Shown here: positions 1-64,000 of the stretch, in pieces
Position numbering within the stretch: the stretch's first letter is position 1
Layout of the letters: the number at the start of each line of letters is the position of its first letter
Source: an uncultured Actinomycetes bacterium
Lineage (GTDB): Bacteria > Actinomycetota > Thermoleophilia > Gaiellales > Gaiellaceae
DNA: 64,000 nucleotides
Assembly: GCA_963814525.1 (NCBI GenBank)
Contig: CAWFDH010000005.1
Span: 88,786 to 152,785 of the forward strand
Reading direction: 5' to 3'
Translations under genes and position numbers: made by a program
Notes under the pieces: generated by a model
What the model saw: only the letters and a program-made list of their open reading frames with translations
What the model was told of the DNA's origin: nothing
The model's database searches: none

Positions 1-71
1 CGATCGGCAAGGGCCGCACAGGCGATTCCGAGCCCGATCCGCCAGACGAGATGCACGAAAATCGAGTATGC

Positions 72-1398
72 CTACGAGACGGAGAGCAGGTAGAGCCCGC
101 CGACCGTGTACGCGACCATCAGCCCGAGGAACGGGTACTGCGTGCGGAGCGCCCGGCCCGGTTCGTCGCGGAAGAGCGCCAGCGCGCGGTCGTGGGCGAG
201 CACGAGCCCGGCGACGTGGCCGACGATCAGCACCGTCACCTGCGTGTACCAGATCGTGTGCGGCGTGAAGAGCGCCACGCGCGGCGTGAAGTCGAGCGTC
301 CCGAAGATGTCCCAGCCCCAGCCGAACGGGTCGGAGACGAGCGGCACCATGAACTGGATCTGGACGGCGAACAGCGAGAAGTAGTGCGAGACGGCGTAGG
401 CGAGCGCGATCGGCACGAGGCTCGCGATGAACGCGCCCTGGAGCGGGAAGTCCGCGTGCGCGAGCCGCCCCGCCAGATACGCGGCGAGCACGTAGAGCCC
501 GGCCATCGCGCCCACGACGAACAGCAGGCCGGCCACGTTGAAGAGCGTTCCCTCGATGTCCCCCTGCTGGAGGCGCCGGTTCATCCACGGCGTCGTGCGG
601 CTGAACCCGTCGAACGCGACCGAGCCGAGCATCACGGCGACGAAGGCGATCGTCCCCGGCCAGGGATCGCGCAGGCGCGCGAGCCCGACGAACGGCGGGC
701 GCAGCAGCACCTTGCCCTCCTCGACGGCCAGCGGCGCGATGCGCGCGATCAGGCCGAAGTAGACGGTGAACGCGTCGGCCTTCGGGAACCACTGCGGCGC
801 TGCCGTAGAGGAGCGCGCCGATCCACGTGTACGCGCTGTAGATGAGGATCGCGAGCGAGAGCGCGCGCGGGTCGGACGGGTCGTAGAAGGCGAGCTCGAG
901 CGCCGCGAAGGCGAAGAGACCGACGGCGGCGGGCCAGCAGCCGAGCCGGTCCGGGTACACGAGCGGTTCCGACTGGCCGCCGAACCTGCCGCCCAGCCAT
1001 TCCGCGCCGTCGGCGGCGGCCTTCCACGGGTTGATCGTCGGCCAGACGTTCCCGAAGAGCGCCGACACGGCCGTGAGCCCGAGCCAGAACGTGATGTAGA
1101 CGAACGTCGGCGTGAGGTTTCCGAGCTCGGAGCGCTCGCCGACGAGGCCGGTCGTGAAGACGAGGAGGAGCAGGAACACCGAGAACGCGCCGAGCGCGAT
1201 CCGCAGGCCGCGCGCGAGCACGAAGCGCAGCCAGGCGAGCGTGCGCCCGCCGCGGTAGTCCTCCAGCACGGGGTGGCGCCACAGGAACGCGAGCGCCACG
1301 AACGAGACGACGATCACCGCGCCGGAGCCGTAGAGGAAGAGCCACTTCGGAACCGGGAGATCCCGGATGGTTCCGATCCCGTGCGCGAACAGGCTCAC
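72..1398 (-). CDS. polytopic integral membrane protein, function unknown (frameshifted in this assembly near 720-800)
   Basis: ORF 72..710 is rich in TM helices. Hand translation shows a second minus frame starting at GTG 1398 (MSLFAHGIGTIRDLPVPKWLFLYGSGAVIVVSF...ILIYSAYTWIGALLYGS). That frame stays open to the window edge, so it is absent from the track. The two hydrophobic frames join around 720-800. It starts 13 nt after the pruA stop, so it is probably co-transcribed. Confidence 0.5.
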
Positions 1399-1411
1399 GT
1401 GGAGGCGGGAG

Positions 1412-3046
1412 CTACTCGGACGAGAGGAACGGGTAGCGGTAGTCCTCGGGCGGGACGAACGTCTCCTTGATCGTCCGAGGGCTGACCCAGCGGATCAGGT
1501 TCCACATCGAGCCGGCCTTGTCGTTCGTCCCCGAGGCCCGCGCGCCGCCGAACGGCTGCTGGCCGACGACCGCGCCGGTGGGCTTGTCGTTCACGTAGAA
1601 GTTGCCGGCCGTGTAGCGCAGCGCCTCCTGGGCCTCGATCACCGGCTCGCGCTCGGCCGAGAAGACCGCGCCGGTCAGCGCGTAGGGCGCCGTGGCGTCG
1701 ATCAGCTCGAGCGTCGACTCCCACTCGCCCTCGGGGTAGACGTACGCGGTCATGATCGGCCCGAAGAGCTCGTCGCGGAGGAGCCGGAAGTTCGGATCCT
1801 TCGTCGCGATCACGGTCGGCTCGACGAAGAAGCCCTCGGAGTCGTCGACGCCGCCGCCGACCACGATCTCGCTGTCCTTGTTCGAGCGCGCCTCCTCGAT
1901 CGCCTCACGATGGGTCGCGAGCGCCTTGCCGTCGATGACCGCGCCCATGAAGTTCCCGAAGTCCGAGACGTCGCCCATCTTGATCGACCCGACCTCGGCC
2001 TCGAGCCGCTCGCGCAGCTCCGGCCACAGGTTCGAGGGAACGTAGAGGCGCGACGCGGCCGAGCACTTCTGGCCCTGGTACTCGAACGACCCGCGCACGA
2101 TCGCGGCCGCGAGCGGATCGACGTCCGCGGACGGGTGCGCGACGATGAAGTCCTTGCCGCCCGTCTCGCCGACGATCCGCGGGTAGCTGCGGTAGTCGGC
2201 GATGGTGCTCCCGATCGTCTTCCACATGCTCTGGAACACGCCGGTCGAGCCGGTGAAGTGGACGCCGGCGAGGTGCTCGCTCGCGAGGGCGGTGTCGCCG
2301 ATGTCGGCGCCGCGGCCGTAGACGAGGTTGATGACGCCGGGCGGAAGGCCGGCCTCCTCGAAGAGGCGCTGCACGTAGTAGGCGGAGAGCATCGCGGTCG
2401 ACGCGGGCTTCCAGATGACGGTGTTGCCCATGAGCGCCGGCGAGCTGGTCAGGTTGCCGCCGATCGCCGTGAAGTTGAACGGCGAGATCGCGAAGACGAA
2501 GCCCTCGAGCGGGCGGTACTCCATGCGGTTCCAGACGCCGGGCGACGAGATCGGCTGCTCCTCGTAGATCCGGTGCATGAAGGAGACGTTGAAGCGGAGG
2601 AAGTCGATCAGCTCGCAGGCCGCGTCGATCTCCGCCTGGTGGACGGTCTTCGACTGCCCGAGCATCGTGGCCGCGTTGATCGTGTCGCGCCACGGCCCGG
2701 CGAGCAGCTCGGCCGCGCGGAGGAAGATCGCCGCACGCTCCTCCCAGGGAACGCGGTGCCAGTCCTCCCAGGCCTCGCCGGACGCCTTGATCGCAGCCTC
2801 GACCTCCTTCGGCCCGCCCTGGTGGACGTCGGCCAGGACGTGCGTCTTCGCGTGCGGCATGACGGCCTCGGCGGTCTTGCCCGTCTGGACGTCCTCGCCG
2901 CCGATGACGAGGGGGATCTCGATCCGCTCGCCGGCCATCTCGCGCAGGCGGTTCTGGAGGCTCTCGCGCTCCGGCGAGCCCGGCACGTAGTCCCGGATGG
3001 GCTCGTTCACGGGAGGCGGCGGCCGGAAGACTCCTGACGGCGACAT
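1412..3046 (-). CDS. pruA: L-glutamate gamma-semialdehyde (1-pyrroline-5-carboxylate) dehydrogenase
   Basis: Intact 544-aa ORF with aldehyde dehydrogenase superfamily motifs (FNFTAIGGN, VHFTGSTGVF, GETGGKDF, EYQGQKCSA). The N-terminal PPPPVNEP...Y.PGSPER is typical of PruA/RocA-type P5CDH. Confidence 0.92.
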   Translation of the reverse strand: MSPSGVFRPPPPVNEPIRDYVPGSPERESLQNRLREMAGERIEIPLVIGGEDVQTGKTAEAVMPHAKTHVLADVHQGGPKEVEAAIKASGEAWEDWHRVPWEERAAIFLRAAELLAGPWRDTINAATMLGQSKTVHQAEIDAACELIDFLRFNVSFMHRIYEEQPISSPGVWNRMEYRPLEGFVFAISPFNFTAIGGNLTSSPALMGNTVIWKPASTAMLSAYYVQRLFEEAGLPPGVINLVYGRGADIGDTALASEHLAGVHFTGSTGVFQSMWKTIGSTIADYRSYPRIVGETGGKDFIVAHPSADVDPLAAAIVRGSFEYQGQKCSAASRLYVPSNLWPELRERLEAEVGSIKMGDVSDFGNFMGAVIDGKALATHREAIEEARSNKDSEIVVGGGVDDSEGFFVEPTVIATKDPNFRLLRDELFGPIMTAYVYPEGEWESTLELIDATAPYALTGAVFSAEREPVIEAQEALRYTAGNFYVNDKPTGAVVGQQPFGGARASGTNDKAGSMWNLIRWVSPRTIKETFVPPEDYRYPFLSSE

Positions 3047-3066
3047 CGAGGGGCATTCTATGGAGC

Positions 3067-3522
3067 GTGCAAGCGCTGGTGTACGAGGTACCGGGCTGGG
3101 GCGCGGGCGAGCTGTGGCTCGACGACGGCGTGGTCGTGAACCACGAGCTTCCGTCCGCGAAGCCGGTCCGTGGCTCCCGGGAACCGCATCCGCTGACCGA
3201 CCGGCTGCTCGCCTGGTTCGCGGGTTCCGGCGACCGTTTCAGCGACGTGGATCTCGAGCTCGACTGGTGCACGCCGCTCCAGCGCGACCTCATCCGCGAG
3301 CTGCGGAGGATCCCGCCGGGCCAGACGGTCACGTACGGCGAGCTGGCCGCGCTGGCCGGCCGGCCGAAGGCGCCGCGCGCGGGCGGGTCGATCTGCGCCG
3401 AGAACCGTTTCCCGATCATCGTTCCGTGCCACCGCGTCGTCTCGGCGAACGGCCTCGGCGGCTACGGCTCTCTCGGAGTCGAGTACAAGCGCCGCCTCCT
3501 CGACGTGGACGGCGCGCCGTGA
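3067..3522 (+). CDS. ogt: methylated-DNA--protein-cysteine methyltransferase
   Basis: 151-aa ORF with the active-site motif IIVPCHRVV and a TYGELA helix-turn-helix region. Its stop overlaps the whiA start (GTGA). Confidence 0.85.
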   Translation: MQALVYEVPGWGAGELWLDDGVVVNHELPSAKPVRGSREPHPLTDRLLAWFAGSGDRFSDVDLELDWCTPLQRDLIRELRRIPPGQTVTYGELAALAGRPKAPRAGGSICAENRFPIIVPCHRVVSANGLGGYGSLGVEYKRRLLDVDGAP

Positions 3523-4439
3523 GCCTGTCCGAGGATGTCCGCGGTGAGCTCGCGTCGATCGATCCGCGCAAGCCGTGCTGCCGGCTGGCGGAGCTGTCCG
3601 CGCTCGTGCGCGGCTCCGGGACGATCCACCTGCGCGGCGGCGGCCGGATCGGGCTGCACCTGGAGCTCGGCAGCCACGCGGTCGCGCGCCGGGCCGTGGC
3701 GCTGCTGCACGAGTACGACGTCCAGTGCGAGATCCGTGCCTACCGGCGCCAGGCGTTCGAGCACGAGACGCGGTTCGAGATCCACCTCGACGACGACGCC
3801 CGCTCGCTCCAGGTGCTGAACGAGGCCGGGATCGTCGGTGCCGGGCTCGCCCCGCTGGAGCGTCCGCCGGCGAGGCTGGTCGGCCGCTCGTGCTGCCGGG
3901 CGGCGTACCTGCGCGGCTCGTTCCTCGCGGCCGGTTCCGTGTCGGGGCCCGGGGACGCCCACCTGGAGCTGCGGGCGAACGACGAGGACGGCGCCGCGCT
4001 GCTCGCCGGCCTGGGGGCGAGGGACGGCTTCGCGCTCGGCGTCGCGGAGCGGCGCGGTCACGCGATCGCGTACGCGAAGGGCAACGAGACGATCGCCGAG
4101 CTCCTCGCGTTCCTCGGCGCGCAGGAGGCGGCGCTCCTCTTCGGCGAGCGCGCAGTCGTCTCGGCCACGAAGGCGAGAGCCAACCGACTCGCGAACGCCG
4201 ACCACGCGAACCTCCGCCGGTCGTCGGGCGCCGCCGAGGCGCAGCTGCGCGCGATCGAGCACCTCCGCGAGCAGGGCGGCTTCGAGCACCTCGACCCGAA
4301 ACTCCGCGAGGCGGCCGACCTGCGCGTGCGGCATCCGACGTCGTCCCTCAGAGAGCTCGCCGCGCGCTGCAAGCCCCCGGCGACGAAGGCCGCGGTCCAC
4401 CGCCGGCTGAGAAAGCTCCAGCGCCTGGCTGAGGCGTAG
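3519..4439 (+). CDS. whiA: DNA-binding sporulation/cell-division regulator WhiA
   Basis: The C-terminal ~306 aa of track ORF 2997..4439, from in-frame GTG 3519 (VSLSEDVRGELASI...CCRLAELSALVR...RAAYLRGSFLAAGSVS...ANRLANADHANL...SSLRELA). This shows a LAGLIDADG-like scaffold plus a C-terminal HTH. It sits in the conserved actinobacterial position upstream of gap-pgk-tpiA. Confidence 0.9.
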   Translation: MSLSEDVRGELASIDPRKPCCRLAELSALVRGSGTIHLRGGGRIGLHLELGSHAVARRAVALLHEYDVQCEIRAYRRQAFEHETRFEIHLDDDARSLQVLNEAGIVGAGLAPLERPPARLVGRSCCRAAYLRGSFLAAGSVSGPGDAHLELRANDEDGAALLAGLGARDGFALGVAERRGHAIAYAKGNETIAELLAFLGAQEAALLFGERAVVSATKARANRLANADHANLRRSSGAAEAQLRAIEHLREQGGFEHLDPKLREAADLRVRHPTSSLRELAARCKPPATKAAVHRRLRKLQRLAEA

Positions 4440-4446
4440 GAGCGGG

Positions 4447-4483
4447 CCGGAGGGGAAGCTCCGAGGACGACCTTCCCCTCCGG
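4447..4483 (+). terminator. stem-loop after whiA (12-bp perfect stem, 13-nt loop, no T-tract)
   Basis: CCGGAGGGGAAG-N13-CTTCCCCTCCGG, 8 nt after the whiA stop. The I-shaped, T-tract-less form is common in high-GC actinobacteria. Confidence 0.5.
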
Positions 4484-4668
4484 ACTTGGGCCGCGCTCAG
4501 GACCTAAGGCGTCGGACGGGGTCTGAATCCAACACCGGACGAGCACGGCTCCGCTCGACGCCGAGTATGACGGATCGAACCTTGGCGTCATAGAGACCGT
4601 AGAGGCCGGTTCCTCGCAAAATGCGCGGTCGATACACTCGCCCCGTTCCGGCTAACGAGGAGGTTCGG

Positions 4669-5667
4669 GTGAGCGTGAAGGTTGGGATCAACGGCTTCGG
4701 CCGGATCGGGCGGAACTTCTTCCGCGCCGTCCGCGCGAGCGGGGCCGACGTCGACATCGTCGCGGTCAACGATCTCGGCGACGCGAAGACGATGGCGCAC
4801 CTCCTCAAGTACGACTCGGTGCTCGGTCCGCTGGGCGTCGACGTCGAGGCGCGCGAGGGCGCGATCGTCGTCGACGGCAAGGAGATGCGGCTGCTGAACG
4901 AGCGCGATCCGGCCAATCTTCCCTGGAAAGAGCTGGGTATCGACGTCGCGCTCGAGTCGACCGGCTTCTTCACCAAGCGCGACCAGGCGCAGCTCCATCT
5001 CGACTCGGGCGCGCAGAAGGTCGTCATCTCGGCGCCGGCAACGGATCCCGACGTCACGCTCGTGCTGGGCGTCAACGACGACGCCTACGACCGCGAGCAG
5101 CACTCGATCATCTCGAACGCCTCCTGCACGACCAACTGCCTCGGGCCGGTCGCGAAGATCCTGAACGACGCGTGGGGAATCGAGTCCGGATTCATGACGA
5201 CGATCCACGCCTATACGAACGACCAGCAAATCCTCGACCTGCCGCACTCAGACCTGCGGCGCGCGCGGGCGGCTGCGATCAACCTGATCCCGACCTCGAC
5301 CGGTGCGGCCAAGGCGATCGGGATCGTGATCCCCGAGCTGAACGGCCTGGTGGACGGCGTCTCGATCCGTGCTCCGGTCTCGGACGGCTCGCTCGTCGAC
5401 CTCACTGCCCACCTCGGCAGCGAGGTCACGGCAGACGAGGTGAACGCCAAGTTCCTCGAGCTCGCGGACAAGGGCGCGCTGAAGGGGATTCTGCGCTACT
5501 CGGACGAGCCGCTCGTCTCCACGGACATCGTCGGGAGCTCGTTCTCGTCCATCTTCGACTCGCAGCTGACGATGACGCGCGGCCACGAGGTCAAGGTGTT
5601 CGCCTGGTACGACAACGAGTGGGGCTACTCGTCCCGGCTCGTGGATCTCGTTCAGCGGCTCCTCTAA
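4669..5667 (+). CDS. gap: type I glyceraldehyde-3-phosphate dehydrogenase
   Basis: [17 protein letters not shown] Rossmann N-terminus and the catalytic [10 protein letters not shown] motif. GTG 4669 lies 6 nt after AGGAGG; the track ORF begins earlier, at 4621. Confidence 0.93.
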
Positions 5668-6698
5668 TGCATCGCCCGAGGTCGGTTCGCGACGCCGACG
5701 TCGCGGGGAAGCACGTGCTCGTCCGCGTGGACTTCAACGTGCCGCTCGAGGACGGGAAGGTCGCCGACGACACGCGGATCCGCGCGGCGCTTCCCACGTT
5801 GGAGCTGCTGCTCGAGCGCGGCGCCTCGGAGCTCGTGCTGTGCTCGCACCTGGGGCGCCCGAAGGGCAATGACCCCGAGCTGTCGATGTCGCTGATCGAG
5901 CCTCGCGTGCGCGAGTTGCTGCCGCGCGGAAACTGGCGGCTGCTCGAGAACACGCGCTTCGACCCGCGCGAGACGAAGAACGATCCGTCGTTCGCCGCCG
6001 AGCTGGCCGAGCACGGCGACCTCTACGTGAACGACGCGTTCGGCTCGGCGCACCGGGCGCACGCGTCGACCGAGGGCGTGGCACATCTGCTCCCCGCGTA
6101 CGCGGGACTGCTCATGGAGCGCGAGCTGGAGGAGCTCGGCTCGCTTCTGGAGGATCCGGCGCGCCCGTTCGTCGCCGTGCTCGGCGGCGCCAAGGTGGCG
6201 GACAAGATCGGCGTGCTCGAGTCGCTCGGCGAGACAGCGGACGCGATCCTCGTCGGCGGCAAGATGGCCGAGGAGGTCGATCGCGACGCCGGGTTCCGGC
6301 TTCCGTCCGACGTGGTCGCGGCCGCCGAGTTCGACGCGGACGCGGAGTCGAAGGTCACGGCCTGGGACGAGGTTCCGGACGGCTGGCTCGGGCTCGACAT
6401 CGGCCCTGCAACGCGTGAGGCCTTCGCCGCGGAGATCGCCAAGGCGAAGACGGTCTTCTGGAACGGCCCGATGGGCGTGTTCGAGTGGCCGCGGTTCGCC
6501 GAGGGCACGAAGGCGGTTGCCGAAGCGGTCGCCTCCGCGGACGCGCACACGGTCGTGGGCGGCGGCGACTCGGTGCGCGCGATCGAAGAGCTCGGCCTGG
6601 CCGAGAAGATCGACTGGGTTTCCACGGGCGGCGGCGCGTCGCTCGAGCTGCTCGAGGGCAAGGAGCTTCCGGGCGTACTCGCGATTCCAGCCGCCTAG
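5667..6698 (+). CDS. pgk: phosphoglycerate kinase
   Basis: In-frame ATG 5667 overlaps the gap stop (TAATG). Motifs seen: [34 protein letters not shown]. Confidence 0.93.
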
Positions 6699-6731
6699 CC
6701 AAGCGGTCGCTCGTCTGCCAAAGTCCGGGCC

Positions 6732-8622
6732 GTGCGCGGGGCGCTGACGCTAACGGCCGCCGTTGCGATCGGGCTTCTCGCCCCCTCGCCGGCCACGGCT
6801 GCGACCTTCAAGGTCGACTGCAAGAAGCAGAACCTCCAGAACCGGATCAACGCCGTCCCGGCCGGCTCCGTCCTGCTCGTCAAGGGGACGTGCGGGCATG
6901 TGGACATCGCCAAGAACATCACGATCGACGGCAACCCGACGGCGACGATCAGCGGCAAGGGCGTCGACCGGGCAGTGACGATCACCGGCTCGCCGACCGT
7001 GAGGCTCACGGATCTGCGCATCACCGGCGGCAAGATCGCCGCGCAGCTCGCGAACGGCGGCGGGATCTCCCATCCGGGCGGGCTCCTCGTGCTCCGCCGG
7101 ACGGTCGTCACCGGGAACCTCGTCGATGCGAGCTCCGCGGTCGGAGCGCTCGCCCAGGGCGGCGGGATCTACTCGACCGGCGGCACGCTGCGGCTCTTCG
7201 ACTCGGTCGTCTGGAAGAACACCGCACGGGCGACCACGCCCACCGGCGCCTCGGCGTACGGCGGTGGGATCATCCACGGCGGGAACCTGCTGCTCGACCA
7301 CTCGACCGTCTCGCGAAACCGCGCCCAGGCCCAGACGACCACCTCCTCGGGCGCCATCGCAGGCGGCGCTGGGATCTTCTCGACCGAGGGCACGGTCACC
7401 GTCAAGTCCTCGCACCTGGACAGGAATGTCGGGACGGCGAGCGGCACCGGCGGGGCGACGTACGCCAATGCCTACGGCTCCGGGCTCGTGATCGGGAACT
7501 CCGCGGCGGTCTCGATCACGGGATCGACGCTGAGCAAGAACCAGGCGCTGACATCCCTTGTCGGCGGCATCAGCACGTCCGAGGGCGCCGGCCTGGAGGC
7601 CGGGAACGTGACCCGGATGACGGTCAAGAACACCGTGTTCGCGGGGAACGTGGCCCGGGCGACTTCTTCGGCGAGCGCGACCACGGACGCGCGCGGCGCC
7701 GGCGCGCACATCTCGAGCTCCACCAACGTGTCGTTCACCGGATCGCGGGTCACCGGCGGCCGCATCGTCTCGACCACCTCCGGCACGGCGACGGGATCCG
7801 CCGGGGGCCTCTCCATCTCGGGCACCGGGATCACGCTACGGAACTCGCTCGTCGCCTCGAACACCGTCGCGGCCACCGCGGGCGTTGGCTCCGCGACGGC
7901 GGAGGGCGGAGGCTTGCTGCTCCGGTCGAGCTCGAGCCTGCAGCTCGTCCAGTCGACGGTGCGTGAGAACCGTGCCGACTCGACTGCGCCCGGCGTTGCG
8001 GTCTCGACGGGCGGCGGAGTCGCCTCGTTCGCCTCGGTCGTGACAGTGCGCCAGTCCACGCTGAACGCGAATGTCGCCGGGACGTCCGGGCAGGCGCTCG
8101 GCGGCGGCCTCTTCCTGAACGCGGGCGGCCCGCACGCGGTTCTGAACTCGACGCTCTCCGGCAACAGGGCGAATGGCTCGACGGCCCGCGGCGGCGCGCT
8201 CGACGTCGACACGACGCTCTTCGGTCACGTCGACGACGATCGCTCGCAACAGCGCCAAGCTCGGCGGCGGGATCTACGTGGAGGGCGGCACGACGACGCT
8301 CCGCGCGACGCTGCTCGGGCTGAACACGGCTCCGTCGGGCCCGAACTGCAGCCAGAGCGTCGCCTCGGCCGGACGTAACCTCGTCGCGAGCACGCTCGGG
8401 TGCACGTTCGCCGCGATGGGGACGGACAAGACCGGACTCGCGCCGAAGATCGGCCAGCTCAAGGCGAACGGCGGGCCGACGCAGACGATCGCGCTTCTCA
8501 CGGGGAGCCCGGCGCTGAACGCGATCCCGAAGGCGCAGTGTCCCGTCACGCGTGACCAGCGCGGCGTGAAGCGGCCGCAGGGCTCGCGCTGCGATATCGG
8601 CGCGTACGAACGTCGGCCGTAA
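6732..8622 (+). CDS. secreted parallel beta-helix repeat protein with a choice-of-anchor-Q-like C-terminus (one frameshift near 8222)
   Basis: Signal peptide (MRGALTLTAAVAIGLLAPSPATA) followed by about 20 degenerate GGG(I/L)-x-N-x-G-x-L beta-helix turns. After the frame change (track ORFs 6732..8378 and 8173..8622) the C-terminus reads ...DQRGVKRPQGSRCDIGAYE. Confidence 0.7.
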
Positions 8623-8631
8623 GATCCACCC

Positions 8632-9347
8632 GTGCTGATCGCCGGGAACTGGAAGATGTTCAAGGGCCCGCCGACGCCGGGCAGTTCGCACACGCGCTGC
8701 GGGAACGGCTCGACGGGGTGACCGGAACCGACGTCGCCGTCTGTCCGCCCAAGGTGTCCCTCGCGCCGGTCGTCGAGGCGCTCGCCGGCTCCGAGATCAC
8801 CGTCTACGCGCAGAACGTCCACTGGGCCGACGAAGGCCCGTTCACCGGGGAGACCTCGCCGCCGATGCTGCTCGAGCTCGGCGTCGACGGCGCGGTCGTC
8901 GGCCACTCGGAGCGGCGCCAGTACTTCGGCGACACCGATACGTCCGTCGCACGGAGGGCCCGGCATGCGCTCGCAGCGGGGCTGAAGGTGATCGCCTGCG
9001 TCGGCGAGACCGAGGAGGAGCGGGAGGCCGACGAGACCGAGATCGTCCTGCGGCTTCAGGTCGAGGCGATCGGCGATGCGACGCAGGCGCACGAGAATCT
9101 CGTCCTGGCCTACGAGCCGGTCTGGGCGATCGGCACCGGCAAGACGGCGACCCCCGAGACAGCGCAGGAGGCGCACGCGTTCATCCGCTCGATCCTCGAC
9201 GTGCCCATCCTCTACGGCGGCTCGGTCAAGCCGGAGAACACCACCGAGCTCATGGGGCAGCCCGACGTGGACGGCGCGCTCGTCGGCGGGGCCTCGCTCG
9301 AAGTCGACTCGTTCGCAGCGATTTGCGAAGCGGCGGCGTCCCTCTAG
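8632..9347 (+). CDS. tpiA: triose-phosphate isomerase (one frameshift near 8665)
   Basis: GTG 8632 gives VLIAGNWKMFKGP. Homology then continues in the frame of track ORF 8718..9347 (AYEPVWAIGTGKTA, YGGSVKPEN). Confidence 0.88.
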
Positions 9348-10799
9348 TCGCGCTGGTCGTCCTCGACGGCTGGGGCTTGGCGCCGCCCGGGCCCGGCAAC
9401 GCCGTGGAGCAGGCCGCGACGCCGGTGTTCGACGACCTCTGGGCGCGCTATCCGCACACGACCCTCGAGGCGTCGGGCCACGCGGTCGGGCTTCCCGAGG
9501 GGCAGATGGGCAACTCCGAGGTCGGCCACCTGACGATCGGCTCGGGCCGGGTCGTCTACCAGGATCTCGTGCGCATCAACCGCGCGATCGAGGACGGCAG
9601 CTTCATGGAGAACGAGGCGCTCGTCGCGGCGTTCCGCCGGGCGAAGGAGCGCGGCGGCAACGTCCACCTGCTCGGGCTCGTCTCCTACGGCGGCGTCCAC
9701 TCGCACATCGACCACCTGCGCGCTCTGCTCGACCTCGCCTGGCGCGAGGGGATGGACGAGCGCACGTACGTCCACGCGTTCACCGACGGGCGGGACGTGT
9801 CGCCGACGTCCGCGCTGAAGGACATCGGCGAGCTGGTCGAGGAGCGGGCGCAGATCGCCACGGTCGTCGGCCGCTACTACGCCATGGACCGCGATCAGCG
9901 CTGGGACCGCACCGAGCTCGCGCTCGCGGCCATCACTGAAGCCGGGCCCAATGCGGAGGATCCGCTCGCCGCGATCGACGCGAGCTACGCCGCCGGGGTC
10001 ACCGACGAGTTCATCGAGCCGATCGTGCTCGCGACGCCGCGCCTCGGCCCGGACGACGCCGCGATCTTCTTCAACTTCCGCCCGGACCGGACGCGGCAGC
10101 TCTCGCAGAAGCTCCTCGAGCTGAAGACCGACCTGACGACGATGACGCGCTACCGCGAGGACTTTCCGTTCCCGGTCGCGTTCGACGAGCAGACCGTCTC
10201 CGAGACCATGGCCGAGGTGCTCGCCGAGCACGGCGCGCGCCAGCTCCACGTCGCCGAGACGGAGAAGTACGCGCACGTCACGTACTTCTTCAACGGCGGC
10301 GAGGAGAAGGAGTGGGAGGGAGAGACGCGCATCCTCGTGCCCGTCGCCGCGCGATGTCCCGACCTACGACCTGAAGCCGGAGATGTCCGCCGACGAGGTG
10401 GCCGACCGCTTCTGCGCCGAGATCGGGAACGGCTACCGGTTCGCGATCGTCAACTTCGCGAACCCGGACATGGTCGGCCACACGGGCTCGATCCCGGCCG
10501 CGGTGAAGGCGGTCGAGACCGTCGACGCGTGCCTCGCTCGCGTGGTCGCCGCGGTCCACGAGGCCGGCGGAGTCTGCCTCGTCACGGCCGACCACGGGAA
10601 CGCCGAGCAGCTCCTCGAGGCCGACGGCACGAGCCCGCATACCGCGCACACGCTCAATCCTGTGCCGCTCGTCACGACCGTCGAAGGAGGTGAACTTGCA
10701 ACAGGCGGCACGCTCGCAGACCTCGTCCCGACGGCTCTGGACCTGCTGAACCTCCCTCGGCCGGAGGAAATGTCCGGCAAATCCCTAATGATTCGCTAA
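9323..10799 (+). CDS. gpmI: 2,3-bisphosphoglycerate-independent phosphoglycerate mutase (one frameshift near 10337)
   Basis: LDGWGL, GNSEVGHLTIGSGR, SYGGVHSH and YAHVTYFFNGG are in track ORF 9323..10693. After ...ILVP the homology (DVPTYDLKPEMSADEV...NFANPDMVGHTG...ADHGNAE) continues in ORF 10383..10799. Confidence 0.88.
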
Positions 10800-10802
10800 C
10801 GA

Positions 10803-11447
10803 TTGAGCCGAAGAGAGCTTTCTATACTGGCGTTCTTTACTGCGGAAAAAACACCAGGCGTGCCTCTCCCTCAACCCGACTTCTCACTTCTTCGCAAGGC
10901 ACAGCGAGGAGACGAGCGCGCCTTCGCCGTCATCGTCCGCGCCTACGAGCTGCCGGTCTTCAACTACGTGCTGCGAACGGTGAACGACCGGGCGCTCGCC
11001 GAAGACCTCACGCAGGACATCTTCCTCCGCGTCTACCAGGGCCTTCCGGGCTTCTCGCTGCGCTGCCGTTTCACTACGTGGCTCTTCCAGATCGCGAAGA
11101 ACCGGATCCTCGACGAGCTCCGCGCCCGCGATCGCCGGCCGCACGCGACCGTGCAGATCGAGGACGCTCCGCACCTCGACGTGGTCGACGCTCCGCCGGA
11201 GCGGGTCGAGACGATCGACGCCCTGTGGCGCGCGGTCGCGGCGTTGAACGAGGACCTGAAGATGGCCGTGCTCCTGCGCGACGTGGTCGGGCTCGCGTAC
11301 AGCGAGATCGCCGACGCGCTCGAGATCACGCTCGCCACGGTCAAGTGGCGCATCTACAAGGGCCGCGAGGAGATCCAGCTCGCGCTCGCCCGCGACGGCA
11401 TCACGCTCGACCAGCAGACCCCCGCCGCCAAAGACGTCACCGTCTAG
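10803..11447 (+). CDS. ECF-type RNA polymerase sigma factor
   Basis: Region 2 (DLTQDIFLRVYQGL...FTTWLFQIAKNRILDELRAR) and region 4 (LLRDVVGLAYSEIADALEITLATVKWRIYKGREE). It has a TTG start and an N-terminal extension of about 30 aa. No anti-sigma gene is adjacent. Confidence 0.85.
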   Translation: MSRRELSILAFFTAEKTPGVPLPQPDFSLLRKAQRGDERAFAVIVRAYELPVFNYVLRTVNDRALAEDLTQDIFLRVYQGLPGFSLRCRFTTWLFQIAKNRILDELRARDRRPHATVQIEDAPHLDVVDAPPERVETIDALWRAVAALNEDLKMAVLLRDVVGLAYSEIADALEITLATVKWRIYKGREEIQLALARDGITLDQQTPAAKDVTV

Positions 11448-12513
11448 CCGCCCGGCGGCCGCGTGTGGTCGCGGATCCACTGCTCGCAGGTTGCGCGCCT
11501 GCTCGGCCGGATCGTCGGATGCCGGAACGGGCTCGATCCGCACGGGCCGATCGGTGAGCGGCTCGTCTCCGAGTGACGAGACTCCCACGACGATCCCTGC
11601 GATGACAGTGGCGGCTACGGCGGCCAGCGCGTAGGCGAGCTGTCGCAAGCGCCGCGGTCGGCGTGGCCGGATGACCCGGGTGGGCGCGTCGAGCCGCACC
11701 GTCGGCGCCTCGGGGCCCGCGGTCAGCTGCCGGGCGAGCGCGCGTCCGTCGGCCGGACGCTCCTCGGGCCGCCGCTCGAGGCTTCGCATGATCGCCGCCT
11801 TCAGCTCCGGCGGGACGTCGCGGCGGATCTCCGCAGGAGCCTCGTACCCGCGGGTCGCGATCTGAAGGATGTTCTCGCTCTGCCAGGGAAGCGCGCCCGT
11901 GAGCGCCTCGTAGAGGACGACTCCGAGCGAGTAGACGTCCGCCTGCGGGCCGACGGACTCGGCGCAGGCCTGCTCGGGCGCGAGGTACGCGAGCGTGCCG
12001 ACGACCGCGCCGGCCTGGGTGAGCTGCGTCGTGCGCGCCGAGTTCAGCGCGATCCCGAAGTCGCTCACCTTGAGCGCCCCGTCCGAGCGGACGAGGAGGT
12101 TCGCCGGCTTCACGTCCCGGTGGACGACGCCTGCGTCGTGCGCGTAGCCGAGGCCGTCGCAGGCCTGGAGCGCGAGCTCGAGAACACGGTCGGGGTCGAG
12201 CGGCGCCTCACGCTCGAGGATCGCGTCGAGGCCGTCCCCCTCGACGTACTCCATGACGATGAACGGCTCGCCCTCGTCGTCGCCCGCGTCGTAGACGCCG
12301 ACCACGTGTGGATGCGAGAGCCGCGCCGACGGTGAGCGCCTCGCGGCGAAAGCGGTCGTCCGCGCGGTCGCCGTTCGCGATCCGGCCGTCGAGCGCCTTG
12401 ACGGCCACGAGGCGGTCGAGCTCGCGGTCGCGTGCGAGGTAGACGGTGGCCATGCCGCCGCGGCCGAGGACGCGCTCGACCACGTACCTGCCGCCTGCGA
12501 AGGCGGTCGTCAC
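11444..12513 (-). CDS. membrane-anchored Hanks-type Ser/Thr protein kinase (frameshifts near 12335 and probably near 11490)
   Basis: N-terminus [12 protein letters not shown]...VAVK (ORF 12208..12513). It continues as [12 protein letters not shown]...[10 protein letters not shown]...DFG...GTLAYLAPE in ORF 10884..12305, then a TM segment [20 protein letters not shown]. As assembled, the ORF reads on antisense through the sigma gene. A 1-nt correction instead gives ...[13 protein letters not shown]-stop at 11444. Confidence 0.78.
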
Positions 12514-12977
12514 CGGTCGTCCTCGTCGTCGCCGTCACCGTCGCCCGGCGGCCCGTGGTCGCGCTTCTTGTCCTTGTGCGGCTTCTTCTTGTCCTTCGTG
12601 GGCGGCTCCGGGGCGGGCGGCGGTTGCGCTTCCGGCAGGTTCACCACGAGCCGCGCGACCGTCCCGAGCAGCTCGGCGCGCAGCGCGGACGGGATGTCGC
12701 CGGCGGCGATGGCGGCGTCGATGTTCGCCGCGAGCGTCTGGGACGCAGCGCGGGCGGCAGCGGGATCCCCGGCCTCGAGCGCCGCGGCGACGGCGGCCGC
12801 GTCGTCGGCGAGCGCGGTTCCGACCTGCGCCGGGATCCTCGGAGCCTCTTCCGCCGTCGGCTGATCGCTTCCGCAGCCCGAGACCGCGAGGACGAGGGCG
12901 CTACAGGCCGTCAGTAAGACGATCGGCCAGCGAGTGGGGCAGGCCGAGCTCTCGAATCTCCGCTTGAGTAGCCGCAA
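12510..12977 (-). CDS. putative lipoprotein with a Lys-rich, then acidic C-terminal tail
   Basis: The last part of track ORF 12510..13496 has a lipobox ([12 protein letters not shown]) and ends ...[31 protein letters not shown]. The only in-frame start is TTG 12977 ([11 protein letters not shown]...), inside the upstream gene. Its stop overlaps the kinase start (GTGA). Confidence 0.45.
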
Positions 12978-13633
12978 TGTCGTACGGAACACGTCGGAAG
13001 CGTGCCCATCTTTCGTCTGTGTCAAGCACGAGATACGACGCCTTGGGGTCGCCGTCGCGCGGCTGGCCGACCGAACCGGGGTTGAGGAGCCAGGCGTCGG
13101 CCGGCGCGAGATCGACGTTCGACCCGTCCGGGGCGAGGCCGCCCTCGGTGCCGTCCCCGGTGAGCCAGAACGCGAGCGCGAAGTGGCTGTGCCCGACGAG
13201 CACGAGCTCGCTGTCCACCTGGCGAAGGCACTGGTCGGCCACCTCGATCGAGAGCACGTACTCCCACACGGGATCGCGGGGGCTCGCATGGAAGAGCGCC
13301 GTGTCCGCACGGGAACCGGCCGGCTCGAGCTCCTCGAGGAACGCGCGCGCGTCGTCGGCGAGCACCTCCGCGCGTCCAGCGCGCGCTCACGCCCGCGTCG
13401 TGCGTGAAGACGTCGATGTCGATCTTCCCGAGGACGGCGAGGTCGTGGTTTCCGACGAGGCACACGTCGGCGCGCTCGGCGACGAGGCGGCAGCACTCGT
13501 TCGGACGCGGCCCGTACCCTACGAGGTCACCCAGGCACCAGACCTCGTCCGGCGCCTCGGCATCGATCGCTTCGAGCACCGCCTCGAGGGCATGCAGGTT
13601 CCCGTGAATGTCGCTGACGACGCAGGCGCGCAT
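12901..13633 (-). CDS. metallophosphoesterase, YfcE/MJ0936-like (one frameshift near 13375)
   Basis: SDIHGN, GDLVGYGP and GNHD are in ORF 13022..13633. GHSH and the C-terminal half are in ORF 12901..13365. Confidence 0.8.
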
Positions 13634-13639
13634 ACCCGG

Positions 13640-14867
13640 CGCCGAACGCTAACCAAGGCCGCGGTCGGGATCGGTCTCGCCGCCGTGTGGATCGGCGTCG
13701 CAGCGCTGGCTCTGGCGCACCGAGGTTCCCGGGGATCTCGACCTGCCGACCCTCGATCCCGGGGCGTTCTTCTCGGCCGAGCACCTGAGCCGCGCCGAGC
13801 GCTGGGGCCGCGGCTCGCGGGTCCTCTACTTCGTCCGCCTGGCCGTGGAGCTGGCCGTCGTCGGCGTTCTTCGTGTGGAAGGGGAAGGCGCTCGCCGCGT
13901 GGCTCGCAGCGCTGGACGAAAGGCCGCGTGCGCACCGCCGTCGCGGTCTGCTGGATCGTCGTCCTCTCCGTCTGGCTCGCGTGGCGGCCGCTCGGCGCGA
14001 TCGGGCACTGGCGCCAGCGCGAGTACGGGCTCACGAACCAGGGCTACGACGGCTGGTTCCTCGACTCGGCGCGCTCGGTCGGGATCGAGCTCGTCCTCTA
14101 CGGGATCGCGGTCGGCCGGCGCGGTCTGGCTGGCCGCGCGGTTCGGCCGGCGCTGGTGGCTCGTGGCCTCGCCGATCCTCGTCGGCGCTGAGCGTCGTCT
14201 TCATCCTCGTGCAGCCGCTCGTCCTCCAGCCGCTCGCGAACGACTACCGGCCGCTGCCGGACAAGCGTCTCGCGGCCGAGGTGCAGCGGCTCGCCGTGGA
14301 GATGGGCGTCGACGTGGACACGGTCGAGGTCTCGGACGCGAGCCGGCGCACGACAGTCGCCGAACGCCTACATCGCCGGGATCGGCCCGACGCGCCGGGT
14401 GATCTTCGACGACACGATCCTCGACGGCCGCTTCGACGAGGCGGAGCTCCTCTCGGTGACCGCGCACGAGCTGGCGCACGTCGAGCGGCGGCACCTCTGG
14501 AAGGGGCTCGTGTGGTTCGCGCTCTTCGCGATCCCGGGTCTCGCGCTCGTCGCGTGGGTGACGGAGCGCCACGGCGGTCTCCGCGACCCCGGCGTCGTGC
14601 CGCTCGCGCTGCTCACCGCGCTGCTTTTCACGCTGGCGACGATGCCGCTCCAGAACGCGGCGTCCCGCCGCTACGAGGCCGAGGCCGATTGGCTCGCGCT
14701 CGTGGCGACGAACGATCCCGACGCGATGATCGGGCTCCAGACCGGAGCTCACCGAGTCGTCGGTCAGCAATCCCGACCCGCCCACGTGGTCGCGCGTGCT
14801 CTTCTCGACCCATCCGTCCTCGATGCAGCGGATCGCGATGGCCGAGGCGTACCGCGCCCGTCCGTAG
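13640..14867 (+). pseudogene. M48 (Ste24/HtpX-like) zinc metallopeptidase, at least 7 frame changes
   Basis: Membrane-protein homology hops between all three plus frames: AAVGIGLAAVWIGVAALALA / FVRLAVELAVVGV / WKGKALAAWL / AVCWIVVLSVWLAWRPLG...GIELVLYGIAV / WLAARFGRRWWLVASPILVG / LSVVFILVQPL...VSDASRRTT / VIFDDTIL...TAHELAHVERRH (HExxH) / ...STHPSSMQRIAMAEAYRARP-stop. The start is approximate. Confidence 0.65.
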
Positions 14868-14876
14868 GATCTCCTC

Positions 14877-16399
14877 GTGGATCGACGAAGGGACACGCCG
14901 CAGTCGAGCGGCTCGCCGCGGCGCTGAGCGAGGTCGCGGGCGTGCCGGTCGCGCTCGAGCGCCCGCGCGACGCCTCGCACGGCGACTACGCGACGAACGT
15001 CGCGCTGCAGCTCGCGCCCTCGCGCGGGATGAAGCCGATGGACCTGGCCGAGGAGCTCGCGGCCGCGGCCCGTGCGCTCCCGGGTGTCGCGCAGGCGACC
15101 GCGGCGCCGCCCGGCTTCTTGAACCTCGAGCTCGAACCCGCATGGTTCGGCGAGACGCTCGCCGAGATGCTCGCGGACGGCCGCGACTACGGCCGCGGCA
15201 CGCCGGATCCCAGACAGAAGATTCAGGTGGAGCTGGTCTCCGCCAACCCGACCGGTCCGATCACGGTCGCGTCTGCGCGAAACGCCGCCTACGGCGATGC
15301 GGTCGCGCGGCTCCTCGACTTCTCCGGCCACGAGGTCTCGCGCGAGTACTACGTGAACGACATCGGAGAGCAGATCGTCCGCTACCGGGCCTCGGTGGAC
15401 GCCCGCGCCCGCGGAGAGGAGCCGCCCGAGGACGGCTACCAGGGCGAGTACCTGAACGAGATCGCCGCGATCGAGGGCGATCCGGTCGAGGTCATGCTGG
15501 AGCGGATCGGCGAGACGCTCGAGCGCTTCCGCGTCCACATCGACAGCTGGGTGCGCCAGAGCGAGGTCGAGGTCTCGCTGGAGCAGACGCTGGCCGAGCT
15601 GCCGCTCTACGACGAGGAGGGCGCCAAGTGGCTCCCGACGACGAAGTGGGGCGACGACAAGGACCGCGTGGTCGTGCGCGCCGACGGCCGGCCGACCTAC
15701 TACGCGGCCGACCTCGCCTACATCCGGCACAAGTTCGCCCGCGGCTTCGAGCGGCTCATCTACGTGCTCGGCGCCGACCACCACGGCTACGTCGGACGCC
15801 TGCGCGCCGCCGCCGCGGCGTTCGGGCACGAGCCCGACGACGTCGAGGTGCTGATCTACCAGCTCGTCCATCTCAACGAGGGCGGCGAGGCGCGCAAGGT
15901 CTCGAAGCGGAGCGGCGACGTCGTCTTCCTGGACGAGTTCATGGACGAGGTCGGCGTGGACGCCGCGCGCTGGTTCCTCATTTCCCGCGGCTACGACCAG
16001 GCGATCGAGATCGACGTCGACCTCGCGCGCGACAAGACGGACAAGAACCCCGTGTACTACGTCCAGTACGCCCACGCCCGCATCGCCGGGATCCTTCGCA
16101 ACGCCGGCGACCGCGCGGCCTCGTCGGAGCCGGGCGAGCTCGCCCCGGAGGAGCGCGAGCTGATCAAGCGCCTCGCCGACTTTCCGCTGATCGCCGCCGA
16201 GGCGACGCACCGGCGCGGCCCGCACGCGATCCCGACCTACGCGATCCGGGTCGCGGACGACTTCCACCGCTTCTACCACGAGCACCGTGTGCTCGACTCC
16301 GACGCGGAGGCGTTCCGGCTCGGCCTGTGCCGCGCGACGCAGTCCGTGATCGCGCGCTGCCTCGACCTGATCGGGGTCGACGCGCCCGATCGGATGTAG
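14877..16399 (+). CDS. argS: arginine--tRNA ligase
   Basis: The latter part of track ORF 14399..16399 shows HGDYATNVAL, VSANPTGPITVASARN (HIGH-region equivalent), GADHHGY and KVSKRSG (KMSK-like), ending ...DAPDRM. The nearest start, GTG 14877, is out of frame by one, so the extreme 5' end is uncertain. Confidence 0.9.
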
Positions 16400-16413
16400 G
16401 CTCGCTCCCGGTC

Positions 16414-17391
16414 ATGCCGCCGCGTGGCGTACCGGGGTTCGATCCGCCGCCTTCCGAGACGACGGACGTCCTGCGCAAGCTCTCGGCCGGCCTCGACGAG
16501 AAGATCCCGGCCAAGGTCGTCGACCGCAACCTCCTGATCGGAACCTGGAACATCCAGGCGCTCGGCCGCATCACGCCGCGCTGGAAGCCCAAGGACGACG
16601 ACAGCCCGAAACGCAACCTCACCGACCTCTGCTGCATCGCCGAGATCGTCTCGCGCTTCGACGTCGTCGCTCTCGTCGAGGTGAAGCGCAACCTCGAGGC
16701 GCTGCGGCTGCTCATGGACGTCCTCGGCGAGGACTGGGGCTTCATCGTCACCGACACGGTCGAGGGGGAGCCGGGAAACGACGAGCGGCTGGGCTTCGTG
16801 TTCGACCGGCGGCGGATTCAGCTCGCAGGGCTGGCGGGCGAGATCGTCATTCCGGACAGCGAGCTCGCCGGCGCCGACGCGATCCTGCGCGACCAGTTCG
16901 CGCGCACGCCGTACGCGGTCAGCTTCCGGGCGGGCGACCAGGGCTTCACGCTCGTCTCGATCCACGTCATCTGGGGCGCGGGCGCGGCCGACCGGACGCC
17001 GGAGCTGCGCCGGTTCGCCAAGTGGCTCTCGGACGCGTCTCGAGATCCGGACGACTTCAACCGCAACATGATCGCGCTCGGCGACTTCAACATCGACCGC
17101 CACGACGATCCCAACTGGCGCGCGTTCGTCGTCGAGTACGGCCTGTCGCCGCCCGAGCAGCTGTTCAACCTCCCGCGCACCGTCGGGGACACGCCGGAGA
17201 AGCACTCGTACTTCGACCAGATCGCGTGGTTCACGACGGGCAAGGGCTCGGCGCTGACCCTGAACTACAGCGGCAAGGCGGGCGGGTTCATGTGGACGGA
17301 CTACCTCCTCGTCGGCGAGCAGCGCCGCCGCAAGGAGTCGCGGATCTCCGACCACTACCCGCTCTGGGCGGAGTTCCTCCTGCGGGACTGA
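16414..17391 (+). CDS. endonuclease/exonuclease/phosphatase (EEP, DNase I-like) family protein
   Basis: The real part of the chimeric 13873..17391 track ORF starts at ATG 16414. Motifs seen: GTWNIQAL, VALVEV, GDFN and a C-terminal SDHYPLWAEF. Confidence 0.75.
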   Translation: MPPRGVPGFDPPPSETTDVLRKLSAGLDEKIPAKVVDRNLLIGTWNIQALGRITPRWKPKDDDSPKRNLTDLCCIAEIVSRFDVVALVEVKRNLEALRLLMDVLGEDWGFIVTDTVEGEPGNDERLGFVFDRRRIQLAGLAGEIVIPDSELAGADAILRDQFARTPYAVSFRAGDQGFTLVSIHVIWGAGAADRTPELRRFAKWLSDASRDPDDFNRNMIALGDFNIDRHDDPNWRAFVVEYGLSPPEQLFNLPRTVGDTPEKHSYFDQIAWFTTGKGSALTLNYSGKAGGFMWTDYLLVGEQRRRKESRISDHYPLWAEFLLRD

Positions 17392-17394
17392 CCG

Positions 17395-18182
17395 ATGCCC
17401 GAGGTTCGAGCCAACGGCGTGTCGCTGTACTTCGAGGAGTACGGAGCCGGGGAGCCGATCGTCGGGATCCACGGGACCGGCAGCTCGATGGCGCTGTGGG
17501 AATCCGCCGCGACCGTGCTCGGACAGCACGGCCGCGCGATCGTCTACGACCGCCGCGGCTTCGGACGCAGCGCGCAACCCGCGCCGTTCGCCACGGACGT
17601 GCATCAGCAGGCGGACGACGCCGCGGCGCTCATCGCTGCCCTCGACGCCGCGCCGGCGATCGTGATCGGGCGGAGCCAGGGCGGCGAGATCGCGGTCGAT
17701 CTCGCTCTGCGCTACCCGGACCGAGTTCGCGCGCTGGCGCTCCTGGAAGGCGGAGCGCTCGCGCTCGGCCCGCAGATGCAGGAATGGCTCGCGGACGTGG
17801 ACGAGCAGGTCTTCGCCGCCGCGGAGCCGATGTCGACACGGTTGGAGAGACGATGATCCGTGCCGTGCTCGGCGACGAGGGCTGGGAGGCCTGGCCGGCC
17901 GAAGTGCAGGAGATCTTCACCGAGAACGGCCCGGGGATCGCGGCCGAGCATCGCGGCGGGCTGCTCGACGTCACGCCGGACGAGCTCCGGTCGATCGCCC
18001 ATCAGGCGCTGATCGTCGGCGGCAAGGAGTCGGGCCCGGCCTTCGCCGAGGTGACGAATCTCATGGCCGCGTCGATGCCGAACGCCGAGGTCGAATGGGT
18101 CGAGTCCGGCCACGTGATCGACGCAGCGCATCCCGTCGTCCTCGACTTCGTCGACCGCGTGCTGGCGCGTCCGCTGCTCTAG
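17395..18182 (+). CDS. alpha/beta hydrolase (one frameshift near 17835)
   Basis: HGTGSS and the nucleophile elbow GRSQGG are in ORF 17395..17856. The C-terminal half, with GHVIDAAHP, is in the frame of ORF 17022..18182. Confidence 0.75.
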
Positions 18183-18193
18183 GATCGGCGAGC

Positions 18194-19177
18194 ATGCCCG
18201 TCCCTCCGGATCGCAACCTGGCGCTCGAGCTCGTCCGTGTGACCGAGGCCGCCGCGCTCGGTGCGGGGCGCTGGGTCGGCCGTGGAGACAAGATCGCCGC
18301 CGACCAGGCCGCCGTCGACGGCATGCGCGCCGTCCTCGACACGGTCACGATGCACGGCACGGTCGTGATCGGCGAGGGGGAGAAGGACGAGGCGCCGATG
18401 CTCTACAACGGCGAGGAGGTCGGCGACGGCCACCCGCCCGAGGTGGACGTGGCCGTCGATCCGCTCGAGGGCACGACGCTCACCGCCCGCGGCGCGCCCA
18501 ACGCGATCGCCGTGATCGCGGTCGCCGAGCGCGGCACGATGTTCTTCCCGGGCGCAGCGGTCTACATGGACAAGATCGCCGCCGGCGCGGAGATCGCGAG
18601 CGCCATCGACCTCGATGCGTCGCCCGCTGAGAACATCGCCGCCGCGGCGAAGGCCAAGGGCGTCAAGCCGAGCGACATCTCCGTCACCGTCCTCGACCGC
18701 ACGCGCAACGAGGAGCTGATCGCGGCCCTGCGCGACTGCGGCGCGAAGGTGAACCTCATCACCGACGGCGACGTCGCTCCCGCGATCGCGGCCGCGAACC
18801 CGCAGCGACCCGTCGACCTGATGATGGGCATCGGCGGAACCCCGGAGGGCGTCATCGCCGCTGCGGCGGTGAAGTGCCTCGGCGGCGCGGTGCAGGGACG
18901 GCTGTGGCCGCGCAACGACGAGGAGCGCCAGGCGCTCGTCGAGGCCGGCTACGACGTGGACAAGGTTCTCACCACCGACGACCTCGTCTCCGGCGACGAC
19001 GTCTTCATGGCCGCGACCGGCGTCACCGACGGCGCGCTCCTCGACGGCGTCCGCTACACCCCCGGCGGCGCGGTCACCGACTCGATCGTGATGCGCTCCC
19101 GCTCAGGGACGGTTCGGAGAGTCCAGGCGTGGCACGAGCTCGAGAAGCTAGTCCGCTTCTCCGGGCGCGAGTACTAG
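18194..19177 (+). CDS. glpX: class II fructose-1,6-bisphosphatase
   Basis: From ATG 18194: [38 protein letters not shown]. The ORF is intact. Confidence 0.92.
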
Positions 19178-20200
19178 GCCGCGACAGCCGACTCCATGTC
19201 CGCCGTGTAGCTCCCGGAGCGCGCAGCGCCGTTCAGCCGCGCGCGGTGCAGATACGCAGCCTGCGCCGCCGCGACGTTCTCCGCCTTGCCGGCCCACGCC
19301 TTCAGCGCGGGCGCCTGGAGCGCGCGGCCGTACGAGAACGACAGCTGCCACGGATGCGGCCCGAGCGCGTTCATCGCGTTCAGGTGGGCGGTCGCGTCCT
19401 CGTCGGTCTGGCCGCCGGAGAGGAACACGATCCCCGGCACCGCGGCCGGGACGTGGCGGTAGAAGCACTCCATCGTCGCCTGCGCGACCTCCTCGGCGCC
19501 GGCCCGCGACGACGCCTCGTAGCCGCGAGAGCACCATGTTCGGCTTGAGCAGCGTCCCGCTGAGCTCGACGCGCTGGTCGTGCAGCTCCGTGTAGAGCGC
19601 GTTCAGGGCACGGCCGGTCGCACTCGAGCTCTCCTCGAGCGTGTGCGTCCCGTCCTGGAGCACCTCGGGCTCGACGATCGGGACGATGTCGGCCTCCTGG
19701 CACAGCGCGGCGTAGCGGGCCAGCGCGTGCGCGTTCGTCCAGACGCAGTACTCGGACGGAAGCCCGCCGCCGATCGAGTACGTCGCCCGCCACTTGGCGA
19801 AGCGCGCGCCCAGCTCGGCGTACTCGGCGAGGCGCTCGCGCAGCCCGTCGAGGCCCTCGGTGACCGTCTCGCCCTCGGAGAGCGCCAGCGGCTTCGCGCC
19901 GGTGTCGACCTTGATGCCGGGGATGATCCCCTTGGAGGAGAGCACCTCGCGCAGCGGCGTCCCGTCGGCGGCGTCCTGGCGCAGCGTCTCGTCGAAGAGG
20001 ATCACGCCGCTGATGTGGTTCTCGGATCCCTCGGCGCGGAACAGGAACTCGCGGTAGTCGCGCCGGTTGTCCTCGGTGGACTCCACGCCGATCGAGTCGA
20101 ACCGCTTCTTGATCGTCCCCGAGGACTCGTCGGCGGCCAGAATTCCCTTGCCGTCCGCGACGAGCGCCTTCGCAGTCTCGTTGAGCTTCTGCAGATCCAT
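19174..20200 (-). CDS. fba: class I (Schiff-base) fructose-bisphosphate aldolase (one frameshift near 19500-19530)
   Basis: From ATG 20200 (GGAGGAGG upstream): [31 protein letters not shown] (Schiff-base Lys context). The C-terminus FLSGGQ...SFSYGRALQ is in ORF 19174..19473. Confidence 0.85.
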
Positions 20201-20296
20201 CGTCCTCCTCCTTGCCTCTCCGACGAGGACGATTATCCCCGATTCAGGCACGGCGAAGCGGGCGCCTTCCCTCCGCGCCGAAACCGCGCTACTCTT

Positions 20297-20318
20297 CCGT
20301 CCCGAAACGGGGGGACGG
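20297..20318 (-). terminator. short stem-loop downstream of flp
   Basis: CCGTCCC-N8-GGGACGG, about 35 nt after the flp stop on the minus strand. There is no U-tract. Confidence 0.3.
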
Positions 20319-20353
20319 CTATGCGGCGGCCTGTCCCTCCGTTTTTCTTGCGT

Positions 20354-20512
20354 CTAGCCGAAGAACCCGACGACCGTCTCGACCCGTGATTGCACGCGGT
20401 CGGAGAGCAGCGTCAGCGCAAGGATGATCGCGGGAGTGATGACCGCCAGAACGACCGCGTATTCGGTCATCGTCTGGCCGTCCTCCCGCTTCAGCTGTCG
20501 AACTGCACGCAT
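20354..20512 (-). CDS. flp: Flp family type IVb pilin (52 aa, below the ORF-track size cutoff)
   Basis: Hand translation: MRAVRQLKREDGQTMTEYAVVLAVITPAIILALTLLSDRVQSRVETVVGFFG. It has the hallmark G/xxxxEY prepilin motif plus a hydrophobic helix. AGGAGG lies 7 nt upstream of the ATG. Confidence 0.7.
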   Translation of the reverse strand: MRAVRQLKREDGQTMTEYAVVLAVITPAIILALTLLSDRVQSRVETVVGFFG

Positions 20513-20619
20513 GCGTCCACCTCCTGGTTGGCGGGCCGCACGCCCCCGTTCGAATCTGTCTATTTCTATTGTCGGGGGCGGAAGGGGATTCGGCTATCCC
20601 TCGCTAGAATGACCCGCGC

Positions 20620-20692
20620 GCGGACGTAGCTCAGTTGGTAGAGCATCAGCTTCCCAAGCTGAGGGTCGTGGGTTCGAGCCCCATCGTCCGCT
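20620..20692 (+). tRNA. tRNA-Gly (anticodon CCC)
   Basis: A 73-nt cloverleaf folded by hand: acceptor GCGGACG/CGTCCGC, D-arm GCTC-AGTTGGTA-GAGC, anticodon stem TCAGC/GCTGA with loop TT-CCC-AA, and T-arm GTGGG-TTCGAGC-CCCAT. CCA is not encoded. Confidence 0.9.
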
Positions 20693-20859
20693 CTCCCTCC
20701 GGAACAAATCTGCCGGACGCTGCGCGGCCGTCAGCGATTCGTTCCGGATTTCTGGTCTCCGAGGGCGGTTGTGAGCCGCGCCCGCCGGGTCGGTCGCGGC
20801 GGCATCGGGTTTCTCCGGGTAGCTGACGGGCAGAACCCTTCCGTGCTGCGGGGAGCCTG

Positions 20860-23026
20860 GTGAGCCGCTTCGTATCTGCGCTGGTCGTTCGGCTGCGCTG
20901 GCCGATCGTGCTCGCCTGGGTCGTCGCCGCCTGCGCGGTGGTCGTGTACCTGCCGAGCCTTCAGGAGGCCGGGGAGGAGACTTCGCTCCTCGGGCTCGTT
21001 CCCGCCGACGCGGCCGCGCTCGCCGCCGAGCGGCGGTCGGCTGAGCTCTTCGACGCGCCGGTCACGACGCAGACGCAGGTCGTCCAGCGCGATCCGGGTG
21101 GGCTCTCCGACGATGCGCTCGAGCGGGCCGGCAACCGGGCCCAGGCTGCGGAGGACGGCGAGTTCGGCTCGATCAAGGTCGTCCTTCCGCTCCCGAACGC
21201 GAAGGACGTCGTCCCGGCCTCGCGCGAGGACGGCACGACGATCGTGAACTACGTCTTCTTCGATCCGGCGGTCACCGGACTCTTCGAGCAGGAGCGCGAG
21301 ACCGCGAGCTTCGCCGCGACCGAGTTCGGCGAGGGCGACGCGCTCGTCGGGATCACCGGCGCCGCGGCCGCCCAGGTGGCCGAATGGCGCGCGATCGAGG
21401 ACGGCCTCCCATGGGTGACCGTCGCGACGATCCTGCTGATCGCCGTCGTCCTCGCGATCCACTTCCGCTCGCCGGTCACGCCGGCCGTGATCCTGGTCGG
21501 CGCCTCGGTCGCCTACGTCGTCTCGCTGCGCACGGTTGCGTGGATGGGCGACTGGATCGGGGTCACCATCCCGCGCGACGCCGAGCCGATCCTGGTGGTG
21601 CTCCTGCTCGGGGTCGTGACCGACTACGGGATCTTCTTCCTGCACGGGATGCGCGAGCAGCTGGACGCCGGCGCCGAGCGCGTCGACGCTGCCCAGGAGG
21701 CCACCGCTCAGTACCTGCCGATCGTGGTGACCGCCGGGCTGATCGTCGCGGGCGGAACCGCTGCGCTCATGGCCGGGCGGCTCGCGTTCTTCCGCGACTT
21801 CGGGCCGGGGATGGCGCTGACCGTGCTCGTGTCGCTCGTCGTCGCGATCACGCTCGTGCCGGCGCTCATGGCGATCCTCGGCCAGCGCGCGTTCTGGCCG
21901 CGCGGCCGCTCGGAGGAGAAGCCGGACGACCGGCCGAGCCGCGTCGCCTACTTCGTGACGGCGCGCCCGGTGGCGCTCGGCATCGCCGCCGTCGCCGTGG
22001 TCGGGCTCGTGCTCGCGGGACGCGGACTGCAGGAGACGCAGCTCGGCGTCACGCAGATCGCCGGCCTGCCGAGCGACTCGCAGCCGCGCCGCGCCCAGGA
22101 CGCGGCCGCCAAGGGCTTCGCTCCGGGGATCCTCTCGCCGACCGTCGTGCTCGTCGAGAACGCCGGGGATGCCGACGCGCTCGGCCGCTTCGGGCGTGCG
22201 CTGGCGGAGGAGCCGGGGGTCGCCGCTGCGATCGGGCCGTCCTCGGAGACCGACGAGCGGCTGCGCGGACTCCTCGTCACGGACGACGGTGACGCGGCGC
22301 GCTTCCTCGTGATCCTCGCCGAGGAGCCGCAGGGAGGGCCGGCGATCGAAGCCGTGGAGGCGCTCCGCGACCGGCTGCCAGACGCTGCTCGCGGACGCAG
22401 GGCTCGGCGGCTCGACTGCAAGCCTTGCGGGGGACACCGCACTCGCCCAGGAGACCGTGGACACGATCACGGACGACCTGATCCGCATCGGGATCGTCGC
22501 GTTCCTCGTCAACTTCGTCTTCCTCGCGATCTTCCTGCGGGCGATCGTCGCGCCGCTCTACCTGGTGCTCGCGTCGACGCTCGGTCTCGCGGCCACGATC
22601 GGCCTGACGACGCTCGTCTTCCAGGGCTTCCTCGGACACGGCGAGCTGACCTACCACGTGCCGTTCGCCGTGGCCGTGCTGCTGCTCTCGCTCGGATCGG
22701 ACTACAACGTGTTCCTCGTCGGGAGGATCTGGCAGGCGGCCGAGGACCAGCCGCTGCGCGAAGCGATCGCGACCGCGGCGCCGCGCGCCTCGCGGGCGAT
22801 CGGCGTGGCCGGCCTCGCACTGGCGCTCTCGTTCGCCACGCTCGCGTTCATCGATCTGCGGCAGTTCCGGGAGTTCGCGTTCGCGATGTGCGTCGGCGTC
22901 CTGATCGACGCCTTCGTCATCCGCGCGCTGCTCGTGCCCGCGCTCGTCTCCCTCTTCGGAGACCTGAGCTGGTGGCCGCGCTCGCGCAAGGCGGCCGGTG
23001 TTCGAGCCGCGCCCGAGCCGTCCTAG
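20860..23026 (+). CDS. MMPL/RND-superfamily membrane transporter (one frameshift near 22385)
   Basis: Two-module MMPL topology: LLLGVVTDYGIFFLHGMRE in the first half (ORF 20860..23070) and LLSLGSDYNVFLVGRIW plus the C-terminal TM bundle in ORF 22457..23026. Confidence 0.85.
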
Positions 23027-23066
23027 CGCTCGGACTTCCTAGCTGCCCGCCGAGGCCGGTTCAGGG

Positions 23067-24985
23067 TTGAACCGAACCGTCCGTCGGCGTACCTTCCTGG
23101 AGATGGAAGGACATCGCAGGCCAGCGACCGGATTGACGGCGGTAGTGCTCACCGCAGTGGCGCTGCTCGCGTTTGCGGGCGTGGCGCACGCCCAGCGAGC
23201 GCCGTCGACGGGAGACGGCGTCCCGACGGGCCAGATGGGCGCCCAGATGTTCAACTACGGCGGCTACCTCAACAACGGGGGGAGCATCGGCGCCGCCAAC
23301 CCCATCACGGGCGTCTCCGTCGACTGTCTGACCTCCACGACGACGCCCTGCCGGCGGGAACGGCTCGAGCGGCTCTTCGCCTACCTCCAGTTCAAGGGGG
23401 TCACGAACATCGAGCTGTTCGGCCATTCCGGCTTCCCCGCGACCACCGACATCCCGGGCCTGCAGGCGTACCGGTCCTTGCTGGACGAGTACGGTCTGCA
23501 CGCCGGCGGCTGGCACGGCGACATGAGCGAGGGCAACTGGGCCGCTCGCATCCTCGCGGGCAAGATCCTGGGCGTCGATTACCTCGGCTCGGGTGGCACG
23601 CCCGCCCCCGGCATCGCGACCTACGCGAACACGCTCGCGACCGCCGAGACGCTCAACCGGCTCGGCAAGCGGTCGGTCGAGGCAGGAGTGGGTCCGGCGT
23701 ACTTCCACAACCACCAGACTGGAGTTCACGACCCAGTACATGCACGACGGCGAGCTGACCACCGTCTTCGACATCCTCCTGGAGGAAACCGATCCCCGGT
23801 ACGTCGTGGCCGAGCTCGACGTGCTCTGGGCCGCCGACGCGTTGGGGGACATCACCGGCGCGCAGGTCGCCGCTCTCATCAACAAGTGGTACACGCCCGC
23901 GGCGGGTCAGACCCCGGCCTCGTCGCGCGTACAGCTGCTGCACATGAAAGACGGCATCAACATCGATGACGTCGGTAACGCCAGCCCGCGTGCCATCGGC
24001 ACGGGCGAGCTGGACTTCCTGCCCATCCTGGCCGCCGCCAAGGGCAAGGTTCGCTACTACCACCAGGAGCAGGACGGCGGAACGACCACCGACGCCGAGA
24101 CGAGCTTCAACAACCTGAAGGGCATCAACACGGCGGTCGTCCCGACGCTACTCGCGCTACCGCGGACGTTCCAGTCGGTGCGGCCGGGGGAGGAATCGCA
24201 GATCGTGGCGGTGCTCGTCGAAAACACCGGCGACGTTCCTCTGACCATCACCGACATCGCGGTCGAACAGCATGCGCTCGACGCGCCTTCTGCCGCGGAC
24301 TTCCACATCGTCGGCGAGAACTGCACGGCTGCCGGCGGCGGTGGACCCTTGTGGACGCGCGGCATCTGCGTGGTGAACGTCGTCTTCGAACCTCTGCGTT
24401 CGACCGCGACGTCGGTCGCCCGCCTGCAGTTCACGTCGAACTCGGATGACGCGGCGAACAGCGTGCTGCTTGCGGCCACGAGCCTGAACAACCTGCCGGT
24501 CGTCACGAAGCCGGCCAATCAGGCGGCGTCACGCGGCGTCGGCAAGTTCTTCTCGCTGGGCTCGTTCACCGACCTCGGCGCCGACGGTCCCTGGAACGTC
24601 GAGGTCGACTGGGGCGACGGCAGCCCGCACACGCTCTCCCTCGCCTCCGCGCCGGGAGCCCTCGGCCTCGCGTCACACGTCTACGCGGCTTCGGGAACCT
24701 ACGCCGTCGTCGTCAAGGTGACGGACGAGGACCTGGACTTCGGGCAGGCGTCGTTCCAGATCAAGGTCACGCCCCAGTGTGTCGTTCCCAAGCTCCGGAA
24801 CAAGACCCTCAGCGCCGCGAAGAGCGCCCTCCGCGCCGCGAACTGCCAGCTCGGGAAGGTGACGACGGCCTTTTCGAGCACGATCAAGAAGGGCCGCGTC
24901 ATCAAGCAGGCGAAGGCGCCGGGCGCCCGCCTCGCCGAACGGGACGAAGATCGGCCTGACGATCAGCAAGGGCCGTCGGCCCTAG
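23067..24985 (+). CDS. secreted multidomain protein: xylose-isomerase-like TIM barrel + beta-sandwich + PKD + PASTA (frameshifts near 23705 and 24930)
   Basis: Tat-like signal (RRRTFLE...AFAGVAHA-Q). TIM-barrel motifs FHNHQ-EF, ELDVLW, LLHMKD, GELDF, YHQEQD. A Thr/Val-rich sandwich region (LVENTGDVPLTITDI). PKD motif VDWGDGS...YAASGTYAVVVKVTD. C-terminal PASTA (CVVPKLRNKTLSAAKSALRAANCQLGKV...GRVIKQ...GTKIGLTISKGRRP). Confidence 0.7.
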
Positions 24986-25044
24986 GCGGCCGCGGGCGAA
25001 ACCGAAGCAACAGGCTCACTCGCGACGATTAGTAGGCTCGCCTG

Positions 25045-25398
25045 GTGAGCTCTTGGTTCCCAGCCTCTCTTCGCCGCCGGCGGCTCCCGAGGCCCGAGCC
25101 GGTCGAGACGGAGATTGAGCGCCGCGTCGATGCAGTGCTCGACTCGCTCGCCGGCGAGCGGAACGCCGAGCCGCTCTGGATCGAGGTTCGCCGACTCGTC
25201 GGGAACGAGCTGACCGTGCTCTGGCGCGACGGGAAGCTCCAGGGGAAGAAGCTCGAGGAGGCGTTCTTCGTGCGCTGCGACCGGACGACGATGACTCAGG
25301 CCGATCTCGATGCCGGGCGGCTCGTCGTGCTGGTCGGGTTCGCGCCGGTCAAGCCCGCCGAGTTCGTGATCTTGCGCTTCCAGCGTCCGCGCGGCTAG
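25045..25398 (+). CDS. stand-alone contractile-tail sheath C-terminal-domain-like protein (gene remnant or mini-protein)
   Basis: Intact 117-aa ORF containing ...EPLWIEVRRLVGNELTVLWRDGKLQGKKLEEAFFVRCDRTTMTQADLDAGRLVVLVGFAPVKPAEFVILRF. From memory this closely matches the conserved C-terminus of phage and eCIS tail sheath proteins (AFFV.CD..TMTQ.D.D.GRL....G.AP.KPAEFVI.RI). Confidence 0.6.
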   Translation: MSSWFPASLRRRRLPRPEPVETEIERRVDAVLDSLAGERNAEPLWIEVRRLVGNELTVLWRDGKLQGKKLEEAFFVRCDRTTMTQADLDAGRLVVLVGFAPVKPAEFVILRFQRPRG

Positions 25399-27548
25399 CG
25401 CGCCCGCGCGGGCCCCGGCGCCTCGTGCGGGCCGCCCTCGACCTCCATGTGCGGCAGCCAGTCGAGCCAGCGCGGGAGGTACCAGTTCCACTTGCCGAGG
25501 ATGGTCATCGCCGCCGGCACGAGGACGGAGCGGACGATCGTCGCGTCGATGAGGAGCGCGATCGCGATCCCGAAGCCCATCTGCTGGAACATGACGAGCT
25601 CGCCCATCGCGAAGCCGAGGAAGACCGCGACGATGATCAGCGCGGCGCCGGTGATGATCCGCGCGGTCGAGCGTGATCCCGAACTCGATCGCGTCGTTCG
25701 TGTCGCCGGTCTGCGAGTAGCGCTCGCGGATGCGGCTGAGCAGGAACACCTGGTAGTCCATCGAGAGCCCGAACAGGACCGCGAAGAGGAAGAGCGGCAC
25801 CCAGGCCTCGACGATGTCCACCTGCTGGAAGCCGAGAAGGCCGGTGCCGATGCCGTGCTGGAAGACGAGCACGAGCAGCCCGTAGGTCGCGCCGACCGAG
25901 AGCAGGTTCAGCAGGATCGCCGTGCCCGCGATGACGATCGAGCGGAACGCGACCGTCAGCAGCACGAAGCTGAGGCCGAGCACGAACACGAGCACGATCG
26001 GCAGCCAGTGGTTCATCACGTCGAAGTAGTCGATGTTCTCGGCGGTCGTGCCGCCGACGAGCACCGTGGCGTCGGTTCCCTCGAACGCGGCGGGGACGAT
26101 ACTCGCTCGCGCAGCCGCTTCGACCGCGTCGACGGCCTGGTCCGAGAGCGGATCGGCCGAGACCGGGACGCTGATCACCGCGACGCCGTCGCCCTCGTTC
26201 GACCGTCGGGTCGCCGAATGCGTCGTCGGCGGCGAGCTCGTCCTCGAGCCGCTCGATGCCCTGCGCCGTCGGTTCGCCCTGGACGACGATGCGAGCGGGA
26301 TCCGATCCCGCGCCCGGGAACGACTTCTCGAGCGCGAGGAAGCCCTGCTTGGAGACGAGCGAGTCGGGGAGCGTGCTGACGCCGGCGGCGCCGATGTTCA
26401 TGCTGAACACGGGCAGCGCGGCCGCGACGAGCAGTCCGGCGGCGACCGCGAAGGAGAGCACCGGCCGTCGCATGACGCGGCGGACGATCGTGCCCCAGAA
26501 GCGGCTCTCCTGCACCTCGCCCTCGTCGAGCTCACGGGCGATGAACGGGATGCGCAGGCGGTTCACGCGGTCGCCGAGCAGGCTCAGCACGGCCGGGAGG
26601 AGCGTGATCGCGGCGACGACCGAGACGATGCCGACGAGGATCGCGCCGGTGGCGAGCGAGCGCATGATCGTGTTCTGGACGAGCAGCAGGCCGCACATCG
26701 CGAGCACGAACGCGCTGCCGCTGAAGAGCACCGCGCGGCTGGCCGTGGCGCCGGTGGCGGCGATCGCCTCGGTCTTCTCGCGGCCGCGCGCTCCGCTCCT
26801 CGCGGAAGCGGGAGACGACGAAGAGCGCGTAGTCGATCCCGAGCGCGAGGCCCATCCCCGTGAGCATGTTCACGACGAAGAACGAGAGCGCCCACTGCTG
26901 GCCGACGATCGCGGTCAGGCCGAGCGCGACGATGATCGAGACGATCGCGAGCAGGAGCGGAATCGTCGCGGCGACGGCGGCCCCGAAGACGAGCAGCAGG
27001 ATGATCAGCGCCGCCGGGAGCCCGTAGCGCAGCTCGCCCTTCTGGAGGTCGCTCTCCGAGAGCTTCTCGAAGTCGCGGTCGATCGTGTTCGAGCCGGTGA
27101 CGCGCGACCTCGAAGCCGTCTTGGCCGTCGAACTCGTCGACGAAGGCGTAGCAGATCCGTCGAGCGGCTTCTTCCTCGTCGCCGTTGAGCTCGATGGGCA
27201 GCATGACCGCGTGCTGATCTGCTGAGACCGTCGCATCTCCGACGCCGATCGCCTCGAGCGAACTCAGCGCTGCGTAAATCGGCATCGACTCATCCCAGTG
27301 CCTCGGACGTCAACTCCTCGTTCCTGACCACTAGGAGCTCGGTCGCCTGGGCCTGGTGCGGCAGCGACTCGCCGGCGAGTCGTTCAGCCCGCAGCGACTC
27401 GGGGTTGTTCGTGACCGTGGCCTCGCTCGTCAGGCCGTCTCCGAGGAACATGCCCGACGACCACGAACGCGACGACGATCGCGGCGATCCAGGCTCCGAT
27501 CGTCCGCCACGGATGCGCCGCGGCTGCGCGGGCGAGGCGCTCGGTCAT
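25395..27548 (-). pseudogene. MMPL/RND-superfamily membrane transporter, at least 5 frame changes
   Basis: Homology runs through six frame segments:
1. MTERLARAAAAHPWRTIGAWIAAIVV, from ATG 27548.
2. ORF 26584..27285.
3. ORF 26532..27236 (GLALGIDYALFVVSRFREE).
4. ORF 25637..26731.
5. ORF 24982..26178 (GLSMDYQVFLLSRIRE).
6. ORF 25395..25607. Confidence 0.75.
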
Positions 27549-27599
27549 GCCACTGTTCTAACAAAGCCCCGCCCGGCCGAAGGGTGGTAGCGTCACATC

Positions 27600-28842
27600 G
27601 TGGGCTCCGAGGGGTATTCCGCGGCTTCACTCGTGCTCGTGGGAGCCTCCCACCGCACCGCTTCGCTCGACCTGCGTGAGCGGTTGCATTTGGCTCCGGA
27701 TGCGGCGTTCGAGGTCGTCGCTCGGCTCGCGGAGGACGGTCTCGAGGCGGTCGTCCTGTCGACCTGCAACCGCACCGAGCTGTACGTCGCAAGTGACGAT
27801 CCGGACGTTGCCGCGGCACGTGCCCGGGCCGTGCTCGGCGACGCCGACTTCCTCATGGAGCTGCGCGGCGTCGACGCGGCGCTGCATCTCTTCCGCGTCG
27901 CCGCGGGGCTCGACTCGTTGCTACCGGGCGAGTCGCAGATCCTCGGCCAGGTGCGCGAGGCCTACGAGCTCGCTGCCCAGGCCGATGCGACCGGGCCGGT
28001 GCTCAGCCGTGCGTTCGAGCTGGCGCTCCATGCGGGCAAGCGCGTCCGGCACGAGACCGGGGTGGGGACGCTGCCCGCCGCGATTCCCGCCGCTGCTGCG
28101 GCGCTCGCGCGAGCGGACGGTCGGACCGCTCGCCGGCAAGCGGATCCTCCTGATCGGCGCCGGGAAGATGGGCTCGCTCGCGGCAACCAGCTTTCTGGAA
28201 CGCGGAGCCGAGAAGGTCTTCGTCGCGAACCACCGGATCGAGCGCGCCGAGAAGCTCGCCACGCAGTTCGGGGGCGAAGCGGTTCCCTGGGATCGGATCA
28301 CCGAGGAGCTCGAGCGCGCCGACGTGGTGCTCAGCTCGACGCGCTGCCCGGTCGTGATCCTCCACGCGGAGCAGGTCGAGGCGGCGCTTCGGGCTCGCGC
28401 CGGACGGCCGCTCCTGCTGGTCGACATCGCCGTCCCGCGCGACCTCGATCCGGCGATCGCCGACTTGCCCGGCTGCCGGCTCTACGACCTCGATGCGCTC
28501 GGGCCGGAGGCGGGCGACGCGATCGCTCACCAGGAGCAGCAGGTCGCAGCCGCCGAGGACGTCGTCCGCGAGGAGGCGGTCGAGTTCGGCGCGTGGCTCG
28601 CGTCGCTCGAGGTCGCGCCGATCGTGGCCGCGCTGCGCCAGCGGGCGGACGAGATCCGCGCCAACGAGCTGGCCCGTGCGCAAGGTCGGCTCGGCGGGCT
28701 CAGCGACGCCGAGCGCCGGTCGGTGGAGACGCTGACCGCGCAGATCGTCTCGAAGCTCCTCCACGAGCCGACGGTGCGGATGAAGGAAGGCCCGCCCGAG
28801 CACGCCGAGGCCGTCCGCGAGCTGTTCGCGCTGGATGACTGA
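27600..28842 (+). CDS. hemA: glutamyl-tRNA reductase (one frameshift near 28110)
   Basis: [20 protein letters not shown] and GESQILGQV are in ORF 27600..28838. LIGAGKMG and the dimerisation helix are in ORF 27676..28842. Confidence 0.88.
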
Positions 28843-30069
28843 CCTGTACCGGCGCGCCCTGGCGCGCATCCCCGGCGGCGTCAACTCGCCCGTGCGGGCG
28901 ATGCGGGCGGTCGGGCTCGACGCGCCGCTCTTCGCCGAGCGCGGGGCGGGCGCATTTCTCGAAACGGCGGACGGGGCGCGCTACGTGGACTGGGTCATGT
29001 CGTGGGGGCCGCTGCTCTTCGGGCACGCCGATCCCGAGACCGTGCGCGCCGTGACCGCGGCGGCCGAGGACGGCACGACCTTCGGCGTCTCGACGCGCGC
29101 CGAGGTCGAGCTCGCCGAGGAGATCTGCGACGCGGTGCCGTCGATCGAGATGGTGCGGCTCGTCTCCTCGGGCACGGAGGCGACGATGAGCGCGCTGCGG
29201 CTCGCCCGGGCGGCGACCGGGCGCGACCGGATCGTCAAGTTCGCCGGCGGCTATCACGGACATGTCGACGCGCTGCTCGCCGAGGCGGGCTCGGGCGTCG
29301 AGACGCTGGGGATCCCGTCGACGCCCGGCGTCCCCGCGGCGGTCGCCGCGGACACCGTGGTCGCGCCGTACAACGTCGTTCCCTCGCTCGACGCGTCGGT
29401 CGGCGGCCGTGATCGTCGAGCCGGTCGCCGGGAACATGGGCGTCGTTCCGCCCGAGCCCGGGTTCCTCGAAGGCCTGCGGGCCGAGTGCGACCGCGTCGG
29501 CGCGCTGCTCGTGTTCGACGAGGTGATCACCGGCTTCCGTGTCGCTCGCGGCGGGGCGCAGGAGCGGTTCGGCGTGCGGCCCGACCTGACCGTTCTCGGA
29601 AAGATCGTCGGCGGCGGTCTCCCGGTCGGCGCGTTCGGCGGCCGGCGCGACCTGATGGAGCTGCTCGCGCCGGCGGGCGACGTGTACCAGGCGGGGACGC
29701 TCTCCGGAAACCCGCTCGCGACCGCGGCCGGGCTCTCGGTGCTGCGGCGGCTGCGCGACCCCGGGGTGTACGAGGAGCTCGAGGCGCGCTCGGCGCGGCT
29801 GGCCGACGGGCTCGCTTCGTCGGGCGCCTGCGTGCAGCGCGTCGGCGCGATGCTGACGCTCTTCTGCCAGGCGGGCCCGGTGCGGAATCTGGAGGAAGCC
29901 CGTGCGAGCGACACGGAGCAGTTCGCCGCGCTCTTCCGCCATCTGCTGGAGCGCGGCATCTACATCGCGCCCTCCCAGTTCGAGGCGTGGTTCGTCTCAC
30001 TCGCCCACGGCGATGACCGAGATCGACCGGACCGTCGAAGCGGTCGCCGAGTTCTTCGCTGTGGACTGA
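28835..30069 (+). CDS. hemL: glutamate-1-semialdehyde 2,1-aminomutase (frameshifts near 29400 and 30015)
   Basis: [25 protein letters not shown] and GGYHGH are in ORF 28835..30016. [20 protein letters not shown] and [10 protein letters not shown] are in ORF 29262..30122. The corrected C-terminus ...[20 protein letters not shown] stops near 30069. Its start overlaps the hemA end by 8 nt. Confidence 0.88.
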
Positions 30070-30192
30070 TCGGCACGGATCCGGCGCATTCGGCGCCAGA
30101 CACGTGCGACTTTCCGTCTTAGGCTTTACGCCGTAGGCGGGCGGGATCGGGAACCCGATGTCACACGCGCGCAGGAGTGCTCTTAGGACGGC

Positions 30193-31459
30193 TCAGGATT
30201 CATGCGCCAGGAGATCCTCCACCGTCTCGCGGCGGCGGATCTCTCTCGCTTCGCCGCCCGCGACCAGCACCGCTGCCGGGCGCGGGACTGCGTTGTACTG
30301 CGACGCCATCGCGAGCGTGTACGCGCCCGTCGCCGGAACCGCCAGGACGTCGCCGCGCCGCGGCTCCGGCAGCGGCACGCCCGACGCCAGCACGTCGCCC
30401 GACTCGCAGTGCTTGCCGGCGACGGTGTAGAGCCCGTCCGGCTCCGCGTCGAAGCGACCGGCCACCGCCACCGCCGGCTCCGCGTCGTAGAGCTGCGGGC
30501 GCGGGTTGTCCGACATGCCGCCGTCGATCGCCACGTACGTCGTCGCTTCCGACGCCTGCTTGACGACGCCGACGCGGTAGAGCGTCACGCCGGCGGGCCC
30601 GACGACCGACCGCCCGGGCTCGACGATGAGCTCCGGCTCCGGCAAGCCCGGCCGCCGCCCACCGATCCGCCACACGGCCGCGCACGACACCCACGAACTC
30701 GGCGATCCCGGGAACGGAATCGTCGGGGCGGTACCGGATCCCGAGCCCGCCGCCCACGTCGAGGATGCGCGGCGTCCAGTCGAGCTCCGCGCGGCACGAC
30801 GCCGAGAACTCCGCCGCCCAGTCCACGCTCGCCCGCGCCGAGTCCGTGTCCCGAAGCTGCGAGCCGAGGTGCACGTGGATGCCCGCGACGTCGAGCCCGG
30901 CGCTCAGCGCGTCGGCGATCGCCGCGGCCGCCGACTCCGGCGGCAGCCCGAACTTCGAGCCGTGGTGGGCCGTGCGGATCGAGGCGTGCGTGTCGACGTC
31001 GATCCCCGGCGTCACGCGCACGAGCACGCGCCGGACGCCTGTCGAGACCGCGCGCTCGACCTCGTCCGCCGCGTCGAGCACCACGTACGCAACGTCGGCC
31101 GCCGCTTGCAGCTCCTCGTCGCTCTTGTTGTTGCCGTGCATGACGATCCGCTCCGCGGGAACGCCGGCCCGCCGAGCGAAGGCGAGCTCACCGAGCGTCG
31201 AGACGTCCGCGCCCAGGCCCTCCTCCGCAAGGCGGGAGATCACGGCCACGTTGGGGAACGCCTTGACGCTGTACGCGACGAGCGCGTCCGGCGCGGCCGC
31301 GCGGTAGGCCCGCGCCCGAGCGACCAGCGTCTCCTCGCAGTAGACGACGAGCGGCGTCCCGAAGCGCTCAGCGAGCTCGGACGCCCGCAGACCGCCGAGC
31401 GTCAGCTCGCCGTCTGAGACCGAGGCCGAGTCGGGGAAGAGATCGAGCACTGCTCGCAT
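30193..31459 (-). CDS. lysA: diaminopimelate decarboxylase (one frameshift near 30670)
   Basis: From MRAVLDLFPD...: YSVKAF (PLP-Lys context), HGNNKS, HVHLGSQ and DVGGGLG are in ORF 30200..31486. EPGRSVVG, AGKHCESGD and GAYTLAMASQYN are in ORF 30193..30690. Confidence 0.88.
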
Positions 31460-31493
31460 CTTGGCCCGCCCGCGCGGACCGTGCACGCCTGAG

Positions 31494-34421
31494 CTAGTAC
31501 CCGATGCGGACGACGCGGACCGTGACCTTGATGGTCGTGGTCTTGAATCCGGCCTTCGTCCCGCGGAAGTAGATGACGCCCTTCTTCTTCGGCTTCACCT
31601 TGACGATCACGCGGCCGTTGGCCTTCGTCTTCACCGTTCGCGGCCTTGAGGCCGGCGCCCCAGATCCGGACGGACACGCCGGGAATCGGATCGAGGCTCG
31701 TCGTCGCGATGACGGTCAGGTTGCCCGTCCGGCCGCGGACCGGGGAACCGAGCGTCCGCAGGCGCAGCGGCTGGTCGAGGCCGAACTGCTGCACCGGGCT
31801 GAAGTCGCCGACGTTCGCGTCCGCGTCCACGGCGGCGACGCGCCAGTAGAGCTTGCCGCCGTCGGTGTAGTCGCGCTGCGAGAGGAGCGGCGCGTGGTTC
31901 GTCGCCTCGGTGGTCATGTTCTCGACGAAGTTGTCGAAGTCGGGCCTCGTGGAGACCTGCACGCGGTAGTTCTTCGCGCCCATGCGCGGGTTCCAGGAGA
32001 GGACGACGTGCTCCTTGGTGACGTCGGCCGAGGCGCCGCCCGGCTCCGGGATCGTGCGCGCGAAGGCCATGAGCGTCGAGTACGGCCCGTGGACGACCGC
32101 GCCGGTGCGCGTCGGGAAGTTCGCGCGCGCCTGGAGGTGGAAGATCCCGATGCCGGTCATCTTCGTCGGCGTGAACGCATGCGTCGGCAGGTTCGAGAAG
32201 TTCCGCTCGTCGCCGTCGGCCTCCTCGGCGTGGACGTCGTAGGAGACGGCGCCGGGGACGGGCGTCCAGGCGAGCGTCGGCAGCTGTGCGCCGCTCGTCG
32301 GGTTGTCCGGATCGGGCGACGGCGCGGGCAGCTGCTTCTGGAACGTGCCGGTCGCCGACCACGTCAGGCCGACCGTCTGCGACGTGCCGTCGTCGGCATC
32401 CGCGCGGACGCGCCAGTAGATGATCGTGTCCGCCGGGTACGTGGTGTCGCTCGTGTACGCGGTCGAGTCGGTGACGATGTCGTCGATCAGGTTCGCGAAG
32501 CTCGGGTCCTGGGAGACCTGGATGCGGTAGCGGCGCGCGGCCTCGGTCGTCGTCCAGCGGAAGACGGTCGTGCCGGTCGAGATCGCGCCGGGGAGCGGGG
32601 CGACCTGGTTGGGCGGCGCCGACTGCTTGTGGAAGTTCGGGCACGACGCCGGCGAGCGGATCGGCGGAGACGCCGCTGCCGTTCGCGCCGGTCGCGGGGA
32701 GGACGGCCCAGTAGTACGACGTCAGCTCGTCCGGGTAGGTGCGCGCGGAGTTGCCGGTGCGCGGCGCGTAGGCGGGGACCCGCGTGAAGGCGTAGTCGAC
32801 GAGGTTCGTGAAGGACGGGTCGCGCGCGACGATGACGAAGTAGCTCTGCGCGCCGGGGATCGCCTTCCACGTGAAGAGCGGCATCCGGCCGATCGTGACG
32901 CCCGTGAGCGGCTCGACGTAGTCGGTCTCGCCCAGCGAGCACGGCGTGCACGGGCCCGGGAGGGAGGGCTCCACCCACGTGAACGCGGCCGTGTTGTTCG
33001 CGGGGAGGTACGTCCAGTCGCCGAGCGCCGTCGGGCCGTTCGTCGTCGAGGAGCGGTCGGACGGGCGGACGCGCACGCAGTACGTGTTGCCCGGGACCAT
33101 CGTCGGCGTGTCCGCCGAGACCGAGGCCGGGTTGGGGAACGGCTTGACGTTGTTCCAGCTCGAGCCGAGCGGCGACCACGAGGTCGTCGCGGTCGTGCTC
33201 ACCCAGTGCTCGTTCATCGAGTGCGTCCAGTTGCACGCGCCGTCCTCGAACGGCGTGACGTCGACCTGGTAGGTCGAGGCGCCGGCGACGGGATTCCAGC
33301 TGAGCACCGGCGTGCCGGTCGTCAGCGGATAGCCGACGGTACCCGGGGCGACGCCGTTGTGGGGATCGCCGAGGTTGTCGCGCAGGCGGAGGTTCTTGAC
33401 CGTGGGAGCAGTCGTCGGCGGCACGTTCGCGAAGGTCTGGGTGAACGTCGGCCCGAGGTTCCAGAGGCCGGCGTTGTCCGAGGCGTCGATCGCGCGGATG
33501 CGCCAGTAGTACGTGTTGTTGTCGAGCTGCACGAGCGGTGAGAGCGACAGCCCGAGGGTGGTCGTGTTCGAGCCGATGCGAAGCGGGGAGCAGCACACCT
33601 TCGAGCCGGGCGCGAAGTCGGAGGAGGAGTTGACCTCGACCTCGTAGCCCGCGGCGCCGGGAACGGCCGTCCAGGAGAACGACGGATCGACGATCTCGGG
33701 CGCGGGCGCGAGGTCGGTGAAGCTCGGCGTCGTGGTCGACGGCCAGGCCCAGACGAAGGACGCGGTCGTCGCGGGCGTTCCTGCGTGCCCGGCGGCGTCG
33801 AGCGGGGTGATCGACCAGTAGTAGGTGCCCGGCGCGAGCGGCGCCGAGAGCGTGAAGCTCGTCGCCGACGTCTTGACCGGGCCGTTGTCCCACACGATCG
33901 ACCCGAGCGCCGGGTCGGTCGCGAGCTTGATCTGGTACTCGCTCGCGCCGGCGACGGGCGACCACTCGAGCCTGAACGCGTCCGACGGATAGGTGAGCGT
34001 CGCGCCGTTGCGCCGGCGAGAGGAGGGACGGCTTGCCCGTCCAGGCCATCTCGAGGGTTCGCGTCGCCGTCCACGGGCCGACGGCGCCACCTGCCGTGAC
34101 GGCGCGCACGTGCCAGTAGTAGGTGCCGTTCGCGATCGACTCGTCGAGCGTCGCGCGCGTGTTGCGTGTCGTGATGTAGGCGATCGAGGAGTCGAACCCG
34201 GCGTTCGCGGCCAGCTCGAACTCGTACTTGTCCGCGCCCGCGACGGGATCCCACGCGAAGACGGGCAGCGACGAGACGGTCGCGCCCGGAGCCGGCCCGG
34301 TCGCGTTCGGCGTGGCGAGCGCGGCGCCGGCAGCCCCGATCGACGCGAGCGCGAGCACACCTGCGACACCGACGAGAACGGTGCGGCGAAGCCTGGATTT
34401 GCGGTGCGGCATGGGATCCAT
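31494..34421 (-). CDS. large secreted protein with about 9 divergent Fn3/Ig-like repeats and a basic C-terminal beta-sandwich (3 frameshifts)
   Basis: Signal peptide (RRTVLVGVAGVLALASIGAAGAALA). A repeated unit has the signature W-x-PV-x-GA-x-x-Y-x-(V/I)-x-(V/L)...YYWR(V/I). Homology follows ORF 32487..34421, then 31631..34369, then 31402..32160. A final hand-translated segment reads GKTKANGRVIVKVKPKKKGVIYFRGTKAGFKTTTIKVTVRVVRIGY-stop. Confidence 0.7.
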
Positions 34422-34600
34422 CAGTCGAGAAGCCCTGCCGCTAGGGCTCGCTGCGAGTTCCTACGTCAGAAGGTCGCCTGATCGACCGCAGGCCGCTATC
34501 CCTCTCGGGAGGGGTTGGCGGGCGGAATCCTGAGTGTTTCTGCCGTTCCGACGGCAACGAGGGGGTGTTGCATCGGCGCCGAACCGGGGATAGACAGAAG

Positions 34601-35666
34601 ATGGAAGAGCCCCACGCTGTGACGGATACCGCGAAAGACCAGGTCGAAGCGTTCCTCGCGCGCGGGGAGGAGCAGGGCTGCCTCGAGCTGACGGAGGTGA
34701 ACACGTTCGTGCAGACGCTCGAGCTGGATGACGATGCGACGGAGACGCTCTTCGAGGAGCTCGAGGCGCGTCACGTCGAGCTGCGCGACGACTGCGGGCG
34801 CAAGGGCGAGGACGCCCACTACGTGAACGGCGAGCTCGCGACGTCGACCACCGACGCGCTCCAGCTCTTCCTCAACGAGGCGGGGCGCTACCCGCTACTC
34901 ACCGCCGCCGAGGAGATCGAGCTCGCGAAGCTGATCGAGAAGGGCGACCAGGCCGCGAAGGACCGGATGGTCAACTCGAACCTGCGCCTCGTCGTCTCGA
35001 TCGCGAAGCGCTACCAGGGCCACGGCCTGTCGCTGCTCGACCTGATCCAGGAAGGGATCATCGGGCTCATCCGCGCCGTCGAGAAGTTCGACTGGCGCCG
35101 CGGGTTCAAGTTTTCGACCTACGCGACGTGGTGGATCCGCCAGGCGGTGCAGCGCGGCGTCGCCAACAAGGCGCGCACGATCCGGATTCCCGTCCACATC
35201 GTCGAGCGCGAGCAGCGCATCGGCCGCGCCGAGCGCGAGCTGGTCGTGAAGCTGGAGCGCGAGCCGACCGACGACGAGCTGGCCGAGGCCACCCGGCTTG
35301 ACGGCGGACCAGGTGCGCGAGGTGAAGCGCGCCCCGCGCTCGGTGACGAGCCTCGACAAGCCGGTCGGAGACGACGACGGCGGCTCGCTCGGCGACCTGC
35401 TCGCCGGGCACAGCGACGGGCCCGAGGAAGAGGTCAACGTGTCGCTCCGCGAGGAGGCGCTCGGCCGTGCGCTGGCCGATCTCCCGCAGCCGGAGCGCGA
35501 CGTGATCCGCATGCGCTTCGGCCTGGGCGGCGAGGAGCCGGCGTCGCTCGCCTCGATCGCGTCCCGGCTCGGGATCACGAGCGAGCGCGTCCGCGCGATG
35601 GAGCACGACGCGCTGGAGCACCTGGCGATGAGCCGCGAGCTCGAGGCGCTCGGCGAAGCGGCCTAG
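34601..35666 (+). CDS. sigma-70 family (group 1/2, RpoD-like) RNA polymerase sigma factor (one frameshift near 35300)
   Basis: Regions 1.2-2.4 ([22 protein letters not shown]...[12 protein letters not shown]...[17 protein letters not shown]...[13 protein letters not shown]...RTIRIPVH) are in ORF 34565..36142. Regions 3-4 ([11 protein letters not shown]...[24 protein letters not shown]) are in ORF 35298..35666. Confidence 0.85.
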
Positions 35667-35798
35667 CCGCCCCGCGCGGAACCGGCACGAAATCGGCACA
35701 GACGCGTGCGCCGGAAGCGGCTACCGTCGAAGGCGGGTTTGCGGGTGGAGGGAACTTCCTCCCCTCCCTGGGTGGGGGTTTCACGCGCGAGGGATGCA

Positions 35799-35812
35799 CG
35801 AACATACGTTCG
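35799..35812 (+). promoter_or_regulatory. LexA-type SOS box (CGAAC-N4-GTTCG) overlapping the radical-SAM promoter
   Basis: CGAACATACGTTCG is immediately followed by a -10-like TATGCT (35814-35819). That hexamer lies only 6 nt before GTG 35826, which implies a leaderless mRNA. Confidence 0.55.
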
Positions 35813-35825
35813 CTATGCTTGAAGC

Positions 35826-36729
35826 GTGAAGGCGACGTACCTCGAGGACACCTGCAAGTCGGCGCTGAACCGCGTGCCCGACGCCGCCCGCGTGCCGTAC
35901 CGCTGGACGATCAACCCGTACCGCGGCTGCACGCACGCCTGCCACTACTGCTTCGCGCGCGCCTTCCACAGTTACCTCGACCTGGGCGTCGGCGAGGACT
36001 TCTCGACCAAGATCGTGGTCAAGACGAACCTCGTCGAGGTGCTCCGCCGCGAGCTCGCGGCGCCGAAATGGACGGGCGAGCCGATCGCCATGGGCACCGC
36101 GACCGACCCGTACCAGCAGTGCGAGGGGCGCTATCCGCCTGACGCGCGGCGTGCTCGAGACGCTCATCGACGCACGCAACCCGCTCTCGATGCTGACCAA
36201 GTCCACGCTCGTCATGCGTGACCTCGATCTCTTCACGCGCCTGGCGGAGGTGGCCGACGTCAGCCTCGCGATGAGCGTCGGCACGCTCGACGAGGAGGTC
36301 CGCCGCGTGGTCGAGCCGGGAACGCCGCCGGCACGCAAGCGCCTCGAGATCCTCGCGCGCTTCGCCGACGCTGGGATCCGCACCGGCGTGCTCGTCGCGC
36401 CGATCCTCCCGGGTCTCACCGACGACGACGCGCACCTGGAGGAGACCCTCGCCGCGGTCGCCGAGGCCGGCGTGCAGTGGGCGGTCGGGATCCCGCTGCA
36501 CATCCGGCCGGGGATCCGCGCGCACTTCGATCCGTGGGTGCGCGAGACGTATCCGCTGCTCGCCGCCCGCTACCGCCAGCTCTACGGCCCGCGGGCGTAC
36601 GCGCCCCGCGCGTACACGGAGGAGCTGAACGCGCGGTTCGCCGAGCTGCGCGCCAAGTACGGCCTCGGAAGCGGCACGCGGTTCGAGCCGCGGCCCGCGC
36701 CGTCGAACCAGCTCGCGCTCGCCGTCTAG
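35826..36729 (+). CDS. radical SAM protein, Rv2578c/SplB-like (one frameshift near 36140)
   Basis: The CTHACHYC (CxxxCxxC) cluster motif is in ORF 35826..36221. The remainder of the barrel is in ORF 36151..36729. Confidence 0.8.
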
Positions 36730-36956
36730 AGCGTCCGCGAGGACCAGAGGAACGCGGCGAGGAGCACCGTCGACACGGAGACGACGAGTCCGATGATCCA
36801 GCCCCGCACGTCCTGCCAGCCGAGCAGCGCACCTAGGACGACCCCGATCCCGATGATCCCGCCGGTCGCGACCGCGCGCATCGTGTACGACTCGAACCGG
36901 CGGCGCACCGAGCGGTTGGGCAGGAACGATTCCGGCTCCTGCTTCGGCGTCTCCAT
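36726..36956 (-). CDS. small two-TM membrane protein, function unknown
   Basis: 76-aa ORF with two hydrophobic helices (AVATGGIIGIGVVLGALLGW, WIIGLVVSVSTVLLAAFLW). It starts 9 nt after the GH1 gene stop. Confidence 0.45.
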   Translation of the reverse strand: METPKQEPESFLPNRSVRRRFESYTMRAVATGGIIGIGVVLGALLGWQDVRGWIIGLVVSVSTVLLAAFLWSSRTL

Positions 36957-36965
36957 GCCGGAAGT

Positions 36966-38407
<1,442 letters not shown>

Positions 38408-38411
<4 letters not shown>

Positions 38412-39278
38412 CCCTTGACCGCGCCTTCCATGATCCCGCCGACGATCTGCCGGCCGAGCAGGACGAAGACGATCAGCACGGGCACGGTGCCGACGAGCGT
38501 CGCCGCCATGATCACCGAGTGGTCCGGGACGTAGCCGTTCCCGATCGAGTTGAGCGCCACCTGCACGGTCGGGTTCGAGCTGGTCAGCGCGATGATCGGC
38601 CAGAAGAAGTCGTTCCAGGCCATGAGGAACGTGATCATCCCGAGCACCGCCATCGCCGGCCGCGCGGCCGGAAGGACGATCGAGCGGAAGATCCGGAAGG
38701 TGGACGCGCCGTCGATCGCGGCCGCCTCGAGCAGCTCCGTCGGGATCGCCGACACGAGGTACTGGCGCATGAACACGACCCCGAAGGCGCTCACGAGCGT
38801 GGGGAAGATCACCGCCTGGAGGTGGTTCACCCACTCGAGCTTCGCCATCAGCATGAACAGCGGGATGACGCCGAGCTGGGACGGCACCATCATCGTCGCG
38901 ACCACGAGGATGAGCAGGAACGAGCTGAAGCGGAACGAGAGCTTCGCGAACGCGAACCCGGCGAGCGTGCAGAAGAGCACGGTGCCGAGGGCGATGGCGC
39001 CCGAGACGATCACCGAGTTCAGGAGCGCCTTCACCATGTCCACCTGGTCGAGGGCGGCGTTGATGTTCTTCCAGAGGTGCGGCCCGGGGTAGAGCGGCGG
39101 CGGCGACTTGGCGATGTCGGAGTTCGTCCGCGACGCGGCGACCACCGTCCAGTAGAGCGGGAAGAGCGCGACGAGCGCCGTGATGATCAGGAACAGGTAG
39201 GCGAGCGGGCCGACGCCTCCGCGACGGCGTCTGAGCCCCCGGGGCTTCGGCGCGGCCCGATGCGGTCGTCGTGCTCAT
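38408..39278 (-). CDS. carbohydrate ABC transporter permease, MalG-like (one frameshift near 39215)
   Basis: ORF 38408..39145 carries the EAA loop region ([21 protein letters not shown]). The N-terminus [14 protein letters not shown]... starts at ATG 39278 in another frame. It has ATGA overlaps with both neighbours. Confidence 0.85.
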
Positions 39279-40297
39279 GCCTCCCTCGTCCTTCTCCGCG
39301 CGCGCGGAGTGAGCTTGCCCCAGCCTTTCGAGGCGAGGAACGCGTTGATCGCGACGATGACCATGATGATCAGGAACATCGTCCAGGCCGTCGCCGCCGC
39401 GCGGCCGAGCTGGAAGTTGAACCAGCCCTGGTCGTAGAGCAGCACGCCGAGCGTCTGGTACTGGTGGTCGGCGCCGCCGAGATGGCCGCTGATGCCGCCG
39501 AAGAGGAGCGGCTCGCCGAAGAGCTGCATGGCGCCGATCGTCGAGATGACGATCGTGAAGACGATCGTCGGCCAGATGCCCGGGACGGTGACGTGCCGGA
39601 ACTGCTGCCAGCGGCTCGCGCCGTCCACCTCGGCCTGCTCGTAGAGCTCCTTGGGGATCGCCTGCATCGAGGCGAGGTAGATGAGCGCGTTGTAGCCGGT
39701 CCAGCGCCAGGTCACGATCGCCGCGATGGCGATCTGCGACGACCAGCGCCCGCTCTCCCAGTCGACACTGTCGAACCCGACGAGACCGAGCCCGTAGTTG
39801 ATGATCCCGAAGTCGCGGCCGAAGAGCTGCGCGAACACGATCGTCGCCGCGGCGACCGAGGTCGCGTACGGCATGAGCATCGTGATCCGGAAGAACGTGA
39901 GCCCGCGAAGCTTGTAGTTCAGGAGATGGGCGAGCCCGAGCGCCATGAGGAGCTGCGGCACGGTCGCGATGAACCCGATCGTGAACGTGTTGAGGAGCGC
40001 GCGCCAGAACTGGTCGTCGCCCAACAGGCGCCGGTAGTTGTCGAGGCCGACCCATTGCGAGTTGTCGACCGCCGTGAGCTGCACGCTGTGGAGCGAGACC
40101 CAGCCCGTGTAGACGAGCGGGAAGAGTCCGAAGGCGAAGAAGAGGATGAAGAACGGCGCGATGTACGCGTAGGGCGAGAAGGTCGCGTCGATCCCGCGGA
40201 CGCGCATCCTGCCGAAGCGCGACTTCGGGCCGGTCGCCGGCGACAGTGTCGCCGCCCCGCCGGTGCCACCTCTGCTGGGTTCCACGATGCCCATCAT
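39275..40297 (-). CDS. carbohydrate ABC transporter permease, MalF-like
   Basis: Intact 340-aa ORF with six TM segments and an EAA loop ([20 protein letters not shown]). Confidence 0.88.
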
Positions 40298-40370
40298 CGT
40301 TCAACGCCGTCCGCACCGGGCGCCCGCTGTCCCTGCGGGCGCCCAGCACGGTTGCACGGCGTCGGAGGAG

Positions 40371-41702
40371 CTACTCGATCGCGTTGGAGATGTCGTCGAG
40401 CGTCTTCTGCCAGGCCTCATCCGAGTCCTGGCCTTGCTGTTCCACAAGGAGAAGTCCGTTCGAGAACGTGTCCTTGATCGTCCCATCCTTCGGTCCGAGG
40501 ACCGCGATGGGCAGATCGTCGGCCGACTGCTTGAAGAGCTCCCCGATCGGCGACCCCGAGAAGTAGTCGTCGGTCGCCGTCTCCACGTCCGGATCCGCTG
40601 CTGCGGTCGAGCTGGACGGGAAGTGCTGTGCGGTGGTCCACATCTTGATCTGCTGCTCGGGAGCGGTGAGCCACTTGATCAGCTCGTACGCCGCGGCCTG
40701 GTTCTCGCTCGCTGCCGGAATCGACAGGTACGAGCCGCCCCAGTTGCCGCCGTCGCCCGGAATCGAGGCGACGCCCCACTTGCCGGAGCCCTCGTCGCCG
40801 GCCTGGCCCTTGATGTAGCCGATCATCCAGGCGGGGCAGGCGATCGTCGCGAAGGCGCCGTTCGCAAACGCAGCGTTCCAGTCCGTGTCGAACTGCTTGA
40901 GCTTCGCCGTGAGGCCGTCCTGCGAGGCCTCGACCGCGGTGTCCCAGGCTTCCCGCACGGCCGGGTTCGTCTCGTAGATCGTGTTGCCTTCCTCGTCGTA
41001 GTACTGCGACTCGGACTGGCCGATGACGGCGTTGTAGAGGCCGCCGGCCGAGTCCATGAACGCGGCGCCGCCCTTGGCCTTGGACACGTAGTCGCGCCCG
41101 AAGTCGAGGAACGAGTCCCACGTCTCCCACTCGGCCGAGAGCGTCTCGCTGTCGCTCGGAAGGCCTGCCGCCTCGAAGAGGTCGGCGCGGTAGCAGATGG
41201 CGAGCGGGCCGGTGTCCGTCCCGAGCCCGAGCGTCTTGCCGTCGGCGGTCGTGGCCGCGCCCCACTTCCACTCGAAGAAGTCGTCCTTCATCTCGTCGGC
41301 CCCGAGGGTGTTCAGGTCGACCCACTTGTCGCCCTGGAGGGAGGTCACCTCGGCGATGCGGCCGACCTCGATGCCCTGGATGTCGGCGAGACCCGAGTTC
41401 GCCGCGAGATGGGTCTGGAGCGCCTGGTAGTACTCGCCCTCCTGCTCCACGCTCGTCTCGACGATCTTCACGTTCGGGTGATCCGCCATGTACTCGTCGT
41501 AGAGGCCCGCTTCCTTGTAGCCGAACGTTCCGAAGAGGCCGACGTTCAGGGTCACCGGCTCGTCGCTCGCGGTGGCGGCAGCGTTCGTGTTCGAGTCGTC
41601 GCCTCCGCCGCAACCGACGGCGAGCGCACCGAACGCCAAGGCTGCGGCCAGAAACGCTGTGACGCGCCGAAGCGTCGAGGTCGTGGTGCGGTGGTTCAGC
41701 AT
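40371..41702 (-). CDS. ABC transporter sugar-binding lipoprotein (family 1 solute-binding protein)
   Basis: Intact 443-aa ORF with a lipobox (LAVGCGGGDD). It heads the permease-permease-GH1 operon. Confidence 0.88.
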   Translation of the reverse strand: MLNHRTTTSTLRRVTAFLAAALAFGALAVGCGGGDDSNTNAAATASDEPVTLNVGLFGTFGYKEAGLYDEYMADHPNVKIVETSVEQEGEYYQALQTHLAANSGLADIQGIEVGRIAEVTSLQGDKWVDLNTLGADEMKDDFFEWKWGAATTADGKTLGLGTDTGPLAICYRADLFEAAGLPSDSETLSAEWETWDSFLDFGRDYVSKAKGGAAFMDSAGGLYNAVIGQSESQYYDEEGNTIYETNPAVREAWDTAVEASQDGLTAKLKQFDTDWNAAFANGAFATIACPAWMIGYIKGQAGDEGSGKWGVASIPGDGGNWGGSYLSIPAASENQAAAYELIKWLTAPEQQIKMWTTAQHFPSSSTAAADPDVETATDDYFSGSPIGELFKQSADDLPIAVLGPKDGTIKDTFSNGLLLVEQQGQDSDEAWQKTLDDISNAIE

Positions 41703-41746
41703 GCGATTCCTCCTATGAATCCGGGTTCGGCCGGCTGGGGGCCGTG

Positions 41747-41791
41747 ATGTACGCTTGCATGTAAGCGCTTACATCCATGAGAGCGCTTACA
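41747..41791. promoter_or_regulatory. three tandem LacI-family operator-like palindromes between the divergent binding-protein and lacI-type genes
   Basis: A perfect 14-bp palindrome TGTAAGCGCTTACA (41760-41773) is flanked by ATGTACGCTTGCAT (41747-41760) and TGAGAGCGCTTACA (41778-41791). They lie in the only AT-rich stretch of this intergenic region. Confidence 0.55.
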
Positions 41792-41808
41792 ATACAATGG
41801 GAGTCGGA

Positions 41809-42843
41809 ATGAGTAAAGGACCAATTTCATCTACGCGGATTCCGCCCACCTTGGATGAGGTGGCGCACCTCGCCGGGGTGTCCCGCGCGACCGCCTCTCG
41901 CGTCGTGAACGGCTCGACGCTCGTGACGCCGGCGACCCGCAAGGCGGTCGAGAAGTCGATCCGCAAGCTCGGCTACGTGCCGAACCGTGCGGCGCGCGCG
42001 CTCGTGACCAAGCGCACCGACACGATCGCGCTCGTCGTCTCCGAGCCCGAGGTACGCGTCTTCGCCGACCCGTTCTTCCGCACGATCGTCCGCGGCGTGT
42101 CCAGCTCGATCCAGGACACCGACCTCCAGCTCCTGCTCCTCTTCGCCCAGGGCACGCGCGAGCAGGAGAAGGTCGAGCGCTACCTGAAGCAGGGTCACGT
42201 CGACGGCGCGGTGCTCATGTCGCTGCACGGCGAGGACCCGCTCCCGGCGGCGCTCACCGGCGCGCGCATCCCGACGGTGCTGAGCGGCCGCCCGCGCCCG
42301 GGCGAGCGGCTCCCGTACGTGGACGCGGACAATCGCGGCGGCGCGCACGCGGCGACCGCGCATCTGATCGCCTCCGGCCGCAAGGCGATCGCGACGGTCA
42401 CCGGGCCGCTGGACATGATGGCCGGCGTCGACCGGCTCGACGGCTACAAGGACGCGCTCGCCGAGGCCGGCGTGCCGCTCCGCAAGAACCTGATCGCGTA
42501 CGGCGACTTCTCGGAGGAGGGCGGCGCGGCCGCGACGGCGCAGCTCCTGAAGAAGCGGCCGGACGTGGATGCGATCTTCGTGGCCTCCGACCCGATGGCG
42601 TTCGGCGCGCTGCACACGCTCCGCGCAGCCGGCCGTCGTGTTCCCGACGACGTGGCCGTGGTCGGCTTCGACGATGTCGTCGACGCCGCGTTCACGGATC
42701 CGCCGCTCACGACGGTGCGCCAGCCGCTCGAGGAGATGACGCGGTCGCTCACCCAGCTCCTTCTCCGGCGCATGGAGGGCTTCGCCACGGACGACGACTT
42801 CGTCGTGTGCGACACGGAGCTCATCGTGCGCGAGTCCGCCTAG
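41809..42843 (+). CDS. LacI family transcriptional regulator (CebR-like)
   Basis: From ATG 41809: an HTH (TLDEVAHLAGVSRATASRVVNG) plus a periplasmic-binding-fold effector domain. The track ORF starts earlier, at 41755. Confidence 0.88.
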   Translation: MSKGPISSTRIPPTLDEVAHLAGVSRATASRVVNGSTLVTPATRKAVEKSIRKLGYVPNRAARALVTKRTDTIALVVSEPEVRVFADPFFRTIVRGVSSSIQDTDLQLLLLFAQGTREQEKVERYLKQGHVDGAVLMSLHGEDPLPAALTGARIPTVLSGRPRPGERLPYVDADNRGGAHAATAHLIASGRKAIATVTGPLDMMAGVDRLDGYKDALAEAGVPLRKNLIAYGDFSEEGGAAATAQLLKKRPDVDAIFVASDPMAFGALHTLRAAGRRVPDDVAVVGFDDVVDAAFTDPPLTTVRQPLEEMTRSLTQLLLRRMEGFATDDDFVVCDTELIVRESA

Positions 42844-43625
42844 GCGGTTCCGGCGACGGCCCAGGCCCGGGCCGTCAGCTCGAACGGGCCGTCGCCGACG
42901 CCGAGCAGGCGCTCGTACGCGTCGTGGAGCGCCTTCTGGCCGTCCGCGTCGAGCGCCTTCGTGAACGCGCCGGCGGGCGCGATCCCGGTCGGGAGCGGCT
43001 CCCAGAGCTCTTCGAAGTCCCTGTACTCGGCCCTCGCGGTGAGTTCCGCCGTGCGCACGTCATCGAGCCCGGCCTCGCGCCAGAGATCGGCGAGCTCGTC
43101 CTCGGAGCAGTGCTTCATGTTCGCGCCTTCGTCCGCGGCTGCCCCGCCCTCGGGATCGACCTCGCGCGCCGCTTCCCAGAAGGTGCGGATCGAGGTCATG
43201 CCGTCCGCGTAGTCCCAGACGCACGACGCGACCGTGCCGCCCGGCTTGGCGACGCGCGCCATCTCGCGCACGCCCGCCTCGGCGTCGGCCATGAAGTTGA
43301 CGACGAGCTGGGACAGGACAACGTCGACCCGGTCGTCCATGAACGGGAGCTTCTCGGCGGGGGCGACGCGGATCTCGACGCCGGGGAGCCTCGCGCGGGC
43401 GGCTTCGACGAACGGCTCGGACGGATCGACCGCGGCCACGCTGTCCACGCCGAGCAGCTCGACGAGCGCGGACGTGAGCGCGCCGGGCCCACAGCCGACG
43501 TCGAGCGCGAGCGTTCCCGGCTTCACGCCGGCGAACGCGATCAGCTCGGCCGAGAGCGAGGGCCCGTAGCGGCCGACCCAGCGGTCGTAGGCGTCCGCGG
43601 AGGCGAAGAACGACGTTCCCGGCAT
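42840..43625 (-). CDS. class I SAM-dependent methyltransferase
   Basis: Intact 261-aa ORF with motif I LDVGCGPG and a post-I acidic residue. Confidence 0.8.
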   Translation of the reverse strand: MPGTSFFASADAYDRWVGRYGPSLSAELIAFAGVKPGTLALDVGCGPGALTSALVELLGVDSVAAVDPSEPFVEAARARLPGVEIRVAPAEKLPFMDDRVDVVLSQLVVNFMADAEAGVREMARVAKPGGTVASCVWDYADGMTSIRTFWEAAREVDPEGGAAADEGANMKHCSEDELADLWREAGLDDVRTAELTARAEYRDFEELWEPLPTGIAPAGAFTKALDADGQKALHDAYERLLGVGDGPFELTARAWAVAGTA

Positions 43626-43641
43626 CGGTCGCCTCCCGGCG

Positions 43642-44331
43642 CTAGGCGTCCCTGTCCGGGGCGAGAATCGGCGACGAGGCCTTGAACCCCCAGACGGTCG
43701 CGTAGATGCCGAGCCCCAGCTCCCAGATGAACTCGGGGATGGTGCAGACGCCCTGGAGAGTGCCGCCCGCGGCGGCGACGCCGAACAGCACGAGCGTGCC
43801 CGAGAGAATGTTCAGCGGGCCTCCGACGAGCCCGAAGATCGAGAGGCGCCGCGGCACCAGCTCGGACGCGTACATCAGGTAGCCGAGGAGAAGTCCGTTC
43901 CCCCAGCCCACCATGAAGCCGGGTCCCAGGATGAACGTCCAGTCCTTGAGCGCCGCGAGCGTGTAGGCGATCGTCCCCTCGTCGCCGCCGGCATTTTCCT
44001 GCGACAGCGTCACGATCGACAGGACGGCGAGGACGCCGACGAGAATGAAGACGGACTCGATGATGCGGGCCGTGACGTAGCCGAGCGCGAAGATGTGGTT
44101 CTGGCGCTTCACGATCGGATAGATCACGACCGCCGTGCCGATGTTCGCGAGGATCAGGATCACCTCCAGGAACGCTCCGAGGAGGATCCGGTTGGCGGAG
44201 CCGCCGCTCGCGACGTAGCCGGCCGGGTCGTCGAGAACCGGCTGGAAGAGGATGAGCGCCGGGATCGACGTTGCGAAGGTGATGAGGAACAGGACGCCGA
44301 AGGAGAACGAGATCCTTCTGGTCGGGCTCAC
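43642..44331 (-). CDS. DUF4386-like integral membrane protein
   Basis: Intact 229-aa ORF with six predicted TM helices. The pattern ...FLEVILILANIGTAVVIYPIVKRQN... is reminiscent of DUF4386. Confidence 0.6.
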   Translation of the reverse strand: MSPTRRISFSFGVLFLITFATSIPALILFQPVLDDPAGYVASGGSANRILLGAFLEVILILANIGTAVVIYPIVKRQNHIFALGYVTARIIESVFILVGVLAVLSIVTLSQENAGGDEGTIAYTLAALKDWTFILGPGFMVGWGNGLLLGYLMYASELVPRRLSIFGLVGGPLNILSGTLVLFGVAAAGGTLQGVCTIPEFIWELGLGIYATVWGFKASSPILAPDRDA

Positions 44332-44388
44332 GCGGGCTCCTTTCGTCGGGACACGCGCATCATTTCTGCTTTGCCGCGTCGATAACCA

Positions 44389-45204
44389 TCAGGCGACGAG
44401 GACGGCTCGGATCGCCTGGTCGCTCTCGTGGTCGGGCGACTCGGTGATCACGGTCGCCGGGCGCTCGAACCGCGAGAGCGCCTCGGCCAAGGGCTCGGCG
44501 CGCAGCGTGCCCTCGCCGTACGGCAGGTGCTTCGTCTCGTTGCGGTTGGCGTAGGCGATGTCCGAGAAGTGGATGTGGAACGGCGCGCCGTCCTCCAGCA
44601 CCGCGTCGGCGGCCGTGAGGATCTCCGCGAAGCTGTCGGCGTTCGTGAACGCGCCGTCGGTGACCGCGTGGAGGTGCGCGAAGTCGATCACCGGCCGCAC
44701 CCAGCCGGTACGGGAGGAGATCGCGACCACGTCGTCCATCGTCCCGAAGTCGCGCACCCGGCCCATCACCTCCACGCCGAATGCGACGACGCGCTCCTTC
44801 TCCTCGAGCCGCGCGCGCAGGGCCGTGAGCTGCTCGACGACCGAGTCGATCGACTCCTCGTGCGTACGCCCGAGGAGGAACCCCGGGTGGAAGACGACGA
44901 TCTCGGCGCCGCAGGCCACGGCCACACCGGCGGTGTGGTCGAGCATCCCGACCGCGCGCTTGTGCTTGCCCGCGTCGGGCTGGCCGAGGAAGGCAGCGAG
45001 CGGCGCATGGACGGAGAGCACGATGTCGGCCTCCCTGGCCGCGTTGCCCAGCCCGATCGCCCATTCCCATTCGGGCTTCATCCAGAAGCCGCCCGCGAAG
45101 TCGATCTCGCAGGCCGTGAACCCGCGCTCGACGAGGAGCGCGACGGCCTCTTCGGGACTGTCCCGGCTGGGAACGCGGGCCGGTCCGAAGCGAATCGCGC
45201 TCAT
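44389..45204 (-). CDS. AP-endonuclease-2 / endonuclease IV-like TIM-barrel protein
   Basis: From ATG 45204 (MSAIRFGP...): successive metal-ligand-like motifs SVHAP, VFHPG, GVEVMG, IDFAHLH, HIHFSD. The upstream part of the track ORF is non-coding-like. Confidence 0.65.
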   Translation of the reverse strand: MSAIRFGPARVPSRDSPEEAVALLVERGFTACEIDFAGGFWMKPEWEWAIGLGNAAREADIVLSVHAPLAAFLGQPDAGKHKRAVGMLDHTAGVAVACGAEIVVFHPGFLLGRTHEESIDSVVEQLTALRARLEEKERVVAFGVEVMGRVRDFGTMDDVVAISSRTGWVRPVIDFAHLHAVTDGAFTNADSFAEILTAADAVLEDGAPFHIHFSDIAYANRNETKHLPYGEGTLRAEPLAEALSRFERPATVITESPDHESDQAIRAVLVA

Positions 45205-45325
45205 GAACGCAGCGTATCCAGCCCCTGAGGCGCGGCCGTTTCGATTCTGCGATCGGGAACCAGCGGTACGCGTCTTCCTGGACGCGGATGCGTTGTCGTC
45301 CGACCGCCCTCTTACCGTTTTCTGC

Positions 45326-45565
45326 GTGAGTAAGCGGCCTACGCGGATCGAGCTGCTCGAGCTGGACATCGACGTCCGGCTGGCCGACCTCTGGGCGGAA
45401 GCGGCGGAGGTGACCGACTGGAGCCTCGAGGTCGTCGCTGCGTTCATGCGCGCCGCTTACGGCAAGGGCTACTGCGACGCGCTGACCGAGGACGATCCCG
45501 GCAGCCTGTGCCGCGACCACGGCTACCGCATCCCGTTGCGGCGGCCCATGCATACGCCCGAGTAG
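45326..45565 (+). CDS. small hypothetical protein (79 aa)
   Basis: The last part of track ORF 44558..45565 has coding-like composition (MSKRPTRIELLELDIDVRLADLWAEAAEVTDWSLEVVAAFMRAAYGKGYCDALTEDDPGSLCRDHGY...). I do not recognise a family, and the start is uncertain. Confidence 0.35.
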   Translation: MSKRPTRIELLELDIDVRLADLWAEAAEVTDWSLEVVAAFMRAAYGKGYCDALTEDDPGSLCRDHGYRIPLRRPMHTPE

Positions 45566-45602
45566 CGGCGTACGCGGTCGGTCCCGAGGGTAGACTCGAA
45601 GC

Positions 45603-45989
45603 GTGGCCAGGCGGAATCCCGCTCGTCTCGTGATCGCCCTCTCGGTTGCGGCCGTTCTGGCCGTCTTCCTGCTCTACACGAGCCTCGCCGGCGGCGCGAA
45701 GCCCGCGCTCCAGCCGAGCGAGCTCGCCTCGCACTCCGGCTCCGTCGTCCTCGGCGGCACCGTCGTCGGCCCGGTCACCGGCGATGCGCGCGGCGACGGG
45801 CTGCGCTTCACGATGCGGGACGTCAAGGGAACCGAGACCGTGGCGGTCGTCTACACCGGCTCCGTCCCGGACCTCTTCCGGACGGGGCGCGAGGTCATGC
45901 TCGAGGGCTCGCTCGAGAACGGCACCTTCGTCGCCGAGCCGGACTCGATGAAGACGAAGTGCCCGTCGAAGTACACGCCGGCCGAGTAA
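45603..45989 (+). CDS. ccmE: cytochrome c maturation haem chaperone CcmE, CxxxY variant
   Basis: An N-terminal TM anchor plus an OB fold (VYTGSVPDLFRTGREVMLEGSL). The haem-binding position reads KTKCPSKYTP, i.e. C-x3-Y instead of the canonical H-x3-Y. Confidence 0.85.
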   Translation: MARRNPARLVIALSVAAVLAVFLLYTSLAGGAKPALQPSELASHSGSVVLGGTVVGPVTGDARGDGLRFTMRDVKGTETVAVVYTGSVPDLFRTGREVMLEGSLENGTFVAEPDSMKTKCPSKYTPAE

Positions 45990-45996
45990 CTCCGCC

Positions 45997-47994
45997 ATGG
46001 CGCTTCTAGGCAGGGCCGCCCTGATCGTCGCCCTCGGGCTTCTTGCCTACGCGGTCATCGCGGGCGCGCATGCCGCCTACCACGGGCGCCGGCGCCTGCT
46101 CGAGTCGGCGCGCAACGCCCTCACGGGAGCCCTCGTCGCGATCGTCGTCGCCTCGGTCGTCCTGCTCGGCGCGCTCGCCTCGCGCGACTTCTCCTTCGCC
46201 TACGTCGCCGACCACACGAGCGAGGAGCTGCCGCTTCGGTTCGCGCTCTCGGCCTTCTGGAGCGGGCAGGAGGGCTCGCTGCTGCTCTGGCTGCTCGTCC
46301 TCGTCGGGATGAGCGTGGCCGCGCTCACGCTGAACCGCCGGCTGACCTCGAACGTGCTGCCGTGGACGATCCCGATCCTCGGCGCGATCGCGAGCTTCTT
46401 CGCCGTGCTGCTCGTGTTCGTCGCCAGCCCGTTCGCCACGCGCGCCGCCGTCGAGGACGGACTGGGCCTCAACCCGAGCCTCCAGAACCCGTACATGCTC
46501 GCCCATCCACCGCTCCTCTACCTCGGCTACGTCGGCCTGACGATCCCGTTCGCCTTCGCGATGGCCGCGCTGGCCTCGCGCCAGGTGGACGAGCGCTGGA
46601 TCGTCGCCACCCGCCGCTGGACGCTCGCCGCGTGGACGTTCCTCGGGATCGCGATCCTGCTCGGCGCCAAGTGGGCCTACGAGGAGGTCGGCTGGGGCGG
46701 CTGGTACGCCTGGGATCCCGTCGAGAACGCCGCGCTCATGCCGTGGCTCGTCGCGACGGCGTTCCTCCACTCGGTGATGGTGCAGGAGAAGAAGAACATG
46801 CTGCGCGTCTGGAACGTGCTGCTCGTCGCCGGCGCGTTCGTGCTCTCGCTCTTCGGGACGTTCCTCACGCGGAGCGGGATCCTCAGCTCGATCCACTCGT
46901 TCACCGAGTCGGAGATCGGGCCGTGGTTCCTCGGGTTCATCACCGTCGTGATCGCGGCGTCCACGGCGCTGATCCTCTGGCGGCTGCCGATCCTTCGCTC
47001 GCGCACGAAGCTCGAGTCGCTCGTGTCCCGCGAGGCGGCGTTCCTCTACAACAACCTGTTCCTCGTCGCCTTCGCGCTGACCGTGCTGTGGGGCGTGCTC
47101 TATCCGATCCTCTCGGAGGCCGTGCGCGGCGTGGGGGTGACCGTCGGGCCGCCGTACTTCAACTTCTTCGCGGTCGCGTTCGGGCTGCCGCTCATCCTGC
47201 TCATGGGGATCGGGCCGCTCGTCGCGTGGCGGCGCGCGTCGATTCCGGCCCTGGCGCGCTCGGTCGCGTGGCCGGGCGGGATCGCGATCGCGGTCGGCGT
47301 GCTGCTCCTGGCGCTCGGCGCCGGATCGAGCCCGGCGGGGCTCGTCGGCTACACGTTCTCGGCCTTCGTCCTCGCGGCGATCGGGCTCGAGTTCATCCGT
47401 GGCACCCGCGCGCGCAAGGCGATCGGCTCGACCTCGTGGCTGGGTGCGTTCACGAGCCTCGTCGGGCGCAACCGGCGCCGCTACGGCGGCTACGTCGTGC
47501 ACGCGTCGGTCGTCCTGCTCGTGATCGGCGCCATCGGGATCGGCGGGTTCGCGTCCCAGACGGAGGCGAGCCTCGCGCCCGGCGACACGGTGTCGGTGGC
47601 CGGCTACACGCTCACGTACCTCGGCGCGACACAGGCGCGCGGCGCGAACGCGGTCGAGCTGCGGGCGCGGCTGGCGGTGGAGCGCGACGGCAAGGATCTC
47701 GGCACGATCACGCCCGGGAAGAACCGCTACCTCGCCGAGGAGCAGACGTCGAACGAGGTGGCGATCCGCACCGATCCGCTGCGCGCGCAGGACCTGTTCG
47801 TGATCGCGGACGAGTTCGACGGCGAGAACGTGTTCGTGAAGGTGATCGTGAACCCGCTCGTGAACCTGATCTGGCTGGCCGGGCTCGTGTACCTGATCGG
47901 CGCGCTGGTCACGATGTGGCCCGACGCGCGCGAGCAGCGGCGCCTCGCACGACGCTTCTCCGAGCGCGACGACACCGCACCGCAGACCGCCTGA
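45997..47994 (+). CDS. ccmF: cytochrome c-type biogenesis protein CcmF
   Basis: Intact 665-aa polytopic ORF with the WWD motif WGGWYAWDPVENAALMPWL. Confidence 0.9.
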   Translation: MALLGRAALIVALGLLAYAVIAGAHAAYHGRRRLLESARNALTGALVAIVVASVVLLGALASRDFSFAYVADHTSEELPLRFALSAFWSGQEGSLLLWLLVLVGMSVAALTLNRRLTSNVLPWTIPILGAIASFFAVLLVFVASPFATRAAVEDGLGLNPSLQNPYMLAHPPLLYLGYVGLTIPFAFAMAALASRQVDERWIVATRRWTLAAWTFLGIAILLGAKWAYEEVGWGGWYAWDPVENAALMPWLVATAFLHSVMVQEKKNMLRVWNVLLVAGAFVLSLFGTFLTRSGILSSIHSFTESEIGPWFLGFITVVIAASTALILWRLPILRSRTKLESLVSREAAFLYNNLFLVAFALTVLWGVLYPILSEAVRGVGVTVGPPYFNFFAVAFGLPLILLMGIGPLVAWRRASIPALARSVAWPGGIAIAVGVLLLALGAGSSPAGLVGYTFSAFVLAAIGLEFIRGTRARKAIGSTSWLGAFTSLVGRNRRRYGGYVVHASVVLLVIGAIGIGGFASQTEASLAPGDTVSVAGYTLTYLGATQARGANAVELRARLAVERDGKDLGTITPGKNRYLAEEQTSNEVAIRTDPLRAQDLFVIADEFDGENVFVKVIVNPLVNLIWLAGLVYLIGALVTMWPDAREQRRLARRFSERDDTAPQTA

Positions 47995-48293
47995 TGGACG
48001 CTGTCGCCCTGGCGCTCGCCGCGCTCCTCGTCATCGGGTGCGTGGTCTTGGTGGCCTGGCCGTTCGTCCGCGAGCCGGCTCCTGCGGACGACAGCCTGGC
48101 TCGGCTGAGCCCGCCTGAGCGCGAGCGATTGCGGCTCGAGGAGGAGCGCGACCGGGCGCTCGCGGCGCTGAAGGAACTTGAGTTCGACCACCGCACGGGT
48201 AAGGTTTCCGACGAGGACTACCGGCTGCAGGTCGGCGAATTGCGCCGTCAGGCCGGGGAGGCGCTGCGGGCCTTGGACGAGGTTCGCGGGTGA
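47994..48293 (+). CDS. small TM + coiled-coil protein downstream of ccmF (no CxxC motif)
   Basis: ATG 47994 overlaps the ccmF stop (TGATG). It has an N-terminal helix (VALALAALLVIGCVVLVAW) followed by a charged helical region. Confidence 0.5.
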   Translation: MDAVALALAALLVIGCVVLVAWPFVREPAPADDSLARLSPPERERLRLEEERDRALAALKELEFDHRTGKVSDEDYRLQVGELRRQAGEALRALDEVRG

Positions 48294-48327
48294 AGGGACG
48301 TTCCACCGCCTCTCGAACCTCGCAGCC

Positions 48328-49497
48328 ATGGGAGTTGGACGCAGAAAACGCCTGATCTTTCTCGCGCTCCTTGCCGGAGCGCTCCTCGCGGCGCCCGGCG
48401 CCGTGGCGCAGAGCCTCGACGGGAAGATCAACGCGCTGCGAAACCAGATCGCGAGCGCGAAGGAGAAGGAGGGCGTCCTCTCCAGCGAGATCGCCACGGC
48501 CGGCGACGGGATCGTCGCGCTCGAGGGCGACATCGGCGAGCTCTCGACCGAGGTCGCGAACCTCGAGCGCGAGCTCGAGTCGCACCGCGACCGGCTGGCC
48601 CGCCTCGAGGCCAAGATCGAGTATCAGACACGCCACGTAAATCGGCTCGACCGCGATCACCGGATCGCGCAGGAGATGCTCGAGCGCCGGCTGGTCGCGC
48701 TCTACGAGTCGGACCAGATGGACACGATCGAGATCCTGCTGGGCGTCAGGAGCCTCGGCTCGCTCGTCGACTCGATCGAGTACTCGAACCAGATCGGCGC
48801 CCAGGACCGCGCAGTTGCCGCGCGACTCCGGACGCTCGAGGCGGAGATGCGCGCGGCCCGGCGCGAGACGGCGGCGACCCGCACGGAGGTCTCCGAGCAG
48901 ACCGCGGTGATCGCCGTCAAGACGGCCGCGGCGCAGAAGGCGCGGGACGATCTCGTCTCCCGCCAGAACGCGCTCGAGGCGGCGCGAAGCGAGAAGGCGG
49001 GCCTCCTGGCCGGGATCAAGTCGAAGCGGAAAGACCACGAGGAGGATCTCGACGCCATGCTCGCGGCCAGCGCCGCGCTCGCGGCGCAGATCCAGGCTGG
49101 GAGCTCCGGCGGCTCGTCCTCGGGCCCGCCGTCGGCCCACGGGTTCATCTGGCCGGTGTCCGGCCCGGTGACGAGCGGGTTCGGCCCGCGCTGGGGCCGG
49201 ATGCACGAGGGAATCGACATCGGCGCCGGGACCGGTACCGCGATCCATGCCGTCGCGGCCGGGACGGTCATCTACGCAGGCGTGATGGGCGGGTACGGGA
49301 ACATCGTCGTCGTCGACCACGGCGGCGGCGTCTCGACCGCGTACGCGCACATGTCGGCCATCTGGATCGGCGGCGGCACGGTGTCGCAGGGCGCGAGCCT
49401 CGGTGCGGTCGGCTGCACGGGCCATTGCTTCGGGTCGCACCTGCATTTCGAGGTGCGCGTGAACGGCTCGCCCGTGGATCCGCTCGGCTACCTGTAG
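48328..49497 (+). CDS. M23 family metallopeptidase with an N-terminal coiled coil (EnvC-like murein hydrolase)
   Basis: From ATG 48328: a signal peptide, a long heptad-rich region, then HEGIDI, VVVDHGGG and the GSHLHFEV zinc motifs. Confidence 0.85.
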   Translation: MGVGRRKRLIFLALLAGALLAAPGAVAQSLDGKINALRNQIASAKEKEGVLSSEIATAGDGIVALEGDIGELSTEVANLERELESHRDRLARLEAKIEYQTRHVNRLDRDHRIAQEMLERRLVALYESDQMDTIEILLGVRSLGSLVDSIEYSNQIGAQDRAVAARLRTLEAEMRAARRETAATRTEVSEQTAVIAVKTAAAQKARDDLVSRQNALEAARSEKAGLLAGIKSKRKDHEEDLDAMLAASAALAAQIQAGSSGGSSSGPPSAHGFIWPVSGPVTSGFGPRWGRMHEGIDIGAGTGTAIHAVAAGTVIYAGVMGGYGNIVVVDHGGGVSTAYAHMSAIWIGGGTVSQGASLGAVGCTGHCFGSHLHFEVRVNGSPVDPLGYL

Positions 49498-49544
49498 CCC
49501 GACGACGCATCGCGCAGCCGCTCGGGTCGTCCCTTCGCGCGGAG

Positions 49545-50104
49545 CTAGCGCGGCGCAGGACGTGGAGCCCGGGGAGGCCGCGGTAGCGCCCGTCGAGGTC
49601 GAAGCCGTAGCCCACGAAGAACTCGTCCGGCGCGGTGAAGCCGACGTAGCGGATCGGCAGGTCGTCCACGAGCCGCCGGTACGGCCGGTCGATGAGCGTG
49701 CAGACCGCGAGCGAGGCCGGATCGCGCAGCGCCAGCGCCTTGAGGATGTAGTTCAGCGAGAGCCCCGTGTCGACGACGTTCTCGACGACGACGACGTTGC
49801 GCTCCCTGATCGGCTCGTCCAGATCCTTGAGGAGCCGAACCGACGAGCCGTCACCGAACGGCGACGAGTAGCCGGCCACCGAGACGAAGTCGAGCGCGTG
49901 GGGGATCCGGGTCGCGCGCGAGAGGTCGCTGCCGAAGACGACCGCGCCGCGCAGGACGATGACGAGCAGCAGGTCGCGCCCGGCGTAGTCCGCCGCGATG
50001 GTCTTGCCGAGCTCGCCGACGCGCGCCGCGATCTGGTCGGCGTCCATGTAGACCTCGCCGAGCCGGTGCGGCCGAACGGGTTCGAACGCCGGATCGGCGC
50101 TCAT
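49545..50104 (-). CDS. hpt: hypoxanthine phosphoribosyltransferase (3' end uncertain)
   Basis: PRPP loop VVVVENVVDTGLSL. As assembled, the ORF reads on to 49268, antisense to the M23 gene. A TAG in an adjacent frame at 49545 would give a normal ~185-aa length, so a terminal indel is likely. Confidence 0.8.
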
Positions 50105-50116
50105 CGGGGGGAGTTC

Positions 50117-50509
50117 CTACGCGGCGTAATCGAGGCCGAACCTCTCGACGATCCGTTCGATGTCGCGCTTGTAGAAGAGCCTGACCTTCACGTCCGGGTA
50201 TCGCTCGCGGAGCTTGCGCATCTTGCGGTTCTTGCGGGTCACGAGGGACTGGCGCATGGTTGTGACCTCGATGTAGAGATTCTGCTCGGGCAGGTAGAAA
50301 TCCGGGCAGGCGGCCTCGATGACGCGGCCCTCGGAGTCCTCCTCGAGCGTGAACGAATGGGGTTCATAGGCCCAGGGGATGCGGTAGTAGTCGAGGAGCC
50401 GCGCGACCTCAAGTTCTGCCTGGTTGACGAAACGCGGTGGATCGACCCCGCAATATGCCTGGAAACCGAGGGTTTCTTCGGGCACGCAAAGGACGGTAGC
50501 AACCGGCAC
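50117..50509 (-). CDS. small PD-(D/E)XK-like (TnsA/Vsr-like nuclease fold) protein, function unknown
   Basis: ELEVARLLDYYRIPWAYEP...CPDFYLPEQNLYIEVT matches the E...PDF...(D/E)x(K/T) layout of restriction-endonuclease-like folds. GC content is visibly lower than in the neighbours. The TTG start given by the track (50560) would abut the divergent gene, so GTG 50509 is preferred. Confidence 0.45.
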   Translation of the reverse strand: MPVATVLCVPEETLGFQAYCGVDPPRFVNQAELEVARLLDYYRIPWAYEPHSFTLEEDSEGRVIEAACPDFYLPEQNLYIEVTTMRQSLVTRKNRKMRKLRERYPDVKVRLFYKRDIERIVERFGLDYAA

Positions 50510-50559
50510 GGACGTCCCCCACTTACGATGTAGACAGGCGTTCCGCCGACTCAGCCGCA

Positions 50560-51345
50560 ATGTTCCGAATCGCCCACATCTCCGACCTCCACTGCGGGTC
50601 GCCGCACTTCGTCGCGAACCTGCTCGACCGCGCGATCGTGGAGGTCAACGACCTGAAGCCCGACGTGGTCGTGTGCTCCGGTGACCTCACGACGTTCGGC
50701 TACAGGCCCGAGTACGCGGAGGCGGCGGAGTACCTCGCGAAGCTCGAGTGCGAGCGGCTCGTGGTCGTTCCCGGCAACCACGACTCGCGCAACGTCGGCT
50801 ACATCCACTTCGAGGAGTTCTTCGGCTCGCGCAGCTCGGTCGTGCACGTGAACGGGACGACCGTCGTCGCGGTCGACTCGTCCGAGCCCGACCTCGACCA
50901 CGGGCAGATCGGCCGCGGCCGCTACGAGTGGATCGCCGAGCAGTTCTCCGAGCCGGCCGACTTCCGCGTGTTCGTCCTCCACCACCATCTGCTGCCCGTC
51001 CCGGGAACGGGGCGCGAGCGCAACATCGTCCACGACGCGGGCGACACGCTCGAGGTGCTCCAGAGCGCCGAGGTGAACCTGGTGCTCTCCGGCCACAAGC
51101 ACGTGCCGTACGCCTGGAAGCTCGAGAACATCTTCGTCGTGAACGCCGGCACCGTCTCGACCCTGCGCCTTCGCGGCCGCGGGCGCCCCTGTTACAACCT
51201 GATCGAGGTGGACGAGCGCCACGTCGACGTCTGGCGCAAGTACCCGTTCCACGGACAGGAGCGGATCATCCAGTTCTCGATCGACACGCTCGAGTTCGAG
51301 AAGTACACAGGCCGGATCGACGCGGAGATCAAGTCCCGGCCATGA
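50560..51345 (+). CDS. metallophosphoesterase (calcineurin-like, archaeal-type); first gene of the cDPG operon
   Basis: Intact 261-aa ORF with SDLHCG, SGDLTTFG, PGNHD, VLHHHL and SGHKH. Confidence 0.8.
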   Translation: MFRIAHISDLHCGSPHFVANLLDRAIVEVNDLKPDVVVCSGDLTTFGYRPEYAEAAEYLAKLECERLVVVPGNHDSRNVGYIHFEEFFGSRSSVVHVNGTTVVAVDSSEPDLDHGQIGRGRYEWIAEQFSEPADFRVFVLHHHLLPVPGTGRERNIVHDAGDTLEVLQSAEVNLVLSGHKHVPYAWKLENIFVVNAGTVSTLRLRGRGRPCYNLIEVDERHVDVWRKYPFHGQERIIQFSIDTLEFEKYTGRIDAEIKSRP

Positions 51346-52616
51346 AGGCGCTGGCGCTGATCGACGGGGAGCACTACGCGGACGTGGTCACGGACGCGTT
51401 CGCCGAGCTTCCGTACGAGATCGTGGGAGCGGTCGTCCTGGGCGGGACCGAGAAGCTGAAGGGCGGGGAGGACTACGGCGTGCCGCTCTACGCGACGCTC
51501 GCCGAGGGGCTGGAGCGCGCGGGGGCCGAGACGGTCGTCGACCTCTCGGACGAGCCGGTCGTGAGCCCGCGGGACCGCATGGCGATCGCGAGCGAGGTGC
51601 TCGCCGCCGGGCTCACGTACGTCGGTGCCGACTTTCGCTTCGAGCCCGTGTCGTTCGCACCGTTCCCGCTGCCCGCACTGGCCGTGATCGGGAGCGGCAA
51701 GCGCGTCGGCAAGACCGCCGTCGCCGGCCACGTCGCACGGCTGCTCTCGGAGTCGCGCTCGGTCGTCGTCGTCGCCATGGGCCGCGGCGGTCCGGCCGAG
51801 CCGATCGTCGCCGCCGAGCCTCCGGACGTGAACGACCTCCTCGAGCTCGCCCGCTCGGGCTCCCACGCGGCGTCGGACTACCTCGAGGACGCTGCCCTGG
51901 CACGCGTTCCCACGGTCGGCTGCCGGCGCGCCGGCGGCGGTCTCGCGGGCGCTCCGTTCGTCTCCAACGTGGAGGAGGGCGCCCGCCTCGCGGCCGAGCT
52001 GAATCCCGACCTGGTGATCTTCGAAGGAAGCGGCGCGGCGCTGCCGCCGATCGACGTCGCCGCGCGCGTGCTCGTCGCCGGCGGCGCGCAGGATCCCGAG
52101 ATCGTGGCCGGCTACCTCGGCGCGTACCGGATCCGCGTCTCCGACCTCGTCGTCCTCACCGGCTGCGAGGAGCCGCTCGTGACCGCCGAGCAGGTCGAGC
52201 GCCTGCGCGAGGCGATCGCCGCGGTGAAGGACGTGCCGGTGATCGCGACCGCGTTCCGCGTCGCCCCCGTGGAGCCGATCGAGGGGAAGCGCGTCGCGCT
52301 CTTCACGACCGCGCCCGAGGCGGTGCACGACGCGCTGCGCGAGGGCCTCGAGCGCGACCACGGCGCCGAGGTGCTGGCGGTCTCCGGAAACCTGTCGAAC
52401 CGCAGCGCGCTGCGCGAGGACCTCGAGCGCGCCGAGGTGCGCTCCGCCGACGCCTACGTCGTCGAGATCAAGGCCGCGGCGATCGACGTCGTCGCCGAGA
52501 CGGCGGCCGAGCGTGGCGTCGAGACCGTCTTCGCCGACAACGCGGTCGTCCCGCTCCCCGGCGAGCGGAACCTCGACGAGGCGCTCGAGCTCCTGGTCCC
52601 CGAGGTGGTGCGATGA
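51342..52616 (+). CDS. cpgS: cyclic 2,3-diphosphoglycerate synthetase-like protein
   Basis: From ATG 51342 (ATGA overlap): MKALALIDGEHYADVV..., P-loop-like GSGKRVGKTAV, ...VIFEGSGAALPP... From memory this matches the archaeal cDPG synthetase family. 424 aa, intact. Confidence 0.78.
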   Translation: MKALALIDGEHYADVVTDAFAELPYEIVGAVVLGGTEKLKGGEDYGVPLYATLAEGLERAGAETVVDLSDEPVVSPRDRMAIASEVLAAGLTYVGADFRFEPVSFAPFPLPALAVIGSGKRVGKTAVAGHVARLLSESRSVVVVAMGRGGPAEPIVAAEPPDVNDLLELARSGSHAASDYLEDAALARVPTVGCRRAGGGLAGAPFVSNVEEGARLAAELNPDLVIFEGSGAALPPIDVAARVLVAGGAQDPEIVAGYLGAYRIRVSDLVVLTGCEEPLVTAEQVERLREAIAAVKDVPVIATAFRVAPVEPIEGKRVALFTTAPEAVHDALREGLERDHGAEVLAVSGNLSNRSALREDLERAEVRSADAYVVEIKAAAIDVVAETAAERGVETVFADNAVVPLPGERNLDEALELLVPEVVR

Positions 52617-53537
52617 ACGATCGCCGGCCCCCCGAGTCGCCGGTCCTCTCGGCCGACACGCTCCTGCCGTTCTCGAAGGGCCTGATGGCGCGCGCGCTGA
52701 TGGGAACCGGGATCGCGCCCGAGCGCGCGTACGAGCTGGCGCGGTTCGTCGAGGTGGGCCTGAGCGTCGACCATCCCGACCTCGTCGCGCCCTCCGATTC
52801 CGTCTACGACGTCGCCGCCGCGGTTCTCGCCGAGCACGAGGACGAGGGCGCGGTCCGCCGCCTGCGCCGCTACCAGCGCCTCCAGGAGGTCGAGTCGCCG
52901 CTCGTCCTGCTCGTCGGCGGCGCGACCGGAACCGGGAAGTCGACGATCACGACCGAGGTCGCCCACCGGCTCGGGATCAACCGCGTCACGTCGACCGACT
53001 TCGTGCGCCAGACGATGCGGGCGTTCTTCTCCGAGGCGTTCATGCCGTCGATCCACTACTCGAGCTTCGAGGCCGGCGCCGCGGTCGTCAGCCGCGACGA
53101 CGATCGGGACGCGGCCAACATCCGCGGCTTCCTCGAGCAGACGCGCAACGTGCTCGTCGGCGTACGCGCGAGCGTGGAGCGAGCGCTGACCGAGGGCCAC
53201 TCGATGGCGATCGAGGGCGTCCATCTCGTGCCCGGCCTCGTGCCGAACGCAGATCGAGGGCGCGATCGTCTGCCAGTGCGTGATCGCCATCCCGGACGAG
53301 GAGGCGCACGCGCGCCACTTCTATGTCCGCGAGCTCGACTCCGACGGCCTTCGCCCGGTGCAGAAGTACCTCGACGCGCTCCCGGAGATCCGCCGGATCC
53401 AGGATCTGCTCATCGAGCGCGCCGTCGAAGCCGGCGTGCCCGTGATCGACAACGGTGACCGCGAGCAGGCGGTCGACGCGGTGCTCCAGCTCGTCCTCGA
53501 CACGTTCGAGCGCGTGAGCCCGCCGGTGCGAGCATGA
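52613..53537 (+). CDS. 2-phosphoglycerate kinase-like protein (one frameshift near 53245)
   Basis: N-terminal LLPFSKGLMARAL domain, Walker A GGATGTGKST, and TSTDFVRQTMR in ORF 52613..53458. The C-terminus is in ORF 53280..53537. It has ATGA overlaps on both sides. Confidence 0.76.
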
Positions 53538-54490
53538 CCACCTTCCGTTGCGAGGCGTTCGCGGGCGTGACCGAGCGCGCCGCGGTCGCCGCGGGCCGCT
53601 GGCTCGGGCGCGGCGACGTCGCGGGCGCGGAGGAAGCCGCGGCACTCGCCATGCGCCAGGCGCTCGACACGCTGCCCATCGAAGGCCGCGTGATGGTCGG
53701 CACCGAGTCCGACGACCACCCGCTCAGCATCGGGACGGTGGTGGGCGCGGGCGGCGACTCCGTCGATCTCGCGGTCGATCCGGTCGAGGGCGCAACCGTG
53801 GTCGCGCGCGGCGACGTGGGGGCGATGTCGATGCTGGCCGTCGGCGACGCGGGCTCGTTCCCGCGGCTCCCGAACATGTACATGCGGAAGATGGCCGTCG
53901 GCCCGACCGCGCGCGGTCGGATCGACCTCTCGCTGCCGGTCGGCGACAACGTGCGCGCGATCGCCGAGGCGTTCGGCCGCAACGTCGAGGACATCACGAC
54001 GATCGTGCTCGACCGCCCGCGCCACGAGGATCTCGTCGAGGAGCTCCGCGAGGCCGGCGCGCGGATCAAGCTGATTCCGGACGGCGACGTGACCGCGACG
54101 ATCAGCGCCGCGATCCGCGGGACGAACGACCACTTCGCGATCGGCATCGGCGGTGCGCGGCAGGCCGTCATCGCCGCCGCGGCGCTGCGCTGCCTCGGCG
54201 GCGAGCTCCAGGCGCAGCTCTGGCCGGTGACGCGCACCGAGATCACGCAGGCCGCGGAGTTCGGCATCGACGACGTCGAGCGCGTCTTCACGACCGACGA
54301 GCTCGCGCCCGGCGAGGTCGTGGTCGCCGCGACCGGCGTCTCGAACTCGGATCTCCTGCGCGGCGTGCGCTACTTCGCCGACAGCGCCCGGACGCAGTCG
54401 GTCGTCATGTGCACGCGCCACAACTGGGTCAAGTTCATCGACGGCATCCACTTCTTCGCCCGCGAGCGGCGCGAAGAGGTGCGTCTCTAG
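53534..54490 (+). CDS. divergent GlpX-family (class II FBPase-like) phosphatase paralog
   Basis: Intact 318-aa ORF. It retains GRGD, DPVEGA and DGDV, but has VGTESDDHPL and GIGGARQAV where glpX at 18194 has [11 protein letters not shown] and GIGGTPEGV. Confidence 0.8.
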   Translation: MTTFRCEAFAGVTERAAVAAGRWLGRGDVAGAEEAAALAMRQALDTLPIEGRVMVGTESDDHPLSIGTVVGAGGDSVDLAVDPVEGATVVARGDVGAMSMLAVGDAGSFPRLPNMYMRKMAVGPTARGRIDLSLPVGDNVRAIAEAFGRNVEDITTIVLDRPRHEDLVEELREAGARIKLIPDGDVTATISAAIRGTNDHFAIGIGGARQAVIAAAALRCLGGELQAQLWPVTRTEITQAAEFGIDDVERVFTTDELAPGEVVVAATGVSNSDLLRGVRYFADSARTQSVVMCTRHNWVKFIDGIHFFARERREEVRL

Positions 54491-54501
54491 ACTTCCAGGG
54501 A

Positions 54502-54801
54502 ATGCCTACGCGGGAACAGATCATCGACGCGCTGCGGGTCGTCGAAGACCCGGAGCTCGGCATGGACATCGTCGAGCTCGGCCTCCTCTACGACGTCGAG
54601 GTCGACGAGGGCAAGGTCAAGGCGATCTACTCGCTGACCTCCATGGGCTGCCCCGTCGGCCCGATGATCGAGCAGGAGATCCAGGAGACGGTCGCGTCCA
54701 TGGACGGCGTCGACGAGGCGATCGCCGAGCTCACGTGGGACCCGCCGTGGTCTCCGGAGAAGATGTCGGACGACGCGAAGTTCATCCTCGGCTTCGGGTA
54801 G
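54502..54801 (+). CDS. DUF59/SufT-type metal-sulfur cluster assembly factor
   Basis: 99 aa from ATG 54502: VEDPELGMDIVELGLLYDV...TSMGCPVGPMI... Confidence 0.8.
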   Translation: MPTREQIIDALRVVEDPELGMDIVELGLLYDVEVDEGKVKAIYSLTSMGCPVGPMIEQEIQETVASMDGVDEAIAELTWDPPWSPEKMSDDAKFILGFG

Positions 54802-54862
54802 CAACGGGAACCTTTCCGCCGGACGCGGTGTAGACGCGGAAACGATCACCAGGAGGCCCGCC

Positions 54863-55444
54863 ATGCGCCCCGCCGTTCTTCTCACCGTCGTCGTCACCGC
54901 ACTCGTCCTCGCCGCCGAGGCTTCGGCCGGTTGCTTCGCGACCGCGGGCCTCACCGCGCCTCCGGCCACCGTCGGCCCGGGCGACACCTGGAACGCGCTG
55001 ATCACCGTGAAGCAGCACGGAACACGCCCGATTCCCGACGCCAAGCCGACGCTCACGATCCAGGGCGAGAACGGAGCGACCAAGACGTTCGCCGCGAAGC
55101 CGACGGACACGGTCGGCGTGTACGCCGCTTCGGTCGTGTTCCCCTCCGCCGGGCAGTGGAGCTACGTGGTGGACGACGGGTTCGTGGACTCAGGCGGCGG
55201 CCAGTCCTGGGACTGCTCGACGACGCATACGTTCGCTGCGGTCACGATCGGCGGAACCGGCTCGTCCGGTCCGGCTGCCGGCGATCCCGCCGCCGCTCCG
55301 TCCGTGGAGCCGGCGTCGGCAACCGACGACGGCGGCGTCGCGAGCCTCGCGATCGTCCTGGTCGTCGCAGCCGTGGTAGCGCTCGCGGCCGCACTGGGCG
55401 TCGCCCTGGCGCGCCGTTCGGCCCGCCGCCACGCTCGGGCCTAG
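54863..55444 (+). CDS. secreted Ig-like-domain protein with a C-terminal TM anchor, function unknown
   Basis: Signal peptide (VVVTALVLAAEASA), a beta-rich domain of about 110 aa, a Pro/Ala linker, and a TM helix followed by a basic tail (ARRSARRHARA). Confidence 0.5.
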   Translation: MRPAVLLTVVVTALVLAAEASAGCFATAGLTAPPATVGPGDTWNALITVKQHGTRPIPDAKPTLTIQGENGATKTFAAKPTDTVGVYAASVVFPSAGQWSYVVDDGFVDSGGGQSWDCSTTHTFAAVTIGGTGSSGPAAGDPAAAPSVEPASATDDGGVASLAIVLVVAAVVALAAALGVALARRSARRHARA

Positions 55445-56419
55445 ATCGCGATCGAGGACGACCTTGCCGAGCTGCTCGCCCGACTCGAGGCGCGCGTGAG
55501 CAGCTCGGACGTCGTCCAGCGGGAACACCTGATCCACGATCGGCTTCGCGCGACCTGAGGCCACGAGATCCAGCATCGCCGCGAAGTCCTCGCGCGTGCC
55601 CATCGTCGAGCCGAGGATCGAGAGCTGCTTCCAGAAGATCCGGTGGAGCTGCGCCGGCGGATTCGGGCCCGACGTGGCGCCGCACACGACGATGCGGCCG
55701 CCCGTGCGCGCCGCCTGGAGGGAGCCCTTCCAGGTCGCTTCGCCGACGTGCTCGATCACCACGTCGACGCCGGTGCCGTCCGTCAGCTCGCGGACGAGCC
55801 CGATCACGTCGCCGTCGGTTCTCACCACCGCGTCGGCGCCCAGCTCGGTCGCGCGCTCGAGCTTCGCGTCGTCCGTGGACGTCGCGAGCACCTTGCCTCC
55901 CAGCGCCTTCGCCATGGCCAGCGCGGCCGTCCCGACGCCCGAGCCGACGCCCCACACGAGCACCCATTCGCCCTCGCGCAGGCCCGCGCGCGTGGCCAGC
56001 ATCCGGTAGGCGGTCATGAACACGAGCGGGAACGCGGCCGCCTCCTCGAACGAGAGCCCGTCCGGGATCGGGTGCACGTACTCGGCCGGGATCGCGATCA
56101 GCTCCGCGTGCGTGCCGTCCATGTGCTCGCCCACGATCTGCGACCCGTCCGCGAGGCCGGGATTGATCAGCACGCGGTCGCCGACCTCGAATCCGGAGAC
56201 CTCCGAGCCGAGCGCCGCGACGACCCCTGAGCCGTCCGCACCGAGGATCCGAGGCTTCGGGACGGAGGGCAGTCCCTGCCGGATCCAGACGTCCAGGTGG
56301 TTCAGCGACGCGGCGCGAAGACCGATCAGCACCTCGTCGGGAGCGGGCTCCGGGTCGGGAACGTCCTCGACGACGAGGACCTCGGGACCGCCGTCCTCGT
56401 GAATCCGGACGGCCTTCAT
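55441..56419 (-). CDS. zinc-type alcohol dehydrogenase / quinone oxidoreductase (MDR family); 3' end probably shifted
   Basis: From ATG 56419: LNHLDVW, GADGSGVV, GVGSGVGTAA. As assembled, the ORF reads on to 55190. A 1-nt correction ends it at ...GKVVL.IAI-stop (55441). Confidence 0.82.
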
Positions 56420-56451
56420 TGCGCTTGGCGTCTACAGTTTCGCACGGGGGA

Positions 56452-57465
56452 ATGCCGAGAATACTCACGCAGGCCGAACTGACGCGGCTGGCGGAATCGC
56501 TGGGGATCGACGCGATCGGCGCCGCACCGGCGGAGCCCTACGACGAGACCGAGCAGCACATCCGCGACCGGCGTCAGCGCGGGCTCTTCGCAGACATGCG
56601 GTTCACGATGTCGAAACCCGAGGTCTCGTGCCATCCCGAGCGGCTCTTTCCCGAGGCGCGCACCGTCGTGTCCGCCGCGCTCGGCTACTACGCGCCCGCC
56701 GCCGATCCGCGGCCCGGAGAGGGAAAGCTCCCGCGCTACACCTGGAGCCACGCCTACGCGGCGCTGCGCGAGCGGCTCGAGGAGCTCGGCCGCGAGCTCG
56801 GCGGCAAGCACCGGGTGCTCGTGGACGAGAACCAGCACGTCGATCGCGAGGGCGCGGCGCGGGCAGGTGTCGGGTTCTACGGCAAGAACACGCTTCTCAT
56901 CACACGTCGCTACGGATCATGGGTCGTTCTCGGCACGCTCGTGACCGAAACGGAAATCGAATCGAGCTCCCCGCTCGACCTCAATTGCGGGTCGTGCCGG
57001 CTCTGTATCGACGCCTGCCCGACGGACGCCCTCGACGAGCCCGGCGTGCTCGACTCGACGCTCTGCCTCTCCTACTGGACGCAGGCGCCCGGCTCGATCC
57101 CCGAGGACTTCCGCGCCGCGCTCGGCGACCAGGTGTACGGCTGCGACATCTGCCAGGACGTCTGCCCGTGGAACCGGGGGATCGAGAAGCGCCGCTCGGA
57201 CGCGAGCGTGCCCGAGGCCGCCGAGCCCGTCGTCTCGCTCGCCGACTGGCTCGAGGCGCCCGACGACGAGCTCCGCGAGCGCTACGACCGCCTCTACTTC
57301 CCGAAGAACGACCCGCGCTACCTGCGCCGCAACGCGCTCGTCGCCGCGGGGAACTCCGGCGATTCCCGGCTCGTGCCGCTCGTGCGGCGCTACGCCGACG
57401 CGGAGGACGAGCTCCTGCGCGAGCACGCGGCCTGGGCCGCAGAGCGACTGGCGGGGCCGGCATGA
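56452..57465 (+). CDS. queG: epoxyqueuosine reductase
   Basis: From ATG 56452: two 4Fe-4S motifs (CGSCRLCIDACP, CDICQDVCPWN) and a C-terminal HEAT-like repeat (RNALVAAGNSGD). Confidence 0.88.
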   Translation: MPRILTQAELTRLAESLGIDAIGAAPAEPYDETEQHIRDRRQRGLFADMRFTMSKPEVSCHPERLFPEARTVVSAALGYYAPAADPRPGEGKLPRYTWSHAYAALRERLEELGRELGGKHRVLVDENQHVDREGAARAGVGFYGKNTLLITRRYGSWVVLGTLVTETEIESSSPLDLNCGSCRLCIDACPTDALDEPGVLDSTLCLSYWTQAPGSIPEDFRAALGDQVYGCDICQDVCPWNRGIEKRRSDASVPEAAEPVVSLADWLEAPDDELRERYDRLYFPKNDPRYLRRNALVAAGNSGDSRLVPLVRRYADAEDELLREHAAWAAERLAGPA

Positions 57466-59259
57466 ACGAGCGCCAGCGCGCACAGGAGATGTGGATCGCG
57501 TACGCGCGGCTCCTCGCCGTCATCTTCGCCGCGATCCAGGTCCTGATCGTCCCGTACGACGAGCCCGGCCGCAGCCTCAACTCGGGCGTGGCCATCACGG
57601 CGATCCTCGCCGTCGGCGGCGTCATCTTCCTGTTCCTCGCGCGCCGGCGATCTGAGCACCGCGGACGCGAACGCTTCTCGGGATGGTCGCGCTGATCTTC
57701 GACACGGCGATCATCTACGCGTACGTCTTCACGCACGCGTTCTCGCCGGGCACGTCCGCGAGCCGGCTGCTCGTCCTCGCCGTGATCGAGGCCGCGGTGC
57801 GCTACGGCGTCGCCGGCGCCGTCTGGATGACCGTCGCCAACATCCCGCTGCTCGCCGCCGTCGAGTACGACCGCGCGGGCTCGGTGAACGGGTTCGAGAT
57901 CCGCAACGTGACGCTGACGCTCGGGATCCAGCTGATCGCCGGGCCTCGTCGTCGGCGGCCTCACCCGGCAGCTCCACGGCGAGTCCCAGCGGGCGGAGGC
58001 CCGCGCGGCCGAGGCGGAACTGCTTGCGCGACGAGATCGGACGTCACGCCGACCGGCTGGAGGTCGCGAACCGCTGCGCCCGCGCGCTGGCGTCGTCGCT
58101 CGACATGAAGGAGAGCTTCCAGACCTTCGCGCGCGAGCTGAAGACGTCGTTCGCGTACGACCGGATCGCGCTCGTCCTCGCCGACCACGGCCGGGCCACG
58201 GTGGTCGCCGACGACGGCGTCGGCGCCGACGACGGCCGCAGTCCCTGGACGATGCCGCTCGACGACAGCGCGCTCGGCGAGGTCGTCCGCACCGGCCAGA
58301 CGCACGTGCGCGCCGACCTCAAGGAAGGCGCGCGCTACGCGGAGGAGGAGCAGCTCGCCGCGATCGGCATGCGGTCGCGCGTGATCGCGCCGCTCGCCAT
58401 CGCCGGGAAGCCGCTCGGCGTCATCTCCGTCTCGCGCCGCGAGGCCGACTCGTTCACGCGCGACGACATCGACCTGCTCACGCTGCTCGGCCGCCAGCTC
58501 GCGACCGCCGTCGAGAACATCCGCGCCTTCGAGGCCGAGCGCGCCGCCGCCGAGGAGCTGCGCCGGCTCTCCGCCCTGCGCGCCGACTTCGTCTCGCTCG
58601 TGACGCACGAGCTGCGCGGGCCGATGGCTTCGGTCGTCGGCTGCGCGGCCACGCTTGCGCCAGCGCTGGCGCACGCTGAACGAGGGCCAGCGCGAGTCGT
58701 TCCTCGCGCTGATCGAGGAGGAGACCTCGAGGCTCGCAGCGCTCGTCGGGCGACGTGCTCGACACGTCGCGGCTCGAGGCCGGCACGTTCACCTACGCGT
58801 TCACGGACGTGGACGTCGAGGCGCTCGTCCGCGAGGTCGCCGCCGTGGTCGACCTCGGGCACGAGGAGGTCGCGATCCGCACGCACGTCCCCGGCCCGCT
58901 GCCGGCGGTGCGCGGCGACCGCGAGCGGATCCGCCAGGTCGTCATGAACCTGCTCACGAACGCGGTCAAGTACACGGTCGTGGGCGACGAGGTCGAGGTG
59001 CTCGCGCGCGTGCGACAACGGCTCCGTCGCCGTCAGCGTGAGCGACCACGGGCCCGGGATCTCCGCCGAGGAGCAGCGTGTGATCTTCGAGAAGTTCGGC
59101 CGCGCCGCGAACGCCGGCTCGAGCTCCACCCCCGGCGCCGGGCTCGGGCTCTTCATCGCCCGCTCGATCACCGAGGCGCACGGCGGCTCGCTCGAGGTGG
59201 AGTCGCAGCCCGGTCAGGGCGCGACGTTCACCGTCCGCCTGCCCGTCAGCGCTTCGTAA
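57462..59259 (+). pseudogene. membrane GAF-domain sensor histidine kinase, at least 6 frame changes; no adjacent response regulator
   Basis: TM region (ORFs 56628..57695 tail and 57683..58108). GAF domain and H-box FVSLVTHELRGPM (ORF 58024..58947). N-box (NLLTNAVKYT, ORF 58755..59363). G-boxes (DHGPGIS, GAGLGLFIA, ORF 59038..59259). ATGA overlap with queG. Confidence 0.75.
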
Positions 59260-61266
59260 CGACGCGACGCTTCTTCGTCAGCGTCTTCTGGAGGGCGCGC
59301 GCCCGCTTGGCGACGGCCTCCCGCAGCTCGGGCGGGTCGATCACGACGGCCGTGCCCCGGTAGGACAGGATCTCGCCGACGAGCCACTCGACGCTGCCGT
59401 GGCGCATCTCCTCGAGCGCGGTTCCGTCCGAGAGCTCCTGCGCGCCGCGCTCGATCCGCCAGGGGGCGATCACCTTGCGGAAGAGGACGCGCGCGGTGCG
59501 GACGTCGCTGAGCTTCGTCGGCTCGAGGTCGGGCCGCGGCTCGAAGGTCTCGCCGAGCGGACGGACGGCGCGCATGCGGTCGATGCGGAACGAGCGCTGC
59601 GCATCCCGCGAGCGGTCCCAGCGAGTGGACGTACCACCAGGGCAGCTCGCGCTCGAGCGCATGCGGCTCGATCGTGCGCACGCTCGGCTCCTGAGCGCCG
59701 ACGGCCAGGTACTCGATCTCGACGAGCGGTCCGGTTCTCGATCGCGTCCGAGATGGCGCGGACGAGCTCCTCCTCCTCGGTCGGCGGCTCCGGCTCGGGC
59801 GCGTCCTCGGTGACCTCGAACTCGCCGAAGGTCTCCTCGAGCTTGCGCCGCACGCGGTCGAGCGGCGTGTGCGCCTCGGCGGCGATCATCGGCCCGACGA
59901 ACTCGAGCGCCAGGCGGATCGCCCGCGCCTCCATGGGTGTGAGCCGTGGGGCGCGCCGGAACGTGTCGCCGAAGAGCTCCTTCTGGACACGCACCTCGTC
60001 GCCGACCCGCGAGGCGTAGACGGCGTAGCAGCCGCCCCCGAAGTTCACGAGGTTGAGGAGCGCGAGATGCTCGGCGAGCTGCTCGTCGGTGAGGTTGAAC
60101 CGCTCGGTCAGCTCCTCGGCGGGGATGACCGCGCGGATGCCGTCGCCGCAGCGGGCGAGCAGGTGCGCGAGCAGCGCCTGGAGGACGGCGAAGCGCTCGG
60201 GCGCAACCGGGCCGACCGGGCGCTCGATCGCCACTTCGTCCTCGGTCTCCTCGGCCGCCTTGGACACGCGCGGCGGCTTGCCCTCGTGGGAGTTCGCGAC
60301 GGCTTCGAGGCCCTTGGCGACCTCGTCCACGAGCTCGGGCGGCGACAGCGGCCGCGCGCGGCCGTCCTGGCGGAGCACCCATGACGCGAGCCGCTTGAGG
60401 TCCGCGTACGGCGTCCGGAAGACGTCGTCCTCGACCTGGCCGCGGCCCACGGTGCGCTCGACCCACCAGGCGGTGTCGGCGTCGAGCTCGATCTCCGCCT
60501 CGCCCTTCAGGTTGCCGAACTGCCATTGCTGACGGCCGCGGAAGGCGGACGGGTCGAAGTCGTCCGGCGGGCGGAAGTCGCGCTCGCGCCTCGTTGCGAA
60601 GCGGATGTCTCCGCGCACGCGGGAGACCCGGAACGTGCGCAGGTCGTTCTTGTCCAGGTCGAGCCCGATCAGGTACCACGAGCCCTGCTCGGGGAGGAGC
60701 GCGTACGGGTTGACCGTGCGCTCGGCCTCGGCGTTGCGCGTGATCGTCCAGTAGCGGAACTTGATCGTGCGCTGCTTCGAGATCGCGTTCTCGAGCTTCG
60801 TCAGCCGCCCGGACATCTCGACGGAGTAGTCGGGATCGCTCACGGTGACGCGGCGGCCGGCCTCGGAGAGCTCCTCGTCGGCGCCGGGCCGGCCGAGCGC
60901 GAGGTTCTGGAGCGCGAGCCGCAGCGGCTCGGCGTAGGCGAACTTCCCCTCGAGCAGGTAGAGCGCCGTCTGGAGCGCGGCCAGCTCGTCCTCCTCCAGC
61001 TGGAGCTCGGGGAGGAAGTACTGCTCGGAGCGCAGCGTGTAGAGCTCCTCCCCGGTGAACTCGTCGCGCTGCGAGTGGAGCGGGACACCGAGGGCGACCA
61101 GCTCCGCGCGGTCGGAGTAGAAGCGGCGCGCGAAGGCCTCGTCGGACATCTCCGAGTAGCCCTCGACGTTCGACTTCACGTCCCGCGCGGTGATCGGCCG
61201 GCGCTCCGCCATGAGGAAGGCGACGAGCGAGAGTTGGCGGATGAGCTTGTCGGTGTCGTGTGAGAT
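59246..61266 (-). CDS. pafBC: fused PafB-PafC-like tandem HTH-WYL transcriptional regulator (at least 2 frameshifts in the C-terminal half; start unresolved)
   Basis: First module: KLIRQLSLVAFLMAERRPITARDV (wHTH) ... GSWYLIGLDLDKNDLRTFRVSRV (WYL). Second module, with no intervening stop: ERFAVLQALLAHLL...EELTERFNLTDEQL ... LPWWYVHSWDRSRDAQRSFRIDRM. Homology extends upstream of the first listed start (61212), but no ATG/GTG/TTG exists there. Confidence 0.72.
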
Positions 61267-61314
61267 GGCGTTACCCTGGGCGGTCCGGCGCGGCTCCTAT
61301 TCTGACCGGTCCGC

Positions 61315-62373
61315 GTGATCGTCGCTCACCTAGATCTGGACGCGTTCTTCGCCGCAGTCGAGGAGCTCGAGCAACCCGAGCTTGCCTCCCGTCCGCTGGT
61401 GGTCGGCGGGGACCCGCACGGCCGCGGCGTCGTTGCGACCGCGAATTACGTTGCGCGCGCCTACGGTATCCATTCCGCGATGAGTTGCGCCGAGGCGAAG
61501 CGGCGCTGCCCGGAGGCGGTGTTCATCCCGCCGCGGCACCCGGTGTACCGCGACTGGTCGCGCCGGGTGTGGGCCGCGGTGCGCGAGGTCGTGCCCACGG
61601 TCGAGCGCACCGGGCTCGACGAGGGCTACCTCCAGGTGGACGAGGTCGTCTCGGATTTCCGGGAATCCCGTGCGGTCGCGCAGGCCGTGCAGGTCGCGGT
61701 TCGCGGCGCGACCGGGCTCACGTGCTCGCTCGGCGTCGGGACGTGCAAGGTGGTCGCCAAGGTGGCGAGCGACCGGCGCAAGCCCGGCGGGATCGTCGTC
61801 GTTCCCCCGGGCGGGGAGGCGGCGTTCCTCGCTCCGCTGGCGGTGCGCGTTCTTCCCGGGGTCGGCCCGAAGGCCGCGGAGCGGCTCGCGCCCGGCGGCA
61901 TCGACACGATCGGCAAGCTCGCCGCGCTCACCGACGACGAGCTCGCCGGGCTCCTGCCGGGCTCGACCGGCCGCCTGCTGCGCGACCGGGCGCGCGGCAT
62001 CGATCCGCGGCGTCTCGGCGAGCCGGTCGAGAACATCTCGCTGAGCCAGGAGGAGACGTTCGCGCGCGACATCGCCGACCGCGAGCGGCTCCACGAGGAG
62101 CTGGAGCGCATGTCGGAGCGGCTCTCGGAGATGCTCAGCGGCTCGGGCCGCTCGGCGCGCACCGTGACGACCAAGGTGCGCTATCCCGACTTCTCCATCC
62201 GCAGCCGCTCGCAGACGCTCGCCGTCGGAACCGACGAGGGCGACCGGATCGCCGAGCTCGCCTGCGCGCTCCTCGACCGCGCGCTCGCCGACCGCCCCGG
62301 CGCGCTGCGGCTCGTCGGCGTGACGGTTTCGAACCTCGAGTCGGCGGTACAGCTCCCGCTGGTGGCCGAGTGA
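61315..62373 (+). CDS. dinB: DNA polymerase IV (Y-family)
   Basis: Intact 352-aa ORF: HLDLDAFFAAVE, SLDEGYL-like DEGYLQV, and a little-finger domain. It is divergent from pafBC. Confidence 0.9.
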   Translation: MIVAHLDLDAFFAAVEELEQPELASRPLVVGGDPHGRGVVATANYVARAYGIHSAMSCAEAKRRCPEAVFIPPRHPVYRDWSRRVWAAVREVVPTVERTGLDEGYLQVDEVVSDFRESRAVAQAVQVAVRGATGLTCSLGVGTCKVVAKVASDRRKPGGIVVVPPGGEAAFLAPLAVRVLPGVGPKAAERLAPGGIDTIGKLAALTDDELAGLLPGSTGRLLRDRARGIDPRRLGEPVENISLSQEETFARDIADRERLHEELERMSERLSEMLSGSGRSARTVTTKVRYPDFSIRSRSQTLAVGTDEGDRIAELACALLDRALADRPGALRLVGVTVSNLESAVQLPLVAE

Positions 62374-63021
62374 GCCGGGAGACCTGGGACGACGTCGACC
62401 TCTGGGTCGGCGACGCGCTGATCGGCGACGACGACGCGCTCGACGACGCGCAGCGGGCGAGCGACGAGGCGGGGCTCCCGCAGATCGCCGTCTCGCCGCT
62501 CCAGGGGAAGATGCTCTACCTCCTGGCGCGCATGATTCGCGCTCGCTCGATCCTCGAGATCGGGACGCTCGGCGGCTACTCGACGATCTGGCTCGCGCGG
62601 GCGCTTCCCGAGGACGGGCGGCTCGTGTCGCTCGAGGTCGACGAGCGCTACGCGGAGGTCGCGCTGCGCAACGTCGCGCGCGCCGGGCTCGCCGACCGCG
62701 TCGACATCCGCGTCGGCCCGGCGCTCGAGACGCTCGCCGAGGTGGAGGCGCCGCTCGACTTCGTCTTCATCGACGCGGACAAGAAGTCGACGCCCGAGTA
62801 CTTCGCCCGTGCGCTCGAGCTGACGCGCATGGGCGGCGTGATCGTCGGCGACAACGTCGTCCGCGGCGGCGCGCTCCTCGAGGAGTCACGGGGACGAGGG
62901 CACGCGGGGCATGCGCAGCTTCGTCGAGCTCATGGGCGCCGAGCCGCGCGTCGAGGCGACGGTGATCCAGACCGTCGGCCTGAAGGGCTACGACGGCTTC
63001 GCGCTCGCGCGCGTCAAGTAG
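62370..63021 (+). CDS. class I SAM-dependent O-methyltransferase, caffeoyl-CoA OMT-like (one frameshift near 62890)
   Basis: GTGA overlap with dinB. Motifs ILEIGTLGGYS and FVFIDADK. The corrected C-terminus reads ...MRSFVELMGAEPRVEATVIQTVGLKGYDGFALARVK-stop. Confidence 0.8.
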
Positions 63022-63459
63022 CTACGCGGCGACGCGCGTCTCGAGATGCTGGTGCGAGGGGCAGTACTCGCGCTCGGGGAGCGGCGTGCGCTGGCACGGC
63101 TTCCCCTTGCGGGTCGTGGCGCGGCAGCGGGCGATCCCGCCGTCGAACGCACCCGACTCGATCTGCTCCTCGATGTAGCCGACCGCGGCGCCGATCCCCT
63201 GCGTGATCGCCCAGTTGACCTGCGCCTGGTAGGCGATGGGGAAGTAGCGGCGGATGTCCTGGAAGAGGGCCCGGTCCGGCCGCGAGAAGTACCGCGGATC
63301 CTTGGCCAGCCGCTCGACCGTGTCCTCGCACGCGGCGAGCACTTCGCGCTTGTACTCCATCCGGGTCTCGGGGTCGACGTACGGGTCGACGAGATCCATG
63401 ATCGAGCGGTAGACCGCCCGGGAGTACTGATACATGCGAGGTAGGAGAGTGTCGGTCAT
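63022..63459 (-). CDS. hypothetical protein with a C-terminal C-x9-C-x10-C-x2-H zinc-knuckle-like motif
   Basis: Intact 145-aa ORF with a helical N-terminal domain. The C-terminus reads RCRATTRKGKPCQRTPLPEREYCPSHQH. Confidence 0.5.
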   Translation of the reverse strand: MTDTLLPRMYQYSRAVYRSIMDLVDPYVDPETRMEYKREVLAACEDTVERLAKDPRYFSRPDRALFQDIRRYFPIAYQAQVNWAITQGIGAAVGYIEEQIESGAFDGGIARCRATTRKGKPCQRTPLPEREYCPSHQHLETRVAA

Positions 63460-63523
63460 GGGCTACCTCGTCATTATCCGAGGTCTGCGTTAAAGCGCTG
63501 CAAACGATCGTTAATTTCGTGTT

Positions 63524-63546
63524 AAGAGGGCCCCGCGAGCCCTCTT
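63524..63546 (-). terminator. stem-loop after the SPOR-domain gene (8-bp perfect stem)
   Basis: AAGAGGGC-N7-GCCCTCTT, in an unusually AT-rich spacer. Confidence 0.45.
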
Positions 63547-63590
63547 GGAAAGCCAGTTTATCGCCTTTTGGCGCTGTTACAAAGTCGCCG

Positions 63591-64000
63591 CTATTTCGGG
63601 ACGATCTGGCGGACGTAGGCGCTCGAGTAGCCGGCGCTCTTCGCTGCGGTGACGTTCTGCTGGGCGGCGCTCTGCGTGTTCTTCACGCCGCTGAAGACGA
63701 CCCAGAAGCCGGGCGTCAGGCCCTGGAAGTTGTCGGAGTCGAGGACGCCGACCTCGCTCAGCCCCTTGTTCTTCGCCGCCTGCGCCTTCGACTCGGCTGC
63801 GGCCTTGCCCGCGCTGGCCGGCACCGACTCGAGGATGGCCGTGTAGCCGCTCTGGCCGCTGGGCCATTGCGTCAGTCCGGACGCACCCGTTGTCGTCGTT
63901 CCGTGGTCGTGCGTCGTCGTGGCCTGCGTCGTCGTGGGGGCGGTCGTCGTCGAGAAGGTCGTGCTCGGGACCGTCGGGACGAAGGTCGAGGTCGTCGGCA
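63591..64000 (-). CDS. SPOR-domain (peptidoglycan-binding) protein, 5'-partial at the window edge
   Basis: The C-terminus GYTAILESVPASAGKAAAESKAQAAKNKGL...GFWVVFSGVKNTQSAAQQNVTAAKSAGYSSAYVRQIVPK fits a SPOR repeat. Upstream, the same frame encodes a Thr-rich linker and stays open to position 64000. Confidence 0.6.
   Translation of the reverse strand, partial: PTTSTFVPTVPSTTFSTTTAPTTTQATTTHDHGTTTTGASGLTQWPSGQSGYTAILESVPASAGKAAAESKAQAAKNKGLSEVGVLDSDNFQGLTPGFWVVFSGVKNTQSAAQQNVTAAKSAGYSSAYVRQIVPK

Follow-up and report, generated by a model that had tools for sequence, protein, structure and literature searches.

What is the C-terminal domain of a contractile-tail sheath doing on its own in the chromosome of a soil actinobacterium? 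The question arises from an open reading frame of 117 codons in a 64,000-nucleotide stretch of DNA (the window, meaning the whole stretch that was analysed). An earlier note, made from the sequence alone, had taken this frame for an orphan sheath C-terminal domain, either the relic of a lost contractile system or a domesticated mini-protein. The evidence assembled below identifies it as a real, separately encoded accessory gene for the 'handshake' module of an eCIS-type sheath plus a short basic extension. The gene and its product are referred to as the mini gene and the mini-protein, the genome of the window as G000, and the five same-genus genomes with which it was compared as G001-G005. The locus is laid out as follows.

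23067..24985, forward strand: gene for a secreted TIM-barrel/PKD/PASTA protein, the upstream neighbour, frameshifted in the assembly; its true stop is the TAG at 24983-24985.
24992..25382: 391-bp segment, essentially the whole mini gene, missing from G003 and G001 and bounded by 3-nt GCG microhomology.
25033..25038, forward strand: -10-like TAnnnT hexamer, TAGGCT, 6 nt 5' of the GTG, a leaderless-transcript architecture.
25045..25398, forward strand: the mini gene, a sheath C-domain gene with GTG start, 117 codons and TAG stop, from the ORF listing and sequence; orthologues have 115-124 aa.
25045..25101, forward strand: N-terminal extension, residues 1-19, basic, unmatched in solved sheaths and with a Trp conserved close to its beginning.
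25102..25383, forward strand: sheath C-terminal handshake (domain 1) module, residues 20-113, from PDB, PHROG and Pfam matches, the model and Foldseek.
25380..25418: imperfect GC-rich hairpin with 15-nt arms, 80% complementary, and a 9-nt loop, spanning both convergent stops.
25395..27548, reverse strand: MMPL transporter gene, convergent, with several frameshifts in the assembly; its stop overlaps the mini stop as CTAG.

The intact 117-aa frame at 25045-25398 on the forward strand was confirmed from the ORF listing and the sequence, together with the C-terminus that the earlier note had quoted and the CTAG (25395-25398) common to the two convergent stops. The GC content by codon position, 0.73/0.46/0.89, is typical for a coding frame of a high-GC genome. 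An in-frame TAG at 25033-25035, 12 nt 5' of the start, shuts the frame, which can therefore be at most 120 codons long. The stop of the upstream PASTA gene, allowing for a terminal frameshift, lies 59 nt before the mini gene, and since that gene ends at 24985 and the frame is closed by the TAG, there is no space here for further sheath sequence. The GC-rich hairpin over both stops may serve as a bidirectional terminator. Consensus scans returned no T-tract terminator and no sigma-70 promoter, as expected for a high-GC actinobacterium. The earlier note had also leaned on the absence of frameshifts. The frame is indeed intact, but the argument carries little weight: with an indel rate like that of the flanking genes, roughly 1-2 per kb, 354 nt would stay open by chance in about 50-70% of cases.

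The identification as a sheath C-terminal domain was borne out by three kinds of comparison. In a phmmer search of the PDB, 11 solved sheaths were matched with E values from 4e-19 to 1e-12. The best match was the Halogeometricum CIS sheath (9ezm, E 3.9e-19), followed by Pvc2 (6j0b, E 2.9e-18), Afp3 and Afp2 (E 1e-16 to 1e-15) and the Streptomyces, Anabaena and Algoriphagus CIS sheaths (E 1e-14 to 1e-12). Residues 22-114 of the mini-protein pair with the extreme C-termini of these proteins, the matches stopping no more than about 5 residues from the sheath end, and the last 90-95 residues of the eCIS/CIS sheaths (Afp2/3, Pvc2/3, Cis2 and Halogeometricum; 6rao, 6j0b, 8bky/8bl4, 9ezm) are homologous to it with 35-41% identity. 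The comparison with sheath C-domain profiles proposed in the earlier note gave a match to the 'tail sheath' family phrog_17610 (E 9e-17, profile positions 1016-1106 of 1135). In a Pfam scan at E up to 1 the sole family listed was PF17482, whose score of 24.2 bits falls under the curated cut-off of 26.9 bits, so that Pfam by itself makes no call. An AlphaFold model of middling confidence (pLDDT 67.7) has two helices and three strands (elements H20-34, H42-61, E73-77, H85-89, E92-100 and E106-113), and Foldseek relates it with probability 1.0 to the Afp2/3, Pvc2/3, AlgoCIS and Streptomyces CIS sheaths. A three-copy homo-oligomer prediction with the family alignment (A1) scored 0.53 against 0.41 for the control and counts neither for nor against self-assembly.

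The module thus delimited comprises two helices, a beta-hairpin region, a conserved A-P-x-x-P-A-E-F linker and a terminal strand, and it shares with sheaths the blocks F-V-R/K-C-D-R-T-T-M-T-Q, G-R-L and A-P-x-x-P-A-E-F. Residues 1-19, by contrast, align with no sheath segment in alignments of the family and sheaths, and the model drops below pLDDT 50 at residues 5-16. In some relatives this extension may be what is left, in degenerate form, of the sheath strand 'IRVWGAR'.

The mini-protein is nonetheless not a contractile sheath protein. Unlike sheaths it has no core domain (PF04984), no N-terminal donor arm and none of the outer domains, and its gene, unlike sheath genes, is unlinked to tube, baseplate or spike genes; this identity was accordingly rejected. 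The window contains no further tail genes, as the earlier note had stated. The G000 assembly comprises 2.57 Mb in 9 contigs with a marker completeness of 65%; three same-genus genomes that are single contigs of 2.4-2.6 Mb also score only 68-80%, so the low figure for G000 probably stems from indel-broken genes more than from missing DNA. Six-frame searches of the whole genome found no sheath core (PF04984), no gp25 (PF04965), no Baseplate_J (PF04865) and no VgrG (PF05954), and a six-frame family search found no second sheath C-domain. A genome-wide hunt for a sheath, tube and baseplate cluster thus came up empty for the sheath core and baseplate, whilst it did recover two orphan tube (PF06841) genes, both on other contigs. 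A sheath split between two genes is known from the type VI secretion system, where domain 1 of TssB/TssC (VipA/VipB) is built from separately encoded polypeptides (PMC5807055). Here the other part was not found anywhere in G000, and a split sheath with its other half encoded elsewhere is ruled out since the genome has no PF04984. The C-domain-only gene is INDEPENDENCE from a resident machine: the seven genomes that carry such a gene, G000, G004, G005 and G041-G044, yielded no PF04984.

The mini gene belongs to a group of similar stand-alone genes. A search for proteins of near-equal length returned 21 clusters of 115-124 aa, all beginning with Met, 61-74% identical to the window protein and with zero precomputed Pfam hits. 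In an exhaustive profile search that took in 1.84 billion representatives, four clusters at 50% identity scored 158-179 bits and all others, at 138 bits or less, were generic sheath C-termini; the window protein scores with the top four and can be aligned over its full length with 24 members (alignment A1). The ESM Atlas holds many short PF17482 clusters, amongst which fragments and true stand-alone genes are indistinguishable. A scan of genome contigs yielded, with few exceptions, full-length sheaths, since these contain the conserved block too; filtering on open reading frames recovered four domain-only loci from it. The stand-alone form is rare (1 short frame in 192 high-quality genomes of the class), and within the taxonomic family the matches beyond those of the genus itself are mostly full-length sheaths. 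At most 11% of the sampled words were present in any one set of public reads, and the resulting contigs were short conserved sheath or MMPL pieces of other organisms. The window copy has the attributes that mark out the proposed stand-alone sheath-C family, namely its length, a clade of its own, the syntenic locus and the TAnnnT-N6-start arrangement.

The chromosomal setting recurs as well. One gene series, which starts with glpX and a class I aldolase gene and continues through a tiny Flp-like ORF, the mini gene and MMPL to hemA/hemL, with other genes interposed, is found in loci L014, L017 and L019 and in a JGI contig, short-read assemblies among them. Between the Flp-like ORF and the mini gene lies, in some loci, a gene for a secreted protein of about 624 aa, the same as the PASTA gene upstream in the window, or Rrf2 and TauE; this secreted-protein gene also precedes the mini gene in the JGI contig and L014, though not in L017, L019 or G005. 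The MMPL gene follows downstream in G004, G005, L014, L017 and the JGI contig too. In one sub-lineage an ORF for an 83-aa membrane protein is translationally coupled to the mini gene and overlaps its stop by 4 nt. No tail genes occur within 8-10 kb in the relatives' mini loci, and no N-terminal part of a sheath was found in any frame within 4-10 kb of the mini ORF or of the relatives' copies. No conserved partner gene was found. NCBIfam gave zero matches to the mini-protein and no defence-island context was seen around its gene; in contrast to known anti-phage defence systems, five representatives of the mini classes matched no PADLOC-DB v2 model at E up to 0.01. A second clade of mini-proteins, of 113-119 aa with a Pro-rich N-terminus, comes from a Gram-negative organism with TonB-receptor genes nearby, where the gene is flanked by a methyltransferase gene on one side and a PMT/TPR gene on the other, as seen on two contigs, of which one measures 716 kb.

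The signals for expression are conserved in both groups. In all eight actinobacterial copies the hexamer TA[GC][GC][GC]T is followed by exactly 6 nt and the start codon, though the flanks have diverged. Leaderless transcripts of actinobacteria usually have this geometry, and the hexamer probably acts as the promoter of such a transcript. The mini gene thus has, unlike the corresponding part of a sheath gene, a promoter-like element and start codon of its own. Both Gram-negative copies carry AAGGAGGAG Shine-Dalgarno sites 5-6 nt before the GTG. Selection was assessed by the method of Nei and Gojobori, with one-sided Fisher tests for synonymous excess.

L015-L018 (GC3 0.61), whole gene: dN/dS 0.15, p 1e-8.
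G004-G005, C-domain: dN/dS 0.20, p 0.003.
Window-G004, C-domain: dN/dS 0.22, p 6e-4.
L017-L019, C-domain: dN/dS 0.27, p 0.004.
Window-L019, C-domain: dN/dS 0.34, p 6e-4.
Window-G005, C-domain: dN/dS 0.38, p 0.008.

The synonymous excess was not significant for the C-domain in the comparison of the window with L014 (p = 0.22). Whole-gene values among genomes with GC3 near 0.9 are higher (0.4-0.7); in these comparisons dS is compressed and the N-terminal extension variable. Comparison with related genomes, a check that the earlier note had proposed, thus yields dN/dS below 1 and a length conserved at the syntenic locus. Within a lineage of soil actinobacteria the mini gene has been passed on in stand-alone form at a single chromosomal locus, under purifying selection, and the stand-alone genes probably form a functional family.

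Where did such genes come from? The nearest full-length relatives are long metagenomic sheaths of about 1,040-1,200 aa, 62-65% identical to the mini-protein over residues 25-113, and the mini gene is the descendant of a sheath gene that has lost its N-terminal 75-90%. Quick maximum-likelihood trees of the C-domain (104 columns) place the actinobacterial minis, the window copy included, in one clade (SH-aLRT 99) and the Gram-negative minis in a separate one (SH-aLRT 98), with a weak branch (support 70) grouping the two. Another two short classes are placed at other points among the full-length sheaths, with support of 98 each; their N-termini read 'DRRNASEWLHP' and 'MKxP..SIRVP' respectively, and both lie amid ordinary genes. 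Across the separate clades no tail genes were found within 4-10 kb of the short forms, and in four species-representative genomes (G041-G044) a C-domain-only gene occupies a frame of 145-248 aa with no PF04984 found anywhere. On this evidence, sheath C-domains became stand-alone at least three times. The short forms have also changed since. Where full-length sheaths have the hydrophobic stretch 'QWVVFEPN', the mini clades have 'DSLAGExN' or 'AFAAGQPN', which places small or polar residues at the former inter-domain hydrophobic patch, and both clades read 'VGFAP' where sheaths read 'VG[VI]AP'. These replacements are probably adaptations to the lack of the rest of domain 1.

A possible role is suggested by the part which this domain plays in working sheaths. 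The handshake is a four-strand sheet in the inner layer (domain 1) in which the C-terminal region of one subunit supplies two acceptor strands, the C-terminal strand of one neighbour and the N-terminal strand of a second being donated to them (PMC5807055). Both halves of this device appear to be retained in the mini-protein, where the invariant A-P-x-x-P-A-E-F linker connects the acceptor beta-hairpin to the C-terminal donor strand, and these strand-exchange elements are nearly as conserved as in working sheaths. It most likely still binds sheath-type beta-arms, on the strength of the halves kept and their conservation, and since the host itself lacks a sheath, the partner is most likely foreign. 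The mini-protein is accordingly read here as a domesticated accessory protein that keeps the sheath strand-exchange module. The candidate targets are the sheath subunits of an infecting contractile-tailed phage during their assembly: a subunit devoid of the N-terminal arm and outer domains would cap or poison the growing sheath since, being monovalent at one end, it would terminate the mesh instead of extending it.

Such capping would mirror the docking of gp25 and TssE onto sheath strands. These are small stand-alone proteins whose three-strand domain resembles the handshake domain and receives the C-terminal strand of the sheath (PMC5924787). The members of PF04965 (T4 gp25, P2 gpW and T6SS TssE) likewise stand alone, at about 100-130 aa. 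The structural resemblance of the model (pLDDT 67.7) lies in the range of common arrangements, both for the gp25-like 2ia7 (Z 6.6 over 90 aligned residues, rmsd 4.2) and for the TssE chain 6gj1_D (Z 5.7) and T4 gp25 (5iw9, Foldseek E 0.1). Membership of PF04965 was rejected, as the Pfam scan at E up to 1 gave no sequence match. Unlike gp25 and TssE, moreover, the mini-protein derives directly from a sheath gene, and its gene has housekeeping neighbours, no baseplate context and no gp6/TssF partner, Baseplate_J being absent from the genome. The mini-protein is thus what remains of an eCIS-type sheath reduced to a single domain, comparable to a gp25/TssE-like handshake module in size and, presumably, in its binding logic.

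The best overall explanation, about evenly poised between right and wrong, is an accessory stand-alone handshake gene that may act on foreign sheaths. The capping or poisoning mechanism, which draws on the retained strands and the analogy with gp25 and TssE, is put forward more tentatively, as less likely than not. The case for a foreign target is made by the retained conservation, the recurrent origin and a patchy, defence-like distribution; the strand conservation could alternatively reflect folding alone.

A cellular role unrelated to contractile tails, in which the compact two-helix, three-strand domain was exapted as a small adaptor or scaffold that binds a host protein or itself, so that its descent from sheaths would no longer matter, is possible but on the whole unlikely. 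It would accord with hosts that lack any sheath, with stable inheritance at a housekeeping locus, with the surface changes at the former domain interface and with the coupled membrane-protein gene that comes next in one sub-lineage. No constant neighbour is found across lineages, however, the strand-exchange elements are conserved as in working sheaths, and the patchy presence and easy loss within the genus speak against a core cellular role.

The pattern of loss bears most directly on a different reading, that the frame in G000 is a decaying relic, the 3' end that remained of a sheath gene once its injection system was lost, unselected and open by chance. A search of window positions 23000-27300 by BLAST against the five same-genus genomes, with a three-way alignment (A2), mapped the 391-bp deletion in G003 and G001, the two closest species, whose flanks are 92-94% identical in nucleotides. 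Beyond the 3-nt microhomology, no mobile-element ends or flanking repeats were found at the indel. G004 and G005, with 88% identity in the flanks, keep the mini gene beside the same MMPL gene, each with a single indel at a different site (+1 nt and +2 nt respectively), which may be long-read errors or real. In G002, the sole species of the genus with a real CIS cluster, only a remnant of the last ~55 codons survives, with a stop and a frameshift. The gene occurs in more distant species and in syntenic metagenomic relatives, so loss is more parsimonious than gain in G000. With deletion or decay in several close relatives, the mini gene is accessory, non-essential and readily lost in this genus.

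These losses, the weak evidence of selection that an intact 354 nt affords and the orphan tubes elsewhere, which could be debris of the same system, all favour a relic. Against it, the length, the start and the -10 box are preserved in orthologues whose amino-acid divergence is 50-74%, synonymous changes outnumber non-synonymous ones when the G000 copy itself is compared (window-G004 and window-L019, p about 6e-4), the sequence changes specific to the lone domain go beyond truncation, and the orphan tube is itself kept in six of six species. A relic is thus improbable as an account of the window copy. Of the two alternatives in the earlier note, the domesticated mini-protein prevails at the level of the family, given syntenic orthologues of equal length, conserved promoter and start architecture and dN/dS below 1, whilst 'relic' is not simply wrong within a genus where the gene is deleted in two species, a remnant in one and marked by a single indel in two more.

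The orphan tubes suggest a third alternative. In a sheath it is domain 1 that lies towards the tube, and the mini-protein might decorate, nucleate or limit a polymer made of tube alone. A 171-aa tube gene (PF06841, E 1e-48) stands downstream of hemE in G000 and is present in each of the six species of the genus; G000 also has a second ORF with a tube domain, of 336 aa, beside a methyltransferase gene. Searches of PDB, Pfam and PHROG sequences detected no cap-like (Afp16-type) partner adjoining the orphan tube gene. The two kinds of gene do not co-occur, since G001 and G003 keep the tube without the mini gene and G041-G043, which carry other mini classes, have no PF06841, and they are unlinked, lying on different contigs. 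A partnership with the tubes is therefore very unlikely.

That the frame is an artefact, either an indel-broken full sheath gene or a spurious high-GC ORF, can hardly be entertained in spite of an indel-rich assembly with a marker completeness of 65%, since four full-length sheaths, used as tblastn queries, recover no more than their last 90-115 residues at the window locus and at every relative's locus, the 59 nt upstream abut a different gene, homology at E 1e-19 excludes a chance ORF, and short-read relatives carry the same ORF of about 119 aa, which also disposes of the complete sheath gene that the earlier note thought a corrected assembly might reveal.

Stand-alone, orphan or truncated sheath C-domain proteins are not described in the searchable literature, and a selected, free-standing handshake module in sheath-less hosts, arisen more than once, is apparently undescribed there. 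It is attractive, although decidedly speculative and improbable as yet, to consider that bacteria have repeatedly excised the handshake domain as a free-standing 'poison subunit' which ends the growth of a myophage sheath or of a rival cytoplasmic CIS sheath. If true, this would be a new class of single-gene immunity based on structural mimicry of a virion part. More generally, a mini-protein able to bind sheath arms would offer a ready-made natural means to inhibit or probe the assembly of sheaths, and possibly a new phage defence; one that binds no sheath would exemplify cleanly how a domain of virion origin is taken into cellular service. Taken with the orphan tubes that the genus conserves, the mini gene adds to the evidence for pieces of injection machines that lead lives of their own in bacterial chromosomes.

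Two ORFs of the tail-tube family are encoded elsewhere in the genome that carries the mini gene for a stand-alone sheath C-terminal domain. Both lie outside the window:

Contig 2, 25411-25926 (L115:8411-8926), + strand: orphan eCIS-type tail-tube gene, 171 aa (PF06841, E 1.3e-48; phrog_4542)
Contig 8, 267370-268380 (L116:8370-9380), + strand: second tube-domain ORF, 336 aa (PF06841, E 3e-16, two stretches)

The 171-aa gene has hemE upstream, and no other recognisable tail genes were found within about 8 kb of it. Each of the six species in the genus has an orthologue of it, and in five of them no sheath core domain was found. The 336-aa ORF adjoins a DUF7059/MTS methyltransferase gene, and two further genomes of the genus (G001 and G004) carry it too. 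Only one species in the genus, represented by G002, possesses a real CIS cluster. There, a full-length sheath gene with a 919-codon open frame adjoins a tube gene (contig 6, about 126019-127343; L031, L121), and the mini gene survives only as a decayed remnant (contig 9, 231000-231163).

Intactness of a short ORF in the window's assembly, or its breakage, carries little weight, since some 1-2 indels per kb (window 20860-30016) split the flanking genes, with both MMPL genes, the PASTA-protein gene, hemA and hemL each falling into several frames. In a relative, the L017 copy of the mini gene shows an indel of 1 nt close to codon 27, and the database protein P0020 (L017:5269-5618) has its N-terminus read in the wrong frame. 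The GTG at 5269 is the true start, giving the family N-terminus M-C-W-L-R-V.

Two features lie at the 3' end of the mini gene, one in the window and one in relatives:

Window 25380-25418: imperfect GC-rich hairpin lacking a T-tract, across the CTAG common to the mini gene and the convergent MMPL gene
L017:5615-5866, L019:2852-3103, L020:738-989: conserved 83-aa ORF of one sub-lineage of relatives, where it has a 4-nt overlap with the stop of the mini gene

This hairpin may serve as a terminator for both genes. The 83-aa product, apparently a membrane protein of two to three helices, is 69% identical between lineages; the window lacks this ORF, and its mini gene runs directly up to the stop of the MMPL gene.

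Stand-alone sheath C-domain genes also occur in other classes:

L032:10001-10441, L033:10001-10411, L034:2731-3108, and GTDB loci L072, L076, L098 and L101: C-domain genes of 125-146 aa

No sheath core domain was found in four genomes carrying them, one of which (G043) holds two copies. Their N-termini are different and their neighbours are housekeeping genes; these classes are independently derived.

What the first reader, a model, noticed from the sequence alone, without database searches (positions are those of the whole stretch)
50560..54490. Archaeal-type cyclic 2,3-diphosphoglycerate (cDPG) pathway inside a translationally coupled four-gene bacterial operon
**Seen in the sequence.** Four same-strand genes are joined by ATGA start/stop overlaps at 51342/51345, 52613/52616 and 53534/53537:
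- a calcineurin-like metallophosphoesterase
- a protein matching the cDPG synthetase family (MKALALIDGEHY..., GSGKRVGKTAV)
- a protein matching 2-phosphoglycerate kinase (LLPFSKGLMARAL, GGATGTGKST, TSTDFVRQTMR)
- a divergent GlpX-family phosphatase

**Established knowledge.** 2PGK converts 2-PG to 2,3-DPG, and cDPGS converts 2,3-DPG to cDPG. Together they make the thermoprotective solute cDPG in hyperthermophilic methanogens (Methanothermus, Methanopyrus).

**Inference.** To my knowledge this pathway has not been studied functionally in bacteria, and the genes for cDPG turnover are not defined. The two co-operonic phosphohydrolases are obvious candidates for cDPG ring opening or 2,3-DPG dephosphorylation, which would make this a complete synthesis/turnover module. 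The same window also encodes gpmI, which supplies 2-PG.
Basis: partly seen in the sequence, partly recalled or inferred. Interest (0 to 1): 0.8.

Follow-up and report, generated by a model that had tools for sequence, protein, structure and literature searches.

The report
Bacterial cyclic-diphosphoglycerate operon with conserved phosphoesterase
A soil actinobacterium carries the two enzymes that make cyclic 2,3-diphosphoglycerate, a solute the literature assigns only to heat-loving methanogens, in a tightly packed operon with a conserved phosphoesterase that may be the undiscovered breakdown enzyme; one gene looks broken here, most likely by a sequencing error.

Summary
The four same-strand genes and the three ATGA overlaps are real. 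Gene 2 is a convincing cDPG synthetase: E 2.6e-93 and 43% identity to the crystallised M. fervidus enzyme, with every named substrate, Mg and ATP residue conserved. Gene 3 is a 2-phosphoglycerate-kinase family member. Relatives lack that base. Such frameshifts occur only in long-read MAGs, and two other window genes are also broken, so an assembly error is most likely.

Gene 4 is an ordinary class II FBPase that passes the glpX equivalog cut-off; it is not divergent. In other lineages a fructose-6-phosphate aldolase takes its place.

Gene 1, the metallophosphoesterase (MPE), is the interesting partner. MPE-cDPGS-2PGK is conserved in all 80 sampled Gaiellales/Thermoleophilia genomes, in four more distant actinobacterial-type loci, and in Cloacimonadota. 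It is not linked in Methanobacteriales or Bipolaricaulota.

Best reading: a bacterial cDPG synthesis and turnover module wired to gluconeogenesis, with the MPE as candidate cDPG or 2,3-DPG hydrolase.

The synthetase is already auto-annotated in many bacterial MAGs. I found no paper on it, and the MPE link appears undescribed. Interest is moderately high.

The parts
50560..51345 (+). Metallophosphoesterase (261 aa), first gene of the operon. It is a conserved core partner of cDPGS-2PGK and the candidate cDPG or 2,3-DPG hydrolase.
   Evidence: - Pfam PF00149 at 78 bits against a cut-off of 21.5.
- All MPE metal motifs are readable: D9xH11, G41D42, G72N73H74D75, H141-143, G178H179xH181.
- No NCBIfam equivalog cut-off is met; CpdA scores 45 bits against 225.
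- AF2 model has pLDDT 87.4. The nearest folds are Rv0805 and GpdQ at no more than 25% identity.
- Adjacent to cDPGS in all 80 Gaiellales loci, in L089, L090, L091 and L093, and as a tandem form in Cloacimonadota L092.
51342..52616 (+). Cyclic 2,3-diphosphoglycerate synthetase homologue (424 aa).
   Evidence: - PDB 8oru/8ork (M. fervidus cDPGS): E 2.6e-93 over query residues 2-416.
- 43% identity to the M. fervidus enzyme.
- E37, K38, K120, R121, K124, T125, D179, E276, F305, T323, E375 and K377 match the ligand-binding residues listed in PMC10690619.
- Relatives at 96% identity carry PF27272 CpgS_N.
52613..53537 (+). 2-phosphoglycerate kinase family gene, interrupted by a +1 frameshift as sequenced.
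   Evidence: - The two frames match NF003259 at profile positions 12-207 and 214-294.
- With base 53251 removed, the 307-aa product scores 257.9 bits over positions 12-294 of 306. This is the best family but lies below the 343-bit cut-off.
- Intact 308-aa and 302-aa orthologues exist in L002 and L003.
53251..53251 (+). Extra A that breaks the 2PGK reading frame; probably an assembly indel.
   Evidence: - Absent from L001, L002 and L003.
- L001 has a different 1-nt insertion 18 nt upstream.
- Split genes occur in 6 of 39 long-read loci and 0 of 41 other loci.
- The window's histidine kinase and gpmI genes are also frame-broken.
53534..54490 (+). Class II fructose-1,6-bisphosphatase (GlpX, 318 aa), last gene of the overlapping set.
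   Evidence: - TIGR00330 at 281.1 bits against a cut-off of 259.3.
- PF03320 at 349 bits over profile positions 7-307 of 307.
- M. tuberculosis FBPase II structure 6ayv: E 4.8e-71.
- 67-83% identical across Gaiellales.
- Replaced by a TAL_FSA gene in L089, L090 and L093.
9323..10799 (+). gpmI (cofactor-independent phosphoglycerate mutase), supplier of 2-PG. It lies 40 kb from the operon, is not linked to it, and is itself split over two frames.
   Evidence: - The frame 9323-10693 matches iPGM_N and the N-terminal part of Metalloenzyme.
- The frame 10383-10799 matches TIGR01307 positions 367-504 of 504.

Best explanation
The locus is a bacterial cyclic 2,3-diphosphoglycerate (cDPG) module of deep-branching Actinomycetota (Thermoleophilia/Gaiellales).

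**Supported by homology**
- 2PGK phosphorylates 2-phosphoglycerate to 2,3-DPG.
- cDPGS uses ATP to close the intramolecular pyrophosphate ring and give cDPG.

**Inferred**
- The translationally coupled metallophosphoesterase, which is the most conserved and most constantly linked partner, opens the ring (cDPG to 2,3-DPG) and/or dephosphorylates 2,3-DPG.
- That would return carbon and phosphate to 2-PG/3-PG. Synthesis and breakdown would then be co-expressed and controlled after translation. By analogy from my own knowledge, this resembles the ppk-ppx operon for polyphosphate.
- GlpX is the cell's ordinary gluconeogenic FBPase. It is co-transcribed because cDPG branches off gluconeogenesis, not because it acts on cDPG.
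- In a probably mesophilic soil or sediment bacterium the product would more likely serve as a phosphate, carbon or energy reserve, or as an anionic osmolyte or protectant, than as a thermoprotectant.
- The break in 2PGK in this window is most likely a long-read assembly error, not a dead pathway.
For: **cDPGS**
- E 2.6e-93 to the crystallised enzyme, with all listed 2,3-DPG, Mg and ATP ligands conserved.

**2PGK**
- The best NCBIfam family over the full length is 2PGK. Paralogue models score far lower: 127 and 79 bits against 258.

**Linkage**
- The order MPE-cDPGS-2PGK-GlpX is found in every one of 80 species genomes with enough flank, down to 57% cDPGS identity.
- Overlapping junctions are conserved.
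- MPE-cDPGS-2PGK recurs in L089, L090, L091 and L093. There the MPE is 55-65% identical, while cDPGS is 44-46% and 2PGK 37-46%.
- It also recurs in Cloacimonadota L092, with an MPE of the same subfamily at 34% identity that shares the HHH...GRERN...AGD signature.

**MPE**
- The catalytic motifs are intact.
- Ten Arg/Lys residues are invariant across five sequences of 54-80% identity, and nine of them stay invariant in the 30-sequence set (R121 nearly invariant). This suits a polyanionic substrate.

**Biochemical precedent**
- A cDPG hydrolase activity exists in M. thermautotrophicus. cDPG synthesis diverts from gluconeogenesis and its hydrolysis feeds back into it (PMC1224877).

**Frameshift as artefact**.
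Against: - No metabolite or enzyme data exist for any bacterium.
- The 2PGK score is below the NCBIfam equivalog cut-off (258 against 343 bits).
- 2PGK-like proteins have other roles elsewhere. Rice Lpa1, for example, acts in phytate synthesis (papers listed).
- A distant paralogue of cDPGS, ArcE, is an arginine synthetase (PMC11032458).
- Nothing ties the MPE to cDPG chemically. Its nearest solved relatives are phosphodiesterases (Rv0805, GpdQ) at no more than 25% identity.
- The hydrolase activity described in methanogens was membrane-bound (PMC1224877). This MPE shows no N-terminal signal or membrane-like segment (my reading of the sequence).
- MPE is not linked to cDPGS in Methanobacteriales or Bipolaricaulota.
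- Co-expressing a synthetase and its hydrolase risks a futile cycle.
- The frameshift could be real, because I could not see reads.
Confidence: 0.6

Rival explanations
1. Synthesis-only module with an unrelated neighbour. cDPGS and 2PGK make cDPG, but the MPE is a general phosphodiesterase (for example a cNMP or glycerophosphodiester hydrolase) that is merely co-transcribed and has no role in cDPG metabolism.
For: - Pipelines name it CpdA, Icc or metallophosphoesterase.
- The nearest structures are Rv0805 and GpdQ.
- Archaeal and Bipolaricaulota cDPGS loci have no MPE.
Against: - The CpdA equivalog score is far below its cut-off, 45 bits against 225.
- Linkage persists across about 55% cDPGS divergence, in two phyla, and in different genomic neighbourhoods, while the fourth gene changes.
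- The MPE-to-cDPGS junction overlaps in 73 of 84 loci.
Confidence: 0.2
2. The pathway is dead in this organism. The 2PGK frameshift is a genuine mutation, so 2,3-DPG and hence cDPG are not made.
For: - The frame is broken in the sequence as given.
- The 96%-identical relative L001 also has a broken 2PGK.
Against: - The two lesions are different single-base insertions 18 nt apart.
- Both flanking frame pieces remain 98-99% identical to the L001 protein, with no extra decay.
- Frameshifts hit all four operon genes, but only in long-read MAGs: 6 of 39 against 0 of 41, Fisher one-sided about 0.011 by my arithmetic.
- The window also has a histidine kinase cut into four frame pieces and a split gpmI.
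Confidence: 0.12
3. GlpX is a diverged phosphatase that acts on 2,3-DPG or cDPG, so the operon holds two dedicated turnover enzymes.
For: - It is translationally coupled to 2PGK.
- The position is conserved in Gaiellales.
- GlpX-family enzymes act on sugar bisphosphates.
Against: - It passes the glpX equivalog cut-off and aligns end to end with FBPase II structures.
- In L089, L090 and L093 the same slot holds a fructose-6-phosphate aldolase, which is not a phosphatase. In L091 the slot is empty.
- This points to a link with the fructose-phosphate node, not to 2,3-DPG hydrolysis.
Confidence: 0.08
4. Same folds, different chemistry. The cDPGS-like and 2PGK-like proteins act on other substrates, as ArcE (arginine synthetase) and plant Lpa1 do, and no cDPG is formed.
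For: - ArcE is a distant homologue of cDPGS with a wholly different reaction (PMC11032458).
- 2PGK scores below the equivalog cut-off.
- The literature reports cDPG only from methanogens (PMC10690619).
Against: - Identity to the real cDPGS is 43%, with every 2,3-DPG-contacting residue kept. ArcE similarity to cDPGS is described as low.
- The pairing with a 2PGK-family gene is what the pathway needs.
- In Bipolaricaulota cDPGS overlaps iPGM, the maker of 2-PG.
Confidence: 0.07

Closest known systems
cDPG pathway of Methanothermus fervidus (2PGK + cDPGS; structures 8ORK and 8ORU)
   Same: - The same two enzyme families are present.
- cDPGS is 43% identical, with the P-loop GxGKRxGKT and all named 2,3-DPG, Mg and ATP ligands conserved.
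- 2PGK is the best-matching family over its full length.
   Different: - The host is bacterial and probably mesophilic.
- The two genes are adjacent and translationally coupled, whereas in Methanobacteriales cDPGS is not next to 2PGK.
- An MPE and an FBPase belong to the same operon.
- 2PGK falls below the archaeal-trained equivalog cut-off.
cDPG hydrolase activity of Methanothermobacter thermautotrophicus (Sastry et al. 1992, as summarised in PMC1224877)
   Same: It is the reaction proposed here for the MPE: opening cDPG to 2,3-DPG, with a role in carbon and phosphate storage.
   Different: - The archaeal activity was membrane-bound and, to my knowledge, has no assigned gene.
- This MPE looks soluble.
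- No MPE is linked to cDPGS in the archaeal loci I read.
Class III phosphodiesterase / GpdQ branch of the metallophosphoesterases (Rv0805, GpdQ)
   Same: It shares the fold and the dinuclear-metal motifs, and these are the best structural and sequence matches.
   Different: - Identity is only 18-25%.
- No equivalog cut-off is met.
- The family has its own strongly conserved signature (PGNHDxRNVGY, LHHHLxPxPGTGRERN, GHKHVP, LRLRG) with many invariant basic residues.
ArcE arginine synthetase (TK2200, PMC11032458)
   Same: It is a distant homologue of cDPGS with an ATP-dependent P-loop fold, and it is widespread in bacteria.
   Different: - Its similarity to cDPGS is described as low.
- The window protein keeps the 2,3-DPG-binding residues.
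- The window protein sits with 2PGK, not with arcB or arcC.
ppk-ppx operon of E. coli (analogy from my own knowledge, not tested here)
   Same: The synthesising and hydrolysing enzymes of a phosphoanhydride store are co-transcribed, and balance is set after translation.
   Different: The proteins are unrelated, and the store is a polymer, not a small cyclic pyrophosphate.

Membership tests
[quoted passage not shown] | Full-length similarity to the biochemically and structurally characterised M. fervidus enzyme, including its unique N-terminal domain | tested here: met
   E 2.6e-93, query 2-416 against chain 5-445 of 8oru. 43% identity over 414 aligned positions. A 96%-identical relative carries PF27272 CpgS_N. 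The local Pfam and NCBIfam copies have no cDPGS model.
[quoted passage not shown] | Walker A GxGKRxGKT plus the 2,3-DPG, Mg and ATP ligands E45, K46, K145, R146, K149, T150, D208, E305, T353, E404 and K406 | tested here: met
   All are conserved in the window protein and in 9 relatives (E276 is Asp in one relative). The residue list comes from PMC10690619 section 8. The paper's 'P335' maps to a conserved Phe.
[quoted passage not shown] | Distinct from the ArcE arginine synthetase paralogue | tested here: inconclusive
   No ArcE sequence was available for direct comparison. The indirect evidence is conserved 2,3-DPG ligands, 2PGK linkage, and the statement that ArcE similarity to cDPGS is 'low'.
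[quoted passage not shown] | Catalyses 2,3-DPG + ATP to cDPG + ADP + Pi | not testable with these tools
   Needs an enzyme assay or metabolite detection.
2-phosphoglycerate kinase (NCBIfam NF003259 / COG2074) | Score at or above the curated equivalog cut-off (343 bits) | tested here: not met
   The repaired protein scores 257.9 bits over profile positions 12-294 of 306. Orthologues in L089, L092 and L093 score 308-317 bits, also below the cut-off.
2-phosphoglycerate kinase (NCBIfam NF003259 / COG2074) | 2PGK is the best-matching family over the full length, ahead of the paralogue models; P-loop present | tested here: met
   258 bits against 127 bits (PRK12338) and 79 bits (mevalonate-3-phosphate 5-kinase). 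GGATGTGKST is present.
2-phosphoglycerate kinase (NCBIfam NF003259 / COG2074) | Intact open reading frame | tested here: not met
   A +1 frameshift at 53251 in the window. The gene is intact in L002, L003 and most relatives.
Class II fructose-1,6-bisphosphatase (GlpX, TIGR00330) | Score above the equivalog cut-off and end-to-end alignment to solved FBPase II structures | tested here: met
   281.1 bits against 259.3. PF03320 at 349 bits. 6ayv E 4.8e-71 over residues 11-309.
Calcineurin-like metallophosphoesterase superfamily (PF00149) | Pfam gathering score and the five metal-binding motifs | tested here: met
   78.2 bits against 21.5. DxH, GD, GNHD, H and GHxH are all present and invariant in the family alignments.
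3',5'-cyclic-nucleotide phosphodiesterase CpdA/Icc (the name pipelines give the MPE) | NCBIfam NF008359 equivalog cut-off (225 bits) | tested here: not met
   45 bits. Identity to Rv0805 is about 24-25%.

The most novel reading that the evidence does not exclude
The 261-aa metallophosphoesterase founds a dedicated cDPG (cyclic pyrophosphate) hydrolase family. This would be the breakdown enzyme whose gene, to my knowledge, has never been identified since the activity was described in 1992. With 2PGK and cDPGS it would form a regulated synthesis and turnover cycle. cDPG would then be a phosphate, energy or carbon buffer in Gaiellales and other deep-branching Actinomycetota, which would overturn the view that cDPG is confined to hyperthermophilic methanogens.
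Probability: 0.35. Interest if true: 0.78.

Novelty: new variant of a known kind. Interest (0 to 1): 0.6.

Why it matters
- The papers I read treat cDPG as a thermoprotectant exclusive to hyperthermophilic methanogens (PMC10690619).
- Here the complete biosynthetic pair is conserved, under tight operon constraint, in at least 582 GTDB species genomes. The best 80 are nearly all labelled Gaiellales, Gaiellaceae, Thermoleophilia or unclassified Actinomycetes/Actinomycetota. It also occurs in other bacterial phyla.
- If cDPG is really made, it would be an unrecognised organic pyrophosphate pool in common soil bacteria. That bears on phosphorus storage, on stress tolerance, and on biotechnological sourcing of the extremolyte from enzymes that work at moderate temperature.
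- The conserved MPE gives a concrete, cheaply testable candidate for the missing cDPG-degrading enzyme.
- The finding also shows that single-base frameshifts in long-read MAGs can mimic pathway loss.

Tried and rejected
- **Programmed +1 frameshift in 2PGK:** rejected. The extra base is absent from L001, L002 and L003, and intact genes are the rule.
- **GATC-adjacent basecalling error as the specific cause:** dropped. GATC is about four times over-represented in the window (702 against 173 expected), so adjacency means little.
- **Regulatory elements:** the promoter and terminator scan of 49400-55600 gave nothing above shuffles. Rfam over the whole window gave only one tRNA.
- **Finding the window's own contig:** a 100%-identical MPE (P0450, on a 258-kb contig) was not on record for look-up.
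- **Bipolaricaulota 304-aa neighbour (L087 9321-10235) as a 2PGK:** no family hit and no tblastn hit.
- **Recent transfer from methanogens:** a rough NJ tree of 20 cDPGS sequences is star-like. The Gaiellales clade is as far from other bacteria (41-48% identity) as from archaea (39-44%). The tree has no support values, so I draw no direction of transfer.
- **Literature searches:** searches on 'cpgS' and on taxon names returned mostly noise, and commas in '2,3-' cannot be searched.
- **Structure search for the MPE:** it gave only generic MPE neighbours and does not fix the substrate.

Full report
**1. What is in the sequence**

- Four + strand genes occupy 50560-54490.
- Their junctions are ATGA overlaps at 51342-51345, 52613-52616 and 53534-53537.
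- The window is about 70% G+C throughout, with no compositional break at the locus.
- One thing was missed: the third gene is not a single ORF.
  - The frame opened at 52613 degenerates after ...VHLVPGLVPNA and stops at 53458.
  - The genuine C-terminus (...IEGAIVCQCVIAIPDEE...PPVRA) is in the next frame and ends at 53537.
  - The 2PGK model NF003259 matches profile positions 12-207 in the first frame and 214-294 in the second.
  - Alignment with three relatives pins the lesion to one extra A at 53251.

**2. Is the frameshift real?**

- The 96%-identical relative L001 also has a broken 2PGK, but from a different extra base 18 nt upstream (CCC[G]GGCC). L002 (91%) and L003 (70%) are intact.
- Among the 80 loci from the genome scan, frame-split operon genes occur in 6 of 39 loci from the MFD 'bin' assemblies.
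  - I take these to be long-read assemblies from their 'contig_N' record names and from my own knowledge of that project.
  - None of the 41 other assemblies has a split gene.
  - The splits hit all four genes, not 2PGK in particular.
  - My arithmetic gives a one-sided Fisher p of about 0.011.
- Within this window, the histidine-kinase gene starting at 57462 is cut into four frame pieces that each remain 89-96% identical to the L001 protein.
- gpmI is also split over two frames.
- The simplest reading is consensus indel error, not pseudogenisation. I put a real lesion at about 12%. I could not inspect reads, and the look-up of the window's own contig failed.

**3. Identity of the four proteins**

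*cDPGS*
- E 2.6e-93 to the M. fervidus enzyme of 8ORU/8ORK over residues 2-416.
- 43% identity.
- The residues the structure paper names for 2,3-DPG, Mg and nucleotide binding are all conserved in the window protein and in nine relatives, one of which has Asp at the E305 position.
- The local Pfam and NCBIfam copies have no cDPGS model. Close relatives carry the newer PF27272.

*2PGK*
- With base 53251 removed, the 307-aa product aligns over the full length of NF003259 at 257.9 bits. This is far ahead of the paralogue models but below the 343-bit equivalog cut-off.
- Bacterial orthologues elsewhere score 308-317 bits.
- It is therefore a diverged member of the 2PGK family, with function inferred.

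*GlpX*
- It passes the glpX equivalog cut-off and matches FBPase II structures end to end.
- 'Divergent' is not justified.

*MPE*
- It is a bona fide calcineurin-like phosphoesterase with all metal motifs.
- It belongs to no curated equivalog. CpdA scores 45 bits against a cut-off of 225.
- A confident AF2 model (pLDDT 87.4) is closest to Rv0805 and GpdQ at 18-25% identity.
- Pipelines call it CpdA, Icc or metallophosphoesterase.

**4. Comparative genomics**

- At least 582 GTDB species genomes encode a relative of this cDPGS.
- The best 80 are nearly all labelled Gaiellales, Gaiellaceae, Thermoleophilia or unclassified Actinomycetes/Actinomycetota MAGs; one (L068) is labelled Pseudomonadota. 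The closest is 'uncultured Thermoleophilia bacterium'.
- Every locus with enough flank has MPE-cDPGS-2PGK-GlpX in that order, down to 57% cDPGS identity.
- MPE (69-81%) and GlpX (67-83%) are more conserved than cDPGS (57-73%) and 2PGK (51-73%).
- Overlapping junctions are conserved.
- An exhaustive profile-free search finds 1108 50%-identity clusters in the wider family, 274 of them at E<=1e-30.
- Named members come from Bipolaricaulota, Cloacimonadota, Actinomycetota, an Asgard archaeon and Thermococcus.

Contexts of distant members:

| Locus | Gene order |
|---|---|
| L089, L090, L093 | MPE-cDPGS-2PGK-fructose-6-phosphate aldolase. In L093 the module sits between thrB and rho-rpmE-prfA, an actinobacterial arrangement. 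L090 starts inside the MPE gene at the contig end. |
| L091 | MPE-cDPGS-2PGK, no fourth gene, followed by rho |
| L092 (Cloacimonadota) | 5'-nucleotidase-type MPE, cDPGS, 2PGK, CBS protein, tandem MPE |
| L087 (Bipolaricaulota) | cDPGS overlapping iPGM; no MPE |
| Methanobacteriales | No linkage to 2PGK, MPE or GlpX |

- In L092 the first domain of the tandem MPE is 34% identical to the window MPE and keeps its signature. The second domain has lost the metal motifs.
- The constant core is therefore MPE + cDPGS + 2PGK, in two bacterial phyla. The fourth gene varies but always touches the fructose-phosphate node.

**5. Mechanism**

- Supported by homology only: 2-PG is converted to 2,3-DPG by 2PGK, and 2,3-DPG to cDPG by cDPGS.
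- Inferred from linkage, from the intact catalytic site and from the conserved basic residues (ten Arg/Lys invariant in the five-sequence alignment, nine of them still invariant across 30 sequences): the MPE hydrolyses cDPG and/or 2,3-DPG.
- This fits older biochemistry. cDPG synthesis branches off gluconeogenesis. A hydrolase inhibited by K+ and Pi exists in M. thermautotrophicus, and hydrolysis returns carbon and phosphate to gluconeogenesis (PMC1224877).
- A co-transcribed FBPase or F6P aldolase also fits that wiring.
- The closest relatives are MFD-named metagenome MAGs, and mesophilic Methanobacterium and Methanobrevibacter also carry cDPGS. A storage or osmotic role is therefore more plausible than thermoprotection.

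**6. Rivals**

- *MPE as a bystander phosphodiesterase (about 0.2).* Hard to square with linkage that survives changes of phylum and neighbourhood.
- *Real pseudogene (about 0.12).* See section 2.
- *GlpX as a 2,3-DPG phosphatase (about 0.08).* Contradicted by its canonical scores and by its replacement with an aldolase.
- *Different chemistry, as in ArcE or Lpa1 (about 0.07).* Contradicted by the conserved 2,3-DPG ligands and the pairing of the two enzymes. No ArcE sequence was available for a direct test.

**7. Novelty**

- Automated pipelines already label these bacterial proteins cDPGS, so the bare homology is not new.
- None of the 33 papers that mention 'diphosphoglycerate synth...' treats a bacterial cDPGS.
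- The field's stated view is that cDPG is exclusive to hyperthermophilic methanogens (PMC10690619).
- I found no mention of the conserved, translationally coupled MPE partner.
- I file it as a new variant of a known pathway. It offers a testable candidate for an enzyme whose gene is, to my knowledge, unknown.
- Interest is 0.6.

Noticed in passing
window 57462-58630: The GAF/HisKA histidine-kinase gene is cut into four frame pieces. Uncompensated single-base differences from both L001 and L002 lie near 57651/57659, 57944 and 58024. Each piece is still 89-96% identical to the L001 protein.
   Followed up: partly
window 9323-10799: gpmI (iPGM) is split. The N-terminal and middle part is in one frame (9323-10693). 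The C-terminal 138 aa is in the next frame (10383-10799), with the shift between about 10294 and 10350.
   Followed up: partly
window 14399-16399: One ORF joins a Peptidase_M48-like N-terminal stretch (residues 5-110) to an arginyl-tRNA synthetase. This may be another frame error or an over-extended ORF.
   Followed up: no
window 54501-54801: A DUF59/FeS_assembly_P (SufT-like) gene starts 10 nt after the glpX stop. The same neighbour follows glpX in L001 and L002, while in L003 a STAS gene lies between them. It does not look like part of the module.
   Followed up: partly
L092 3260-9232 (Cloacimonadota, GCA_018334695.1): cDPGS-2PGK is flanked by a 5'-nucleotidase-type MPE (542 aa), a CBS-domain protein, and a 499-aa tandem MPE whose second domain has lost the metal-binding motifs (a likely pseudo-enzyme or regulatory domain).
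   Followed up: partly
L087 2120-8908 (Bipolaricaulota): cDPGS overlaps iPGM by 8 nt and follows a three-gene ABC transporter. There is no MPE, and the 304-aa downstream protein matches no family.
   Followed up: partly
L084, L085, L086 5159-7987 (Methanothermobacter, Methanobacterium paludis): In Methanobacteriales, cDPGS is preceded by a UPF0058 gene and followed by a small RimB-like (PF05618, weak) gene in all three loci. This may be a conserved archaeal partner.
   Followed up: no
L068 (JBLNEO010000141.1): A MAG labelled Pseudomonadota carries the Gaiellales-type four-gene operon at 60-71% identity. This is probably a mis-binned or mislabelled contig.
   Followed up: no
window, whole: GATC occurs 702 times against about 173 expected from base composition. 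The only Rfam hit is a tRNA at 20620-20692. GAPDH lies at 4621-5667.
   Followed up: no
PDB 9sxb: A third, 436-aa 'cyclic 2,3-diphosphoglycerate synthetase' structure from another organism matches the window protein almost as well as the M. fervidus enzyme (E 8.8e-87). I did not determine its source.
   Followed up: no
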